Assembly (NCBI GenBank): GCA_050273025.1
Contig: CP158635.1
Coordinates: 4,340,001-4,404,000, forward strand
DNA length: 64,000 bases
Source: Cenococcum geophilum
Taxonomy: Eukaryota
Direction of reading: 5' to 3'
How positions within the stretch are numbered: the first letter of the stretch is position 1; each line of letters starts with the position of its first letter. Below are positions 1 through 64,000 of this stretch, piece by piece. The notes under the pieces were generated by a model. That model was not told where the DNA came from. It worked only from the letters and a program-made list of their open reading frames with translations, and ran no database searches. The position numbers and the translations under genes were made by a program.

Positions 1-1007
1 AGGTAAAAGGGACTAACTTAGAGTTACTATAGATATGTATGTAGAACCGAAAGTATACCTATTAGGTTAAACGGTCTCGCTAGCGGGCTTAATTGAAGTC
101 GCGTAGCTAAAGACCCTAGTGCTAGCCAGTATTACCGCAAGGGAAGAGTAGTATATAGTAGAGCGGTATATATACGGCATGCGTTAAGTTAATACGGCAG
201 TACTGCGGCTGCTTATTAGGCGCATAACGCTCTATAAGCATAATATTACGGAAGCTAGCATTACTATACTTATCTAGTATAATAACGGCCACCTTATTAC
301 TTATTAGGAGGTTCTTATAGCAGCGATTAGCACTAGCCTTTAAGATAAGCCGTATTTATAGATTTAAGATAATCTATAACGGGGCCGTTACGGGCTAAGC
401 CTAAAGCCATTCCCTTGCGGTTTAATAAAGAGCGATAAAAGGGTTCTATATCTTAGATAGTATAGCAGTAAGGTACTATAAAATAGTTGTATTTAGCTAG
501 GTATTAAAATAGGCCTATAGCCGGATATTTATAATATAACTAGGATTATAAAAGTATAGCTAGGCATATCGTAGAGTAGTATCGGTAGGAGGCTCTAGCG
601 GGCCCTATAGATAGTAAAGCTTACTATATATCTAGAAGCAATTTGGGCCGCCATAGGCTATACTATAGTTAGTAATGGTATAGTTTACGGACGTAAAAGC
701 TAATGCTATATTATATGCGCGGAGCTACTTTTTAAACTACCTAGTAGAAGTACTATAGGACTCTAAAAGATCGCGTAGATATTCTAGTAGAGGCTAGGCA
801 TCAGGATTTTTTTTTTTGGGCGCGTTGTTGCAGATTGCGGCAATTTGCTGCAAACTGTGCGATTTGCGTGGTCGTATATGGTCGTTAGCGATTCGCGCAA
901 ACCGCGCGTTTCGCAACAAATTTACAGCTTCTGCTAGTAAATTGCAGCAAAACGCTCAACCACCAAACCAATGCCAGCAAAACGCTACCCTATAAATAAA
1001 TAGCTCG

Positions 1008-1145
1008 CAAACTGTACAAATTATAAAAACTATACGAATTATAAAAACCGTACGAATTGTAAAAACCGTATAAATTGTAAAAACTGTATAAATTGTAAAA
1101 ACTGTACAAATTGTAACTATATAAATTGTAACTATAAATTATAAT
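1008..1145. repeat. ~17-18 bp tandem repeat (AAAACTGTACAAATTGT)
   Basis: Several imperfect direct copies are visible. Confidence 0.8.
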
Positions 1146-1289
1146 TATATTACATAATAACCAAATTATTACATATTCCCATAGATTTCTATAATATACT
1201 TTTAAATATATTTATATTATAACTATATAAAATGTAGAGCTATCTACTTTGGGCGTCAAGGGGGAAGCCTCTCGCAGAGGCTCCAAATT

Positions 1290-1495
1290 ATCTACCTACC
1301 TACCTGCCTGCCTGCCTGCCTGCCTGCCTACCTACCTGCCTGCCTACCTACCTGCCTGCCTACCTACCTGCCTACCTGCCTGCCTACCTGCCTGCCTACT
1401 TGCCTACCTGTCTGTCTGTCTGTCTGTCCGTCTGTCTATACCTACCCGTTTATGCCTACCTATCTGTGCCTACCTGTCTGTGCCTACCTGTCTAT
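1290..1495. repeat. (CCTA/CCTG)n-(CTGT)n tetranucleotide microsatellite
   Basis: Directly visible. Confidence 0.9.
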
Positions 1496-1567
1496 GTTAC
1501 CTTGATTCGATCGATCGATTGAATCGTTTATCGTGTTTGCTGGCTGGTCGTTTGAACGGTTGTTGTG

Positions 1568-1960
1568 TGGCTCTGGCGACGGTCGTGTGGCGATGACGAC
1601 GGTCGTCTGGCTCTGACGGTTGTCTAGCTCTGGTGACGGTTATCTGGCTCCGGCGACGGCCGTCTAGCTCTGACGACGGTCGTCCAGCTCTGACGACGGT
1701 CGTCCAGCTCTGGCGACGGTCATCTGGCTCCGGCGACGGTCGTCTAGCTCTAACGATGGTCATCTGGCTCCGGCGACGGTCGTCTAGCTCTGACGACGGT
1801 CGTCTGGCTCTGACGGTCGTCTAGCTCTGGCGACGGTTATCTGGCTCCGGCGACGGTCGTCTAGCTCCGGCGACGGTCGTCTAGCTCTGACGACGGTCGT
1901 CTGGCTCTGACGGTTGTCTAGCTCTGGCGACGGTCGTCTGGCTCCGGCGACGGTTGTCTG
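1568..1960. repeat. 18/21-bp minisatellite (GGCTCTGACGACGGTCGTCT)
   Basis: About 19 imperfect direct copies, each with the internal quasi-palindrome ACGACGGTCGT. Confidence 0.9.
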
Positions 1961-2129
1961 CTGGCTATCGTTCTGGTGTCTTCCTAGGTAGGGAGAATGT
2001 AAGGAAGGGTAAAAAATGAGGTGGCTACCTAGGTGTATATAGGGGGTATACTTGGCAGAGGCACGTGTAGAGGCTATCGGGAATATAGCGGGGACCCGAT
2101 AGTAGTGTATCGCGCGCACACACAAAGGC

Positions 2130-2995
2130 TTTGTGTAGAGCTTCGTGTAGAGCCTCCGTATGCAGGGCTTCGCGCAGAGCCTCGTGTAGAGCTTCGCGCA
2201 GAGCCTCGTGCAGAGCCTCTATATGTAGAGCTTCGTGTAGAGCTTCGTAGAGCTTTATGCAGAGCTTCGTGTAGAGCTTTATATAGAGCTTTGTGCAGAG
2301 CTTCGTGTAGAGCTTCGTGCAGAGCCTCTGTACGTAGAGCTTCGTGTAGAGCTTCGTGCAGAGCCTTGTGTAGAGCTTCGTGTAGAGCTTCGTGCAGAGC
2401 CTCGTGTAGAGCCTCTATATGCAGAGCTTTGTGTAGAGCCTCGTGTAGAGCCTCGTGCAAAGCTTCGTGTAGAGCTTCGTGTAGAGCTTTGTGTAGAGCT
2501 TCGTGCAGAGCTTCGTGCAGAGCTTCGTGCAGAGCTTCGTGCAGAGCTTCGTGCAGAGCTTCGTGCAGAGCTTCGTGCAGAGCTTCGTGCAGAGCTTCGT
2601 GCAGAGCTTCGTGCAGAGCTTCGTGCAGAGCTTCGTGCAGAGCTTCGTGCAGAGCTTCGTGCAGAGCTTCGTGCAGAGCTTCGTGCAGAGCTTCGTGCAG
2701 AGCTTCGTGCAGAGCTTCGTGCAGAGCTTCGTGCAGAGCTTCGTGTAGAGCCTCGTGCAAAGCCTCTGTACGCAAAGCTTCGTGTAGAGCCTCGTGTAGA
2801 GCCTCGTGCAAAGCTTCGTATAGAGCTTCGTGCAGAGCTTCGTGCAGAGCTTCGTGTAGAGCTTCGTGTAGAGCTTCGTGTAGAGCTTCGTGTAGAGCTT
2901 CGTGTAGAGCTTCGTGCAGAGCCTCTGTACGCAGAGCTTTATGTAGAGCCTTGTGTAGAACCTCGTCTAAAGCTTCGTGTAGAGCTTCGTGCAGC
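2130..2995. repeat. 12-bp satellite (GTGCAGAGCTTC)n, about 70 units
   Basis: Perfect core of about 20 units at 2503-2745, with degenerate flanking units. Confidence 0.95.
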
Positions 2996-4177
2996 GCTTT
3001 ATGCAGTTTTGTGGTATTTTTGTTACATTTTTGTTGCATTTTTGTTGCAGCCAAAAATTAGGGTCTACTTAAGTCGCTTAAGTCGCAATTTTAGTAATTT
3101 ATATAAAGTAGCCTGCAAATCGCTGCAAATCGCCGCAAATTGCCAAAATTGCGACTTAAGCGAGTTAAGCAGACCCCAATTTTCGGCTGCAACAACGCGC
3201 CCAAAAAAAAATTTCCTGATGGGATAGAGGGAGGATTATATTACTATATTTACAATAGGCTTTAAACCGTAGATTACTAGGCGGTAATATATTAACACGT
3301 TTATTAACCTAATATAGGGCTGCGTAGAAGTTATAGGTAATATCTATAGGACCGAGATCTAGCTACTCCATAATATGGTAGACTATAGTAATAGGACCAC
3401 AATCTAGCTGCTCCGCAATAGGGCGGACTATAGTAATAGGCCTAATATCTAATTGGCCCGTAATAGGGCGGACCGTAGTAGGCCGCGGCTAGATAGATAT
3501 GGGTGGTATAAGGAGGCAGTAGCGGAGGTAGTAGCGGCTGTAGTAGCGGCTACAGTTTAGTTTATAGGCTGCGGAGGGTTTGCTAAAAGTCGTTGTTAAA
3601 ATCGTCCTTTTTTTTCTCCTATATATAGAGTTAGAAAGGCAATAAGTAAAAAAAGAGAATAAAAAGAATTAACTCTATAAGATTTACAGGTTTTATATAG
3701 AGCTCTTTAGCGGGTTAGTATAAAGTTAGCGGAAGGGCGACTCTATTTATAGGCGTTGCAAAATATATAATTAGAAGGCATTTAGATAGTAGGTAGGGAG
3801 TATAGTAGGTAGGGTAGTAATATATAGAAGATATTCGAGTAGTAAGGGGTAGAAAGAGGCTATAAGGTTGTAAATTTAATGGGGTAGCACGTAAGGTAGC
3901 ACGTCCCCTTATTATATAACCCGAACCAATTTTTAACTAATTAGAACCTTAGGTTTAACCCAAACTTAGTATATATTAAATTATAGGAAGCAAATCTAAT
4001 AGCGCGAAAGCTTATTTCCGCTATAGTGGGTATATTAGTAAAGGAGAGTGAGATTTTATGATAAGGTGTTATTATTATATAAAGGAAGGCGTGGCTATAC
4101 CTTAAGCTTATAATATTTAATTTGTATATATAATAGGTGCCTGCAAGTAGGCGTATACTTAAGTTAAAAATCTACTA

Positions 4178-5896
4178 CTAGTTAAGCTCAAGGCTTTTAC
4201 CTCTTAAATTTCTCTACTTCTTAATATCTACTTATAATCTCTTAGCAATTACCTCTAAAACGCCTACCTTAATTATTACCTTAATTAGTGTCTTTTCTTA
4301 CTTATCTGGCTTCTACTCTCTAATTGTCTTTAAATCCCACCACTTAGTAAAAGCAACTTAGTAGATAGTATTAATATCTTCTTTCTAGGCCTCTAAGTCT
4401 TCTGCCGACTTCTTCTACTATTTAAAATACTCCTATAAATCTGCAAGCCAATTAACGCCTTAAGGATATAGTAGAGGAGTAATTAGTAATAACTTTAAGC
4501 TAGAAAGCGAGGCTGCTAGAAGTATAAATAGGCGCTTATAGTAACTACTAGTTAGGTTAATATAGAATTAATTTATAATGCCCGGAGTACTTAGTATAGA
4601 GGCTTTAGAGGTAAGCTACTTCTTCTTCTTATTACCCGTCTTCCTCTTAAGAAGCTTCCATATTAAGCTAACCGAAGTATATTTAGTAGTAAGACTATAA
4701 TCAATTGCCCTACCTTATTCTCTTATATCCTTTTACATAAGTTTATAATTGACTTACTAATATATTTAGTACCAATTACTACCGCAGTTCTTATAACACT
4801 GCTACTGTTAAGATACCTTTATAAAGCTTATTTTAGAAATTATAGAGAAAGCGGTAATATTACTATCTATAGGCTATAGTATACTTAGTAAGGAGCTCTA
4901 TAAGGATTCTAGAGCTGACTATAAAGCTAATTATATTATTATAGAGGAATAGGCAGGACTATAAGCTACTTACTACTTAATTATCTTAATATAATCTATA
5001 ATAAGTTTAACTTTAAGCCGCTTAAATAAGCTATTATTGTAATTATAATACCCTTTCGCTACCCTTAAGAGTTCTTCTTTAGAATTAATCTAATTAACTA
5101 TATAGCTTAGGTTAAGATAAAATGCAAATTTAGTGGAATTTAATCGCCTAGTAAGCTTCACGGTAGTATTATATAATTTCCTTTAAAAAGTATAACTAGT
5201 AAACTTTTACTATAAAGCCTTATTAATTTTAAGAAGAACTTTGCAATTATATATTACTAAAAGGCTAAGGCGAGCCTTAGGAAATATATAAGCTAATATA
5301 ATAGTTAAGCGACTTATCTTTTAAAGCTTTACTAATAACACTAGGCAATACTTAAAGAATAAGCCTCTGCCTAGAGGCTTTACTATATATTCCTCCTGCT
5401 CTATTTAAAGCCTTAAAGCTAACTCCTCTTTACTTTTTACCGAAGGCTTATATACTAAAGTCTTTAGCAATTAAGGCCTCTTAGCGGGCGGCTGGCTTTA
5501 TAATATAGGGGGAGCTACACCCACACGCCGCGGAGCTCTTACTATATTCTGTTCCGGCGGTATATAAAAGTATTAAACTTCCTTATTATCGTGCTCTTCG
5601 GCAGCCGCCGGATTAGTTAGAATCTTATTAAGCTCGCCTAAAGTAAAATAGGTAGCTTATTATAACGCATGTGGGGTACTATATATTAGCGGTAGAGAGT
5701 AGTTAAGCTGTATATTAAGTTGGCCACTATATGCGGACGGAAGATTTACGACCGTACTTATACTTAAGCTCTGCATAAAAGGAGGTGGACGACCGATTGC
5801 TACAGAAGGCGGTACTGGTAACAATCGTAATCGCTAAGTAGGTAGGCAACTAGAGGGACTACCTGTAGAGGTAGGAGCAGGGCGTTTGGAGCTCAT
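4178..5896 (-). pseudogene. RIP-inactivated accessory ORF2 of the Tc1-like element; unknown function, Cys/His cluster plus helical C-terminal domain
   Basis: Candidate ATG at 5896 (MSSKRPAP...). De-RIPped motifs WQCxxxCxxNWC...KLxxKDxREWxxAI, STPGIxNxFxI, PQGVDWLADLQEYF and WDL...RLQVDIKKW are homologous to 48765-50850. Start and stop positions are inferred. Confidence 0.7.
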
Positions 5897-6108
5897 ATTG
5901 ATGAGAGAAAGAAGCTTTACAACGCCACGATCTGGAATAGATATCACGACTTTTGGTATGGGAGGGAAGTTTAGAATAGCTTTAAAATTAAGCTCTGAGC
6001 TCCGAATTCGATGTGGGCCGTGGCTCAAGCCCTGGCCACGTACTACACCACTTTCTGCTAGCTCTACATACTAATTTAGCTGCAGACGAAGCGAAATTAG
6101 GTGTGTGG

Positions 6109-6406
6109 TGTTGCGCCCCCCCGGGGGGGGACACCGAAGCTCGTACAGACTGTAGAAGAAGAAGAAAGCTTATAACGATATTACGTGAAAAGGCTTGACG
6201 CTAGATAAGGAGAAACCTTATTTACTATCTATATAGAAAATAAGCAATATATAACGCTTTAGCTCTAACCTACTAAAATAATAGAAAGTATACGTACTGG
6301 CCGCTTAGCGAGCGGATAAGTAACCTTTCCGTATAGGGTAAATAGCGCCGTGGATATTCGCGAGTATTGGTTAGTAGGGCATGGTCACGTGCGGCTCAGC
6401 GACTCA
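6109..6406 (-). mobile_element. Probable solo LTR
   Basis: TG...CA termini (TGTTGCG...GACTCA), ~300 bp, flanked by GTGG/GCGG (4-bp TSD with one transition). RIP-like composition inside. Confidence 0.5.
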
Positions 6407-7020
6407 GCGGGCAATCAGCTACATCATGCACAAAAACAAAAAAAACGGGTATGAGACCTGGGAAAGTGAAGTAGCAATTGAGGCAGATTTCTTCAGGCAC
6501 CACAGTACGCAAAATAGCAAACATCACGCTAAAAATCGAGCATACTGCCACGAACGATTACGCATTCTGTGACCACTAAGATTTAAATACACTAGATGTT
6601 TGTCGTCCTCTCTTACCCTTCCTCTGTACATAACCCCCGCCACGTCTTTGCGCCAAACCGGAGGTACCCCTAGCAAGCAATCCTTGAATATAAAAGTGAA
6701 GCGAGGAAAAAGAATATATCATACAGAAGTCGCAGTCAGCAAAAACCCCTCAAAGGATAAAAGGGGTCCTGCCGCCGCTTGAAGTAATCCTCTCTTGAGC
6801 CAAGGATAACAAACCGGACAAGGGCAACGAGCTCATGTTCCGAGAAAAATAAAGGTAGCGACAGAGACCTTAAAGCCGCATCTCGCCGGATGGATATAAG
6901 AAAAGCCTGTTGCTATGCATCAAGGAACACCGCCAGAAGCCTCCGTCTTGGACGCCGTACTAAAACAAAGCCAATAACATTAAGCTGTGGAAAAGGAAAT
7001 ACATATTGTAAATTATTGGA

Positions 7021-10000
7021 TTACCACATTTCGTCCTCCTTCGTGGGTTCCGAATCGTCGAATAACGTTTGCCCGTAGTAGGGCTGTCGAGATTCAGGTT
7101 TGCCCCCAGGATGGCCCAGGTAGTTTTGCCCACTGGCAACGCTGTACGAACTTCCATTTGTATTACTATGCGATGAATTTTTCGATGTATGCGAGTGTTG
7201 GGAGATGCGTGAGTCCGGCCTACTCTGTACTTCGTTTTCTGGTGGGGGCTCTGGGCTGAGTGTCTCCGCATCATTTCCAGACAAATGTCCGGGCGGGATT
7301 CCAGACGCGTTCTTCGAACTTTCAGACTGTTCCTGCTGCTACTTCAAGGTTAGTAAAACCAGCAATTAGAAAAAAACGTTAGATATCTGAAAATCTCACC
7401 TGCTGGTACCTCTGATATTGAGCAAACTCCTCTGGCTGATCCTTCTTCTGTTGCTGTTGCTGCTGTTGTTGTGCTTGACGCTGTTGCTGTTTCTGTTGTG
7501 CAGAATGCCCGATCTGGATTTGAGGATGCATTTGTTGCACCTTAGCAAGGTAAGAGTACATAAAATTGCTCAACAGAACCTGGGAGTACAGCTCGCGGCG
7601 GGGGTTAGCAAGCTTGATGTGGGCCATCCGGTAGATGGCGCGCTCTTCCAGAATTGAGAAACGAGTCCAGTTGTAGTCAATGTCTGGCTTGAGAATCCGT
7701 GGCGGTGGTTCTGGTGAAAGACCGCGCATTGAGCTTCCCTTTTTATGGGTTGATTCTTTCTCGCTCTTTTTCTTGCCTCCACCGAAGAGCGATGAGAAGA
7801 TACCTGAATCTTTCTCCTTCTTAGAGTCACCACTAGAGGACTTGCGAGTGCTCTCCTTCTTGCGCTCTTCTTCAAGCTTAATAGTATCTCGGTCAAGAAC
7901 AAGGCTCTCTCGCCCTCTGCCACCATCTATAGATGTTTGAAGCAAGTCGAGCCGAGTATTGTCATGAGACTTATCGGCTGCTTTGGTAAGCTTCGTCTTG
8001 GTTTTCTTTACAGCTTCCTTCTCTTCCTTCTCCTTCCTTTCACGTTCTTTTTCCTTCTCTTTGTCGTCACCACCCAGAAGCCAGCCCCAGCTAGTTTTCC
8101 TCGATCCACCTTCAGAAGCATCTTTCTTCTCTTTAGACTTCTTATCGGATTTCTTCTCATCCGCAAGTGTTGGAATGAAAGATAGAGCGTCCGTGCGTGT
8201 ACTGTTTCCTGGGAGAGGGGATGGATGAGAGGCCATGTCATCTAATGTTTGATTATGTGCTTTGATTGGCGTGCCCGGTCGATGCATGGGAGGCCTGCTT
8301 GGAGGCTGCCTTGGAGCAGGGGCTCTGGGAGGCTGGGGATGAATCTGATTATTAAAGGATGGTGGAGCCTCGCGCGATGAATTACGTTCCGGTAGCTGTA
8401 AGAGTGGTGTTCTCTGGGGTTCCTGAGAGGGCGGTGGTGTCTCGATAATCTGTGGAACTTGTTGAGGAGGCACATAACCGGGTAATGGAGCGGTCGTCCG
8501 GCCATTAGATGCAATTCGGGAGTGGAATGGTTTAGCAGGAGGTGACCTCCCCTGTTCCAATTCGGGTGGAGGGCTGACGGATTTTTGAACGGGAGGCTCT
8601 TCCGGTGCGGGGAGGGGAGATGTCAAAATGGGGGGAGACCGCTTTCGAGTAGGACGCGAGAAATTCTCTGTAGGTTCTGGTCGAAGATGAATTGGCTCCG
8701 ATTGTATCCTAGTAAGTCCCATAACCGGGAGGTCTGGCGTGGTATTTTTGATTGGAGAAGATGCTGGAGACTCTTCGGTGTCTGTTTCTGACTGCCTTCC
8801 AACTATACGTCTTGAGAATGGCACCCGCTCTCCCTTGCGGAGACTTCCGCGCCTATAGTTCGTTCGGGTAGACCTCTTCAAAGTTTGGCCGACAGGTTTT
8901 GCAGGGAGAATAGGCATGTCTTCGGTCATTGAAACCTCGACACCAGAATCTGAGGATCTGCGAGTAGAATCTATGCTCATCCGACGCATCAGACTTGTAG
9001 GATCGTCGACTAGATGCTCCAATTCAGGGAGGTTGCCCAAGTTTCCATTCGCCGCTCCTTGTTCTGTGACGGACCTGTTCCTCTCTAATCTTTCTGCCCC
9101 ATCCCGATACCCATTTGGACTGTCAATCTGTCTTGAGAGCATCGACTTCTTTCTCCGAAGCCCTCCACCTGATCCCATCCTTCCTAGACCATCTGGGGAT
9201 AAGGACTCTTCCCCACCAGACCTCCGCCTTATTTTATCCACCTTTTCCTCAATAAATGTTTTGAACTCTTTGGGTGCAAGCTCCGGATGTAGTCGTGCGG
9301 GAACCCAGAACAGCTTTGAGGGGTCTTCGTCATCAGAGAAATTTGCAGGTGCTACTGAAGATGCTCCGAAGCCAGAACCAAAAGTTGGAAGATCAGGGTC
9401 CGAAGAATTCACATCCATTGACATACGCCGTATTGCCTGAAGGTTGCTAAGCTCTTGTGCTACAGCAGCTGGACTCGACTCGTAGTCTATGTCATTGAGA
9501 GGGAATTGTTGCGAAGCAGTGTCGGAATTTGTTCGAGTGAGTGGCGGCGGTGACAGTGGCCCGCTTTGATTTTCGCGGCCAAAGGAAGAACTCCGTGTAG
9601 AGAGCATCTTAGGAGATCCATTCGCATGGGGAGGCGATTTCTCATTCGACATTGTGCGGCTAAGAGGTGACCTGGGTGGTGAACTTTGAGCAGCATTGAA
9701 GGATAGGGCTGATTCAAAACTATCACCCAACGGAGAAGTTATGAAGCTCAGAGGCCTTGAATCGCGCTTGTTGAAGTCCATGTCCCCATACATATCCCCG
9801 ATGGCTTCGGTGACGTGATGACTGTCGTCGCTTATTGAGATTTGGGGAGCATGTCCGCGTCTGCTCTGATACATTCGCTCAAGCTCTCGTGCTCTTTGTG
9901 TGGACTGTTGGACATGCAAGGATTTGATTAGCATCTGGAAGCCGATGTTGCACGGGAATGGGGGACGGAGACGGGGACGGGGAGAGGCGTAGCTGGTCAA

Positions 10001-10131
10001 GGGGACAAGTGAACAGGTCGTTGCATAGCCAAGAGGCCCAGGGCACGACAGTTGTGGTAGACCTTCACAGCAGTGCAGTATGTGTCGCATTCGCGCCGCA
10101 GATGTTGGGAGACGGGACTTCTCACCTGCAT
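7021..10131 (-). CDS. ZDS1: Zds1-like protein (Zds_C domain; PP2A-Cdc55 regulator family), ~942 aa. Exons 10131-10126, 9904-7400, 7338-7021
   Basis: C-terminal DIDYNWTRFSILEERAIYRMAHIKLANPRRELYSQVLLSNFMYSYL is Zds_C; also the conserved LFWVPARLHPELAPKEF block. Intron 1 is ATGCAG|GTGAGA...GCTAAT...CAACAG. Intron 2 is CAG|GTGAGA...ACTAAC...TAG, in frame with the terminal ORF ending ...DEMW-TAA. Composition is un-RIPped. Confidence 0.92.
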
Positions 10132-10989
10132 AGCTGGGAGCTCGAGGAATGCAGATCCTAGTCGCGACGGGGCTGCCACAGGACAGGCTCACTAGAGAAC
10201 GGCTCCAGGGTTGTGGGATTAATATCATCGAAAGACAAGGGCGGAAGAGCAATAAGAACAGAGGTCGAGCATGTCCCTCTTGGGCGCCAGGGGATAGAGT
10301 GCCTTCTTTTGTGGTAGGGCGGAGGGAGCCTCGCTAAAGCCGTGGAACACGCCCGGCGAACAAACCAAAACGCCAGGACGGAGCACATCTAAAGGATTCA
10401 CTTCGAGAAGGCGGAGCAAGCTGGGAAAGGGATTGTAATTATTGTGATCGTCGCCTTAAGGCCATAATAATACACCCCGACATGGCAGACTCTCTACATG
10501 ACCAACACCAACTAGCCACCCCTTCATGCATCCTTACAACCCAGTTTTCTGAATACGGGACTGTATATATATGAGGCTTATATTCACGGTACTTTGCCAT
10601 TCCCAATCGCAAGTCACGGGATTCTCAGCATTAATCTAGCTACCGTCAATTTGGGTATAGAAGCTGATATTCTAAAATCTTTTTAATTAGTTAGACGGCC
10701 TACCGCCAAGGCAGAAAAACATTCTGCCGGTAGAATTCTGCCATATCATCAAGCGTTCTACCAAGTTTGTTTTTAGCAGCTTAATTCCGCAGCTTCTAAG
10801 CTCCTTTTAATATTCTAATTAGCTACTAAAAGATCTACCGCTAAACGTTCTATAGGTGGCTATAATTTAGCTATAAAGGCTTAAATTATAGCTCTTAAAC
10901 AAGGCTCTAACTTACGCCTATTAATATTAATTAATTATATATAACGTATAGAACATTTAACATCTTCTTTAGTATAGCAACTCTCCTAA

Positions 10990-11918
10990 TATAAGGGGAC
11001 TTTATAGATAGGGGGCTATAAGGACACGATTGTGGAACAGGATAGATTGGTAAGAGAGACGAATTCTTAAGGAGATAAGGCCTTTAGGATTATAGAGACT
11101 ATATACTACGGGCACGTACCTTTAGTATATAACCGGTAACCATCTAAGGGGTATCTAGGGGTTATCCTAAGGGCAACCTAAGATAACCGCAATAATATCC
11201 CTTATATTAACCTCCCCCCCTTTCTTATAATTAGCGCCTAATCGCTATTACCTTATAATAGGGAGATTATAAGGGCTTATTTTAAAAGGGGTTTAGAGAA
11301 ATATTAGAGAGATATTAGTATACTATTATATATTATCTATTTATCTAACCCCTACTTTAAACTCCTAAGAAACCTTAATAAAGAAAAAATATAACTAGAG
11401 AAAAGACGTAAGGATTACTAGGAAACCTATTAAAAGCCTATTAAAAGTATATTAGTAACTACCTAGGCTAATATAGGGATTTTTATATAACTCTACTTCT
11501 AAGCCTTTATACCGGTCTATAATTAATTATAAATATTATAGATATTTTAGTATTTTAGTATAGCTCTATAGAACCTTTTAGTATAGGGTTTAATATATAG
11601 AGCCTTAGCTTACTATTGTCTTTAACTATTAAGATATAGTCTATAATTCCCTCTTATAATTCCTTTTTATAATCCCCTACGTTACTAACGCATTACTCCT
11701 ACATTTGCCCTTAGGCTATTAGATATAGTTAAGGTATTAATTAATTAGTTAAAAAGACTTATCTTTTAAGATTTAGTATATATACTTTTAAATCTAATAG
11801 TTCTATACTATATATTTAGTGTAGCTCTACTACCTAGTAAATAGGGATACTTTGCGATAGTAACTGTAGCTATTATATAATTATTAAAAACGTCTATAAT
11901 GTTAATCTTTTTAATACT
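10990..11918 (-). mobile_element. 3' end (3' LTR 10990-11206 plus PPT) of a minus-strand copy (B') of Gypsy family B
   Basis: 217-bp LTR is the reverse complement of 11919-12135. The adjacent CCTCCCCCCCTTTCTT is a polypurine tract on the minus strand. Confidence 0.75.
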
Positions 11919-14900
11919 TATAAGGGATATTATTGCGGACACCTTAGATTGCCCTTAGGATAACCCCTAAATGCCCCTTAGATAGTCGCTAGTTATATAC
12001 TAAAGGCATATACCTATAGTATATAGTCTTGACAATCCTAGAGGCCTTACCTTCTTAAGGATTTATCTCTCTTACTAATTTATCCTATTCTATAATTGTA
12101 TCTTTATAGCCCCCTATCTATAAAGTCCCCTTATATTTAAATCCTTCCTACTATAACGGCGCTATCGTACGTTACCTGCCAAATTCTGCCATATTCTGCC
12201 GACCTATAATTGGCCCGCCCAAAGCTAGCGCCTTAGCGGCTTACCTTATATATTTGTTTACATTAGTCCTAGCAACCCCTTTTCCTTCTCTTTAGCTTAG
12301 TATCTTTATAATACAGCATTCTATAAGCTTTAGTTTAGAGGCATTTATACGAGCCGTAATATTATACTAAGCTTACCCTACCTTGCCTGGGAAGGCCTTA
12401 ATAATATCCCACCCCAAAGAAACTTCGTCTATAACGACACATTAATACGCTATACTTAGACGCTAAAACAACTCTATATTGCCTGGGAAGGCCTTAATAA
12501 TATCCTACCTTATAAGCTAGACAGGACTGGACCTATACCCCCAGAATTAAAACTAAAGCATATAATACTGACGAACCTTAGGAAGCTAACAATAGTACCT
12601 AAAGTAAGCTTATTTAAGAGAGCTGCCTTTACCTAAGAGGAACCTAAGATCTAATTAGGATTAGAAATTGAAGACAATAATAATATTATAGACGTACGTA
12701 AGTAGATTCGCGCCCTTGTAGCTAGCTAGGAAGCCGATTATTTTAAAGTAAGAAATATATAAGAGACCCTATAAGAGATCCTAGAAAGCCCTATAGCCCT
12801 ATAAAATAGCCTAGCTTCCCCTTTTTAAAGCCCTAGCTAACCCGTTTACTCTACTAAATATAATATACTAGGGAGTACGGATATAATAACGAAGCAATTA
12901 AAGTCCATTAAGCTTCTTAACCCCCTACTACTGTCTAATAGGATGGACCCTACTTTTAAGAATTAGAGGATTTAAGTATAAGGAAAGCTCCGCGTTAACT
13001 ATAACTATTTCCTTTCTAAAGAAGCTAAAATACTCTACCTCTTTAGTCAAACTACTAGGGACGCCTAACGGCACCTTTAAGCCAAGTTTAAGGACGACTC
13101 CCCTATTTAATTTATATCTGTTAATAAGATAATACAGCATCTAATAGCTATTTATATTAACCTAAATAAAGTATGGGATACCTATTATAACTATAATCGC
13201 CTAATAATAAAACTAAACTAACCCCTTATTAAATTCTAGACTTAATTCCTATACCTTATAGGAGAAGGCCAGGTTCCCCTTAAGAACTACTAATTAGACC
13301 TATATAATAAGCTAATAATCCAGCTATAAGAAAAGATCGCTATATAACCTTAGATAATCTACTAACCTATAAAAGACTTGCAGCTTATTACTTATTATTA
13401 GACTTAAAACTAAAGTAGATTAACGTACGCCCTAATTAGTAGAAGCAACTCTATAATAATTAAAACTTATTAGCTATACCTATAGGAGCTAAAGTAAGAA
13501 GATAAGTTATAACTGCTCTTATACTAAAGGCGGTTATAACTATATACTAGCGAGCCTCGCCTAACTAGTTATATACTACACTATTAACTAGTATTTGCCG
13601 TAATACTCTAACTAACCCTACCTTAGCTATATGCTATAACTGTAATAAGTAGGGTTACTTTACCTTATTCTGCTCAGAGCTAAAGGATATAAGCAATATT
13701 AAGGAGATAGAGGAAGGAGAAACGTTTAATAAGTTAGGAAAAAAAGAACCCTAGGGAAAGACTTCCCCCTAGGGTACCCTATCGATCTTAAAGAGATTAA
13801 TCTTAGTTAGTTAATAGGTGGAAAGTATTTTATAGTTCTATATATAGTATCTTAAAATAGATATAGAGTTAATATAACTACCCTTATTAATACTAGAGTA
13901 AATAGCTTTGCCTTTATAAATACTGCTTATATAAATAATGTTGCTAAGTTTCTAAATACAGAAGCTATCTAAATAGAGAAGCCTGTTTAGGTAAAAGGCT
14001 ATAACGGCTAAGCCGGTTAGCCTATTACCTATATCTTAAAGTTATATATTGCTCTTAACGGACGACGCTAATATAGCATCCCCTTTTATATCCTAGACCT
14101 AGAGTCCTATAATATAATCCTTAGACAAAAATAGATGTCCTATTTTAATATTTGGTTAAATATACAATAAAGACGGTTTATCTAGCTGGAGGATAGACTA
14201 AGGTTACTCTTTTTTATTAGGGAGATCCGAACTAACCGTAAGATATTAGCTGTAAGGGCTAACCCTACCTACTAGTAGAATATCTAGGCCCGTAACCTAG
14301 CCTTTACCTAAAAAGACGCCCGCTATAAAGCTAGAAAGAACTCTATACTAATAAAGATACTCTCCTAAAGCGCTATACTTAAAGAGGACTCTATATATAG
14401 AAGTGGGATAGATAGTAATATAGATAATATTTAAATTGTACGGATTTAACCGGTATAGAAAAGAACGTATTAATAGGATATAAGGGATAACCTCTAAAAG
14501 ATGTAATAGGAGCTAAAAGAAGTAGTAATAACGCTAGTACCCTAGAAGTCCCTAAAGTTATATACACCCCTATTATTAGGCAACCCCCCTACTATAGATA
14601 TTACTATAATTAGCGCTATAGCGTTCTACTTTAATATATACTAGAAGGATAATAAGGTCTTTATAATAAGCTTATATAAAATTAACTAAATTATTAATAA
14701 TAGAGAGGAAAGGCTAGCTAAGGAAACTAATAAGGAACTAGTTAAACGCCTCCTTTTTACTATTTATATAAACTATAAGGATGTATTCTTAAAGGCGGCC
14801 TTAAATAAGTTACCTCCCTACTAGATATATAATTATAAGATTTAATTAAAAGCCAATAACTCGCTAGGCTATAGCCCCCTCTATTATTAATTAATGGATA

Positions 14901-17900
14901 AGCTAAAAGTAATAAAGTAGTACTTAATTAATAACCTGGATAAAGGGTTTATCAAGCTAAGTTAAGCCTCTTTTACTTCCTCTATTCTATTTGTAAAAAA
15001 GCCTAATAAAGGCCTTAATTTTTACATTAACTATTAAAAGTTAAACGCTATTACTTAAAAGGACTAGTATCCTATTCCTTTAATTAATAAGACCCTTATA
15101 CGTCTAAGCTAGGCAAAGATCTTTACTAAACTTAATATCCGCTAAGCTTTCTACTAAATTAGGATAGACCCTATATCTAAAGATTTAACAATATTTTATA
15201 CTCGTTATAGTTCCTATAAATATAAAGTTCTTCCTTTTAGACTAATAAACGGACTGGCTATGTACTAAAGGTATATAAATAACGTTCTTTTTAATTACCT
15301 TAATAAATTCTGCACGGCATACCTAGACGACATTTTTATATACTTAAACAACAAACTTAAGTATTAAGTTTATATTAAGAAGGTCCTAGAGAGACTACAG
15401 AATATAGGCTTATAAGTTAATATTAAGAAATGCGAGTTTAAGGTAAAACGTATAAAATACCTTGGGTTTATTATAACTATGGAAGGAATTAAGGTTAACC
15501 CTAAGAAGGTAAAGGCAATCCGTAACTAAAAGCCCCCTTATATAGTAAAAGAAATCTAATACTTTCTTAGTTTTTATAACTTTTATTACTAGTTTATCCG
15601 TAACTATAGAATTATAGTAAAACCTCTTATATAACTAACTAGGAAGGATATACCTTTTATTTTTAATAATAGCTATATAAAAGCCTTTAAAGAGATAAAG
15701 GATCGGCTTATCTCTTCCCTAATTCTTTATTACTATAACCCAGACTTTAAATTAATGCTAAAAATAGACGCCTTTAATAGGGTCATAGCGGGAATCCTAT
15801 TACAGTTATATCTAGATAGCAAATAGTACCCTATAGCTTTCTTCTTAAAGATAATAGACCCGGCTAAGTATAACTATAAAGTATATAATAAAGAAATGCT
15901 AGCTGTTATTTAATTACTCTTTTAATAGCGCGTAGAGCTTAAAGGTATAAACTCCTAGATTAAAATATATACAGATTATAAAGCCCTAAAGTACTTTATA
16001 ATTATAAAGCAGCTTACTAAATAATAAGCCTAGTAGGCTAAAATACTCTCCTAATTCTTCTTTATAATTATATATTATTCTAGTAAGTAAAACTCTAAAG
16101 CTAATACCCTAACCTAAAAAGAATAAGACGTAGTGTGGTGGGGTAAAATGGGCCACTACTTAGTGCCTTGGCATTTTCCTGTATATATTAAGCCTTCGGC
16201 TTCTCTCCTTCTCGCTAGCACGACCTACCGGAACACATTCTTTCCTTTCTTCTTACTGACTACTTTCCTACTAATTGATTACAACTGACCGACCGACCGA
16301 CCGACAGACCGATAGCACTGTGACTTTCCTATCTGAGAGTGGTCGTACCCTCCTATATATTTTATGGCATTCCACGTGGGGATGACGGCAAGCTCTTTAG
16401 ATTAGAAGTCTGGCATTTTACACACAACTATATACGCGTAGGAACATACCACGACTATAGAAGAACCGCTAGCTGTAGAAGAACGACTAGCTGCAGAAGA
16501 ACCGCCAGCCAGACAGATGAGACGAAAGCAGAGAACTAGGCAGTATCGGACAGCAAGGGGAACCAGATAGTCCCTAAATAGAAAGACAGCGGAAAAGACG
16601 GACATTAGACTTAACGCATAGGCTAAAGAGTGGCAAAAAGGAGTGGTAAAGGTCTTGGAAAGTTATGTGTAAGGACGTTAAGCGAACCAGCGAGCCAATT
16701 AGATAGCTTTGACCGGCAGTCGGAGATACCTGATTTCTTTTACCTGCGCACGGACATGGCTAGAGCTTTATTAAAGATATAGAGATAATAGGCAGCCAAG
16801 GGCCAATTAATTAGATGGAAATGAGATCTAAGGCATCTAGCGGCAGAGGAAGTTAGCGCTGCCCTTTAGGAATAGAAGAGAGAATACCGAGCAAGGTTGC
16901 AAGTACACGAGATTAGATCTGCCCTCGAAAGCTTCCTATTCTGGTTTAGCTTTATCTTTTTTTAAGTTATCCGGATCGTGTTAGCGGCGGCTGCAAAGGC
17001 GTTCTATGAAGAAGTAGATATAGGCAGAAGCGTAAGGCTTAGCAGCACCCTACCGCGCGGAGCAATGGCAGGCCAAAATAGACGGACGTATCGAGACCCG
17101 GCAGTAGTAGAAGATAGCGATTCTATACTCTCCCAGGAAGACCGACCTCTAGGCGTTAAGAAGCAGCCAGAAGAAATCGAAGCCTATACCTCTTTTACTA
17201 AGTATAAACTAATACCAGGACAGCCGTCTAGGATACTATTACCTTAGGCGGCAATGTAAGCAGACCTACTATAGTATTTACCCGTGACACCTAGGACCGA
17301 TAACCCTTAGTAAACAAAGGATAAGAACCGTAAGGACCACCTATAAGCTCCTAAGGAAGCTCTAGATACGTCACCCTATAACCAGCAGTTAACAGCTTAA
17401 GATAGGATCTACGTTATGGTCCAGCCTATGCCAGCCCCAGGAACTATTGGAACTCCGTACTTTACAGGACAGGACATATTACAGTTTATTAAGCAGTACG
17501 AACGGCTATGCGTCCGATACTATGTAATAAGTAAGGAGAAGTACCAGGGCCTTCTGGAGTACTGTAATTACTGGATAGGGATATGGATCCGAAGCTTGCC
17601 TAAGTTTATAGCTGGTGACTGGACGGAGCTTATAAGAAAGCTTAGGGCGGAATACCGAGGAAGTAACTAATTTTGACAAATGGAAACGGTAGAATTCTTA
17701 GAAGCCTATATACGGCAGTATAGGGATAGTCCGCCAAGCAGCGCACGTGAGTACTATAGGCAGTTTACACTGATCTTCTAAAGGGTTACGCAGGTAGGTA
17801 ATCTAGGGAACGCTTAGCGAGGGTACTGGTTTATAAAAGGACTTCCGCTTAAATATTAAAGGTATGCTATAGCTAAAACGGGAGCTAATCTAGATAGACG

Positions 17901-18269
17901 AGAGTCCTTTAACTTCTATTAGTTACAGAGAGCTATAGAGGACAGGCTTAGTTTATATAAGGGCGCGGATTGTCTATTAAAAATGGACCCCAAGGAGCAG
18001 AGCCTTCGTTAGCTAGTTAAGTAGTTCTATAATTAGCAGCCAGTTATAGGCAAAGATGCTACCCTTTAACCACCTACGATCTTTTAGCTAAATAAGACAG
18101 CCGACGCCTGTTAAGCTAGCTAGGAAACGGACCTAGTTAGACCAGGTGTACACGGAGGAGCCCTAATACAGCAGCATTTACCCGCTATAGATTAAGCTAT
18201 AGTTTAAAGCCTAGCATAAGGATATGGCCTGGTATTAGGATACGAAGACTGGCAGAATAGCACCCGACC

Positions 18270-18375
18270 TCTATAAGACTCTCGATATCCGCAGGACTTC
18301 CGACCTCCGTAGGACTCTTGATATCCGCAGGACTTCCAATATCCGTAGGACTTCCGATATCCGCAAGATTCTACT
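18270..18375. repeat. 18-bp tandem repeat (CCGYAGGACTTCCGATAT) within element E
   Basis: About 5-6 imperfect copies. Confidence 0.8.
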
Positions 18376-21319
18376 ACCTTTAGACGACCGCAGCGGGACG
18401 TACGGGGTCAGCAGGATGGCACGCGATCTAGCCCAGGCCGATGGACCTATTTTAGATGCGGAGGAAGTCACCGTTTTACCAAGCACGAATGTTAAGGCTT
18501 AAAGGATCTTATTTAGTAAGGATTTGTATATCTATCTAATTAAGGAAGACTAGTAGCTGGGATACGCGACCGACCTGGACCTAAACTACCGTGGCTTGGC
18601 AATGAGGGACGATTAAAAAACATTAAGAACTAGCTCCGTACGTACTAAGGAGCAGACCTAGATAGACCAAAGAAAAAATAGACGCAGCAGCGGGCCTTCC
18701 ATAACGGAGTAGCGCTAAAGATTAGTAATAAGAAAAGTATAAACTGGGGGGACTACTATTAGAATCGCCTAACCCTTAAAGACAGCCGCGTAACTAGGAC
18801 AGCTATTAAGCTATAGGAGAGTAATGTATAACCAGAAGACTATATACAGATTAGGTTACGGCCTATAGAGAAGGCAGCTGAAGCTAGGGAGGACTACTAT
18901 TAGAATCGCCCGACCCTTAGAGACGGTCATTAGAGACGGTCATTAGAGGCGGACGCTTAAAGCAGACTCTATAGCAGGTATAGAATGTTTAACTAGGGGA
19001 CAGTTAAGTTCTAAGGTGGGGGAGGGGACGCAGGTAACGGCCGTATAAAAGATTTCTATTTGTTTGCTTATTTACTATATTTCCTAAAGCTCCATTCTTA
19101 TTTACTTTCTTAATTACAACGCATTAAGACGACCTGCCGCAAAGATATTAGTTTAGCTCACCGCCTGTCGCCGAGCTAATAGCGATTTTCTATCCTGGGG
19201 ACGGAAAATCCTAATTGGTCCATTCAGCAGTAAAGCCGGCAGAACCCTACACCGCCCCTAGAATTCGACGATGTGCTAGCCGCACAACGAGAACGGATAC
19301 CAAGAGCCTTAATTAATTGCACAGATACAGAGCCGGTTGTACAATATAGAGCCAGACGCAGAGCCTTAATCGAACGACTGTACGGAAGCCTTGGTCTCGA
19401 GTAACTGCATAGAAGCTACGGCTAGTCGAAGGGTAGAATTAAGCCAGAGCCTCAATATCAGCACGTCGCCGTCACTGAATCGAATTAGTTAAATATCGTC
19501 AAATTAGAGCCTTTAACCGGGCCGACTTTGTTCCTTATTCAAACGACAGCTGATCACAGCTCTGCCCTACCACCCAAATTCAGTACTGTACCGGCTGCAC
19601 GACAAGAACAGATACCGCGGCAAGGAAGGGACCTATATATAAGGATAGCAGCACGATATTAGAAACAAGCACCGCGGAACCGTAAAGTAGTATATAAAGA
19701 GGCACTGATAAAGATGCTCTGTAAAAGATCGTATACAGGGCACAGCTGACCACATTAAGCCTAAGCCATCTTTATATAACTAAAGACAGGACAAAGCCGT
19801 ATCTGACTAAGCCAGTAAAGGACCTTATTAAGGACTATAAGGGAAACAGGAATGGGACGTATAGGAGCTAGCACTTCTTAGAGATCGTCTTAACAAAAGG
19901 ACTATATTATGGACGCAAGGGCAAGGGATATATGACAGAGGTAGTTATAATAGCCGAGAAGCTGCCACCGGATAATAAAGAGACTGGAAGTAGAAGATAG
20001 TCCCTAGAAGGCTCTTAAGCTAAAAGAAGATTAAGGACACGTAAGCGTACTGCCAGTAGTAAGGGTAAAGGAGCAGCCGTAAAGGCCTAAGATGCGCTAA
20101 AGAAGCCAAGTGCAAAGACGGCCTAGAAAAAAAAGAAAGCAGCTATTAAGGACGTCCCAGAAAAGCACTAGGCCTATAGTAGTAGTTTAAAAGGAAGCTG
20201 CCGTTAGTGTTCGCGAGGGAGAAAGTCTTAAGACAGGTCTCTAGATTGGACGTCTAGTGGACACTAAGAGCCTTAATCGACTATATAGATATAAAGCTTT
20301 AATAGAACAACTGCACAGCTAGAGTCTTAATTAATTGTCCGCAGATGCAGAGCCTACGGATGCAGAACCCAGGTTATACGTATAGTAGAAGACACCTTAA
20401 GTTAAGCCAGAGCCTCAGTTAAATCCTAATTAGTTAAACGCCGCCTATATAAGTTAAGTCGTTAAATTAGAGCCTTCGGTCGGGCCGACCTAATACCCTA
20501 TTTAAACGTTAGTCAATTATACGTTGTCACAGTTAAATCAAATTAGTCACCGTCGCCGTCAGACGTCTTAGATCGGCAGTTAAAGATGCATTACCGCAGG
20601 CACGCAGATACGCAGGCATATAGGCACTAGACCTAATCAGGGAACCAGTACACGGCCAGAAGAACGTTGGAAACACGGTTAATTAACGTTTTGGAGCCTC
20701 TGCGAGAGCCTCTTCCCTTAACTGCCCACCCCCATATTGATTAACTGCTGCCCGTCTTAACGCCCGCGAATTGGCTAACTAGAATAATCTTTCCTGCAGA
20801 TATAGATACGGAGCTTTACACGGAGTCTCGCACGGAGTCTATAGATATGGAGCATATAGGTGCAGAGCCTTAATTGGACAGCTTGACTGGACGCCTATAG
20901 ATGCGAAGCCTTGTACGAACAGCAGATGCGGAGCCTTAACCAATCGGACGTCTGCACGGAAGCTTTAATTAACTGTCTACGGATACAAAGCCCCAGTTAT
21001 ATATGCAGCAGAAGACACCTTAAGTTAAGCCAGGGCCTTATCGAATCTTAATTAGTTAAACGCTGTCTCCGCATTCAAGTTAGGACAATTAGAGCCTTCA
21101 ACTGGGCCGACTTTCTACCTTAATCGAACAACCGAACAATTAGTTGCAGCACGTCGTCGCCGACCAATTAGACAGTCTTTGTCCGACAGTTAAAGCAGGC
21201 ATATAGGCACCCACGTAGATACGGACGTAGACTATGCAGAGCTAGGTATAGAGCCTTGATATTAAACGACTAGCCGAACCACCGAGTCAGGCCGTAGTCT
21301 CTGCTATCTTAATCAACTG

Positions 21320-22000
21320 CCCTGCCGCCGCCGCTACCGCTACCACTATTCCGTCTAGCTATTTTATCCCTACCGTCTCAACCAACCGCTCTGTCTCTAC
21401 TGTTCTAGATCTATACCGTTGCTAATACTGTTTTAACTATTCTACTATTGCTCTACCGGCCGCCATATTCTACCGTTTTAATTGCCCCGCTGCCGCCCGA
21501 CTAGCCGCCTCCGACCAACTGCTACCGACCGTTCTATCACTAACCGCTCTGTTACTGCTGCTGCTGCTACTACTGCTGCTACTGCTACCATTCCAACTGC
21601 TCTAACTGCTGCTTCTACTGGCCTGTTCCGTTCTACTGTTTCTACTAACTGCTACTCTAACTAATCTGTTTTACTATTGCCGACCGACTGTTTCACTTCT
21701 ACTGCTACTGCTACTTCTACTGCCACTGCTGTTCCGACCAGCTATTCTACTGCTACTGTTTAACCGTTCCGTTCCGCTATTTTGATTGTTTTACCGCTAC
21801 TATTCTAACCAACTGCTACCAACTAACTGCTACTGACCGTCCTGTTACTGATTCTTCTACTAAGTATTCTGCCGCCGACTATACTGTTTTATTTTACTGC
21901 GCTAAGTATCTGCTTTTCTTACTGTTTCTACTACCGTTACTATTGCTGCTATTACTGCTATTACTGCTGTTGCTACTATTACTGCTACCGTTATTGTTTC
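21320..22000. repeat. Low-complexity (ACT/GCT)n-rich tract in the 3' region of element E
   Basis: Directly visible trinucleotide-like degenerate repeats. Confidence 0.8.
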
Positions 22001-25000
22001 TAGTTTACTGCTGTCCTAGTTACTAGGTTGGACCTTAGCTATAGGTAATAAAGGGGCACTACAGAACAGTTCTATAGGAGAGCTAAGGATAGGGTTATCT
22101 AAGTTCTTTTAGGGGTGTGCTTTCCTTTTTCTATTCTGCTTTTACTTTACTTTTGTTTGGCTATTCTTCTATAGTATAGAACGTTAGGGGATAACGTTCT
22201 TGGTGGGGGAGGTATATAGTGGGGTAAAATGGGCCACTACTTAGTGCCTTGGCATTTTCCTGTATATATTAAGCCTTTGGCTTCTCTCCTTCTCGCTAGC
22301 ACGACCTACCGGAACACATTCTTTCCTTTCTTCTTACTAACTGCTTTCCTACTAATTGATTACGACTGACCGACCGACCGACCGACAGACCGACAGCACT
22401 GTGACTTTCCTATCTGAGAGTGGTTGTACCCTCCCACAGTAGGACCCTAGGATAAGCTAAAGACCTAATATTAGACGCGCGCCCTCCTTTATCTAAAATA
22501 CCTTAACCTATAAAGCCTTAAAAAGCTAGACTTCTAGTAAAACGAGCTAGCACTAATAGAGGAGTCCTTAGATAAGCTAATAGGGCTAATTAACAGCCTC
22601 CTAACTGTAAACCGTATGGCTAATGCCTTAAGGGCCCTTTGCGAATAAGCTATAAAAGGGGGCCCTAATTTTAAGATAGAGGAAGAATTACTTCTATACT
22701 AGGAGCGGCTTGTAGTCCCTAACGTTAATAATTTATAGACTAAACTAATCCGCGAAGCTTATTACTAAGTCTCTATAGTATACCCTAGCAAGAACAAGAT
22801 CCGTGAAATTATTAACTACTACTACTACTAGCTAAAAATAGTTATAGATATTAATTAATATATATAGAACTGCGAAGACTGCTAGAGAGCTATAATCCTA
22901 CAGGATAAGACCCTAGGACTACTTAAGCCACTCCTAATACTAGAGCGCCCTTAGTAGTATATTTTTATAAGCTTTTATAAACTACCTAGGGACCGTAACA
23001 GATATAATATAGTTATAGTTATGGTTAACCGCTTTAGTAAACGCCCGTTTTTAATTCCCTATTATAAGAATATTAATGCTAAAGAGGTAGCCTAGCTATA
23101 TATCTATTATATCTACCAAATCTACAGACTATTAGATACTATTATATCTAATTATAGGCTATAGTTTATATTGGCCTTTTAGAATAAGTTTACCTAGATC
23201 TTAGGTATTGAGCTAAAGCTTTTTATAGCTTATTACCCCCAGATAGACGGTTAGACAGAGATTATAAATTAGTACCTAGACTAGAGGCTTAGACCCTTTA
23301 TTAACTATTTCTAGGATAACTAGTTTAAACTACTACCCTAAATAGACTATGCGCAAGCAACCCTACCCTATAACTCTATAGGGTTTGCCCCGATTTAGCT
23401 AGAAATAGGATACTTACCCTATATAAGCTTTAATTAGAAAAGGCTAAAAAAACCCTAGACTATATAAGAGAAGCTATTCTATACTAAGGCCTAATAGTAC
23501 GCTAAACGATTAGAGGAGGCCTAGATAGTAGCCCGCGGGAACTTAGAAAAAGCTTAGAGGTTAATAGAATAGTAGGTAAATAAACACCGTTAAGAGCCTA
23601 ATTTTGCCCCTAGTAATATAGTTTAGGTTATAATAAGGAATTAAAAAACCAAATAACCTAGCTATAAGCTAGATTACTAAATAGTAGGACCGTATAAGGT
23701 TCTTAAGAAAATAGGCAACTTATATAAGATAAAGCTCCCAGATTTAATTAGGGTTTACCCTATTTTCTTACCGGATAAGTTATAAAAAGCTATAAATAAC
23801 CTATTGCCTAGACAAAAGAACGAGCCTCCCCTACTAGTTTAAGTAAACGGTAATAACAAATAGGAGGTTAATAAAATACTAGCTTATAAGATAGTATAGG
23901 GAACGCTAAAATACTATATTTAATGGAAGGGCTATAATCCTAACCCAACTTAGCACCCTATATAGAACTTTATAGGCTACCCCTAGAAGCTTAAAGAATT
24001 TTATAACTAATACCCTAATACGCCTAGACCCCTAAAGTACCTAGATAAATAGATAGAATGCTAGTATAATAAAGATAATAAGTTACCGGAAGAATATAGG
24101 GATAAAAACGCCCTAAAGCCCTAATACAGCTATCTGCCAAATTCTACTATATTCTGCCGTTTTTCTGCTAGTACTATAAAATATTAAATATCTAGAAACT
24201 TTAACCGCCGGTTAAAGTTGTCTAATTAGTTAGATCCGTGCTAAGACTTTTAGCGGCTACTCTTTCTAGCCTAGTGCTTCTACTTAGCTCCTAATTACCC
24301 TTTATACTTAGTCTGGACGCACTTATTATTCCCTTTATCTCCTTATCTTATATTTTATAATCCTATGTTTATAAGCCTAATACTACCCTATTTCTAACTA
24401 AGCCTAAGGGCAGGCTTTCTTTTAAAAAGGGGGGTAATGTAATGGCGCTATCGCACATTACCTGCTAAATTATACTATATTCTACCAACCTATAATTGGC
24501 CCGCCCAAAGCTAGCGCCTTGGCGGCTTACCCTATATATTTATTTACATCAGTCCTAGCGACCCCTTTTCCTTCTCTTTAGCTTAGTATCTTCGTAATAT
24601 AGTATTCTACCAGCTTTGGTTTAGAGGCATTTATACAAGCTGTAACACCTACTCCTTTTTAAAAGGGTAGTTAGCTTTAAGGACCAGATTGTTTATTTAT
24701 ATCTTTTATTTATAACTACTATTCTTCCTTAAAATTTCGCGATAACCTAAATAGAAACTCTATAGATACCTTATGGAAAGCTATCGCGTAAAGGTAGGAA
24801 AGTCCCTCTAATAGCAAAGATTACGATAATATAACCCTTTGGGTAAGACGGCTAAATAAGCTCTAATACCTAGATACTCTAGAAGCTTAAAGACTTTTAT
24901 ATACCTATAGTTACCGCTAAGGAAAACATAGATGCCCTTTATAACGGTTATAATGCTACTAAAAAGTAACTAGAACCCCTCTAGCTCTACTTAGGCTAAT

Positions 25001-25206
25001 TAGAAAATTAAGCGCTAGAGGTAACTTTAAGATTTTCCCCTAAGCTAAAAATGTTAAAGAAATATACTAATATATCTAACTAGGGACCTAACTAGAACCC
25101 TCCCGGAAGACTACTAGCCTATAATTAGTATAGTAGTAGTATATAGACTGCTTATAAGCTAAGTAGGCCTATTCCTTTAGAAAATTAAACCTAAATACTA
25201 ACTTAA

Positions 25207-28200
25207 TGTTACGGTGCTGTAATAAAGTAGACTAAATAACTACATTGTGATATAAAGAGGAGAAGAAGGTAAAAGGGGGTATTGTATATAAATAGTAGGG
25301 CCAGCCGCTAAGGCACTAGTAGTAGGCTAGCTAATGATAGGAAATAGTATAAGATAGTATAAAACAGTATAAAACAGTATATATTAGGTTAGTACCGTAA
25401 CAGTACTCCCCTTCTTAGAAGGTTTGGTCCCTAAACTAAATAAATAACTTATTTTTACTATAAAGATATTACTTCCGCTTACTGCTTTTAACTAAGCTAG
25501 TAGAAATTTTCTATACTGGGTATAGAAAATCCTAATTAGTTAGTTTAATAAATAAAGTTAGTAGAACTCTATACCGCCATTATATAGCACTTCTTAGTAA
25601 AAAACCAACTAATTAGATAACTTTAACTAGCAGTTAAAGTTCTATAAAATCTTAACTACCATAAATTATCTTTATGGTTGGCTACGGTTTTAGTATAACT
25701 TTTTCTTATCTTATACCTAGTTTGGAGGTTCTGGCTTCTTAGGATATTATTTATAAAACTTTAGTAGTACGCGCTTATACCCTTTTAGGGATTTCTTAGG
25801 TTTCTAAGTTTCCTTATTATAATACTTCTACTTAATATAATATATTAAGCCGTACTTATCTATTTTTTTATTATATATATTAAGGATCTTTTTAAATTTC
25901 TACTTATCCGTAATATTGCCGTTATTATCCCTTTTAACTATCCCATCTATAATATTATAACGTTTCTTTTTATTAATATATACTTAACTAGAAATCTCTT
26001 TAGGGAACTAAAGGCAGACTTTTAAAGTATAAAAAGACTTATTAATACAGATGTGGTCCGGGAGGTTAACTATAACTACTTCTTTATAGGTAGCTAGGAC
26101 GGGCTAGGGTCCGTTCTAGTTATTATCCTACTTTCTCTTAGGCCGGTTAGTCTTTATATTTTTAAGGCTAACTATAACTATATTATCCTTTTTAAATATT
26201 ATACCCTTATCTTGTTTTATATTAGCGTTATTTTTATAATATTGCTAGGAGATATAAGCTAGGGCCTTAAGCTAGGTTAGGATGCGCTTAAAGTGGTTAG
26301 TAATAGTATTAGCTTATAGGTACTCCTTTTTTTATATATATAGACAGAGCTAATAGCTAGAGGCCTAATGGTTTAATACCTAGACGTAGGTTATAGTTAT
26401 AGTTGGTAAAGAACGGTAAGATTCCCGTGGTTTTATTAACTTAGTTATTTATAGTAAACTTGGCAAGGGGGAGCCAATCTACTTAGTTATCTTAGGTAAA
26501 GCTTATAAAGGCACGTAAGTACTTATTTATTGCTGCGTTAATAATCTTAGTTTAACTATTTATTTTAGGGTGCTATACGGAGCTAGGGCTTAGGGTTACT
26601 TTTAGGCGCTAGTTTAGGCAATGCTAGAAGTTAGAAATAATGGTATTTAGAGCGCCGTATAACTTATAGATAGTGTAAATAAATGCTTTAATAAGCTCCT
26701 TAGTATTTAGGCTAGTAATAGGAATAAAGTGTCTTATTTTTATTAGGCGGTTAATAATAATAAAGATATATTTATATATTTTGCCGTTATAAAGGCACTT
26801 AGGTAGATTAATAACATAGTTAATAGAGATATTGGTTTATAGGCAGACTAGTAGTTCTAGTAGTTTTAAGAAACTAGGTGGTGCTAAGTATAGGGTTTTT
26901 ATATAGAAGTAGAGAGCGCAGTCTCTTATAAAGGTAGCCGTGAACTATAAAATACCTAGCTACTAATACGTTTAATTAAGGAGGTTTAGTGTTTTAACGC
27001 GGCTTAGGTGACCTATAGTATATAACTTCTAGTTAGAGTTTAGGTAAATTAGGGATAAATACTTAATTCCTATAGTAGATTAGGCCGTTAATAATTAAAT
27101 ATTTGGATTTATTATAGTGGAGCAGCTTCCTAATCTACTTGGGCTAATAGTATACTTTATAGTCTTCCTATTCGCATAGCGTAGCTAATATATTCTTAGC
27201 AAGTTTATTCTTTATATAGGTATTCTTAATAAGCTCCTTAAGGGTTTTTTTTAGGCTTTGGGTTTATTACTATAATAAAGTCTTTAATATTCTAGTCTTA
27301 GGATTTGCTTAATAGCTCTTCTAGGATAGTAGGGTTAACTTTTTTTAGTAGTAAGATAACGCGGTCTTGGTGTCGTAGACGTTTATTATTAGTATTAGCA
27401 GGTATAACGCCTAGAAGGCGGCTAAGAGCGTCTAGGATTGTGGCTTTAGTGCTAGGCCTATAAGTAATAATAAAGTTAAATTAGGAAAGGAACTTAGCCT
27501 AGCGGACCTAGCGCTAGTTTAATTATTTTATTATTGTTGGGAATAAAGGCAAGTGGTCACTATATAAGGCATATTGCCATTACGTATAGCAAGTTACCGT
27601 TACATGCGGCAAGTTGCCGTCACGTGCCGCCGCGGCACTAGCGTGGTGAGGAACCTTAAGTTCCTCACCCCTTTCTTCAAGAAGAAAGAAGAATAATAAT
27701 TATTATACTATCTACGAACCGTAGCTACGTGATATTACCTTATATAACTAACACTAATTAGTGGTTAACTTCACTGTTATACTATAGAGCAGCTAGGTAT
27801 TCCACCAAGAAGAGACGAGCTACTGTACTAGTGCTACTTATGCTAGAGGAAGCTATTTTTTAAGGTTAGAACTGGTCCTAAACCTTAAATAGAACTCTTC
27901 TATAAATCTAAGGATCTAAAGGCTAGAACTAGTCCTAAGCCTTTCTAAGATTACGGATTCTTGCGTCTATTACATAGAATAATACGCTTTATAAGTCTTT
28001 GTAATTTAAGGCTAGAACTGGTTCTAAGCCCTATAATCGCAAATACACGTTATAAACGCGTACTAAACGATAAACGCGTACTAAATAATAAATATATATC
28101 ACAAACGCGTACTAAATGATAATCCCTATACTAATAACACTTCCCTCCCTCCGAAAACATGGCTACGCCTACTTTAAATAACTAGAAAGACTCCTTACTA

Positions 28201-31200
28201 CTAGGGGTAGCTAAGTACGCGAAACTTATTAATAAAGATTAGGACGAATTCGCCTTTAATATAATAACTTATACCATAAAATAAGTTAACGGCTTTCTCC
28301 TATACTATATTATATTTTACCGAAATAGATATTACGCTAATTCATAACTATAGGAGTATTTTAGGGAGGATTTTATAGGATAGACTGCTGATACCTAGGT
28401 ACTTAGCAACGTTAATATTGTTTAGGATTTTTAAGACTTCCTCTATAAAAATGGGGTATATATTACTAAGAACGGTAACCTAATTACTAGTAATATTTAG
28501 GCTGTTATTACTAGTATAGAAGAACTAATATAGACGGAAGCTAAAATTATATGTTAACTATGGAAACCTAAAAACAACCTATATTCTTTAGAAGGCAACT
28601 TTAATTCGTATTAAAACCCCTAGAACGCTGACCCCCTACCTAAAGCTGCTCTCCTACCTAGAGGTACTCTCCTACTTAGAGTTACTCCGCCTCTACCTCC
28701 TCCACTTTAACCAACCGGTAAGCCTTTACTAAGAGAAGTTATAAATCTAATGAAGGTATATTCGGACGAAGAGAAAAAGTTTAGAGGAGAACTATATAAT
28801 ATACTTAGAGCAAAACTATAGGTCTTTTATAACTGTTATAATAAGGTTAGAATTTAACGCTACTAGTACTATTACGCTTTCTCTATTATATTAAAGGAAC
28901 GGGCAGCAATATTCTATTACAACTATATTGCGGGTAAAAACTATAACTTTAATATAATGCTTTAGCTTACTAAAGCCCACTTTAAAACTAATAAGAATTG
29001 CTAACTTTATATATCTAAATAGCGGGAGACTACGTTCTAGAGAGTTATTACTTCTAACCTAACAAAGACTCGTTTAGAGTGCCTTTAACTACTCTTTAAT
29101 AAACTCTAAAAAATCCAATGTGGCCTTACTAAAACTTACTAAAATAAGAACAGCCTAAGGGACTAGGTTATCTTAGCATGCCATAGCATTCCTAAGTGTA
29201 ACTTGGCGCTATATAAACCTATAAACACGTTTAAAGGAGTATATACTAAGCTACGCTCCACTATAGGTACTATAATGCGAATATAAGAATCTTAACAGCT
29301 TTATACTAAAAATCCTACCTAACCAAGTATTCCTAACCAATAATTATAACTAGACTAATCGAATATATAGTGGCCGTAGTAGGGAATACGGAAGAGGGTA
29401 TAATTAATATTAACTATAAGGTAATTATAGAGGTCCTTATAGAGGTTTATTTTAAAGTAATTACTAGAAAAAGTGCTATGTTTATAAGAAGCCAAATTAC
29501 TAGTTAACTAGACACTCCCTTAATAAGCGAAAAGAGGCATATAATAAGTTCCGTCAGAGTATAAGAAATATTAGAAATTGTAAGGTTACTACGGCCTACT
29601 TCTAAAGCTTCCTAGTTTAATATAAAGGCGTAGAAGATCTTAAGGGTAAGGTTAATAAGGTTAAACAGCTCCTTATAAATATAGAAATTAAGGACTACTT
29701 ACCTAACCAATACTTTACTAAGTATAGTAAGGTAAATGGCATATAAACTATCGCTATTCTTAATAACTAATCTACGCTCCACTCTATTATAAAGTTAGAT
29801 ATCTTTAACGAGCCAAGGAAGAGTTCCACGTTCTCCTTTAACAATAGATACTTAGCAAATGTCTTTTATAGTATTATGCCAGATATAGGAGCCATAGGAG
29901 TATCTACAGTAGGAGAACCTTAAGTTTAAGCCCTTTAGCAGCTTAATAGCTCTATTTAGATTAACTATTTAACGGCAGGCCAACACACAATTCATTTTAG
30001 TAAGGGTACTATGATCTCTCTTAGCACAATTAGGGTCCAAACCCCCTTAGGATATATTACTTTCCACATTATTCCCACAAACACTCCGTTTCTATTCTGC
30101 ATTAAAGATATAGATAAATTAGGTATTAAGCTTAACAACCTTAAGAATATGCTTGTGTAGGGAGATAATTAGGTGCCTATTATACGCAAGTAGGGTTACC
30201 CTTAGCTGCTCCTTTAATAACCAAAAAAGAGTATTGCTTAGAGCCATTTAACTAAGTTAGAGTTACGTTAACTATACTATTATTTTAGCCACCTATCCGT
30301 TCATTAATTGCTTAGGGTTCTTTAGCGAGCAGGCCATAAAGTTAAGGTTAAGGCAATTAAGCATCTTATAAAGTACTGCTATTACTACCAAATAAACCAA
30401 AAGTCCCCTAGCCGATTTAAGTTTACCCTTAAGAATAACTACAACTTTAACTTCTATATTATCATTAACGTTATATATCTTAGCGGCAAGCCAGTACTCT
30501 AAGTTATTAACTTCTTAACCTTCTTCTAAGCCGCACGATTTTTAAAGAATATATTAGCTAGGAACGCATAGGATACCCTTTAGTTATACTAGATTAATAT
30601 CTATTTAGGACCCCCTAATCAAATCATCTATAACGTAAGAAAGAATTTTTTATCTATAGAGTTCCAATAATAGATAAAGGCAATAGCAATTAAGGTTAAG
30701 GAAGTCCCCGTTAAGGCATATAATAGTATTAGAAAAGTAGAGCAATATTACGCGCCATTATACCACGCATATAAAATTATCTCTTTAAAACTAAAGGACG
30801 CTAGCGAAGAACTTACCTTATAAATAGCTATTAAAGCTATTAATAATTCCGCTAGCCTAGATAGACTCGTACCTATATTACTAGTCTTTAGCGCCTACCC
30901 TTAAATAACTAACGATTCTCTATTATCTCCCTCCGTTATATAATAAGCTAAGGCTATTTACAAGATAATAAAGAAGGTGCGATATCTCTACGCCACACGC
31001 CAGGTCAATGACGTACTAGGAATAAGAAATAGCCTAAATACCTTAACTACACTCGATCTGCCGCTCTAGTCTAAAGTACATATATAGCGTAAAAAGGAAG
31101 GATAGTTAGGCCTATACTAACTTATTATAATTAATGGTTAAACTTATACTATTTAGATGCCTTACTAACCCACTTAATTCCGTTCAACTATTATTAAGCC

Positions 31201-34200
31201 TTACTATAAAGATAATAATTCTAAGCCCTTATAGGATGCCCTAGAAGATGCCTTAGAGGAGAACTATAATTAACATGCCCTAAAAGGCGACTATAATCCT
31301 AATATAATTATAGCAGCAGATATACCACAACTATGACGCGGTAAAGGTCGCCCGAAGGGATCACAAAATCGCCAACATCTTATTAATTTTAAAGAACAAT
31401 TTATTGCTGCTATTAAGAATAAAGTCGAGTTATTAATGGCCTTTATAACAGCTAAAGAGAAGGCTGACTTTAAGCTCGCAAAATAGCTTTAAAAGGAAGG
31501 TTATATTATAACCCTAGGAGCTCCTTTCCAAGCATCTAATAAGTAGGAGATTAACGGTCTTATTATAAGAGGAGTCTTTAAATTCGAGAAGTATAACCCT
31601 ACTAAGTTTAATAGAGTTCGCATCTTTAAGTTAAGAATAGTTAATAAGATTAAGGGTAAAGCTACTAACGCCTTATTTAAAAAATTAAGGCTTATTATTT
31701 AAGGTTACAACGATAATAGTAAAGAAGTAATTCTTACGCAATCTCCTATAATTTAACGAGCTAGTTAATAAGTTATTATCGCATTAGCTCCCTCCTTAAT
31801 AAAGAATAGAATAGCGGTCTATTTACGAGATATCACCTAGGCCTATACCCAATTAGAGACGCACCTTTAGCGCTTAATATTAGCACACCTTCTAGAGCAA
31901 ATTCGCCACTAGTATCCTAAAGATATAATTATAGTTATGCTTAAGCCATTATATAAAATCGCAGAGGTAGGAACTTACTAGTAGGCTACCTATAGCAAGC
32001 ACTATAAAGAGAAGCTTTTAATAACTACTTCTATATTTAATCCCTACTTCCTTATTACAACCACAGGAACCCTATTCGGAATCATTAGTATATAAACTAA
32101 TAATATAATTATCTTAGGAGACAACCAATTCTTAGCTCTTAAAGAGGATAAGCTAGTAAAAGTAAATCTTATAGCAAAGCCAAAGGAAAAGCTTAATTTA
32201 ACAACACTATTACTTTTTAATAGATGCATCCTCTCCCTAAATAAGGATTCTATTGCTTTACGCCAGAAGGGTTAAGGTAAGAAGATTAACATTATTAACG
32301 TTAATTCCCTAAAGTAAGGATATATGGAGTAACGCGCTCGCGGAGCTTATATTACTTCTATTTATTAACCTAAGGCTTTATTTAATCTCTCCGTTGCCGC
32401 CTAATACTAGAAACTAACTAAGAACGATATTCTTACCCTAAATAAACGTCTTTCCCAGTAAATAAACCATCTCGATTAGGGACTACTCTACGTACCTATT
32501 AATCTTACTACCGCTAAGCTCTTTATATTTATTAATAGATCGTTTATAAATAATAAAGATTTTAGCTCCCAGTTAAGATATAAGATTATTATTACAAACA
32601 AATTTACTAGAGAGAATGACTTTATAATCTATAGCAATCTTATCTATTAGAGCTTAACTAAGAGCAAGCACATCACCCGAAGTGTTTTAGCGTTAGAGAT
32701 ATATAAAATAGTTAGCGGAGTTAATATAGCAATTATAATTAGAACTACCCTAAAGATAATTATAGATTAACTCAAACTTCCTATTATCTCTATAATCGTA
32801 TACACCAACTTATATTCCCTCTATAAGTATTTAGTTAAGCTTAGTACTATAAAGGAAAAGCGCCTTATAATCGATATTATGGTACTTTAGTAATCCTATA
32901 AGCGTTAAGAACTCTTTAAGATTTAATAGATTAATAGTTAAGATAACCTAGTAGATGCGATAATAAAGGCGAACCCAAATAAGGCACTAGAGACGTTTAT
33001 TAATATAAATACTCTACATATATAAGTTAAAGGTTGGGTTAAAAGGGAGTCCCTAGAAATTTCTTAATTACGTAAGGTCTTAAGATATCCAGAAACTTTA
33101 ACCGGCGGTTAAAGTTGTCTAATTAGTTAAATTCTGTAGACCCTAACTTAACCCAGCCAATTAGGATTTTCCATCCCCGGGATAGAAAATCGCTATTAGC
33201 CCGCTTACTACTAGCGCCTTAGCGGCCCTCCGAACACAATATCTACCTACGACTCCTAAGTAAGAAGGCACCATATACTAAAAGGCAAATTTTGGGACAG
33301 CGAGACTTATATTATAATAGCAATAGTAAGTAAGGAGGATTAATATTTATTACGCTAGTCAAGCGGTATATATATATAGATAGCAACTATAAAAGAAGAA
33401 TTGCTAGTGTTAGGAATAAAGGTAAGTAGTTACTATATAAGGCATATTGCCATCACGTATAGCAAGTTGCCGTTACGTACGGCAAGTTGCCATTACGTGC
33501 CGCCGCGGCACTAGCGTAGTAAGGAACCTTAAGTTCCTCACCCCTTTCTTTAAGAAGAAAGAAGAACAACAATTATCATACTATCTACGAACCGTAGCTA
33601 CGTGATATCACCTTGTGTAACCAACAATTATTATAAAGGTTTGGAGGTTCTTATGGTCCGTAATAATTTTAAACGGCTGCTTAGTTCCTTATAGTTTAGG
33701 GCGCTATTTTTTTAGTGCCTTAACAATTGCTAGGAGCTCTTTATTATATATTTTATAGTTATAATTAGGGGCTAAGTACTTAGTAAAGAAGAATGTAACT
33801 GGCTTAAGCTTATTACTTTTATTAGCTTAATAAAGCACTCTACCTAAAGCCTAGTTTAAGGCGTCTATATCTACTATAGTCTTCTTTATATAGTTATAAT
33901 ACGCTAGGACTAGTGTTATAGTAAACGCTGTTTTTAGGGTCTAGAACGCCTGTATTTAGTTAGGGCCCTATAACTAGCTAATGCTCTTCTTTAGTAGCCT
34001 AGTTATAGGCTCAACTACCTTAGAGTAGCCTTAGATAAATTATTAGTAGAAGTTCGCAAAGCTAAGAAATTGCTATAGTTCCTTAACTAATGTTAGGTTC
34101 TTCTATCTCTATAAGGCCTATACCTTCTTAGGGTCTATAGTTATGCTATTAGTTAAGATAATTAAGCTAAGGTGTTTTGTTTTAGTAGTATAAAACTTAG

Positions 34201-37200
34201 ACTTATTAATATTAATCTAGAGTCTAGCATTACTAAGCCTCTAAATAATTTTATTTATATATTTTATATGCTTAGCGCGTGTTTTTAAAAAGATAAGGAC
34301 ATTATTAAGATACGCAGTATAGTAGTTATTAAGGGCGTTATATAGAATATAGTTAATATAGTTTTAAAATATAGTGGGTGCGTTATAGAGACTAAATAGT
34401 ATAACTAATATTTTATAGAGCCTAAACTAGGTAATAAATGCTATAAGCCACTTATAGCCTTCCGCGATCCGGATTTAGTTAAACATAGTAATTATATTAA
34501 GCTTAGTAAAGTACTTAACACTATAAAGTGTATTAAGTATCTTATAGACTAGTAGTAATGAATACCAATTCTTAACAATAACTATATTTAGGCCTTAGTA
34601 GTTATAGTAGATTTATATACTACCGCTAGGTTTTATAGTAAGGAGGAGTAGTACAGTAGCTAGTAAGATTAATTTATGGATAAAACCCTTATCTAGTATC
34701 TTATTAATCCACTTCTTTATATAACTAAGTTTAGTAGGTAAGAGTGGTCTATTTTTATAATATAGGGCCTACTTTTTAAGTATAATCTTAATTTTATAGT
34801 CCTATAGTTCGTAAGGGGGTAGCCTATTTATATTCTTAGGGAGGAAGTATTTAATATATTCGCAAAACTCTTTTAGTAAGCGTTATAAAATATCTTTATA
34901 GGTTAATCCTAGTTTACCTTTTAGAAATTTCTTAATATTAGTATTAACTATCTTTCGGCGTAGAGACTTAGACTTTATTTTTAGGTTTATCTTAAGAAAG
35001 TTATAAAAATAAGGGGGTAGCGCTTTGCGGGCTTCGTCTATTATATAGTTGCCTTCTATTAGCTAGTGGAAAGACCTTTTTAATAGGTTTGGTACTTCTA
35101 TTAGGCCTATAGGCAGCTCCTTAAGCAGCTATTAATGCTTTTCTTATTTAACTAGTTCTACTAGCTTTACTATATAAATCCTTATTACTTTTATATCTTT
35201 TTATTTATAGAACTAGGTATAATTAATAGTATAAGTATATTTAATATCGTCTAGATTAGGGCGTATTTAGTTCTCTAGTGCTATAGCTAGGCTAATACGG
35301 CTTAGTTGGCCTAGGGGGGCGGAAATAAGGTAGCGGCTTTATACGGTACACGCGGGAGACGGGTATAAGGTTAGGTATTATAGGGGGGAGGTCTTAATTA
35401 CTCTGGTTTTGGTCTTGGCTGTAACGCCCTTAGCTATTATATATGCGGTCGTATATACGTATAGTAAATAACTTAGGGTTAGGTGTCTTGTTAGTTAACT
35501 TAGGTTAAATAGGTATATATAGGGGACTTATAGTTCTAGTAGTGTTTATTTTTTTAGAGGATAAGGTAGTGGTTTAGTCTTCTAGAATCTCTACTTAGTT
35601 TACTGTATATATTAGCTTACTAGTATTAGGCACTTCCTTTACTGTTAGCTAATAGTATCTAAGCGTTAGCTATATAATACGTCCGTATAATGCTACTTAG
35701 TTATAGTTGGGAATGTGCTATAGGAGATAGTTATAGGTATAGTAATTAGAGTTAAACTTAAGCTCTAGGGCGGGGAAGTCTGCCCTTAGGTTGTGCTTTT
35801 TAAGCTAGGGTATTCTAAGAATTACTAGTATAGAGGGTAATAACTTTATAATATAAAAGAGTATAGATTCTATATAGTAGTTAATTGTTATTATTGCTAT
35901 AAAGTAGTGGGTAATAAACCTGGATAGGAGTCTATTAGTAAGGCGGAGTGGTTTTAAGACTAGGAGTTTTTTTATTATAATATTGTGCTTTTTTATAAGC
36001 GAGTCTTTATCTATAAACGCTAGTGCTATACTACTAGTATTAATAAGGCTTACTGTTTTAATAAGAACTTATAGGAGTAGGTTATATAGTAAGGAGAGGT
36101 AGGTTTAAATAAGGATAGTATTCCTATTGCTATTTACTATTTTAAGGTTAAATAATAGCTAGCTTAAAATAAGGTTTAACTAATCTAGTAGTATAGATCT
36201 AATCCTTTTATCCTTCTCCCTATATAGTTCTAACCCTTAAAGGCGACTTAGTTTAAGGGTTGGCCTTTTAATAGCTAAATTATAGGGCTTAGCTGGTGGC
36301 TGTAGTCTTAGCTAGTATATCCTAATATATCGGTCTCTAACGGTATATATGTGCTAAAGGGTACTTTACTAATAATACGGCCGGTCTTATAATTGGTAGT
36401 AGTATAGAGCATTTATCTATAGTTTATGTATAGGACTATCGGCTAAGGCTATATTAGGGAAGGGAATTATAGGGGTAGGTCTCTATATCCAAACCTACGT
36501 TTCTATTTATAGTTACTGCCTTAATTACTATTCCCTCTATTAAAGAATCTGCCGCGGCTAGAAGGGGGTTAGTGTGGTAGTATTAGAAGGGGATTTAGGT
36601 TCTTTTAGGGGTTATAAGTATCTTTTTAGTGGCTGTGTTAACTATACGCTATATAGAGTTTGTTATCCATATAATATCTTTAGACGTTATTAGGGAGACT
36701 ATTACTACTACTGTTAAACTTAACGGCGTTAAGGCCTATTAGGTCATTCTATAGTAATATAGGTTAATAGCCGCTAGCGGTACTTAGCTTAGCGGTATTT
36801 AGCTTAGTATAATAGGTATAGTTCTATAGGTTATAAGCGAATATATCTATCTACTCGCTCTAGCCTTTATAGTTAGTATTACCAATCTTACGGCTAAGGG
36901 TAAAGGCTAGGTCCTTTATCTTAGAGGAAATATTCTTCTTAAGTAGATCTACTTTTTGTTTCTTAGTCTTGTTTACTTTAATTATTAACTTATTAAGCTT
37001 TAATTTTTAGGACTAGTAGTTATACTCCACTTTGCTTAAGGTATTTAGCTTATTTTTAGCTGCTTAGGTTATATTTATAGTCTTATAGTGCTTCCTTATA
37101 TATACAAATATAGACTCTTAGTTAGAGAAGGTCTATTTACTTAAGTTATTTAGGTGTATACGTAGTATATTAAGGCTATGCTTAATATAGTTATAAGCTT

Positions 37201-38228
37201 TATCTATTAGCATGTCTAATATATAGAGGACTTCGTTTATTGGGGTCTTAAAGCACTTTATATCCCTCTAGAAAACGCCTTAGATCTTTATATCCTATAT
37301 TTTAAAATTTTCTTACTTTTTAGTTGGTGATCCCTTGCTATTAAATAGGGTTAAATCTTTTACTTTACGCTTTTTTCTATAGAGCTTAGTTAGAAAAGAA
37401 GAGCTAGTAGTAGTGTTCTTATTGGTAATAGTCTAGGTAAGTATAGTAATCTAAAGGCTTAGACTTTATATAGTCTGAGTATTTATAAAGGCTTGCTGTT
37501 TATATTATTATATATATAGTTTAAGCGTTTTAAGGGAGTTAATTCTGTGCTAAGCTTCTTTAAGTTAAGACTTTATAGTTTGGCCTTTATTATAGATGGC
37601 TTAGAGACCGCTTTTAATGCTAGTTAGGAAAGTTATATATATAGAGAGGTACTGGAAGGTTCCTGCTATATTAAGGTCCTTAGGGTACTTTAGGCTACTT
37701 CTAATTGCCTAGGTAATATAGGTATAGAAGGTATTAAAAAGGCAGGTAAGTGCTTTGCGTGTGTTCGCTAATAGGGTATTATTTATATTATAGTCGCCTA
37801 TTTTAAGGGATCTGTATAAGGCAATTAAAGTTTATAAGGCTAGCTATAGTACTAAGATTATTTATAACTGTATTGGGTTTGTCTAGAACTTATAGTATAG
37901 TATTATTAGCTGCGCCAGGTTATAATTATACTAGGAAAACAAAAATAATAGATTAGGAAAAAATAAAGGTTGTAATAGGGCGCAATTAGGAATACTATAA
38001 ACTGTTATGGTGCTGTAATAAAGTAGAATAAATAACTACGTTATGGTATAAAGAGAAGAAGAAGGTAAAAGGGGGTATTGTATATAAATAGTAGGGCCAG
38101 CCGCTAAGGCGCTAGTAGTGGGCTAGCTAATAGTAGGAAATAGTATAAGATAGTACGAGATAGTACGAGATAGTATAAGATAGTACGAGATAGTATAAAA
38201 TAGTATACGTTAGGTTAGTGCTGTAACA
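25207..38228 (-). mobile_element. Full-length chromodomain Gypsy C (RIPped), 3' LTR 25207-25402 and 5' LTR 38003-38228
   Basis: TG...CA LTRs, TSD CTTAA (25202-25206 and 38229-38233), PPT at about 25405-25415. AYL(DD)V at about 34285, integrase at about 26400-27010, chromodomain at about 25760-25900. Confidence 0.95.
27535..33626 (+). mobile_element. Full-length Copia D of the fungal GalEa type (RIPped), LTRs 27535-27753 and 33408-33626
   Basis: 219-bp LTRs, TSD ATTAT. Domain order gag(CCHC-like)-PR(DTGA)-IN-RT-RH; RT motif reads QT(DD). A palindrome CACTAATTAGTG (de-RIP CACTGATCAGTG) sits at the LTR junction in place of a tRNA PBS, like the GalEa conserved hairpin site. Confidence 0.92.
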
Positions 38229-41200
38229 CTTAAGACCTAAGGCTTATTGGGAAACCCGCACTAGCTACTAGTGCTAATACTACCTCTATAGTAGGAGCTT
38301 CCCTAGGCCTAAGTTTAGAAGGTTAAGATCCCTATACTAATCTTCTTGAAGATAGATATTAGGAAGCTATTATAAGGCTCTTAGAAGCTATATAGAAGAA
38401 AGCTATTAATAAATATATTAGAACCCTTTAAGGGCAAATTTATATCTAGTAGGGTTTAATCTAAGCTAGGTAAATTTTTTATAACTTAGTTAAGGCTAAG
38501 GGCATTTTAGGGGCTATTTAGTACCTACCTAAGGAGGTATAGAAGACTTAAAGAGTTATTTACGCTATAAACGGAAAAAGGATATAGACTAACTAGTTAA
38601 GGCCTTTAGTAGTTTAGAACTTTATTATAGACCTAATGCCTAGTAGTTAGACGATTAGGTTTATAAAGTAGATAACTTCTTTAAGATGCTAATAATATGA
38701 GATAATACTAAAGAGCGTATACGCTGGATTATTAGTAAGATTAAAGACCGATTGCTAAACTAGATTATACTTAATTAGCTTAATAAAGAGCAAATTACTA
38801 TATAGCTATAGCTATAACCCTTTCTCAAGAAATAGACTTAAGATCTATATATTATATAATATAATAATATAGAGCTATTTTAGAATAGGACACCGCTTAA
38901 CCGCTATAACTTCTACCGGTTTATAAACTTTGTAAAAACTTATACTTAATAGATATGTCTAGAGTCCTTTAAAAATAAAAACGGTAGCATTTATAAGAAG
39001 AAGAAGATTGGGTTTATTTAGGCTAGAATTAAGCCAGTAATTTGTAATAAAATAAAGCGCGTAGGAGCCCTATTACGGATTACTATATATATATATTTTA
39101 AATAAGCGGTTCTAAATGCTGAAGATATGGTAAGAAACTAGACCTCTTTTAGTAGGAAGCTAGGGGGTTACTAAAAGCGTAGGTACTTTAGTAGTAATAT
39201 AGGGTAGACCTAACCTTTAAAGAAGCTGTTCTTAAAGAGACCTTTAAAAGGGTTAAAGTTAAGAGCCTTAAGTAATAGAAAATACTCCTAAGGCCAACTT
39301 AATATCTATCTAGCACCTTTATATAAACACTTTAAAAAGTTAAGAAAAAACTCCGGAGGTAGATCCTATTAGAAAAATAAGTAGGGTAATAACTACACTA
39401 ACAATCTAAAAAAAGAAAAGCCCTAGTTGCGAACCTTTTTTTAGCTATAACTAGGGTAAGATATGGAAGAAGAGACTCTCCGCATCGCTATTAAGCTATA
39501 AATAACACTCCCTATAGGTAAGATGTGTTAGTTTTAAGCACTATATAGTAGCGGCGCCGAAATTAATCCTATATAATATAATTTAGTATAAAAGTATAAA
39601 CTTATTCTATTAGAAGGTGGCGAAAACCTATTATAGGCTTCTTAGATAAGCATTAGATTAAAATTTATAGTGCCTATAAGCTTATAGTATTAGTGGCCGA
39701 TATATATAACCGTACTAAGGTAGTTAGCCCGTAACCCTTCTAGGTGGCTAACTTTATAGGTTATAACCTTATTTTTAGATGCCTTTAACTTATAGAAGTA
39801 GGTTTTAAAATACGCTTTAAAATAGGAGCCTTTAAATAGTAGATTAATAAAGAATTAGAAGGGCGTATATTACTAATAAGCTTAAAATATATTTTAGAGA
39901 ATATAGCTCTAAGCGAAATAGTATATATTTTATACCTAAAGGAGTATTAGATCTAACCCCTATTTTATAGTAAAATAGATATAGAGCTTAGTATAGGTAA
40001 TAACCCCTCTATAATAGAGACTTTATAGGGAACTACTAAATAGGTTACAGAGATATTATAAAGAGGTGGCGATCTTAAAGATCTTATAAGATACTTTAAC
40101 CGCTATAGGTTACTCTAGCTTAAGCAATACGTAAAGAGTATATTTTAATACCTTAAATATTACGTTAAAGAATTCCCTGCCCTTTACTAGCTACTATATA
40201 TAACGGTTTAACGTACGGTGGCAACAATATATAAGTAACCACTATAGCGTATAATACTGCCCGTAAGTATTTTAAGGGAGCTTTAGAATCTACCTAATAA
40301 TAATATAAAGAATAAACGCGACCCTAATTTATTAAATATTCTAGTAGGCCTAAGGGACTTATTAAGGGTATTTTTAGGTAGGAGAGCTAAAGTCCTACTG
40401 TAGAACTTAGAGTATAATTATATAATTAATCTGAAAGAAGGCAAGCAACCACTAAACCTTTTTATCTATAACCTCTTGCGTAAAGAGCTTAAGATCCTAC
40501 GGGAGTACCTTAATAGCTTATTAGAAAAGGAATAGATCTGGCCTAGTAAGTCGCCGTTAGGCGCGCTAATCCTCTTTATTCTAAAACTATATAGAACTAT
40601 AAGGCTATATATAGACTATCGCGGTCTTAATAAGATTATAATTAAGAACTGTTATATACTACTACTAGTTAGTAAAATACTAAATTAACTATCTAGGGCG
40701 AAGATCTTTATAAAGCTAGATCTATAAGATACCTATTATAGGCTCCGTATTAAAGAAGGGGATAAGTAAAACACTGCTTTTAAGATTTAATACAGCTACT
40801 TTAAGTATCTAATAATGCCTTTTAGGCTAGCTAATACGCCTATAATATTCTAACTATATATTTACAGAGCTGTAGAGGGACTGGTTAACCATATATACAT
40901 CGTTTATTTAGATAACATTTTAATCTACTTAGAAAAAAAGGATTAATATAAGTAACACGTCCGCGAAGTGCTGGAACGTTTAGATAAATTAGGGCCTCTA
41001 CGCCAAGGCGTTAGAGTATATCTTTAATACTAAGTAAGTTAAGTTCCTAGGTTATATTATAACGCCTATAGGTATAGTTATAGACCTAATACGGGTATAG
41101 ATAATTTAGGAGTGGCTAGAGCTAGAGAGCTATTAGGATATTTAAGTATTCTTAGCCTTTACTAATTTTTATAGGCGCTTTATTTATAACTACTTAAATA

Positions 41201-43289
41201 TTGCCTAATACCTATTTAACTATATTATAAAAGCTTCCTAAGACCTAACCTAAGAAGTAAAAAGCTTAAAGGTGGTAAGGGAGAAAACTAAGAAGGGACT
41301 AATTAAATGGTATAAACTATAGTTATAGCCTAGAAAGGTTTAGAAGGCCTTTTAAAAAATTTATATAAAGTTTATAAAAGCTTTATTACTGCAGCATTTT
41401 AACCTAGATTAGCTATTAATAATAATTACTAATATATTAAGTTTTACTCTTATTAGTATCCTACTATAACTTAATAGATATCTAGACGCTACCTAGCTTT
41501 ACTAAAAACTAGTAGTATTCTATAGTAAAAAATTCTAAGGACCTAAAATTAGGTATTATACCCATAATAAGGAACTACTAGCTATAGTTAACTGCTTTAA
41601 ATAGTAGCGATACTACCTTAAACACGCGAGCTATACTACTTATATACTCTTAGATTACTATAATTTACGCTACTTTATAACTATAAATGAGCTTATACCT
41701 TAATAAGCTAAATAGGTAAAGAAGCTTATATAATTTAATTTTAAGATTAAATATAAGCTAGGGGAAAATAACCCTACTAATAGACTGTTATAACGGCTAG
41801 ACTATATTAAAGGCTTTAAAACGGGGGAAGGAAAACAGATAATAGATATTTTACTCCTTATATTATAGAATAAGCTCTAGGTATAGAATACTTAAGTACC
41901 CATAGCTCTATATATTAAGTCTTAGGCGGTATAAGCCCTATTAGTTTCTATTAATATTCTAGCTAATATCCGGTTTATTACTAATAAGGGTCCAAATATA
42001 CCTAAATAGGATGTCCCTAATATATTTTTAGAACCTAGTAATACACTATCTTTAATTGCTAAGCTATCTCCCTAAACCAATAGTAAAGCTATAAAGTAAT
42101 TAGAACTTGGAGCCCTATAATAACTAAAGGACTTTAACCTTATAGCGGCCTTCCTAATATATACGTATTAAAGAGTTATAAGATCTATAGTACTATTTAG
42201 TTTATACTTAGAGCAGTATAAAACGAAATAGTTTTTACTTAAAAACTATCTAAAAGGTTAACGGATTTTATCTTTAAGGTGTAATAAAGGGACGCTTTCT
42301 ATACTATCTTTAATGCGGAAGTAAACTAGAAATATAATAAAAAGGAAGCTATAAAGTATTAAAATTAGGAATTAGACCTAATAGGCCTTTTATATAGAAA
42401 TAGTAAAGTTTAGGTACTATAAAAAGCAAATCTATAATAGAAGATTCTTATTAATAATTATAATAATCCTTTAGCCGGCCACTATGGTTAAGCTAAAATA
42501 GTGAAATTACTTTAGCGTAAATACTATTGGCTAAAGCTTAAATAAGAAGTAAAAGAGTATATTAGCTATTGCGAGAAGTATTAAATATATAAGATCCGTA
42601 GGTATAAGCCATAGGGTCTACTTAAATTAGTTCCCCCCGCTAGTAAGCTATAGCAATATTACGCTATAGACTTTATTACGGATATCCTGCTATCTAAAGA
42701 TGGCTAAGAATAAATATGCAATTCGGTTCTTGTACTTATTAATAGGTTTTTAAAGTACGTTTAATACCTTCCTATTAATAAGACGATTAATATATAAGCG
42801 CTTACTAACCTAATTAAGGAGAAATGCTTTCTTAAAGTAGATTAGCCGTACTCTATTATTACTAATAGGGGCAGCGTTTTTATAAGCTAGTACTAGTTGG
42901 ACCTATACTTCCATTTAAAAATAGACTACTATTATAGTATAGCTTTCTATCTATAAACGGACAGATAAATAGAATATTAAAACTAGAAACTAGAGTCTTA
43001 TCTATAAATATATTTAAACTACTAGTAAGACAATTAGTGTAAGCTACTTTTGTATATAGAGTACGCCTATAATTTAAAGCAATATTTGTTATATTAGTTC
43101 GCACTAATCCAGATTGTCTATAGCGTTTAACTATTAGGGTTTAATGATATACTTAATAATTACTAGCTAAGGCCGCATAATTAGTTATAGGATCCTACTA
43201 AGAAGTCTAAGGATATCTACTAAAGAGTATAAGGATACCTTTAAAAATAGAAGAAGTAATAAAAGTATATAAAGCAGAGAGCCTATAAA

Positions 43290-46200
43290 ACGTTTAAGAG
43301 CAGTAAAGACTATTAACGCCCTAGGAGTTAAGCTTTAAGGCCCTAAGACGACGGAATATTAATACTGCAGCCTTGCTAAAATTAAGCGTTAGGTCTTATA
43401 AAGGTTCTTAAAACAGAATATTAATAAACCCTATCTTAACCTCTATATTAACTAAACTAACCTTAAGGAAGTATATACCGGATTTATATAAGTTATACTT
43501 ATCTACAACACTTTCTTAGAAAGATCCTTCCCGTATTTTATAACAACGCATAGTAAGGAGAAGGAGACACTATAAGTACTTAAAGATTTTATTAAGTGGA
43601 TTCGTCTAGGGTATAACCTTAAAGTTAATACTATTAGATTAGACAACAAGCTAAAAAGAAGGAAAATCCTTAAATGGCTACGGACTTAAGGGATTATATT
43701 TAAGCCTTTAGCGCTATATACCTAAGCTTAAAACGGTACCACCAAACGCTTAGGGGGTGTAATTATTAAAAAAGTATAAGTAATAAGAATTGCTGCTAAT
43801 TTACCATATAACTTATAGGACGAGATTATTAACTATATAGTCTATTTTTAAGATTAAACGCTATAAGAAAGTAATAGATGGAAATTGCTATATAAGAGGC
43901 TCTATACCTTTTTAGCTAATAAGATATTAAGAAAACCGTAACTAGCGCACCTAAAAGCCTACGGCTAACCACCTTCTTATGTTCGTTAATAAGTTAATTA
44001 AACTATACTCTTATCTAAATCCTTCTATCTCGCTCTAATCTTCTCCCTTAGGTCCTCTAGTTGCTTCTCCTTATTTAGCTACTCCTTAATATCTACTATT
44101 CTAACTATATTAATAAAGCTTTAAAACCTCTACTTGAGTAGGGCCTTCGTAAGTCTATTAGCAATTATCTCCTTCGTCGCTGTCTATTAAAATAGTACTT
44201 ATCTCCTTACGTATTCCTAACGTAGCTAATATTAATAGATATTAATATATCAGAGCTTTATAATTAGCTTTACCGTATCTTTTCTAATTAGTTAGAGTAT
44301 CTAGGTATTATCGCAGTTAATAATTAAGGGCTTGTTTAGCCTTAAAGTTATTACTTTAAACAGCCTGCTAAATAAAGATAGCTTTCTTTACTATTTATAA
44401 TAGGGCTAATAACTTAGCTTCTATGCTTAACGTTATCACCGTATCTTACTTATTTACTCTCTAGGCGATCGGTCCCCTAAATAGCTTTATAATATATCCT
44501 TATAAGCTCTTTCTATTAACGGAATTATCTATAAATAATATATTACTAGTATAGATAAATAATTGCGCTTTACCTCTACTATCTCTTCCGTCGTCTCGTC
44601 CTTTATCGCATATTTCTTTATCTCTCCCTCTACCGTTCGTTCCTTTCTTATCTCCTCTATAGTAGATTGCTCTACTTCTTATACTATATAGGTACTGGAT
44701 TACTTTGTTTACCGCTTAATAATGCTCTTAGCTTAGGTTTTAATTAAACCTTACCCGCTATAATACTGTAAAAGTAATATCTAAACGCGTTATAGTGGCT
44801 GTATAGAGTACTAAACCTATTTTTTGCTAATATAGTATTATAGAAGCTAGTAGGGATATAGGACGGATTAATAGGTCTATATTAGGGGACGGACGCGTTA
44901 AACAGATTAATTGGTAATTAGTAAGGAGGAGTTTAGATTCTGCTATAGGAGTATCTAAAAGACGCCCTTTAAGATCTATCTTATACTAATTAGCTATCTT
45001 CTTAATATAGGCTTCCTAGGATAGCTATAGGAGCCTCTAGCTATAATTATATAATATATAGATTCCTAGGAACTATTTTAGCTCGCTAAGGGTACTTATC
45101 TAGTATTCCTTACTTAGCTCCTTAATTACTTCTTAAGCTTTCTTTTTATCTATCTTTCGGTAGTAGAAGATAATATCATTAACGTAGAAGAAGACAACTA
45201 TTCTACCTTTTAGCATAATACATGGCTTTTAGGGTACCTCTTTAAAACCCAATTCGTTTAATAAGCTTATAAGATTCTTCTGCTATAATAGTAGTGATCG
45301 TTATAGTCTATAAAGGGCTTTTCTTAAGCGCAGTACTTTATCTATCTTTCCTTTATTAAACCCTAGTGGTAGCTTTATATAGATAACCTCGTTAAGATCG
45401 TAATAGATAAACGCGTTGACTATATCTATCTATATTATCTCTAGGTAGAATTTTATGGTAATTACTATTAGGGTCTAGAAGGTTATACTCGCTAATATAG
45501 TAGCTCTCATAGGTAGGTCTCCTAGGGCCTATTAATTTCCGTATACTACTAGGCGTACCTTGCATTTCTAAAGGAATTTATACTTATCCATCTTATAGAT
45601 AAACACCTATATTAAGCTAAGGATCTACTATCCCTTTATATGCTTCTTATTTATTTCTTAAAATAACCTCATTTAATAATAGGATTAAAGGTGGGCTTAT
45701 TAAGCCTCTTAGAACTAATCTTAAAGAGGATATATATTAAGGTCCTTAATTAACTAAGGTAGAGGAAGTAAGTTCTTCCTATATAATCTAACATCGCATA
45801 TTCTACCTAATTTTAGCTTACTATTATTAAGTTAACTATTAAGGTTAAACTTCCTTCCTGCTAAGAAGGCGCCATAATAGGCTAAAGTAATCCTTTTAGT
45901 AACAAAGTCTTTAAACCTATAATCGCTGGCTTTTTTTAAATAAGTCTTTAACCGAGTTATTAAACACCCTCTAAGTGTTAAACCCGTCTCCTATTCGTTA
46001 AATAATGTCCTAATTAGTATCTTATATATCTAACTTTATAGAATACTTAACGTAAAAGGCATATAGAGATTCTTTGTCTTCTTCTATTAAAGGTGGCGTA
46101 TAATATATATCTTTAAGAGCTTTTATAAGCTTAAGATCTACTAACTTATTAAAGGTTTAAAGTGGCTTATTATTAATATTGTCGTCTTCTTCTTAAATTA

Positions 46201-46728
46201 ATGGTTTAAATACTTCTTTATTATCTTCTAGAAGGACCTCGTTCTTAGTTAGGGTATTAGGGAGTTAAATCTTCTTAATTAGCGTGTCTAATTTAGCGTA
46301 TAGATCCTTTAAGATATCTATTTACTTACCGTTAAAGAATATCTTTTTATTAAAGATAATGTCCCTAGTAGAGATAATAATACCCTTATATAGAATTTAG
46401 ATTCTATAGATATTAGTAGAGTTATAGCTAATAAGGTAGCTAATATGGGCTTATAGATCTATCTTGCTTAGCCTTTTTTTCTTTAGCTAGGCATCTAACA
46501 TTATTACATATACCCTATAGCTTTAACCTTAAAGAGATTAAAGCTAAGGGGGTATATTAGATAATCTGTATTCTATATGGCGTAGGATATATATAAGTTA
46601 CGTATATGGGGCACGTATATTATAAATATCTTTATCTAAGCCTAGGGGCCCCAGGTTAAGACGCGATTAAAATTATCAATTAATTAACCCATTTTATTAA
46701 TAAATAGCTCTATATAAACTATCTGATA
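43290..46728 (+). mobile_element. 5'-truncated Copia F with an internal inversion (43964-46521); 3' LTR 46555-46728
   Basis: Plus-strand integrase (CxxC, QNGxxER, ...HLKAYG). Minus-strand continuation (CRAY..., RT FYV(D)D at about 45180, RNase H ADGLTKAL at about 44150). Plus-strand PPT AAGGGGG followed by the LTR. Confidence 0.88.
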
Positions 46729-47459
46729 ATTTTAGCTTAAGTAGTAGGGAAGTAGTCCGCATTATCTTTAAGCTTATCCTATAATTAAAGCTTCTAATTA
46801 TTAAATATAGGGTTAGTTCTATCTATAAGCAATAAGGGGTCCACAACTTTTGCGGACCGCAATAATACTAATACTATATATTAGGCTAGGGCCTTAAGGA
46901 TTATAGTAAGTCTTTAGGTATTTAATAACTCTTTACTAGGTATAGGGGGTTCTTTAGCTTTAACCAGCTCCTAAAGTTATTTAATTTTAGTATTAGCTGC
47001 TATAAGCTCTACCTAGATGTTTAAGTTAGTTACTGTTTTATTATTAGAGGTATTTAAGGGTCCTATAGCTGCTTTGCCGGCCGCTATAGTTTTTAGCATA
47101 GTAATACGGTTATTAGGGTAACTTTTAGTAGGATTCTATAGGGGTTCTGGTTTATACATGTTCTATAGGTCTTATTATTCTTTTCTATTCTTCTAGTTTT
47201 ATTTTATTCTTTAAGTTCTAGTAATATAGTAATGTGCACGACCAGCTTCTACCCCCCCCCTAGAAAAATATTATTTCGCTTCAGTATGCGAGCTCGCTAA
47301 ATTGCCACTAACTGTATATAGTAATTGTAGCGAAGCCGTATGCTTGGCTGTAAGAACCTTTGCTTTTAACGGGCTTAAAGCTATTTATAATTGGTCTTCC
47401 TCCGCAGTATCGTGATCTTTGTTAAATATCGTAAGGTTTCTATCTATACTATTTAAAAT

Positions 47460-48494
47460 ATGGCTTCGCGAATAGGCCTATATTAGCACGCCCTAATTAA
47501 GAATCTTCTTTAACTTAGAGTAACTTAAGCGGAGTGTGCCTTTACCGCTAGTTGTATAACTCGCTTAATTACCGCGATTAAGAGGAACTTGCGGATATTT
47601 AGATTAACTTAGGCGCCTCTAAATAGTAAAGGTGGCCAGTTTTTACTAAGCAATTAAATAATGGTGGTAATACTAATGCGGCTAGAGGAAAAGCTAACTT
47701 TCTTTAGCGATGAGTTATAGTGGTTAATTTATAATGTCTTTGGTGTTATAGTAAGCCGCTATATAATATTTTAAGAGCTCTATTTAGCTAGCTGGATAAG
47801 AAAGCGGGTAAGCTAATTAGATCCTCCTGTTATAGAGCCTAGAGTAGCTTATATAAAGTAATATTGCTAGGTAGCCCTAGAGCGTAGCTCTTACAATTAT
47901 AATATATATTTTGCTATTATATTACAGTATACCGCTAATTAATTGGTATTTATGGATAAGTTAGGTATAGATTCGAAGACGGGCGTACGGAAGACTGGCT
48001 GGGCTTTTTTTAGTATTGCACTAGTGTTATATACGCCATATAATTAGGGTAAGACGAGGCTTAATATACTGCCTGCGTATATAGTTAACGGCGTACTAGT
48101 AGCCTTAGTATATAAGGGCTTAATAAATAGCGAAGGCTTTAAGTTCTGGGTGGCAAATACTCTTCTACCGCGGTATAATCCCTTTCCTACTAAGCGATTA
48201 GTAGTAGTTATAGATAACGCCAGCTTTTATTACTTAGAGAGGATATAGGCTCTCTTTAACGCCTTTAGAGTTAAGCTTATATATTTATCCGTGTACTTAC
48301 CTAATTTAAATCTAATTAAAGAGTTTTTTGGAGAGCTAAAAGCTTTTATTCGGCGGGAGTGGTTCTCTTAAATAGAGCACCCTAAAAGCTTTAACTATAG
48401 CTTTAAAGCCTTTCTTCTTTAGTATATAGATAAGGTTGGTAGTAAGAGCGAGAGCGTAAGAGGATATTTCTGATATAGTGGGTACAATTGCTAA
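47460..48494 (+). pseudogene. RIP-inactivated Tc1-like DD34E transposase (~344 aa)
   Basis: ATG at 47460. LVFMD(ES)G, VxDNASF and YSPDLNPIEEFF (de-RIPped), with 34 residues between the second D and the E. In-frame stops are RIP-type. Confidence 0.9.
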
Positions 48495-48764
48495 GGGTTT
48501 TAGTGTAAGGAAAGATCGATTTTTGGTAGCGTTCTTAATTATATAAATATACTAAAAGGCTTTAATATCTTATATATATAGGGTATCTTTATTACTACAG
48601 AGGCGCTAGTAGTAAGGAAGACACCCTATATTTTACTAATTAAAGGTTATCTATGTCTTAAAAAACCCCTATAGGGCGTCTCTACTACTGTAGTGATGCT
48701 AGCAGTAATAGAGACACCCTATATTCTGCTAATTATCTATATCTTAGAAACCTTTAAGCTAAGT

Positions 48765-50850
48765 TTAATATTTATTTGCCTACTTCTTTAAATCCTTTTA
48801 TAGCCGCCTTGTAACACCTAATTTAATACTAGCCTATATAAGTTCCTTAATAGGATTAGCATTATTAGATTTATTATATAGGAGCTCTAAATCCCATCTT
48901 AGATTATAGACGATTTTGTGTACCGCCTTAAAGTTAGCCTCCTAGTTAAGATTGCTAGATATACTCTACTTCTAATATACAAAGAACTTCTCTAAATCCT
49001 TTATATAGTTAATACCTTAACGTGTTCCACTACCGAGCTACGCACTCTACCGAGCTGCGCACTCCAAAAACCACCAAAAATCGGAAAAACTGCACCTTAA
49101 TATCTCAACAATGGCTTAATAATAAATTCTAAAATTTTATAATTAGCCTTTTATACTTATTCTAAACCTCTTATTAGATTTAAAAAGTAATCTATTAAGT
49201 AGCTCTAGAGATATCGCAATTTAGCTTAAAATTAGGGGCTAAAACCTAATATCTTAATAACGGCCAGGCTTATTACGCTAGAATTTTATTAAGAGTCTTA
49301 ATATAGGTATAAAAGGCTAATTATAAAATTTCGGAATTTATTATTAAGCCGTTGTCAAGATATTAAGGTGCAGTTTTTCCGATTTTTGGTGGTTTTTAGG
49401 GTGCGTAGCTCGGTAGGGTGCGCAGCTTGGTGGTGGAACACGTTATAGGCGGCGTATTAGTAATATAGGTAAGGATAATAATATTAGTCGGCTTACTGCT
49501 ATAGGAGTTTGCTAATTTGGTACTAGACTTATAGAGCTAATATAAAAGTAATTAATAACGCCTAGAGTACTAGTAGTAGAGCTCTTACCGGAGGCTAATT
49601 GGCGTACTCTTCTACTGTTATTTCCTTTACCTACTATTCTCTTAGTAAGCCGCGTAGTAAGCTAATGAGGTGGATTCTAAATATTCGCAATGCCTTGCTA
49701 AATACTAGTTACCTATTCTCTTAAGTCCTTATTTATTAATTTAATGTCTACCTAGCTAAGAACGTAGTACTAATTAATATTTAGGTAGCGCTTTTTATAA
49801 AGCTAATATCTAGTAAGCTTAACCCGCAATCTTATTAAATTGGTAGCGTTACTAATAAGAAGTATATAAGGCGTTAAGCTCCGCTCCAAAATCTATAAGG
49901 GCGTTAAAACTTTATTATAAAGTTAATTAAGCATTAACGGATAAGAGCTAACTCTAGAATGAAAGGCTACTAATTAATTTATAGTTAGGGCATATATAAT
50001 TAAGAGGTTAATAGTAAGAGCCTTAATCGCGCTACTTTTATTAATATGCTTCGCCCATAATATAAGCTAAGTATTAATCTTCTGCCACTAGGCTATAACC
50101 TTAACTTCTATTACGTTAAATCTAATATTACGAACGCCTGCGTACTAAGTGTTAATTTTAGCCTTAATTGGCTAAAGCTTAATATAAATACCTTACTCTT
50201 AATAATATAGCTCTCTCTTATAAATAGGAAAGACTTAGAGTCGCTAAAGATTATAAAGCTAAAGACTTATACCAATAAGAGTTTTAGTAAAAGGCGAATC
50301 CTTTAGGTATTAAATTACTATATTATAATTATAAGTAATAAACACGCCACCACTTCTCCTCTCTATATTATTAATCTCACTCTTAAAACGTAGGCGAGGC
50401 GGTGGCGGAATTAGCTTATCCTTATACTTACTTATTAAGCGGGCCCTTAGGGGTAAGTGAGAGGCTAATAGTAAGTAAGTAATTGGAGGAGCATAAGCCC
50501 GAGGAGCATAAGCATGAGGAGTATAAGTACGAGGCCGAGGAGCATAAGCAACTTCCTAAGAGGTCGTGGCTTAATATAGTGGTGTTAATACTAGCGGCTT
50601 CTATGTCAAATACGGTGACTTATAAGATCTTAACTAAGGTAGTTTACCGTGCTGACTTTGGTAGTATCGCCAGCCTTCTTTCTCCTCCTTAATGGCCTCC
50701 GCTGCGGTTTCCGAATCGTTATCTATTTCCTTAAGCTCCTCTAGTGTAAAACCCGGCTAAACGGCGTTATATTCGCGTCTTGGCGGCTGTTATATTATAT
50801 CTAGGTAATAGCTTAACGGTAGTAGGGGCTTAGGTAATAAGGAGGGAGGA
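48765..50850 (-). pseudogene. RIP-inactivated accessory ORF2 of element G, interrupted by a MITE
   Basis: The frame is continuous after removing the MITE plus TA. Motifs WLCEKRCPN...KLxNKDLREW...I, STPGVINxFxI, PQGIDYxKDLEKFF and WDL...RRLQKDLKKW. Start is approximate. Confidence 0.75.
49020..49443. mobile_element. 424-bp MITE of the Pogo/Fot1 type
   Basis: ACGTGTTCCAC...GTGGAACACGT termini, long (~150 bp) inverted arms, TA TSD (49018-49019 and 49444-49445), non-coding. Confidence 0.92.
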
Positions 50851-51886
50851 AGGTAATTTTATTAAGTTTGTTAAGAAGGAGGACTCTCGCCCGTTAATTA
50901 AGCCGCTGCGCGTTTTAAAGGATGCATATTAAAGGCAAATTGATAATAGTACAACACGATTTTAAGTGGATGTTATAACTTTGGTAGGTTAGGTAGGTTC
51001 TATATGGCTTTAATTTAATTGTCCTAGCAACCAGGACGACCCTTGCGTGCAGGCACATGCGTTCGCTACAATTACTATATACAGTTGGTGGCAATCTAGC
51101 GAGCTCGCGTGCCGAAGCGAAATAATATTTTTCCAAGGGGGGGTAGAAGCTGGTCGTGCACATCGCTGTAGTCTTTAAGTCTACTTTTATGTTCTATTAT
51201 TATTTATAGCCTATAAATATTTTTAAGTTCCTTTTTAGAAAGAAGAGTAGATAAGCTTTAAATAATATTAGTAACTTAATTAATTAAGGCATAAGTATAG
51301 TAAAAGGGACGCGTAAGCCTATATAAGTAGTAGTCTATAAATAAGGATCTAAAGCTAAAAAAAGAAAAGAAGATAAAAGGTAGTGCCGCTTAACGTTATA
51401 TATAATCCTCTAGTTATATAACAACAATTATCTAAAACTATATAAAACTATTTGCGATTATCCACCACAATCTACTAATATCTACTAGCCACAATCCACC
51501 AGTTTTTACTAGTTTTTACTAGTTTCTACTAGTTTCCACTAGTTTTCACCCGCGCCGTAATAACTAGCTATATTAGATTATTATAGCTAATAGTTACTCC
51601 TCTATAATTCTAAATACTAAATATGTCTAATAGGCTTTATATTTTATTAGATACCTTCTTAATAAAGGTACTTCCGCTTTATAGTATAGTATTCGCCTAT
51701 CTTTATTATAGAGGGCTATTACTAGGCATAGTTCTAGCGGCTACGCGCGAATGTAAACCACCGTCATTTAACGTATGCCTTTTTTGCGATATATATATCT
51801 TAGGGGGATTCTTTAGGTATTTTTCAGGGTTCTTTTAATTAGTTTTAGTCTTTTTAGGCTAGGTGCAGCAAGAGTTCCTTTTTTTT

Positions 51887-53915
51887 GCAATAGGTATTGT
51901 AAGCTTTATAATGTAGGAGAATCGAATAAACGACTTAATTCTAAATCTATAGAAATTAGGTGAAATATATATATAAATGTAGAGTCTTAACCGTAGGGCC
52001 TATAACTTAATTTCTAACTTCTTTAAGTTATATATAAGGTATGCGAGATATATAAGGATAGTACTAATAATGTCTTAAAGCCTTCCAGGCTATAGTCTTA
52101 TATCTTAATATAGTACTAATAGTCGGTTACATCCCCCCTAGATTTAACGGTGTAGTTAAAGCTATAGAAAACAAATAAAGGTTAAAACTATACTAAAATA
52201 GGAAATTTAGATACAATTTGGGAGTAGTAAAAAGATAGGGTAACTGTGACGGATATCGCGAATATCGTGGATATTGCGGATATTGCGAATAGAATTAATT
52301 AATCTGATGTCGAATATCTACCAAATTCAACTGCTGTATCTATGCTTCGTGCTTTTAACGAGGTAAGATTTTAGTAAGGCTATTAGTAGGTATTTTGTCT
52401 ATAGGAACCTATCGTATATTAATCTTTTTATCTTAAACTTTCTATCTAAGCTAGTGCTAATAGATGTCGATATATTAAAGCTTTATGTTAAGTTTTAGTG
52501 TGTTCTGTCTAAGTAGGCATACAGTCTGTATATTGTCGTATAGTAGGGTAAATTCGCGTTCTAAATTAAAGCCGATTACCTTAAAGAATCGTTGCCACTA
52601 GATGATTTTAACGGCAGTAGTAGATAGGGAGAGAAGCTCTACTTTAGTAGTTAAGCGTATAACAGATCGCTATAGGGTTACTTTCTAATTAATTAAACCT
52701 CTGAATAGGATAAATAGATATCCTTAAGAGCTCTATCTAATCTCTTTATGGTCTGTAAATGCTACGTTAAATACTCTATAAAAGGTAACGTCTTCTCCTT
52801 TAGGGTTTCTAAAGTAGATATAGGCTCTAAATACTTCGCCAGAGTATTTAATAGCTATTGATTTTGTTCTAAGGCAATAGGTAATATATAAGCTTTATAG
52901 TGTGTAGGAATTAAACAAGTAACTTAATTATAAATCTATGGGCATTAAGTGGAATATATATATAAATGTAGAGTCCTATAGAGTAGGGTCTAACTTAATC
53001 TTTAACTATATCTAAGATATATAAGGGTAGGGTCAATTCTATCTCGGAGCCTTCCAGGCTATAGTATTATGTCTTAGCACAGTACTGGTAGTCGGTTATA
53101 TAATAGCTTAGTTTGCCGCGTTAAGGTGTTTTTAATTTAGATTAGTAAGAAATTTAGCTAGTTTAGAATGCGTCTTAGTAATATTAGGACTTCTAAATAT
53201 GGCGAGGTATGTAAGAGAACTAACCCGCTACTAGTAGGCTAGTGTCCTTTAAGGGTTCGTCTACTAGTTAGACGGAATTAGTTCTTTAGTAGAAAGCAAT
53301 AACTTAAGAGATCTTCCTAGTTAAATATTAAATCGATTGGCTATCCTTTTAATATAGGAGTCTTGGTAGAGCTAGAGCTTTCTACTTACTTAATCTCGCT
53401 CAATTTGAATTTTTAGGAACTATTATAGGTCTCCTAGTACACGGATCTCGTATTAATGTAGTAGCTTAGCTTTAAACTCTTCTAGTCTTAGGAGGTCCTC
53501 TTTAGCAAATAGAACGGCAATATCGTCTATTAGTAAATAGGCAGTTAGTACCTAGGATAGGCTTCAATCCAAATTTAGTTAGGGTACTAGTAAGTTCTTT
53601 ATACCAAAGTAGCGGTGATATTTTTAGTCCGTATTGCGCTATAAGTAGCTCTAGGATATGTCCATTTTAATTAAATCCTTCTAGGCAGTAGCAGTATACT
53701 AATTTACTAAGCTTGGCATTTATAAATACGTTTACGGCGTTATACTGTCGAATTTCCAAATTAAATGCAGCTGCTATAGCTATAAGGGCACAGAATATTT
53801 AAGTAGCTAGGGTTGCTGCATAGGTCTCTTCTTTAGTAATCTATAGGTCTCCGCAGACATACAGTTAAGCTTTAAGCTTTTATAGGTAGCCGTCACTATT
53901 AAGCTTATATTTAAT
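51887..53915 (-). mobile_element. 3' part of Copia I (RT-RNase H, PPT, 3' LTR at about 51887-52131)
   Basis: Minus strand, de-RIPped: KYKLDSDGYLxKLKARL, STTEAELL, and PPT AGGGGGGA before TGTAACCGAC. Truncated at about 53915. Confidence 0.85.
52856..53100 (-). mobile_element. Solo LTR related to the Copia I LTR, inserted in Copia I
   Basis: Similar to 51887-52131 and flanked by the direct repeat TAATAGC. Removal restores the host frame. Confidence 0.8.
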
Positions 53916-56900
53916 AATAATAAATTCAATTTACCGTCCAACCCGGTCCCCCTAATGGGTCCACGCAGACTAATTCCTATGGTAAAAACTCAATATACAT
54001 ACTGAGAAAAACCCATTTTTTAGGTAAACAAAAAACCCCCAAGGGAAACGTGAGAGGTAATACTTCTAGATAGCATTCGTACTACATTAACGGGGGAAAA
54101 ACACCGTCAGGTTACTGCTTAGAGACCCCTAAGGAAGGTGTCTCAAATGCCTGTCTTACCCTGTCTGCCTTTTAAACCACTTTCCCTATCTATTATTGCC
54201 TATGTGGAATTGTGTACCTACCCTTCCCCTACTCCGCCCTATATGCATACATATATGCTACTTACAGCTTCCCTACTTATAGCATAATCCAATCTTATTA
54301 TTATACCTTCTAGTATAATCCACTACCCTCCCATATAATGCATTTATATCCAGTCCTATATGACCTTTTTTAAAACCAAAACAATGGGATAGTAATTAGT
54401 GCTAGGTGTCTTTTCCTAGGGCCCCAACCTAGGTCCTTTGTAACATAAAGGAGGACATATACCGCGTGCGGCAGGTCCAAGCTATTAGGTAATAATAAAG
54501 GTGGGTAAATAAGAGGCCTTAAAAGGCAATGGACGAGAGGCTTTTGGAAGGTAGGTAGATAAAGAGGCTTATCGCGGGCTTCAGCCTGTAAGGCGTACGT
54601 ATATACTGTATAGGGTCGTGCAGTATGGCGTACCATACTGTGTAGAAGGAGGACGCCGATTTAGATGCCGTGATTTAAGCAGGTTGACCGTATATAAAGA
54701 CGAGTTGGTCGTGTTCCTAAGGCCTTATTAGGGCTCACCCTCCTAACAGAAACTTCTTTCTTCGCAATTACCCGTCGCAGCGCCAGCGGTGCGCAGCCGT
54801 ACGGACGTCTCTGCGTTTGCTCTAGTAGTCTATTAACACGATCCTAACGGAACATCAATAGTACTGCCAGGTTCCCGGGCTCCACCGCGTGGAGGTGCAG
54901 AGGCCGATTTCATGAAGCCCTAAGCTTATATTTAAAGACCTATTTTAGAAAAAGGATCTACTTATTACTTACTTCTTCTTTTAGTATAGTCTTAAATATC
55001 CCTTAGCGTTTTAGGTCGTTATATTCTTTTTCTATAGCCTTTTAAAAGCTGGTAGTTAATAAATGCTTTTTTAGCTCCTTAAGGTTCTTTAATTTAGGAA
55101 GATTGTCCTAATATAGAGACGAGGATCTAGTTTAGTTAATGTCCTTTACTAATCCTGTGGCAAATCTAACGTAGTAACCAAATAGGGTAGATAGATTGGC
55201 TAGTGCTATCGCATATACTTGACGTTAAATTCATTTAAATCCTTCTGGTAGGATAAGGTCGGTAGAAGGTTTAGCTAAGACTTTGTTAGCTTATAGAGCT
55301 ATTACCTTAGCAAGCTTAGACGCGATTCTATTAGTGCGGATTTTCAATCGGTCCGCAAGCTTACTAATTATATTTGTGCGAAACCACCAGAATTACGTCT
55401 AAGCTATATTTCTAAGGGTTCTTACGCGTTCTAATAATATCCGCGTTATAGAGATTGCGGATATTAAAATAACTTAATACTAATTTTTTATATTATTTCC
55501 TAAAGTTAATTAATTATATAACAGAACCTAGGCTTTTAGAATATATTATTTTTATTACTTAGGTATTTTTAGGTCTTATAATTATTTTCTTTAATAAAAA
55601 AACGTGTTATTAGGAATCCCGTAACTATATATAACTTTATTAAACGCTAGCTAATATATATAAAACCTATATAGACCTATAATAGCTAACCTAAAGAACC
55701 TATTATAGCCTGGCGGATATATAGTGTCCGCGTTATAGTATATAACACCTACTAAAACCTTATCGCGCGCCTACTACTAAGTTACGGATATCTAGGCAAA
55801 TCTACTATATGCCGGCACTAAAACCCACTAGCTAGAGAGGGAAGAAGTTAAATAAGGTGCTAAAACAGCCGCAGCCGTATTAGGTATTAGATAATTGGAC
55901 TTAGAGGAATTATAGAATGGATTAGGAATAATAGCTATAGGACCTTTAAGATTAGCTTCTTGCGCTTCGCGGAGAGAGTAAGGCTTAGTAACTAAGTAAG
56001 GTTAATAAGGCTATTGCTTTTTTATATCCTTATTGCGGATATGCGGAGCAGCTTAAAGCCCTTAGGTGGCTACTGTTTAAAAAAAAAGATATAATACTTA
56101 TTATAAGAACCTTATTTAGCAAGAGTATAATAATATAAGCAATACCATATCTTCTTTAGGCCTTAGTAGTGATTATTATCTTGCTACTTAATATAATTAG
56201 TATAGAGCAGAAGGTAAAGATTAAGGAGCTTCTTAGAATAAAATTAGTTTATATATACGCCGAGATAATATCCGCACGTCTTTTATGGGAAATCCGTATT
56301 AGAGTATATACTTATATTTTAATATCGCTAGAGCTGTTAGTTAGTAAAAGGTTTTATAAAACTTTTACTAACCCTGCCTTTTATATATATATTAGTTTAG
56401 TAGTAATTAATAAGGTACACCTTATAGCTAATTAGGGGGATTTATTCTAAAGTTTGTATACATAGCTATAGAAAGTACGGTCGTTATTAGGGCGGAAGCC
56501 TTGGTTTGCTTATACTATAACACTTAATAATATAATATTTAAGATTATTTAAGGGTTAGTGGGCTTTTAAAATAATATTAACATAGTGCGGACATTAATT
56601 AACCGGGCAGATTTATTAATTATTAGAGAATACGTTAAATGAGGAAGTAAGAAGTCCTTTAAGAGCTTATACTTTATTATAGACTATACGTATACCGCTA
56701 TATCCGCTAAGTAGAGAATCTAATATACGCTAACTCCCCACTAGATCCTAAAGATAATTATCTTTCTTAATTTAAAAGACATGATATTACTCTATAGGGA
56801 CTTAATTTATTTATAGTTAGTATATTACGGGTACCAGGAAGCGCAGGCTAGAAGAGCTATTTAGCTTTATTATGCATTGTTAGCTATTACAGATAAAGAT

Positions 56901-57300
56901 AAACTATATAAGGAGTTTAGAAAGCCTAACTTAGAAATTTATATCCTACTCTCCTCTAACGCGCTTACCTACGGCGCTAATATTCCTAATATTAACTATA
57001 TTGCGCAGTATTATATATATAAAGACAAGTCCATTAATATAATATGGCAACGACTTAGACGCGGTGCTTATAGTAATAGTTAAATAGGTAAGGCAATATT
57101 TCTAATTAAGGATTAGTATAAAGGTCTATATAAGGATATTTGTAACGGAACCTTGTAGTAAGAACTACGGTAGGCTTGTTATTAGGCTAGGTGTATAGGA
57201 AATATAAGTATAAAAGTCAATAACGTAATAATAACTAGTGGAGTGGTTACCCAATAGATTAACTCTAATTATATTCTGAGAATTACTACAAGGAAGAAAC
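53916..57300 (+). mobile_element. Left part of a helicase-bearing element (AcademH-like or related)
   Basis: Abrupt junction with the Copia RT, a lightly RIPped ~1 kb terminal region, then a RecQ-like helicase relic. No second terminus or TSD seen. Confidence 0.45.
56020..57150 (+). pseudogene. RIP-inactivated RecQ-like SF2 helicase
   Basis: De-RIPped motif I ARTSFGKS (about 56103), Ia ILPLN, SPELL, motif II IDEAHLxANWGxxFR (56406-56450), III TAT, V ALxYGADIP and VI WQRLGRGA (about 57045-57070). Confidence 0.88.
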
Positions 57301-57796
57301 TATCTAGGTAGGGACTAAAGTCCTTTAAATATACAACCGTACTCTTAAGAAATCCTTCTTATACGTAATATACGTATACTCTATCTGCTCTATTATAGAT
57401 TATATAGATCGTATAGATTATATAGATCACCCCACGTAACCTTAGTTACTATTCCTCGTTATATAGCTCTATTGGCTCCATCTTAGACTATGCCTAAATT
57501 AACCAACTAGCTTCTTCTAACTCTTCCCTAAGTAGTCATAATATTGTACTTAAAGCGTCTGTAATACTATCTCCCTCCTCTTTATCTTCGTCCTTAAAGA
57601 TTTAAAATATCTCTAGGTTATTTACTAGAGGTATAATATCCGTCTAATTAATTTAGTTAACATTATTGCTTATTATACTTAAAGCAATTTCTTCTTCCTT
57701 AACTGCTTGTTATATTCGCACTATCGCTACAATATTGTCTCTTAGTGAGATTATACCGTCTCTATATTCTCGCTATTTAAAAGAGGGGTTAGTTTA

Positions 57797-60700
57797 TATT
57801 ACGTTGGCGAACCCATCTTCGCGATAACCGTTTTCTTACTTAGAGTGCACTAAAGCGAATATTTATTCGTCTTATAACATTTACTCCGTCTCTAATGCTA
57901 AATATACGCAACCTATTACTCTTAATAGTTATCTAGTTCCCTAACCAATTTGTCTTAGGATTTTATATTTAATCTACTGCTACGCGGCTAGATAATAAAC
58001 TATTTATAGCTCTTGTAGAGCTATATCGTTCCTAAGACGCTAAGTAGGAGGCTATTAATGCTTAGCAACGGGCCCTTAAGTCTCATCTTGCGGCGTCCGC
58101 TCGGTTAATCCGTCTTAAGAAGGTCCGTAAGAAGGTGTATTTTAAGAAGTAGAAACTTATAAAATAGGGTCTACAGGAACTTAGTAATAAAAGAACAGAT
58201 TCTCCTTTAATAGAGAAGGAAATAGATCTAAGTAGTTCGGCAACTGCTCTTCCTAGGTCCCCCTTAGGTGACTTATTCTTTAGTAATTCTTCTTTTTCTA
58301 TACTACCTAACCTAATTTCTTCCGATACTTCTATACCTTTCCTATAGCGTTCTTTAAATTCTATAGTGGTTCCTAGGTAGTCTTAGTATAGCCTGTCTAC
58401 TTAACCTTATACTATATTTTATTATTAATGTCCTTATAACTAACAATCTTTAAAACTTACTATTCGTCTTCTTCCTATCCTCTATATATATCTGCTTTGT
58501 AAACTAGTGGCTTAATATTCCTATATGCTAGCTCTAGTATCGCGATATGCTATATAGGGTAGATCTTTATTTTAGCTGGTAGGTTTAACTTAAATATAAC
58601 CAGTAAAATCCTCTATATAATTTTAAAAGGTCCTAGTCTAACATAGTCTAACTTCTTACTTAGTCATTAACTCTTAAAATTTTTATATAGTAGCTATACT
58701 TTATCTCCCTCCTTAAGATCTAGTCCCTTAGATCTCTTAGCATTATAGTACTTTTTTATTCTCTCTTATACTTTCTTTACTAATTCTATAAGGTCTATAT
58801 AAAGATTTATTAACATCTTTATTCTTTCTTTAGCTGTGCTACTTATTTTCTTTACTTACTATAGTAATAATAATATTCTTAGCTTATATCTGTAATTTGC
58901 CTTAAATAGTAATATACCTATTCCTTCTTAAGGTATTATATTATATGCAAACTATATAACTAGTAATAGCGATACCTAATTATTCTATATATAATTAATA
59001 TAATATCTTAGATACTATTCTAGTGTCTAATTTAATCTTTCCGTTTAACTATCTGTCTGCGGATAATATACGGTAAAAGTTGCTACTTAAACTCCTTACT
59101 CCGCTAAAAATACCTCCTAAAATGCTATTATAAATCTTAGATCCCTATCTAATATAATTTTACTTAGTGCTCCATATCTTATAAACACTTCTTTAATATA
59201 AATTCTAGCAATATCTTCCGCTGAGATTTCTTCCGTATATGCTATAAAGTATCCCCACTTCGTAAGCTTATCCACTATTACTAAGATTGCGTTATAATCT
59301 TATCTAGTAATAGGATCTTTTAACTTTAGCAACTTAACAATAAAGTCCCACGATATGACCTCCTATGGTCTCTCTAGTATTTTAATAGGTTATAGCCCTC
59401 TATACGGCTTATACCTCGTTAGTTTATTCCTTTAACAATCTAAACACTCTCTAGTAACCCTTCTAGCTATCCTTTAGATTCCGTTAATAATATACTCTTC
59501 CTAGAGTCTTAATACTAAGGCCGGAGCTTTATTATATCCCTAAGTTAGTTCCTTATAGAAGTCTTCTATAAACTACTTTACTATGCTTTTTAGGATATAC
59601 TTTGCCTCTTAATTCTTATATATATCTATTTATAGATCTTCTAGCTATGCTTTTAGAATTCTTTATACCTAAAAGCTTTCTAATATCTTATAAACCTTAT
59701 TTAGTTCTTCTTAAGTTATTATAATTTTTAGATAATTGTACCTAATTAATCCGTCTATATCTTTTCGCAGTAAAGCCCCTAATGGCTTTTTATCGTTCTA
59801 TAGTTTAGCTTTGCGACTTAGAGCATCTACTCGCGTATTGTCTATACCCTTAGTATACTAAATCTTGAAATAGTATTCTGTAAGCATCTCTACCCATCTA
59901 ACCTATCTTTGGTTAAGTTCCTTCGTTATTAGAAATCTTATTAGGTTCTTATAATCTGTTTTAACTATAAATAATTTCTCTATACCTTATAAGAATACTC
60001 TCTATTCCTTTAATACTATAACTATACCTAATAACTCCTTATTATAGATATCATAGTTTAACTCTAATAGTGTTATCTTCTAACTATAGTATGCCACTAG
60101 GTGCTATCCGTCTTAATACCTTTATATAAAGTATACCCCTAGTATATAATCTAATATATTTATTTCTATAACCGTTTCTAATCCTAGTTAATAAATCTTA
60201 AAAACTGGCTCCTGGGTGAATAACTCTTTAACTTTCTTAAAGAGTTCTCTCTGTTCCTCCCCCTATGCCTATAGTTCTTCTTTCTTCATTAATCGCGTAA
60301 ATGGCTTAATATCTTTTAACTATTGCGCTATAAACCTTCTACAGTAATTATAAAACCCTAAGAACAATCTTAATTGCGTAACGTTCTCTAGTTCTTACCA
60401 ATTTACTATAGCCTCGATCTTCTTTAGATCTATACTAAGTTAGCCTAGTTTAATAATAAATCTAACAAAATTGGTTTTCCTAGTAAAGAACTCGCATTTC
60501 TTAATTGCTACTAGCATCTGTTCTTCTTATAGTCTCTTTAAGACCTATTTAACGTGTTCTTTATATTCTTCCTTAGTTATTAAGTAGATAATAATATTAT
60601 TAAGGTATACCATAATAAACTCATTTAAGTATTCTCTTAATACGTTGTTAATACGCTTCTAGAACGTTACTAGTGCATTTATAAGCCTAAATTGTATAAC

Positions 60701-63700
60701 TAATAGTTTATATAGTCCTTCCTTTAACCTAAAGGCTGCCTTTTATTTATTACCTTCCTTAATCCTAATCTAATAGTACGCCTATCTTAGATCTATCTTT
60801 ATAAAGATTTACACATTACCTATCCTATCTTAGATTTCGCTAATTAAGGGTAAAGGATACCTATCCTTTCTAGTAATGCTATTTAACTGTCTATAGTCAA
60901 TATACAGCCTTAGTTTACTATTCTTCTTTAGTACAAACAGTACTAAATAACCTACTAATAACTGCGATAGTCTAATATATCCCTTTTGTAGGTTTTCCTA
61001 GATAAACTCTTTTAACGCTCTACCTTCTTCTTCGGTAAGCTTATAGATTAGAAAGAACCTTAGACTTATTCCTGGTTCTAATTCTATCTTATAGTCCTAT
61101 ACTATATACTCTAACAGCTTTTTACTTTCTGGTGACCATAATTTCTTACTATACTTATAGTATCTCTTTAATACATAACTTAAGCCTTTCTCTATTTCTT
61201 TATAGGTCGCTCCTACTTAGTACTATACTAACTTAGCTTATTATTACCTCTTATGGCGTTAAGTATTTCTAATATCGACCTGACCTATAATCCAATTAAT
61301 CTTTAGATTGTATTCCTGTAACTAAGGCATGCCTAATACTGCCTTATCCCGTCCCAATAGTAGGATATTAAAAGATATCTTAATTTGTCTCTCTTTAATA
61401 GTTATCTAAATAGGTCCTATTTTAAGATTAATAATCCCTCCTCCATAGGCTATTAGATCTCCTAAAATTATAACTAATAGGTAAAGTTGCTCCTTCTATC
61501 TATAAGGTAGTCCTATTCTCTTAACTACTACTAGTAAGATATAGTTTCTTATTGCTCCACTATCTATTAGCGCTTTAAACTACTAGTCTTACTATTTAAC
61601 TCGTAAATTTAGGTGTTGTCCTTAAATTCCTTTAAGGGTCTAAGGCTCTACCACTGGCTCCCTCTAGTCCTATAGGCCTCCACTTTTCCTAACTATTAGC
61701 TGCTTAATCCTTATATACTTAGCTTACTCTTTAGCTAATACCTAGTTTACTTTTTATCTTTAATATACTATAGACACGTATTTTCTAGGCATTCCCACCA
61801 CTATTATCCGTCTAAGCATTTTTCTATAAGGAATCTTCCTAATTAAAGTACTAAACTTCCTTCCTCTTGGACTTCTGCTGGATGCCATCTATATATATAT
61901 TTAGCATTCCTATACTATTACTTATCTATTATCCAGTATATCCTTATAGGGTATTTCTAATTCTTTTCTTTTAGATTCTTATGCATTTCGTATATATCGT
62001 CCACGCACGCAATCCATAATAACGTGTAGTGTGCTAGGTGCTTTAGGTTAACTCTTAACTCGTCTTTATCTTTAAGTTTAAACCTTTATTATATTAATCT
62101 AAACGTTATAACTTTATTCGTAGGTACTAAGATATATCTCTCGCTTCTCTAGTCCTCTAAATCTTTTAACGTTATAATTAAGGCTCCTTTAATATACGTT
62201 ATAGCCTTTTCTATAATTAGGTGGTCCTAAATAACTTATTCATCTAACTACATATAGAAGTCTTCCCACTTATCATTATACCTTTACCTATACTACTTTT
62301 AGTACAGCTGCTAGAGTATATACGGCTTGTCTATAAGGAAGTATCTTCTTATTACTGCGTTATAATAGCTCTTTATGTGTCGTTCTTTGAACCTAGTAGG
62401 GATCCCTAAATCCTCTTCATCTTCTAGTTTAGTAAGCCACTTAGCTCTTAATATACCTGCCCTAAGCCTATTAGTAATTCTTTATATTAATACTCTATCC
62501 TTTATACGTCCTAATATACTAAATCTCTTATCTAGTTTCTGTTCTTGCTATGCGATAATTCTTTACCTAAACTCTTCTATAGTTTCTTTTAGTTTACGTC
62601 TTACGCTTAGATCCTCGAAGTCTTCATACTTCTTAATCTTAGTATTAACTTTTTGATCTTTAATCCGAACACTATATTCTACTAGTAAATCTTTTAGGTT
62701 TATATACTCGTCTCCCAGTCTAATTATTATTTACGCTGCAGATTCTCTAATCTATAAAGAAGTCTCTTACCTCTTATTTATAGGTGTCCTTATTTATACT
62801 CCGAATTCTTAACCCCTTTAAATTCTTAATCCTAAGCTTGCTTCTATCTTAAGCTTTACTCTAGCCTTAGTCTAACTAGGCTTACTTAGTATTCTTATCT
62901 TATTTTAAGAGTCTTAAATCTTACTTATCTCGTCTTAAGAGTCTTATGCCTTTAGGAAACTTCGTCCTAAGCTTATTTGTATATTGCTAAACTAAGCCAT
63001 TGCTCTACTCTATCGGTTATCGTCCGTTATAGGTCCTTAAGCTTACCTTATCTCGTTTTAAGAATCTTAGTTGTCTCGCATCTTATTATAAGAATCTTAA
63101 GCCTTTAGCCTTTTGCCTTTATTAAGTACCAAAGTGGTTTACTATTCTACTTTTCTTATATCTTGTGAAGCGATAGACATTATATCTAGTGGGGTTTCAA
63201 TCCCTACTAATATTCCCTATTCTATAGTGGAATTATCCTCTACCTCTAGTATAATATCTCCGAGGTCTACGTGCCCCTAGTAAGCCGCTTCCGTTACCTT
63301 ATTATTATAAAATATTTCGCCTACGTTAAAGTCATCGTCCTTAATATCCAATCTATAAACTGGTTCGTTAGTTCCTCTATATCCTATAGGTGCTAGCTCT
63401 TATAGCTAATAGCTTGCGCTATACTTAGCGTCCTTATAAATTTGGTATACGTTATTATAATAAAACGTAAAACTTTTAATTAAATATTCCTTTATTCCTT
63501 ATAGCATATTATTATTTCTCTATACGTATATATCGTCTACTAGTCTTATTTCTTTTACTATATAGTAACTCTAACCATTCCTATAGTCTCTAACGTAATA
63601 ACCCTATTTTCCGCAATTTATGTAAGCTCCCTCTTTAAACTATTTTTCTTACTATAGAGTCCGCCTAAACGTCTTCTACTACTAAGATCCCTAATTTAGC

Positions 63701-64000
63701 CTCTGCTCCTTAGACCTTTAATTACTTAATCCTTATCCTCTAGGTTTCCACGGTTTCTTACTCTATCTCTTATAGGCTTCTTTAGTACCACTTAGGTCTA
63801 TTAGCTCTGCGCCATACCATAGTTTTTAACTTAACTTTAGTTATTACGTGCTCTGCGCCTTATATAACTGTAGAACTCTATCCTAGCCTTTCTTAGCCTG
63901 TTCCCTTTAGTAGATCTAATTATTAATCTTAATTACTTAATCTATTAGTTCCCTTAGGGTGTCTATATCTTCCATTAGGATAATTACGTCCTAGACTTTA
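57797..64000 (-). mobile_element. Chromodomain Gypsy J (RIPped); 5' end beyond the window; probable 3' LTR at about 57797-58197
   Basis: ALIDSGA at about 61560, VYL(DD)II at about 60600, RNase H, integrase at about 58900-59560, chromodomain TWEP at about 58375. LTR limits are tentative. Confidence 0.88.

What the first reader, a model, noticed from the sequence alone, without database searches (positions are those of the whole stretch)
3975..6435. Second, divergent family member: ORF2 conserved at protein level 45 kb away
Seen: the same layout (transposase end ...HFRHSGY on plus, ORF2 on minus) with colinear protein blocks although the DNA differs. Pairs (this copy vs element G): *VNYKLM*KDIRE*GRAI vs *VDIKLINKDLRE*VTSI; STPGIIN*FYI vs STLGVINYFYI; P*GVNWLADL*EYF vs L*GINYIKDLEKFF; WDL...KRL*VDIKK* vs WDL...RRL*KDLKK*. 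The subterminal CGAAGCGAAAT is also shared. Inference: ORF2 was kept under purifying selection through the divergence of two subfamilies, so it was functional for the transposon.
Basis: seen in the sequence. Interest (0 to 1): 0.8.

Follow-up and report, generated by a model that had tools for sequence, protein, structure and literature searches.

The report
Second gene shared by fungal Tc1 transposons
Two mutation-wrecked fungal cut-and-paste transposons 45 kb apart share, besides the transposase, a second gene of about 580 codons that stayed recognisable as protein after its DNA had diverged beyond recognition, so this normally one-gene transposon class has a two-gene lineage whose second protein has no known function.

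Summary
Window 3963-6152 is the right two thirds of a dead Tc1/IS630-type transposon wrecked by RIP (repeat-induced point mutation). It keeps the last codons of the transposase, a convergent 573-codon ORF2 on the minus strand, and a long terminal repeat. Element G (47227-51168) is a complete relative with the same layout.

- **Similarity:** the two ORF2s share no detectable DNA similarity, but align end to end at about 29% amino-acid identity. tblastx gives E 8.9e-9. The best controls were 0.002 (58 natural AT-rich tiles), 0.004 (150 codon shuffles) and 0.007 (150 dinucleotide shuffles).
- **Reading frame:** each ORF2 keeps one frame, and their RIP-made stops fall at the same codons.
- **Other copies:** in nine environmental contigs of the first subfamily, every copy with enough flank (6 of 9) has ORF2 facing a DDE_3 transposase.
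- **Start codons:** both genes start at the inner edge of the long terminal repeats.
- **Function:** ORF2 has no Pfam family, no intact relative was found, and only its C-terminal helical domain folds confidently.

ORF2 is therefore an ancestral gene of the transposon. An accessory role in transposition is inferred, not shown. The scan noted similar two-gene Tc1-like elements before, including one in this genome. The Helitron claim could not be tested.

The parts
3963..4051 (+). Last codons and stop (4049-4051) of the transposase of element A. Homology to the family stops at 3963.
   Evidence: blastn to L002, L005, L007 and L009 ends at 3963. Reading ...IIGSKSNSAKAYFRYSGYISKGE*. The transposase halves of L007 and L002 match only 3963-4091 here.
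4175..5896 (-). ORF2 of element A. It has 573 codons in one frame plus the ancestral stop at 4175-4177, and 37 RIP-type stops in the first 572 codons.
   Evidence: It is 63-74% identical to the ORF2 of L002, L004, L006 and L007.
5888..6152 (.). Long terminal inverted repeat of element A (ORF2 side). It holds the leader and the ATG of ORF2 (5894-5896) at its inner edge.
   Evidence: Window 6155-5888 matches both ends of L002 (523... and 4314-4047). Window 6154-5940 matches the far end of L007.
6087..6097 (+). Subterminal motif CGAAGCGAAAT, shared with element G.
6153..6154 (.). TA beside the end of element A (half of the target-site duplication).
   Evidence: Family alignments end at 6154-6155.
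47227..51168 (.). Element G, complete. TA duplications lie at 47225-47226 and 51169-51170. The terminal repeats, about 47227-47359 and 51037-51168, begin with CAGCGATGTGCACG; the left copy is RIP-changed to TAGTAATG.
   Evidence: (I3, I10).
47460..48494 (+). Transposase of element G, 344 codons plus stop, RIP-dead. Pfam DDE_3.
   Evidence: PF13358, 53.2 bits, cut-off 28.6.
49446..50927 (-). ORF2 of element G, first 494 codons.
   Evidence: Aligned to element A's ORF2.
49020..49443 (.). Nested MITE inside G's ORF2. Its arms are about 174 bases and it has a TA duplication at 49018-49019 and 49444-45. Taking it out with one TA restores the ORF2 frame.
   Evidence: (I2).
48729..49019 (-). ORF2 of element G, last 96 codons plus stop (48729-48731). 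The end ...DIDN* matches the end of the less mutated fragment P0006.

Best explanation
Window 3963-6152 is a truncated, RIP-killed copy of a second subfamily of a two-gene Tc1/IS630-type (Pfam DDE_3) DNA transposon. Element G (47227-51168) is a complete copy of the sister subfamily.

In both subfamilies the element has long terminal inverted repeats and inserts at TA. It carries two convergent, intronless genes: a transposase of about 342 residues and an ORF2 of about 575-590 residues. Each gene starts about 235-260 bases inside one end, at the inner edge of the repeat, so each repeat probably supplies the promoter and leader of one gene (inferred).

ORF2 is an ancestral gene of the element. 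It was kept as a protein while the subfamilies diverged, about 29% identity against 44% for the transposase.

The protein has four parts:
- a Pro/Ser-rich N-terminal stretch of about 160 residues that the model leaves unstructured (pLDDT below 50), with one conserved acidic motif, F-x-x-(E/G)-E-L-x-E-I;
- a middle domain with a Cys/His/Trp cluster (GCxNC ... WxCxKxCxxxNWC);
- a basic patch;
- a confidently predicted helical C-terminal domain of about 95 residues.

Most likely role (inferred, about 0.35-0.4): an accessory factor of transposition. It would bind the element's ends or the transposase, as the second proteins of Harbinger or En/Spm elements do. All copies seen are dead.
For: **Homology of the two ORF2s**
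- tblastx E 8.9e-9, against 0.002, 0.004 and 0.007 in three kinds of control.
- Global alignment score 171, against -96 +/- 21 in codon shuffles.
- Stops coincide in 10 columns against 2.3 expected.

**Coding nature**
- Each copy keeps a single frame.
- 725 of 847 variable columns among 10 copies are pure C/T or G/A.
- The de-RIP consensus keeps 7 stops in 580 ORF2 codons, against 37 and 47 in the other two frames of the whole consensus.
- 48 database proteins match at E <= 1e-3. All are stop-free pieces of 41-241 residues. Together with 5 more they make 53 fragments, 26 like A and 27 like G.

**Part of the element**
- 6 of 9 environmental loci show ORF2 facing a DDE_3 transposase. L002 has both repeats and TA on both sides. 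The other three loci are cut by a contig end or lose homology.
- The start codons sit 257-260 bases (A type) and 234/242 bases (G) from the ends.

**Not a host gene, as far as the searches reach**
- No full-length or cellular relative was found.
- No Pfam family matched.

**Fold**
- Residues 475-567 have pLDDT 79-91 and are helical.
Against: - No intact copy of ORF2 was found anywhere, so nothing shows that the protein is made or needed.
- The middle domain did not fold: mean pLDDT 48 for the full length and 42.8 for the domain alone.
- The C-terminal domain matches only generic helical bundles. The best is Z 9.2, below the level that means anything for helical folds.
- ORF2 diverged faster than the transposase, with 131 gap columns against 10. 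That would also fit a passenger gene under weaker constraint.
- No RNA reads lie on the ORF2 body of this copy. The raw-read RNA run X21 gave 4 reads, all on the terminal repeat; a dead copy says little either way.
- Only two lineages carry both genes in my data, so co-divergence rests on one comparison.
- With the whole window as subject, tblastx at E 0.01 did not list the A-G match.
Confidence: 0.8

Rival explanations
1. ORF2 is a passenger: a host gene captured once by the ancestor of both subfamilies. It was carried along and conserved for its own or the host's benefit, not for transposition.
For: - ORF2 evolves faster and with far more indels than the transposase.
- Earlier notes of this scan describe gene-carrying Tc1-type elements in this same genome (e1-7825776; not checked here).
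Against: - No cellular or full-length homologue was found. The searches covered 1.8 billion representatives and three word-based searches. All 53 relatives are stop-free pieces of mutated repeats.
- Position, strand and length are the same in both subfamilies.
- Its start codon sits at the inner edge of the terminal repeat, mirroring the transposase start.
Confidence: 0.12
2. ORF2 is a highly diverged second copy of the transposase gene. The element began as an inverted duplication, with two transposase genes in long inverted repeats, and one copy was repurposed. This would resemble CDS3 of Dici or the two-transposase Mucor element.
For: - The layout is mirror-symmetric: both genes start at the same distance from the ends, and in the A type the sequence around both ATGs still aligns (AATATG(A)GCTCC).
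- Precedents are described in PMC13469147 (sections 8 and 14, and found passages, read).
Against: - Profile-profile comparison of ORF2 with the transposase gives probability 0.4% and 17 aligned columns.
- No DDE_3 or HTH family was found in 45 ORF2 sequences.
- ORF2 is about 240 residues longer.
Confidence: 0.07
3. ORF2 is an element gene aimed at the host, not at the transposition chemistry. It could, for example, damp genome defence (silencing, RIP) or regulate copy number.
For: - The long N-terminus that the model leaves unstructured carries one short conserved acidic motif. That is the kind of feature used to dock on host proteins.
- ORF2 evolves fast.
Against: Nothing tested speaks for or against it. 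All copies seen were nevertheless killed by RIP.
Confidence: 0.2
4. The protein-level match is a by-product of RIP-skewed composition in two unrelated AT-rich sequences.
For: - Codon shuffles already give 22% 'identity' in global alignments, because composition is so skewed.
- The A-G match is not listed in the whole-window search at E 0.01.
Against: - Three kinds of control are five to six orders of magnitude weaker.
- The global score lies about 12.7 standard deviations above the shuffles.
- Stop codons coincide.
- Less mutated fragments of both types align over the same motifs, for example P0006 against the A consensus at 38% over 215 residues.
Confidence: 0.01

Closest known systems
Fungal Tc1-like transposons of the IS630-Tc1-mariner superfamily (Pfam DDE_3 transposase). 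Impala, Molly and Pixie are named from memory.
   Same: - DDE_3 transposase of about 342 residues.
- TA target duplication, and ends beginning with CAG.
- Killed by RIP like other fungal repeats.
   Different: - The element is about 3.4-3.5 kb, not under 2 kb.
- It carries a second, convergent gene of 575-590 codons.
- Its terminal repeats are long: about 130 bases in G and about 215-270 in the A type. They reach the start codons of both genes.
- As read, 35 residues lie between the second D and the E. I did not place the transposase on a tree.
Dici1/Dici2 of the yeast Diutina catenulata (PMC13469147; outline, sections 8 and 14, and found passages read)
   Same: A fungal IS630-Tc1-mariner element with TA duplication that carries extra coding sequences of no known family. 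Two diverged subfamilies keep the same gene order.
   Different: - Dici has three CDSs with the transposase in the middle.
- Its terminal repeats are short, 8 or 33 bp.
- Its transposases are 432-478 residues.
- One extra CDS is a transposase relic with a homeodomain. Here ORF2 shows no likeness to the transposase.
TBE and Tec elements of ciliates (as described in PMC7325037; two passages read)
   Same: Members of the Tc1/mariner superfamily with more than one ORF. TBE carries a zinc-finger protein, and Tec has very long terminal repeats and one ORF on the other strand.
   Different: They have three ORFs, belong to ciliates, and one partner is a site-specific recombinase. I made no sequence comparison.
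Two-protein cut-and-paste transposons: PIF/Harbinger (Myb-like partner), En/Spm (TnpA), MuDR (MURB). Recalled, not read here.
   Same: This is how it may work: a transposase plus a second element-encoded protein that is not catalytic. The second gene is kept across subfamilies.
   Different: The transposase superfamily is different. ORF2 has no Myb/SANT or any other Pfam domain. No binding was shown.
Two-gene Tc1-like elements noted earlier by this scan (e1-7826315 in this genome; e1-7559328, e1-7559222, e1-7567630 and e1-7705820 in other fungi)
   Same: - A convergent second gene of about 590-700 codons.
- A Cys/His/Trp motif.
- Terminal repeats that supply the start of both genes.
- Dead by RIP.
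   Different: Look-ups by sequence found no look-alike stretch, so I could not test whether these are the same ORF2 family. A 'SAM-like tail' was not borne out here. The only hint is an Atlas cluster at score 0.89, and the fold matches were generic helical ones.

Membership tests
IS630-Tc1-mariner superfamily, Tc1-like (DDE_3) elements | Transposase with the DDE_3 catalytic domain | tested here: met
   PF13358 scores 53.2 bits for G and 73.5 and 69.1 bits for the A-type copies L007 and L002. The cut-off is 28.6. The window's A copy itself keeps only the last codons of the transposase.
IS630-Tc1-mariner superfamily, Tc1-like (DDE_3) elements | TA target-site duplication | tested here: met
   G has TA at 47225-26 and 51169-70. 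L002 has TA on both sides. Element A shows only the right-hand TA, at 6153-54.
IS630-Tc1-mariner superfamily, Tc1-like (DDE_3) elements | Terminal inverted repeats enclosing the genes | tested here: met
   (I3, I10).
IS630-Tc1-mariner superfamily, Tc1-like (DDE_3) elements | A single gene (transposase only) | tested here: not met
   A second convergent ORF of 573-590 codons lies inside the repeats, in both subfamilies and in 6 of 9 environmental loci.
Named DD34E (Tc1) versus DD35E (Hiker) and other clades | Spacing of the second D and the E; place on a transposase tree | tested here: inconclusive
   35 residues between D and E as read in G and L007. RIP may have changed residues there. No tree was made.
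Dici family (PMC13469147) | Three CDSs with a central transposase of 432-478 residues, and short terminal repeats beginning CAGTCGGT | tested here: not met
   This element has two convergent genes, a transposase of about 342 residues, and repeats of about 130-270 bases. The paper's features were read.
Gene-capturing (Pack-type, transduplicating) Tc1 elements | The cargo has a cellular parent gene outside the element | tested here: inconclusive
   No full-length or cellular relative was found. Heavily mutated queries limit the reach of those searches, and no fungal genomes could be searched.
PIF/Harbinger-type two-protein systems | Myb/SANT-like DNA-binding partner protein | tested here: inconclusive
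   No Pfam hit in ORF2 or in 45 relatives. The middle domain has no confident model.
   An Atlas cluster carrying SAM_1/SAM_2 scores only 0.89, at rank 12. No SAM family appears in Pfam scans. The fold search listed generic helical bundles, with best Z 9.2.

The most novel reading that the evidence does not exclude
A widespread ascomycete lineage of Tc1/IS630 transposons needs both of its genes. Its long terminal repeats act as mirror-image promoter, leader and start-codon cassettes that drive a transposase from one end and, from the other, an orphan protein of about 580 residues. That protein (unstructured N-terminus with an acidic motif, Cys/His/Trp cluster, helical tail) is required for transposition, for instance by binding the subterminal CGAAGCGAAAT-type sites or bringing the ends together. 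That would make it the Tc1-superfamily counterpart of the Harbinger or En/Spm partner proteins.
Probability: 0.35. Interest if true: 0.7.

Novelty: new variant of a known kind. Interest (0 to 1): 0.5.

Why it matters
Tc1/mariner elements are the textbook example of a minimal transposon: one gene between two repeats. Here a second gene has persisted through the split of two subfamilies, sits in the same place in every informative copy, and starts inside the terminal repeat. That points to a Tc1 lineage that depends on, or at least faithfully carries, a partner protein of an undescribed family.

If an intact copy can be found, the question 'what does a Tc1-type transposase need besides itself?' becomes directly testable in fungi. 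The case also shows that protein-level comparison of independently RIP-mutated subfamilies can recover genes that gene callers see only as scraps.

My three full-text searches found no paper describing this fungal two-gene layout. The nearest were Dici and the ciliate TBE/Tec elements. Subscription journals and Repbase were not searchable.

Tried and rejected
- **Whole genome:** none is held, so the left half of element A and the copy numbers could not be sought.
- **Whole-window tblastx at E 0.01:** it listed no A-G match. The targeted comparison with controls replaced it.
- **Word-based homologue searches:** the window ORF2 gave nothing and P0006 against longer proteins gave nothing. The 52-sequence alignment gave only 8 fragments of 46-224 residues.
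- **Locus search with the alignment:** A single fragment was used instead.
- **Alignment A4:** it held one row that I cut in the wrong frame. It was not used, and A5 replaced it.
- **Fold of the middle domain:** mean pLDDT 42.8, unusable.
- **Fold search of the full model:** only generic helical matches to residues 475-570, best Z 9.2.
- **Other comparisons:** the profile against PDB sequences gave one hit at E 0.23. Pfam on 45 members gave nothing above cut-off. ORF2 against the transposase profile gave probability 0.4%.
- **Self-association of the C-terminal domain (complex prediction):** no verdict.
- **RNA:**
  - X21 laid 4 reads, all on the terminal repeat.
  - X19 and X20 hold one identical 234-base contig at 5235-5468, which may be DNA.
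  - There is no evidence of transcription.
- **Helitron left of 3963:**
  - I saw no hallmark.
  - I could not classify 3222-3962.
  - 799-3221 is a separate element with 35-base inverted ends.
- **Earlier notes:** look-ups by sequence or place found no look-alike.
Full report
**Setting**

The window alternates between GC-normal stretches and AT-rich blocks of GC 0.30-0.34. These blocks carry the marks of fungal repeat-induced point mutation (RIP). No genome is held for the window, so the work rests on the window, public protein collections and metagenome contigs.

**Anatomy of the two elements**

*Element G* is complete.
- It runs 47227-51168, with TA on both sides (47225-26 and 51169-70).
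- Its terminal repeats begin with CAGCGATGTGCACG. The left copy was changed by transitions to TAGTAATG.
- On the plus strand it carries a transposase gene of 344 codons (47460-48494). This matches Pfam DDE_3 at 53.2 bits, above the cut-off of 28.6.
- On the minus strand it carries ORF2, from the ATG at 50927 to a stop at 48729-31.
- A MITE (49020-49443, TA duplication) sits inside ORF2. My first excision removed both TAs and shifted the frame. Keeping one TA makes ORF2 a single frame of 590 codons.

*Element A*, the finding, runs 3963-6152 with TA at 6153-54.
- It keeps only the last codons of the transposase (...IIGSKSNSAKAYFRYSGYISKGE*, stop at 4049-51).
- After a gap of about 125 bases comes a convergent ORF2 on the minus strand (ATG at 5896, 573 codons, ancestral stop at 4175-77).
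- That frame has 37 stops in 572 codons, against 65 in 583 codons of another frame.
- The stretch 6155-6435 of the finding is flank.

**Is the similarity real?**

Evidence for:
The E-value is 1.6e-8, or 8.9e-9 for 4150-5900 against 48760-50850 without the MITE.
- The controls are far weaker. The best of 58 natural AT-rich tiles of the same window gave 0.002. The best of 150 codon shuffles gave 0.004, and the best of 150 dinucleotide shuffles 0.007.
- A global protein alignment covers both proteins end to end at 29-32% identity. It scores 171, against -96 +/- 21 (maximum -31) in 200 codon shuffles.
- blastn finds no DNA similarity between the ORF2 regions.
- The RIP-made stops coincide in 10 aligned columns against 2.3 expected, and 0 of 10,000 permutations reached 10. 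The scoring matrix penalises X-X pairs, so the alignment was not drawn to them. The coincidences mark shared Gln or Trp codons.
- The excess identity over shuffles is +9.7 and +9.4 points at codon positions 1 and 2, and +4.6 at position 3.

Evidence against:
- With the whole window as subject and E 0.01, the A-G match was not listed.
- Shuffles already reach 22% identity, because composition is so skewed.

**Relatives elsewhere**
- A profile of the two ORF2s, searched against 1.84 billion representative proteins, found 48 hits at E <= 1e-3. Of these, 18 are at <= 1e-10 and 2 at <= 1e-30. All are 41-241 residues long.
- They are stop-free pieces of mutated copies. With 5 more there are 53 fragments, 26 like A and 27 like G.
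- None carries a name beyond 'hypothetical protein'.
- Less mutated pieces show what lay under the stops. Examples are REW, KKW, and WQCHKNCSSNWCW in the A type against WRCKKHCPNANWCY in the G type.
- P0006, the cleanest G-type C-terminal half, is 38% identical to the A consensus over 215 residues.
- No full-length relative was found.

**The layout is a property of the family**

Searching metagenome contigs with fragment P0024 gave nine loci. They match window 3963-6154 at 75-90% DNA identity.
- In L002, L004, L005, L006 and L007, ORF2 is followed by a convergent transposase. In L008 the two are separated by a 2.25-kb inserted element with its own inverted ends.
- The other three loci are cut by a contig end (L001, L009) or lose homology inside ORF2 (L003).
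- So 6 of 9 loci, and all that could show it, have both genes.
- The A-type transposase matches DDE_3 at 73.5 and 69.1 bits.
- L002 is a full element with TA on both sides.

Among the ten A-type copies, 725 of 847 variable alignment columns are pure C/T or G/A. A de-RIP consensus, made and kept inside scripts only, leaves 7 stops in the 580 codons of ORF2. The other two frames of the whole consensus have 37 and 47.

**Terminal repeats and gene starts**
- Window 6155-5888 aligns to both ends of L002, and window 6154-5940 aligns to the far end of L007.
- L002's two ends are nearly identical for about 215 bases. Beyond that they match patchily up to the two start codons, whose surroundings still align: AATATG(A)GCTCC.
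- In L002 the ORF2 start is at position 260 from one end and the transposase start at position 258 from the other. In window A the ORF2 start is at 257. In G the starts are at 234 (transposase) and 242 (ORF2).
- That each repeat acts as an inward promoter and leader is my inference.
- The shared subterminal CGAAGCGAAAT lies 65 bases (A) and 55 bases (G) from the end, and recurs with one mismatch in G's left repeat.

**Relative divergence**

The A-type consensus was compared with the window's G copy.

| Gene | Identity | Gap columns |
|---|---|---|
| Transposase | 43.9% | 10 |
| ORF2 | 28.9% | 131 |

The transposases are still 71% identical in DNA over about 335 bases. ORF2 is therefore conserved but looser. 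With only two lineages carrying both genes, this is one comparison and not a test of co-phylogeny.

**What is ORF2?**
- No Pfam family matches the window copy, 10 fragments or 45 aligned members.
- The profile has no relative among PDB sequences; the only hit has E 0.23.
- AlphaFold2 on a 45-row alignment gives mean pLDDT 48. It leaves residues 1-159 without structure (pLDDT below 50) and gives a weak middle part.
- Only residues 475-567 are confident (pLDDT 79-91), forming a bundle of helices.
- Structure search with that model gives only generic helical bundles and coiled coils. The best is Z 9.2, under the level that is meaningful for helical folds.
- The middle domain folded alone was unusable, at pLDDT 42.8.
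- The ESM Atlas places P0006 at 0.98 in a 102-member cluster of ascomycete hypothetical proteins, probably the same repeat family. A SAM-domain cluster appears only at 0.89, which is a lead at most.
- ORF2 shows no profile likeness to the transposase, at probability 0.4%.

**Expression**

The raw-read RNA run X21, carrying the same species label as the best DNA holder (X1), gave 4 reads, all on the terminal repeat and none on the ORF2 body. About 12% of that run was read. Two RNA-labelled contig sets hold one identical 234-base piece, which may be DNA. This dead copy therefore shows no evidence of transcription, which says little about the living ancestor.

**Mechanism**

Shown:
- The element is a Tc1/IS630-type transposon with two convergent genes inside long repeats.
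- ORF2 is homologous in two subfamilies.
- ORF2 was a real open frame.

Inferred:
- ORF2 was under purifying selection.
- It served the element.
- The repeats drive both genes.

Its role is most likely that of an accessory factor, by analogy with the partner proteins of Harbinger, En/Spm and Mutator elements (recalled). The arguments are the Cys/His/Trp cluster, a basic patch and a helical tail that could mediate binding. I put this at about 0.35-0.4. The alternatives are a host-directed role, a captured passenger, or a repurposed transposase copy.

**Comparison with print**
- Dici1/Dici2 of a yeast are ITm elements with three CDSs; the authors call this unusual for the superfamily (PMC13469147; outline, sections 8 and 14, and passages read).
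- The ciliate TBE and Tec elements carry three ORFs (PMC7325037; two passages read).
- Passages found with my search terms in PMC4112212 and PMC3105345 did not bear on a second gene in Tc1 elements.
- Three full-text searches turned up no description of this fungal two-gene layout.
- The scan itself has noted such elements before, in this genome and in other fungi. I could not test whether their second genes are the same family.

**Verdict**

The finding is a new variant of a known kind. The function of ORF2 is open.

Noticed in passing
window 799-3221: A 2.4-kb element bounded by 35-base inverted ends (94% complementary) and filled with 12- and 20-base minisatellites. It is GC-normal and not RIP-like. 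Parts of it (1259-2104) resemble sequence beside or inside A-type elements in L002, L004 and L008.
   Followed up: partly
window 3222-3962: This stretch abuts the break in element A at 3963. I saw no Helitron hallmark and could not classify it. It holds three 45-base tandem units at 3346-3480.
   Followed up: partly
window 49020-49443: A palindromic MITE with arms of about 174 bases, 86% complementary, and a TA duplication. It is nested in G's ORF2 and is probably itself a Tc1/mariner-type derivative.
   Followed up: partly
window 48563-48750: A tandem and partly inverted repeat of about 90 bases lies between the two convergent stops of element G and overlaps the last codons of ORF2. Element A has only about 125 bases there.
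   Followed up: no
window 5984-6151: In the DNA contig run X1, summed contig word depth over the terminal repeat is 306-530, against 5-67 over the rest of the stretch laid. That may mean many extra copies of the repeat (solo ends or MITE derivatives). The tool warns that this depth is not a copy number.
   Followed up: no
L008 7165-9417: A 2.25-kb insertion with its own inverted ends (TACGTCAGGAAAACGGGAG...) sits between ORF2 and the transposase of an A-type copy.
   Followed up: no
P0043 and P0039: These are N-terminal ORF2 fragments that look barely RIP-mutated and diverge from both types. They hint at further subfamilies. The acidic motif F-x-x-(E/G)-E-L-x-E-(I/M) is kept in all.
   Followed up: no

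Follow-up and report, generated by a model that had tools for sequence, protein, structure and literature searches.

Short non-coding blocks have, with high probability, been exchanged between the Gypsy and Copia superfamilies of LTR retrotransposons in the fungal genome analysed here. Two cassettes, each combining a palindrome with a CCAAT motif, appear to have spread between these retroelements by recombination, and we lean slightly towards reading their sequence as that of double-stranded DNA enhancer or promoter modules for the CCAAT-binding complex (CBC) and a dyad-binding partner. Hosts with cassettes in the 3' UTR include at least five families of Gypsy and at least five of Copia; both orientations occur, and each UTR or LTR holds a single copy of each cassette. 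The two superfamilies are treated as lineages that evolve apart, and a barrier across which non-coding sequence passed repeatedly and directionally would have to be a porous one.

The window is a stretch of 64,000 nt (C1:4340001-4404000) from a source genome of 178 Mb in 7 contigs. Its composition, mostly AT-rich and with raised TpA/ApT ratios, is what repeat-induced point mutation (RIP) should leave behind, and it contains nested LTR elements, with E lying inside Gypsy A and Copia D inside Gypsy C. Element A is a chromodomain Gypsy on the plus strand (12152-24647; TSD CCTAC; 3' LTR at 24438-24647), with the Pfam domains RVT_1, RNase H, integrase H2C2, SH3 and Chromo. The element that interrupts it, E (16134-22438, plus strand), possesses LTRs and a gag-like frame and gave no pol match in Pfam. 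Element C, a Gypsy on the minus strand (25207-38228; LTRs at 25207-25402 and about 38003-38228; TSD CTTAA) with the Pfam domains RVT_1 and RNase H, is interrupted by D, a RIP-broken Copia on the plus strand (27535-33626; LTRs at 27535-27753 and 33408-33626) whose pol stop codon lies at 33065-33067. The D frames of the window lack a Pfam match because of RIP. In a less mutated D copy (L115), RVT_2 was matched at an E-value of 1.7e-7 and 31.5 bits, just below the cut-off of 31.6, the integrase precedes the reverse transcriptase (RT), and the motifs KLRLVI and QTDD are present. The D LTRs measure 219 bp, the TSD is the 5-bp ATTAT, and the Conserved Hairpin Site (CHS) sequence CHSeq1 (CTAATTAGT) stands directly after the 5' LTR (27754-27762, plus strand). 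Judged by these features, namely IN-RT-RH order, an RVT_2 score just under the cut-off, RT motifs, CHS, LTRs and TSD, host D belongs to the fungal GalEa-type Copia elements, for which the available text of PMC5445492 gives as marks the order IN-RT-RH, RVT_2, RT motifs of the KSRLVI/QTDD type, a CHS, TG..CA LTRs near 235 bp and a 5-bp TSD. The GalEa CHS (Donnart et al. 2017, PMC5445492, whose supplement describes 44 GalEa elements) resembles the cassettes in being a hairpin in non-coding sequence that is conserved across families within a single fungal genome but, according to the same text, it takes the place of the PBS directly behind the 5' LTR and is restricted to GalEa elements. Identity with CHSeq1 (CTGATCAGT or CTAATTAGT) was rejected: the CHS of D is a hairpin separate from the cassettes, which lie 3' of pol or in LTRs, consist of other sequences and occur in Gypsy hosts too.

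The hairpins of the original prediction are present at the positions claimed for them, hairpin 1 at 33094-33116 in D, 24197-24219 in A and 25619-25641 in C (minus strand), and hairpin 2 at 33165-33191 in D, 25505-25531 in C (minus strand, a G:C variant) and 19184-19210 in E; RIP-degenerate patterns gave 3 + 3 matches in the window versus 0 in 100 dinucleotide resamples. In D, hairpin 1 is indeed adjoined by a CCAAT box (33117-33132, minus strand; less mutated copies read GTCTGATTGGTCAGAT), but this flank stands on the strand opposite to D sense (GTCTGATTGG) and not as the "GTCTAATTAG" read forward that had been proposed. Hairpin 2 has a CCAAT on each side, pointing inward: cassette 2 of D (33157-33199, plus strand) comprises a CCAAT at 33157-33161, the palindrome and an inverted CCAAT at 33195-33199. 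A GC-rich box, GCGCCTTGGCGGC, lies at 33214-33226 (plus strand) and recurs in the LTRs of Gypsy A and C directly above their TATA-like boxes, in A at 24514-24526 (plus strand) of the 3' LTR with a 5' LTR counterpart at 12228-12240. The window copy of A carries cassette 1 in its 3' UTR (24184-24235, plus strand; loop GCC; CCAAT on the minus strand), and its LTR has one CCAAT and the GC box without hairpin 2. In E, cassette 2 (19172-19218, minus strand) is a block also found in Gypsy family G, its hairpin running opposite to the gag strand of E, and a CCAAT with one hairpin-1 arm, the far arm being eroded, is found in the 5' region (16695-16719, plus strand). Both hairpins recur, but they form two independently travelling cassettes and not the single cis-module first envisaged.

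A genome-wide search for both hairpins, suggested as a check on the original prediction, returned 3,593 sites for a RIP-degenerate hairpin-1 pattern (reversed-pattern control 0) and 3,029 for hairpin 2 (control 2). Hairpin 1 in its less mutated form reads AACTTCGACC-N3-GGTCGAAGTT, with 48 exact sites in the genome, and replaces AACTTTAACC; a pre-RIP version with TTTGACC was discarded, having 6 sites only versus 48 with TTCGACC. The unmutated C:G form of hairpin 2 occurs at 222 genome sites, and its single variable pair is C:G in 24 and G:C in 29 of the first 53 sites listed.

Sampled hairpin-1 sites (61, on C1 at 0.09-2.16 Mb) were distributed over the A lineage (20), D (13), G (9), I (9), C (4), H (3), J (2) and an F LTR (1), with 3 of the 61 assigned to hosts from near flanks alone and some host boundaries approximate. 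Families G and I are Gypsy according to Pfam and H according to tblastn and its LTRs, F is a Copia, and J is an unclassified RIP-mutated repeat in which the cassette precedes an ORF that has no Pfam match and whose Atlas matches are all at or below 0.85. Cassette 2 is also found in the 3' UTRs of Copia K and M, of two F variants and of the L168 element. The orientation varies: the CCAAT of cassette 1 is antisense in A, C, D, G and I and sense in H, F, J and E, and cassette 2 is sense in D, C, K and H and antisense in G, E, M, the two F variants and L168. The two-hairpin blocks of G and H are mutual inversions (score 149 vs 37). High copy number and palindromic shape would suit an autonomous, MITE-like DNA unit, and a tiny mobile unit had been offered at the outset as one explanation, but this reading is almost certainly wrong and was given up. 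All 61 sampled sites sit at fixed positions within 8 repeated host families and have no common target-duplication pattern, the cassette edges vary between hosts, and the longest edge repeats (3-5 nt across 10 hosts) are host-specific and expected from a permissive search. Neither constant termini with a TSD nor scattered insertions were observed, and the occurrence in either orientation combined with the absence of target duplications argues that the cassettes are not MITEs.

The case for exchange between superfamilies, one claim of the original prediction that came through intact, rests on sharp-edged blocks common to hosts whose RTs fail to align. RT identity is 36-53% among Gypsy pairs, 37% between Copia D and K and 30% between Copia F and M, and no significant RT alignment was obtained in any pair of Gypsy and Copia hosts. 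By anchored counts, which were used since transition-tolerant local alignments overran the block edges, the window copy of D and L038 share 69 identical positions over 86 nt with 14 transitions and 3 transversions, versus 51 transversions in the 104 nt upstream, and the D-long form differs from the Gypsy A2 subfamily by 5 transversions in 105 nt, versus 51 in the 104 nt upstream. The D block common to the A2 3' end (33051-33132, plus strand) comprises the last codons, an E-box-like TCACGTGA that is mutated in the window copy, hairpin 1 and the CCAAT flank. In D-long the match spans from the last codons of A2 to the A2 polypurine tract (PPT), except for 26 nt deleted between two runs of T; after this A2-like block, D-long rejoins the sequence that directly follows the pol end in L192, which represents the D state without the insert. 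From this block match and the rejoining at L192, it is likely that Copia D acquired the block from a Gypsy 3' UTR, between its pol end and a pre-existing cassette 2. A Gypsy PPT relic is found within the Copia 3' UTR of 8 D copies, and its position at a D subfamily junction makes a Gypsy-to-Copia direction likely. The window copy arose by deletion, having lost 41 nt of the block between two ATTCT-like repeats, and the D2 subtype has a longer block in common with Gypsy C, followed by much of a Gypsy LTR. In a sample of 56 D pol ends enriched for the window type, 33 were of that type, 8 had the purine tract between the hairpins, 8 carried a C-type block, 2 lacked hairpin 1 and 5 were further variants.

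Such transfers may reflect two template switches while co-packaged RNAs were reverse transcribed or, alternatively, nested insertion followed by deletion; the junctions at the donor PPT and the acceptor pol end or stop fit either route. The 3' UTR may be the place where inserts are tolerated. Template switching in Triticeae is reportedly a close prior case (PMC1950507). Mosaics, sharp edges and reshuffled non-coding parts also characterize the interelement recombination described in the available portions of Drost and Sanchez (2019, PMC6894440), where recombination between unrelated RNAs is called rare, and of Maiwald et al. (PMC13570524), who report modular non-autonomous elements in sugar beet.

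A location just upstream of the PPT was originally proposed; the 3' UTR copies do lie close to it, but the cassettes are also native to LTRs and their orientation is not fixed. Cassette 1 belongs to the LTR (about 180 bp) of Copia F, about 55 bp above TATATA, with 22 nt between the end of hairpin 1 and TATATA; the order there is E-box-like motif, TTGGCA, CCAAT, hairpin 1 and TATATA. It is present in both LTRs of the F elements L119 and L123 and in TSD-bearing solo LTRs such as L050. A full-length Gypsy of the A lineage in this genome (L300; LTRs 93% alike, TSD AATAT, RT 79% identical to A), which lacks hairpin 1, has cassette 2 in each of its LTRs, and a solo LTR on a metagenome contig (L238) has it as well. 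This native site above LTR TATA-like boxes points to ordinary promoter use. It thereby tells against a signal for chromatin or integration, in which the cassettes would be nucleosome-free or anti-silencing sites, or sites bound by an element protein, instead of enhancers. The hosts do sit in heavily RIP-mutated DNA, CBC is a histone-fold complex that bends DNA and E-box factors open chromatin; even with these points in its favour, such a signal seems very unlikely.

Presence in other copies of the families, on which the original prediction also depended, was borne out for D. Its pol ends number 911 genome-wide, and among the 19 listed from C1 below 2.95 Mb, 18 have a hairpin within about 80 bp, 14 of them a strict hairpin 1 at 45-70 bp and 4 hairpin 2 only at about 75 bp; the remaining one lacks a strict match. 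The cassettes are nevertheless dispensable to element families: neither was found at any of the 13 best-preserved distinct Copia RT loci, the window copy of M lacks the cassette that another M copy (L057) carries, and D-short has lost its TGCCAAG. Absence from many families and copies would be natural if the cassettes were neutral relics, that is, Gypsy and Copia LTR ends and 3' ends inserted into 3' UTRs as the sole tolerated place, then eroded and carried along without function. Insertions of this kind would give mixed orientations, the 3' UTR of D2 aligns to most of a Gypsy LTR past the cassette, and D-long contains the PPT relic. Relics would not readily explain, however, why the same core of 50-65 nt with abrupt edges appears in independent hosts, why its motifs outlast changes in spacer length and sequence, or why a U3-like part ending near the GC box is retained in five Copia families; we regard neutral carriage as unlikely.

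Comparison between hosts suggests which positions are retained. For cassette 1 in 7 hosts, the purine/pyrimidine class is identical in 20/20 arm columns and 16/16 CCAAT-flank columns, with 0/30 and 2/40 outside; for cassette 2 in 10 hosts, a shared class was found in 9/10, 23/27 and 12/12 columns versus 2/60 and 0/30 outside. Constraint on the cassettes is proposed from such comparisons of one family with another, and a recent series of copying events might produce the same pattern. Short motifs persist while spacers change in length and sequence, with a TGCCAAG-like motif at +20 to +24 (spacers of 3-7 nt) in 10/11 representatives and an E-box-like motif at -24 to -32 in 6/11, on the opposite side in F. 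PacC and bHLH E-box are candidate labels for these motifs, mere leads that short matches provide. The PacC motif is given as GCCARG in the available text of PMC3305660.

The geometry around CCAAT is more regular still. The spacing from CCAAT to the arm is constant at 5 nt in 146/146 and 3 nt in 93/93 copies, and two purines precede CCAAT in 145/146 and 91/93 versus 564/1839 elsewhere, figures that come from non-independent copies and, for the metagenome set, from stretches selected by that very motif. In both palindromes, which are unrelated in sequence, the dyad centre lies 17 nt from the CCAATVR box and a 7-nt GC core begins exactly 13 nt after CCAAT. The fungal CBC (HapB/C/E) has a footprint of 13 nt and the consensus CCAATVR according to the available text of Furukawa et al. 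(2020, PMC7144946), and the less mutated copies CCAATCAG, CCAATCAC, CCAATGGC and CCAATAGC all fit this consensus. Composite CBC sites described there likewise join CCAATVR to a second site that starts at the border of the CBC footprint; they differ in that the HapX signature is absent from the cassettes and the partner site is a long GC-centred palindrome with a putative binder. The bipartite CBC:HapX site CSAAT-N12-RWT was rejected, as positions 13-15 read ACC, TCC or TGC. Under the enhancer reading, the host CBC would bind a cassette along with a dyad-binding partner, and retention would reflect selection for transcription-factor sites. A copy in the 3' UTR would act on the adjacent LTR, be it the 3' LTR itself, LTR circles, tandem copies or 5'-3' looping, and could enter U3 upon a shift of the PPT. 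This benefit to the host of a 3' UTR copy is the weakest step of the enhancer reading. Fungal upstream activators are usually short-range and act from upstream, which makes a benefit for the 5' LTR hard to account for. RNA reads on the F solo LTR showed no start (316 reads, mostly partial, from a strain 5-12% diverged).

A different role for the palindromes would be as RNA or cDNA stems, through which unrelated genomic RNAs pair and are co-packaged or at which RT pauses near the PPT, with spread by template switching and CCAAT forming mostly part of the stem. Stable folds are predicted on both strands, the sites lie near the PPT, and a perfect palindrome is identical in either orientation. Cassette 2 is a 43-nt inverted repeat, its TCTGA-TTGG-TCAGA segment makes a small stem, and nearly all conserved bases can pair. 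The C:G/G:C pair of hairpin 2 covaries almost perfectly (4 mixed among 3,029 genome sites), and loops of 3 or 4 nt are tolerated, with a 4-nt loop in 18/101 metagenome copies of hairpin 1; a stem accounts for the covariation and the 4-nt loops at least as well as a rigid protein dimer would. In run X21, a library of uncertain strandedness, each of the 17 first mates that cover hairpin 1 fell on one strand. RIP transitions are uninformative on G-U pairs. Covariation, which had been put forward as the means of separating RNA structure from DNA palindrome, is present for this pair, but orientation, flanks and spacing favour DNA. A double change can also arise in a single step through strand switching within a DNA palindrome, which weakens the support that the pair lends to a stem. 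An asymmetric flank, TGCCAAG and E-box-like motifs are retained in both orientations, E keeps CCAAT and one arm despite loss of the hairpin, and stem formation would not call for the constant CCAAT spacing or for a 13-nt geometry common to both palindromes. Rfam gave no match at the cassettes; across 7 less mutated loci, only weak miRNA-model matches appeared, in the L063 repeat away from the cassettes. Taken together, a stem as the main role appears rather unlikely, and DNA modules for CBC and its partner are preferred.

Among the closest known systems are the repeated motif (RM) boxes of Sireviruses, which in the available text of Bousios et al. (2010, PMC2829016; 2016, PMC4728375) are palindromic and CG-rich, lie above the LTR TATA and, in divergent elements, also internally towards the 3' end, and have a proposed regulatory role. 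However, RM boxes form many-copy clusters with a CGG..CCG core in one plant Copia genus (PMC2829016), whereas the cassettes are single, have an everted CCG-N-CGG or SCC-N-GGS core, are tied to CCAAT and cross superfamilies. A palindrome upstream of the LTR TATA is indeed seen with hairpin 1 in the F LTR, but identity with RM boxes was rejected, as clusters, the CGG..CCG core and Sirevirus hosts are all lacking and the hosts are fungal Gypsy and Copia elements. In the literature covered, which included few subscription papers and no supplements, neither the cassettes nor repeated Gypsy-Copia exchange of 3' UTRs in fungi was described, and the main text of PMC12910237, on a repeat-rich RIP fungus genome, contains none of the terms "palindrom", "hairpin" and "CCAAT" in the part available.

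More speculatively, the LTR retrotransposons of this fungus might constitute one regulatory commons, in which CCAAT-linked palindromic enhancers are traded via 3' UTRs, the palindromes serve as pairing or crossover points, and a selfish cassette co-ordinates bursts under one host signal; this is a possibility worth stating rather than a probable account. A shared upstream signal would offer a testable reason for the joint expansion of many unrelated families in one genome. The cassettes amount to two short synthesisable motifs and suggest a candidate palindrome-binding partner of the CCAAT complex. It is also to be expected that repeat annotation will cross-assign families that bear them.

Beyond this genome, viral contigs scanned for cassette 2 gave 0 matches, no look-alike windows were found in the other genomes scanned, and the metagenome matches listed showed no sign of cassettes from distant fungi. 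The metagenome scan yielded at least 122 matching stretches; of those listed, 97 have the full hairpin with exact spacing and 25 are half matches, many of them GC-rich and probably due to chance. The stretches examined belong to the same element families, and one is 99% identical to L092 across 3.4 kb.

Solo LTRs of the Copia family F that carry cassette 1, one of the two palindrome-plus-CCAAT blocks present in Gypsy and Copia LTRs and 3' UTRs, are often little mutated and lie in GC-richer surroundings (L103, L116, L117, L118 and L050), and intact copies of this cassette may therefore be located close to host genes. Within the window itself, the only stretch lacking a signature of repeat-induced point mutation (RIP) contains a 984-aa open frame on the minus strand (7379-10333), which probably represents a host gene isolated among repeats. 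In family J, an unclassified repeat whose RIP-mutated units are spaced at ~5.4 kb (L132, L133 and L171), cassette 1 is positioned ~250 bp ahead of a proline-rich ORF; the upstream fragments at L171 correspond to a Gypsy-type integrase and a hAT dimerisation region.

Cassette 2 is accompanied by TTCTGCCA / TGGCAGAA repeats with a period of ~10 nt (L097, L057, L066, L149, L168 and the Copia D copy L192), and these repeats are located in LTRs and UTRs of the A lineage of chromodomain Gypsy elements. The window copy of Copia M (~43900-46860, minus strand; RVT_2 match), nested in a Gypsy at ~38750-43070, is devoid of the cassette carried by its relative L057. Immediately 5' of the polypurine tract (PPT), A-lineage Gypsies share a small conserved hairpin, AAAGCC..GGGCAGGCTTT (window 24400-24437; the A2-subfamily locus L038 and the full-length L300), resembling the PPT-flanking inverted repeat of Sireviruses. 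Element E, which is nested in Gypsy A, contains 18-nt repeats at 18277-18372 and internal repeats with a period of ~960 bp at 19295-21238.

The window also harbours several elements with inverted ends. The first (799-3221) is bounded by 35-nt inverted ends (799-833 and 3187-3221) and its interior consists of tandem arrays of 18-, 4-, 20- and 12-nt units, with related copies at L015 and L018. The second, a MITE-like element with 219-nt inverted arms (10988-12137), has copies at L034 and L042. At 47225-51170, inverted ends flank a DDE_3 (Tc1/mariner-type) transposase remnant (~47940-48360), and a 174-nt inverted repeat lies inside this element at 49018-49445.

Follow-up and report, generated by a model that had tools for sequence, protein, structure and literature searches.

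A RIP-inactivated, two-gene Tc1-like transposon in Cenococcum geophilum and the putative accessory protein encoded by its second gene

Structure of the element

The window, that is the whole 64,000-nucleotide stretch of Cenococcum geophilum DNA that was analysed, carries at positions 47227-51168 a TA-flanked Tc1-like element in which a transposase gene on the forward strand and a second reading frame, ORF2, on the reverse strand converge tail-to-tail inside the terminal inverted repeats (TIRs) (Table 1). The original prediction of an element bounded by TIRs and TA dinucleotides, and 3.5 kb long without its MITE, was borne out: the length is 3,516 bp after removal of the nested MITE, TA is present on both flanks and the TIRs of ~120 bp are 87-91% complementary to one another. 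The left terminus, TAGTAATGTGCACG, is a RIP-changed version of CAGCGATGTGCACG, and the un-RIPped terminus is visible at the right end of the window copy and in the relatives L002 and L009. Two hairpins lie between the stop codons of the converging genes; as RNA this region folds at -57.9 kcal/mol (z -5.5), and 21 of 33 full-length copies show the hairpin unit at the equivalent position.

Table 1. Positions of the features of the element in the window, with the evidence for each
Feature	Position	Strand	Evidence
TA target-site duplication, left	47225..47226		sequence read; same as TA at 51169-51170
Left terminal inverted repeat, ~120 bp	47227..47346	+	inverted repeats I2 + I3
Tc1-like DD34E transposase pseudogene	47460..48548	+	traced translation, Pfam DDE_3, DD34E spacing
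Putative short transposase intron	47808..47861	+	inferred from indel clustering and length variation
Two hairpins, ~56 nt each	48576..48724 (48576-48631, 48670-48724)		inverted repeats I4 + I8
ORF2 C-terminal part: conserved helical region and stop codon, RIP-degraded	48729..49019	-	translation; aligned to P0004-P0007
TA duplication of MITE	49018-19 and 49444-45		sequence
Nested unrelated MITE, 424 bp, 174-nt arms	49020..49443		inverted repeat I1 and sequence
ORF2 N-terminal 494 codons	49446..50927	-	translation; P0004 match
Right terminal inverted repeat	51050..51168	-	inverted-repeat detection
TA target-site duplication, right	51169..51170		sequence read

The ORF2 frame is kept across the nested MITE because the MITE and its target-site duplication together amount to 426 bp (3 x 142). 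In run X1 a genomic contig passes directly from 49016 to 49443, omitting exactly these 426 bp, and the relative protein P0004 reads straight through the insertion point.

The transposase was recognised by a Pfam DDE_3 match (E 4.3e-14; 53 bits, the cut-off being 28.6) and has D166, D252 and K287 as catalytic residues, the last two being separated by 34 residues. Four of 33 copies and three of six subfamily consensuses have E at position 287, and the replacement of E by K there is a RIP-type G>A change. The frame, which contains 18 in-frame stops in the window copy, had to be traced through the damage and its stop position is approximate (~48494-48548). A paired-like HTH was sought in the RIP-damaged translation and no Pfam HTH match was obtained at E <=1; conservation among copies is good over the N-terminal 116 codons. 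The gene probably carries one short intron, as judged from the pattern of indels. All three between-subfamily transposase indels (1, 2 and 2 nt) fall within the putative intron, the length of which varies (49-57 nt as cut; 52-56 nt in the main subfamilies counting its initial GTA), and in 31 of 33 copies the coding parts on either side have lengths divisible by three. The candidate intron reads GTAAGC...GTAA, its end being a RIP-changed CAG/TAG, and in the window copy it is by chance in frame.

The damage to the window copy is RIP. Compared with the subfamily consensus there are 339 C>T/G>A changes and 30 other differences, and the RIP indices are 1.67 for TpA/ApT and 0.55 for (CpA+TpG)/(ApC+GpT). 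Within subfamilies few transversions are seen (~0.03-0.3% of cells in the coding and 0.57% in the noncoding parts), and decay after insertion is therefore essentially RIP. The element in the window is dead and not translatable. In the ~12% of run X21 that was read neither ORF2 nor the transposase of this copy was covered by RNA reads; those that were obtained reached only its TIRs, 282 of the 284 only in part. The dead relic lies within an AT-rich isochore.

The ORF2 frame and its product

With the MITE removed, ORF2 is a frame of 591 codons running from 50927, where the start codon occupies 50927-50925, to 48729. The long minus-strand frame that had been proposed is thus real and does converge on the transposase, but it is not open in this copy, having 41 in-frame stops across the 591 codons (31 of them in the N-terminal 494), and the longest stop-free stretch in the element region is 92 aa. 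The window ORF2 is 58% identical over 295 residues (E 1.6e-94) to P0004, an uninterrupted protein of 388 aa from another source. Further uninterrupted relatives are P0005 (354 aa), P0006 (292 aa), P0007 (241 aa) and P0036 (194 aa); these and P0004 are mutually 77-83% identical where measured and, judged by eye, match different subfamilies. The N-terminal fragments P0008, P0012 and P0014 begin at the same Met as ORF2. Across the family the length of ORF2 is ~580-610 codons and no intron is needed.

Four parts can be distinguished in the protein. The N-terminal third is fast-evolving and of low complexity, basic and then acidic; the others are a conserved central region, a Cys-x3-Cys-x5-Cys...His cluster on a predicted beta-hairpin and, at the C-terminus, ~90 helical residues that are strongly conserved. 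The Cys/His cluster and the KLxxKDLREW-, STPG- and WDL-type motifs noticed at the outset are present; in the stop-free relatives they read CKKRCPNVNWCY, KLMDEDLREW, STPGVVNHFHV and WDLELL...GVARRLWKDSKKW.

No Pfam, PDB or fold match accounts for ORF2. P0004 matched no Pfam family at E <=10 and another 16 ORF2 sequences, four of them full-length read-through translations, matched no credible one, with the proviso that HMMER filters discard many matches above E 0.1. There was no sequence match to ORF2 in the PDB, and comparison of ORF2 with its own transposase indicated no relationship (hhalign probability 0.14%). Structure models were poor (pLDDT 31.7 and 55.9); that of P0036 has four predicted helices at residues 99-185, with a pLDDT of 51-76 per ten-residue block. 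Foldseek with this low-confidence model gave no match at E <5 and VIA-align gave generic helical matches only (Z <=5.6). The suggestion that the C-terminus might be SAM-like (sterile alpha motif, a five-helix fold) found no backing in Pfam, neither PF00536 nor PF07647 matching any of 17 ORF2 sequences at E <=10, or in fold comparison, and what remains of it are weak language-model leads in the form of Atlas feature scores to SAM clusters of 0.79-0.83, under the 0.9 bar.

Relatives and linkage to the transposase

All protein matches to ORF2 were ENA/Logan records representing fragments of the same transposon family, with no named NCBI or UniRef protein among them. In metagenome data 74 ORF2-bearing loci were found, every one of them an AT-rich degraded copy, and since 71 come from three related data sets (five in all) they possibly represent few genomes. 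A transposase lies tail-to-tail with ORF2, on the opposite strand, at 60 of the 74, the distance downstream from ORF2 being 106-477 bp in 59 loci and 1,812 bp in one. Six of the 14 loci without a transposase end <250 bp past ORF2; the other eight lack one despite downstream room and resemble truncated or interrupted copies. No host paralogue of ORF2 was encountered in the protein searches or among the 74 loci, a result that distant or unsampled parents could escape.

There are 32 full TIR-to-TIR copies of 3.40-3.59 kb (3,401-3,590 bp), all of them two-gene elements, so that the arrangement looked for, ORF2 homologues tail-to-tail with a transposase inside TIRs, was obtained throughout this set. 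Both ends have TA and the terminal motif (CAG or RIP-changed TAG) in 16 of the 31 copies printed with flanks, and the full-length copies form at least six subfamilies with differing termini. The presence of a second convergent gene in 32/32 full-length relatives and in the window copy departs from the single-gene architecture of Tc1, the transposase itself being of ordinary Tc1 type.

Selection on ORF2

A length that is a multiple of three, the frame, the start and the stop are common to 31 of 33 copies of ORF2. Of the 24 ORF2 indels that distinguish subfamilies, 22 are multiples of three, compared with 16 of 62 in noncoding sequence (Fisher p 2e-8), and the two exceptions (7 and 2 nt) are adjacent to each other. 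Seventeen of the frame-preserving indels fall in the N-terminal third. Within codons 201-590 of ORF2, columns variable by transversion make up 9.0/7.0/12.6% at positions 1/2/3 of the codon, against 17.4% in noncoding sequence and 8.1/3.8/10.2% in the transposase. Codon-position constraint was not seen in the N-terminal 200 codons (16.9/20.3/14.7%, compared with the noncoding 17.4%), for which dN/dS was 1.35 in one comparison. For the C-terminal 390 codons (201-590) the dN/dS check (NG86) gave 0.24-0.60, with 0.21-0.37 for the transposase, these values being rough because the consensus sequences retain RIP damage (8-21 stops in ORF2). Judged from the aligned copies, purifying selection preserved the frame and sequence of ORF2 during subfamily divergence. 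Linkage, frame-keeping indels, dN/dS below one and the shared start and stop all agree with the proposal that ORF2 is a gene of the family and not random cargo.

What is ORF2 for?

The reading that we favour, with rather more confidence than doubt, is of a two-gene, Tc1-like family of cut-and-paste transposons, represented here by a copy that RIP has inactivated, in which ORF2 encodes a selected accessory protein that assists or controls transposition. Since a multi-copy element is selected through its own propagation, ORF2 most probably encodes an accessory protein of the element, with a role that is putative. The roles suggested at the outset, namely a transposition regulator, a targeting factor or a VANC-like anti-silencing factor, gained no specific support from the data. 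Our preferred guess would be a nuclear factor with nucleic acid or the transposase as its binding partner; by analogy with the second protein of PIF/Harbinger it might assist transpososome assembly, import or targeting.

Transduplication is a rather unlikely alternative. Under it a host gene, or a chimera put together from pieces of host genes, was captured once and then amplified as a passenger of no benefit to the element, which would suit the single-gene make-up of canonical Tc1 elements and the noncoding pace at which the N-terminal third of ORF2 evolves. It is how the 3.4-kb Pyrenophora element, of which there are 46 copies and whose second ORF is described as 'sequestered', has been read (PMC3538342). 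However, a passenger in the active lineage would have decayed, whereas the indels of ORF2 keep the frame (22/24), dN/dS is 0.24-0.60 over codons 201-590 across at least six subfamilies, and 31 of 33 copies carry ORF2 at full length, with a start and a stop in common. The lack of a host paralogue also tells against capture, with the reservation that very distant host relatives would be invisible to the searches.

It is improbable, in our estimation, that ORF2 was selected at the level of the element against the host or on copy number, either as an anti-silencing or anti-RIP factor following a VANC-like logic or as a self-limiting repressor. Such a role shares the selection evidence with the accessory-protein reading, and the fast N-terminal third with its frame-preserving indels could resemble an arms-race interface, but the data do not separate it from a helper role and ORF2 resembles no known silencing suppressor. 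All the genomic copies seen have been destroyed by RIP, and there was therefore no lasting protection. Finally, the notion that ORF2 is no gene at all, its long frame having arisen by chance once the stops in AT-rich RIPped DNA are read through, fits the 41 stops and the want of any open stretch >92 aa in the window copy but is refuted by the uninterrupted 194-388 aa frames in other sources, the P0004 match, the frame-keeping indels and the shared start and stop, and retains only a negligible chance of being right.

Tc1/mariner is the textbook case of a transposon for which the transposase alone suffices, and is for that reason used as a gene-transfer tool. That a 590-codon second gene was kept under selection through several rounds of divergence into subfamilies suggests some benefit, be it help with transposition, targeting or evasion of defence. 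If ORF2 does benefit the element, the two-gene Tc1 elements of RIP-prone, plant-associated fungi would be a tractable system in which to study what an accessory protein brings to a DNA transposon.

Comparison with known systems

Canonical Tc1 elements have one gene; impala and Molly are fungal examples. The present family shares with the canonical fungal Tc1-like DD34E elements the TA duplication, the TIRs, the DDE_3 core and the DD34E spacing, but is about twice the usual length and has the convergent 590-codon second gene and TIRs of ~120 bp. A possible working analogy for ORF2 is provided by PIF/Harbinger, which encodes besides its transposase a second, non-catalytic protein that is needed in trans and has a Myb/SANT domain; this is a different superfamily, and Myb/SANT was not detected in ORF2 by Pfam.

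Multi-ORF relatives of Tc1/mariner are already known from published accounts of the Pyrenophora element, Dici, TBE and Tec. The ciliate elements TBE and Tec are Tc1/mariner-related, with DD34E and additional ORFs, one of which in TBE encodes a zinc-finger protein; they are germline elements with three ORFs, compared here by description only (PMC7325037). Closer at hand, Dici1 and Dici2 of the yeast Diutina catenulata are IS630-Tc1-mariner elements with a TA duplication and DD34E, the extra CDSs of which are expressed and have been analysed for selection, and their authors regard the multi-CDS layout as unusual for the superfamily (PMC13469147). Dici has three CDSs with the transposase in the centre, the extra ones being a homeodomain transposase relic and a CDS of 143-146 aa (PMC13469147). 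The present family has in common with Dici, as described, a fungal host, membership of IS630-Tc1-mariner, the TA duplication, a DD34E transposase and extra coding capacity; unlike the extra CDSs of Dici, ORF2 is much longer and unrelated to its own transposase.

The original prediction knew of no description of such a pairing, a statement that does not hold in general, as shown by the two-ORF Tc1/Mariner element of the wheat pathogen Pyrenophora tritici-repentis published in 2013 as a 3.4-kb 'Osmo-CC transduplication' element (Manning et al. 2013, PMC3538342). Both of its ORFs are intact in 31 of the 46 copies, and an Alternaria BAC bears the two coding sequences together, which places the pair in more than one species (PMC3538342). 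In the account given there the second ORF, recognised via Pfam PF08946 (Osmo_CC), was read as a captured passenger without an analysis of selection (PMC3538342), and this reading would need revising if ORF2 benefits its element. It is possible, and we put it forward tentatively, that these are two-component Tc1-like systems in which ORF2 represents a new type of partner protein, combining a zinc-cluster hairpin with a conserved helical domain at the C-terminus, needed or exploited by the DD34E transposase, and that the Pyrenophora 'transduplication' belongs to the same old and widespread two-gene lineage of ascomycete transposons and is not a recent capture of a host gene. The two differ in that PF08946 has no match at E <=10 in 17 ORF2 sequences, and they are compared by description only; by that description both are multi-copy fungal Tc1/Mariner elements of similar size (3.4 kb against 3.40-3.59 kb) with two coding regions between their TIRs.

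Linkage of ORF2 to the transposase

The original prediction for the Tc1-like element was that ORF2, the minus-strand gene converging on the transposase gene, is a second gene dedicated to the family, as opposed to chance cargo, and this is supported by its linkage to the transposase, the conservation of its reading frame and its dN/dS ratios. A word-indexed search with the X-masked ORF2 translation found a stop-free protein of 388 aa, P0004 (E 1.6e-94, 58% identity over 295 residues), which is continuous across the point at which a MITE is inserted in the window copy, and searches with P0004 and profile queries yielded further stop-free pieces of 354 (P0005), 292 (P0006), 241 (P0007) and 194 aa (P0036), together with shorter ones. 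An exhaustive phmmer search using the damaged ORF2 as query gave 28 matches at E up to 0.001, all short pieces of the ORF2 family, and several of the N-terminal ones start at the same methionine (MHPS.../MNPS...). The matches of the ORF2 protein searches all came from ENA or Logan records, with none from annotated proteomes. Judged on the sequences of these relatives, ORF2 is a real gene.

The scanned JGI metagenome contigs contained 74 loci with ORF2 relatives, split over five data sets as 47, 17, 7 (three with related numbers), 2 and 1, and there was no host-gene-like locus among them. A relative of the transposase lies downstream of ORF2 on the opposite strand in 60 of the 74, at a distance of 106-477 bp in 59 of these; in the one remaining, which is interrupted, the distance is 1,812 bp. 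Six of the 14 loci lacking a transposase are on contigs that end less than 250 bp beyond ORF2, and the other eight look, from the BLAST layout, like truncated or interrupted copies. Copies complete from TIR to TIR (n = 32) measure 3,401-3,590 bp, and 16 of the 31 examined with their flanks carry both TA and the terminal motif (CAG, or TAG where changed by RIP) at each side, the extrapolated boundary having been off in the rest. The full-length copies form at least six subfamilies that differ in termini and length, the window copy grouping with two metagenome loci, L002 and L009, and both genes are present in every subfamily. Tail-to-tail pairing with the transposase is a property of the family, as had been proposed. 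RIP has degraded every copy, leaving 10-35 stops in the 388-codon part and a GC content of 26-42%.

Selection on ORF2

RIP produces transitions only, and for this reason six de-RIPped subfamily consensuses were compared with transversions counted first. Within subfamilies transversions occupied ~0.03-0.3% of cells in the coding parts and 0.57% in noncoding DNA, a rarity which indicates that decay after insertion has essentially been by RIP. Values between subfamilies are listed below with dN/dS ratios calculated by the Nei-Gojobori method on the subfamily consensuses, which keep 8-21 stops in ORF2, so that the ratios are rough.

Transversion-variable columns between subfamilies, and dN/dS (rough values), by region
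Region	Variable columns (coding regions: codon positions 1/2/3)	Test	dN/dS
Noncoding DNA	17.4% (112 of 644)		
Transposase	8.1 / 3.8 / 10.2%	chi-square p 0.007	0.21-0.37
ORF2 codons 201-590	9.0 / 7.0 / 12.6%	p 0.035	0.24-0.60 (0.24-0.31 in deepest comparisons)
ORF2 codons 1-200	16.9 / 20.3 / 14.7%	no constraint	0.38-0.56 (one pair 1.35)

The clearest of the selection signals comes from the indels. Between subfamilies, 22 of 24 ORF2 indels are multiples of three, compared with 16 of 62 in noncoding DNA (Fisher p 2e-8), and the two exceptions (7 and 2 nt) adjoin each other. Even in the fast-evolving N-terminal third all 17 indel events are multiples of three, and 31 of the 33 copies have an ORF2 whose start-to-stop length (578-610 codons) is divisible by three, start and stop being held in common. 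On all these measures together, purifying selection acted on the C-terminal two-thirds of ORF2 with a strength broadly comparable to that on the transposase, and for the N-terminal third it was at least the reading frame that was maintained.

The window copy and its decay

The element lies in an AT-rich block (~28-38% GC), the host-gene blocks of the same window having 43-53% GC. Its features are collected below.

Features in the window (window positions)
Feature	Position	Strand	Remarks
Two-gene element	47227-51168		TA on both flanks
Transposase frame	from 47460	+	18 in-frame stops
Putative transposase intron	47808-47861	+	starts GTAAGC; ends CAG, TAG or AAG across copies; RIP-changed CAG here
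Hairpins	48576-48724		two, stable, ~56 nt each, between the converging stop codons; z -5.5
MITE	49020-49443		nested, separate from the element; 424 bp, 174-nt arms, termini ACGTGTTCCAC..., own TA duplication
ORF2 frame	50927 (ATG) to 48729	-	591 codons, 41 in-frame stops
Open frame with Zds_C	7379-10333	-	984 codons, GC-rich block; Pfam Zds_C E 1.2e-28
Overlapping open frames	2033-3227	both	several, 183-342 codons; 53% GC block

The long minus-strand ORF2 that had been described from the sequence stands as a converging frame within a TIR/TA-bounded structure, but the frame is degraded by its stops and is not open, the longest open reading frame in the region being 92 aa. The window copy differs from its subfamily consensus by 339 C>T/G>A and 30 other changes, a count that is biased by the way the consensus was constructed. 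Judged against the usual thresholds for RIP indices, with TpA/ApT at 1.67 and (CpA+TpG)/(ApC+GpT) at 0.55 (0.58 and 1.39 for a host gene in the window), the damage is RIP. Differences from P0006 (D>N, E>K, P>L/S, H>Y and C>Y, besides stops in place of W or Q) are of the kinds that RIP would produce.

The TIRs are ~120 bp long and 87-91% complementary. Together with its duplication the MITE adds 426 bp, a multiple of three, and the ORF2 frame consequently runs on across it; the element less the MITE measures 3,516 bp. In DNA run X1 a genomic contig passes directly from 49016 to 49443, skipping exactly 426 bp, and thus represents a sister copy of the element without the MITE. The MITE itself is matched by contigs of the metatranscriptome X20 and by many genomic contigs, and so belongs to an abundant family. 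There is no second copy of the element within the window, where the only matches are to the TIRs of the element itself, to the arms of the MITE and to the hairpin repeat. Of 33 family copies, 21 have the hairpin unit in the same location, and it may be a shared or bidirectional terminator, which is a guess, or a small palindromic insertion; Tandem Repeats Finder reported nothing in the region between the genes.

A number of observations concern the surroundings of such elements. Pairs of TIRs of this family without genes lie close together, as MITE-like derivatives, at metagenome loci such as L029:8685-9196, L051:8424-8786 and L060:8254-8726, the TIR segments of the window being 47201-47367 and 51042-51208. 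Neighbours from different subfamilies, head-to-head or in tandem, were seen at L006:5109-12352, L013:5179-13143 and L059:2645-7392, and their adjacency suggests that insertions have recurred in the same AT-rich regions. At L020:3846-4535 a second, distant DDE_3-like frame, with 30% identity to the window transposase, lies beside a two-gene copy. In the window the Zds_C frame is an ordinary fungal host gene, confirming a fungal genome in which GC-rich blocks alternate with RIP-degraded AT-rich ones, and the two that were scanned of the overlapping frames at 2033-3227 had no Pfam match.

The transposase gene

Despite its stops the plus-strand frame matches Pfam DDE_3 (E 4.3e-14), with D166, D252 and K287 as catalytic positions, the last two separated by 34 residues. 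Four of the 33 family copies and three of the six subfamily consensuses have E at position 287, and as a RIP-type G>A change turns E into K the designation "DD34E" holds. There are just three indels between subfamilies (1, 2 and 2 nt), all inside one stretch of ~55 nt. The stretch is probably a short intron of the gene: in 31 of 33 copies the coding parts that flank it have lengths divisible by three, and the stretch itself varies, being 49-57 nt as cut and 52-56 nt in the main subfamilies when the intron-initial GTA is added. In the window copy it is in frame by accident.

Features of the ORF2 protein

The layout of the protein was drawn from the stop-free relatives. A basic N-terminus is followed by an acidic stretch, then by a low-complexity stretch that is rich in Pro, Arg and Ser and varies in length, and then by a conserved middle region. 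The cysteine cluster C-x3-C-x5-C (RCKKRCPNVNWCY) would lie on a beta-hairpin according to a poor model, and beyond it come two helices (DEDLREWVTGIQ... and PPHKLAARLAERA). A linker with STPGVVNHFHV is probably disordered, and the helical C-terminal region is strongly conserved, with 19 invariant columns in an alignment of 25 sequences.

Pfam found nothing besides DDE_3 in three translations of the window, gave no match to P0004 and produced nothing credible for 16 further ORF2 sequences; the only matches there, to T6SS_Tle1-like_C (E 0.005), zf-IS66 (E 0.063), DUF1048 (E 0.11) and Histone_HNS_N (E 1), fall far below the cut-offs and are attributed to chance. A profile search of PDB sequences with ORF2 gave 0 matches at E up to 10. 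AlphaFold2 models were unusable for P0004 (8 sequences, pLDDT 31.7) and of low confidence for P0036 (25 sequences, pLDDT 55.9), and with the low-confidence model the best Foldseek match in the PDB had E 5.1, so that no fold was assigned. Nor did a wide search with VIA-align assign one, its best match (Z 5.6) being a generic one to membrane-channel helices. The SAM-like C-terminus first suggested is a weak lead: its sole basis is now the ESM Atlas feature scores of 0.79-0.83 for SAM clusters, which lie under the bar of the tool, and Pfam, PDB and fold searches gave no match that explains this part. In the same Atlas unnamed ascomycete clusters scored 0.92-0.93, and the C-terminal part was structurally like two further unnamed ascomycete clusters (TM 0.74-0.76, again a lead only), which hints at relatives. 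The idea that ORF2 is a transposase relic was rejected (hhalign probability 0.14%).

Expression

Neither the RNA run X21, of which ~12% was read, nor the metatranscriptome X20 covered ORF2 or the transposase of the window copy, the matches being confined to the TIRs and the MITE and mostly partial. The 284 X21 reads on the element fall on the TIRs and 282 of them overlap the stretch only in part, and they are therefore ascribed to TIR-related sequences elsewhere. Such reads match the TIRs only and then continue into unlike sequence, as if pieces derived from TIRs were inside transcripts from other places in the genome. DNA runs of two organisms contain pieces identical to the window copy. The window copy is dead and shows no sign of activity, which says nothing about active relatives.

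Comparison with known systems

When the pairing was first noted no description of it was known, though one was not excluded, and the two-gene arrangement has a precedent. Manning et al. (PMC3538342) report from Pyrenophora tritici-repentis an element of 3.4 kb to which transcripts map. Both coding regions are intact in 31 of its 46 copies, and an Alternaria BAC carries the two coding sequences together. The element is called a transduplication there, was spotted through Pfam Osmo_CC and is assigned no function. Its size and architecture match those of the family studied here, whilst the Osmo_CC match is absent from the 17 ORF2 sequences scanned, the two elements being compared by description. 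The literature searched, including part of the supplements of PMC3538342, assigns no function to such an ORF2. Multi-ORF relatives are also described among the Dici elements of a yeast, which have three CDSs (PMC13469147), and the TBE and Tec elements of ciliates (PMC7325037). The window element is best filed as one of the known but little-studied two-gene Tc1-like transposons of ascomycetes, and what is new here is the evidence of selection on the second gene of such elements.
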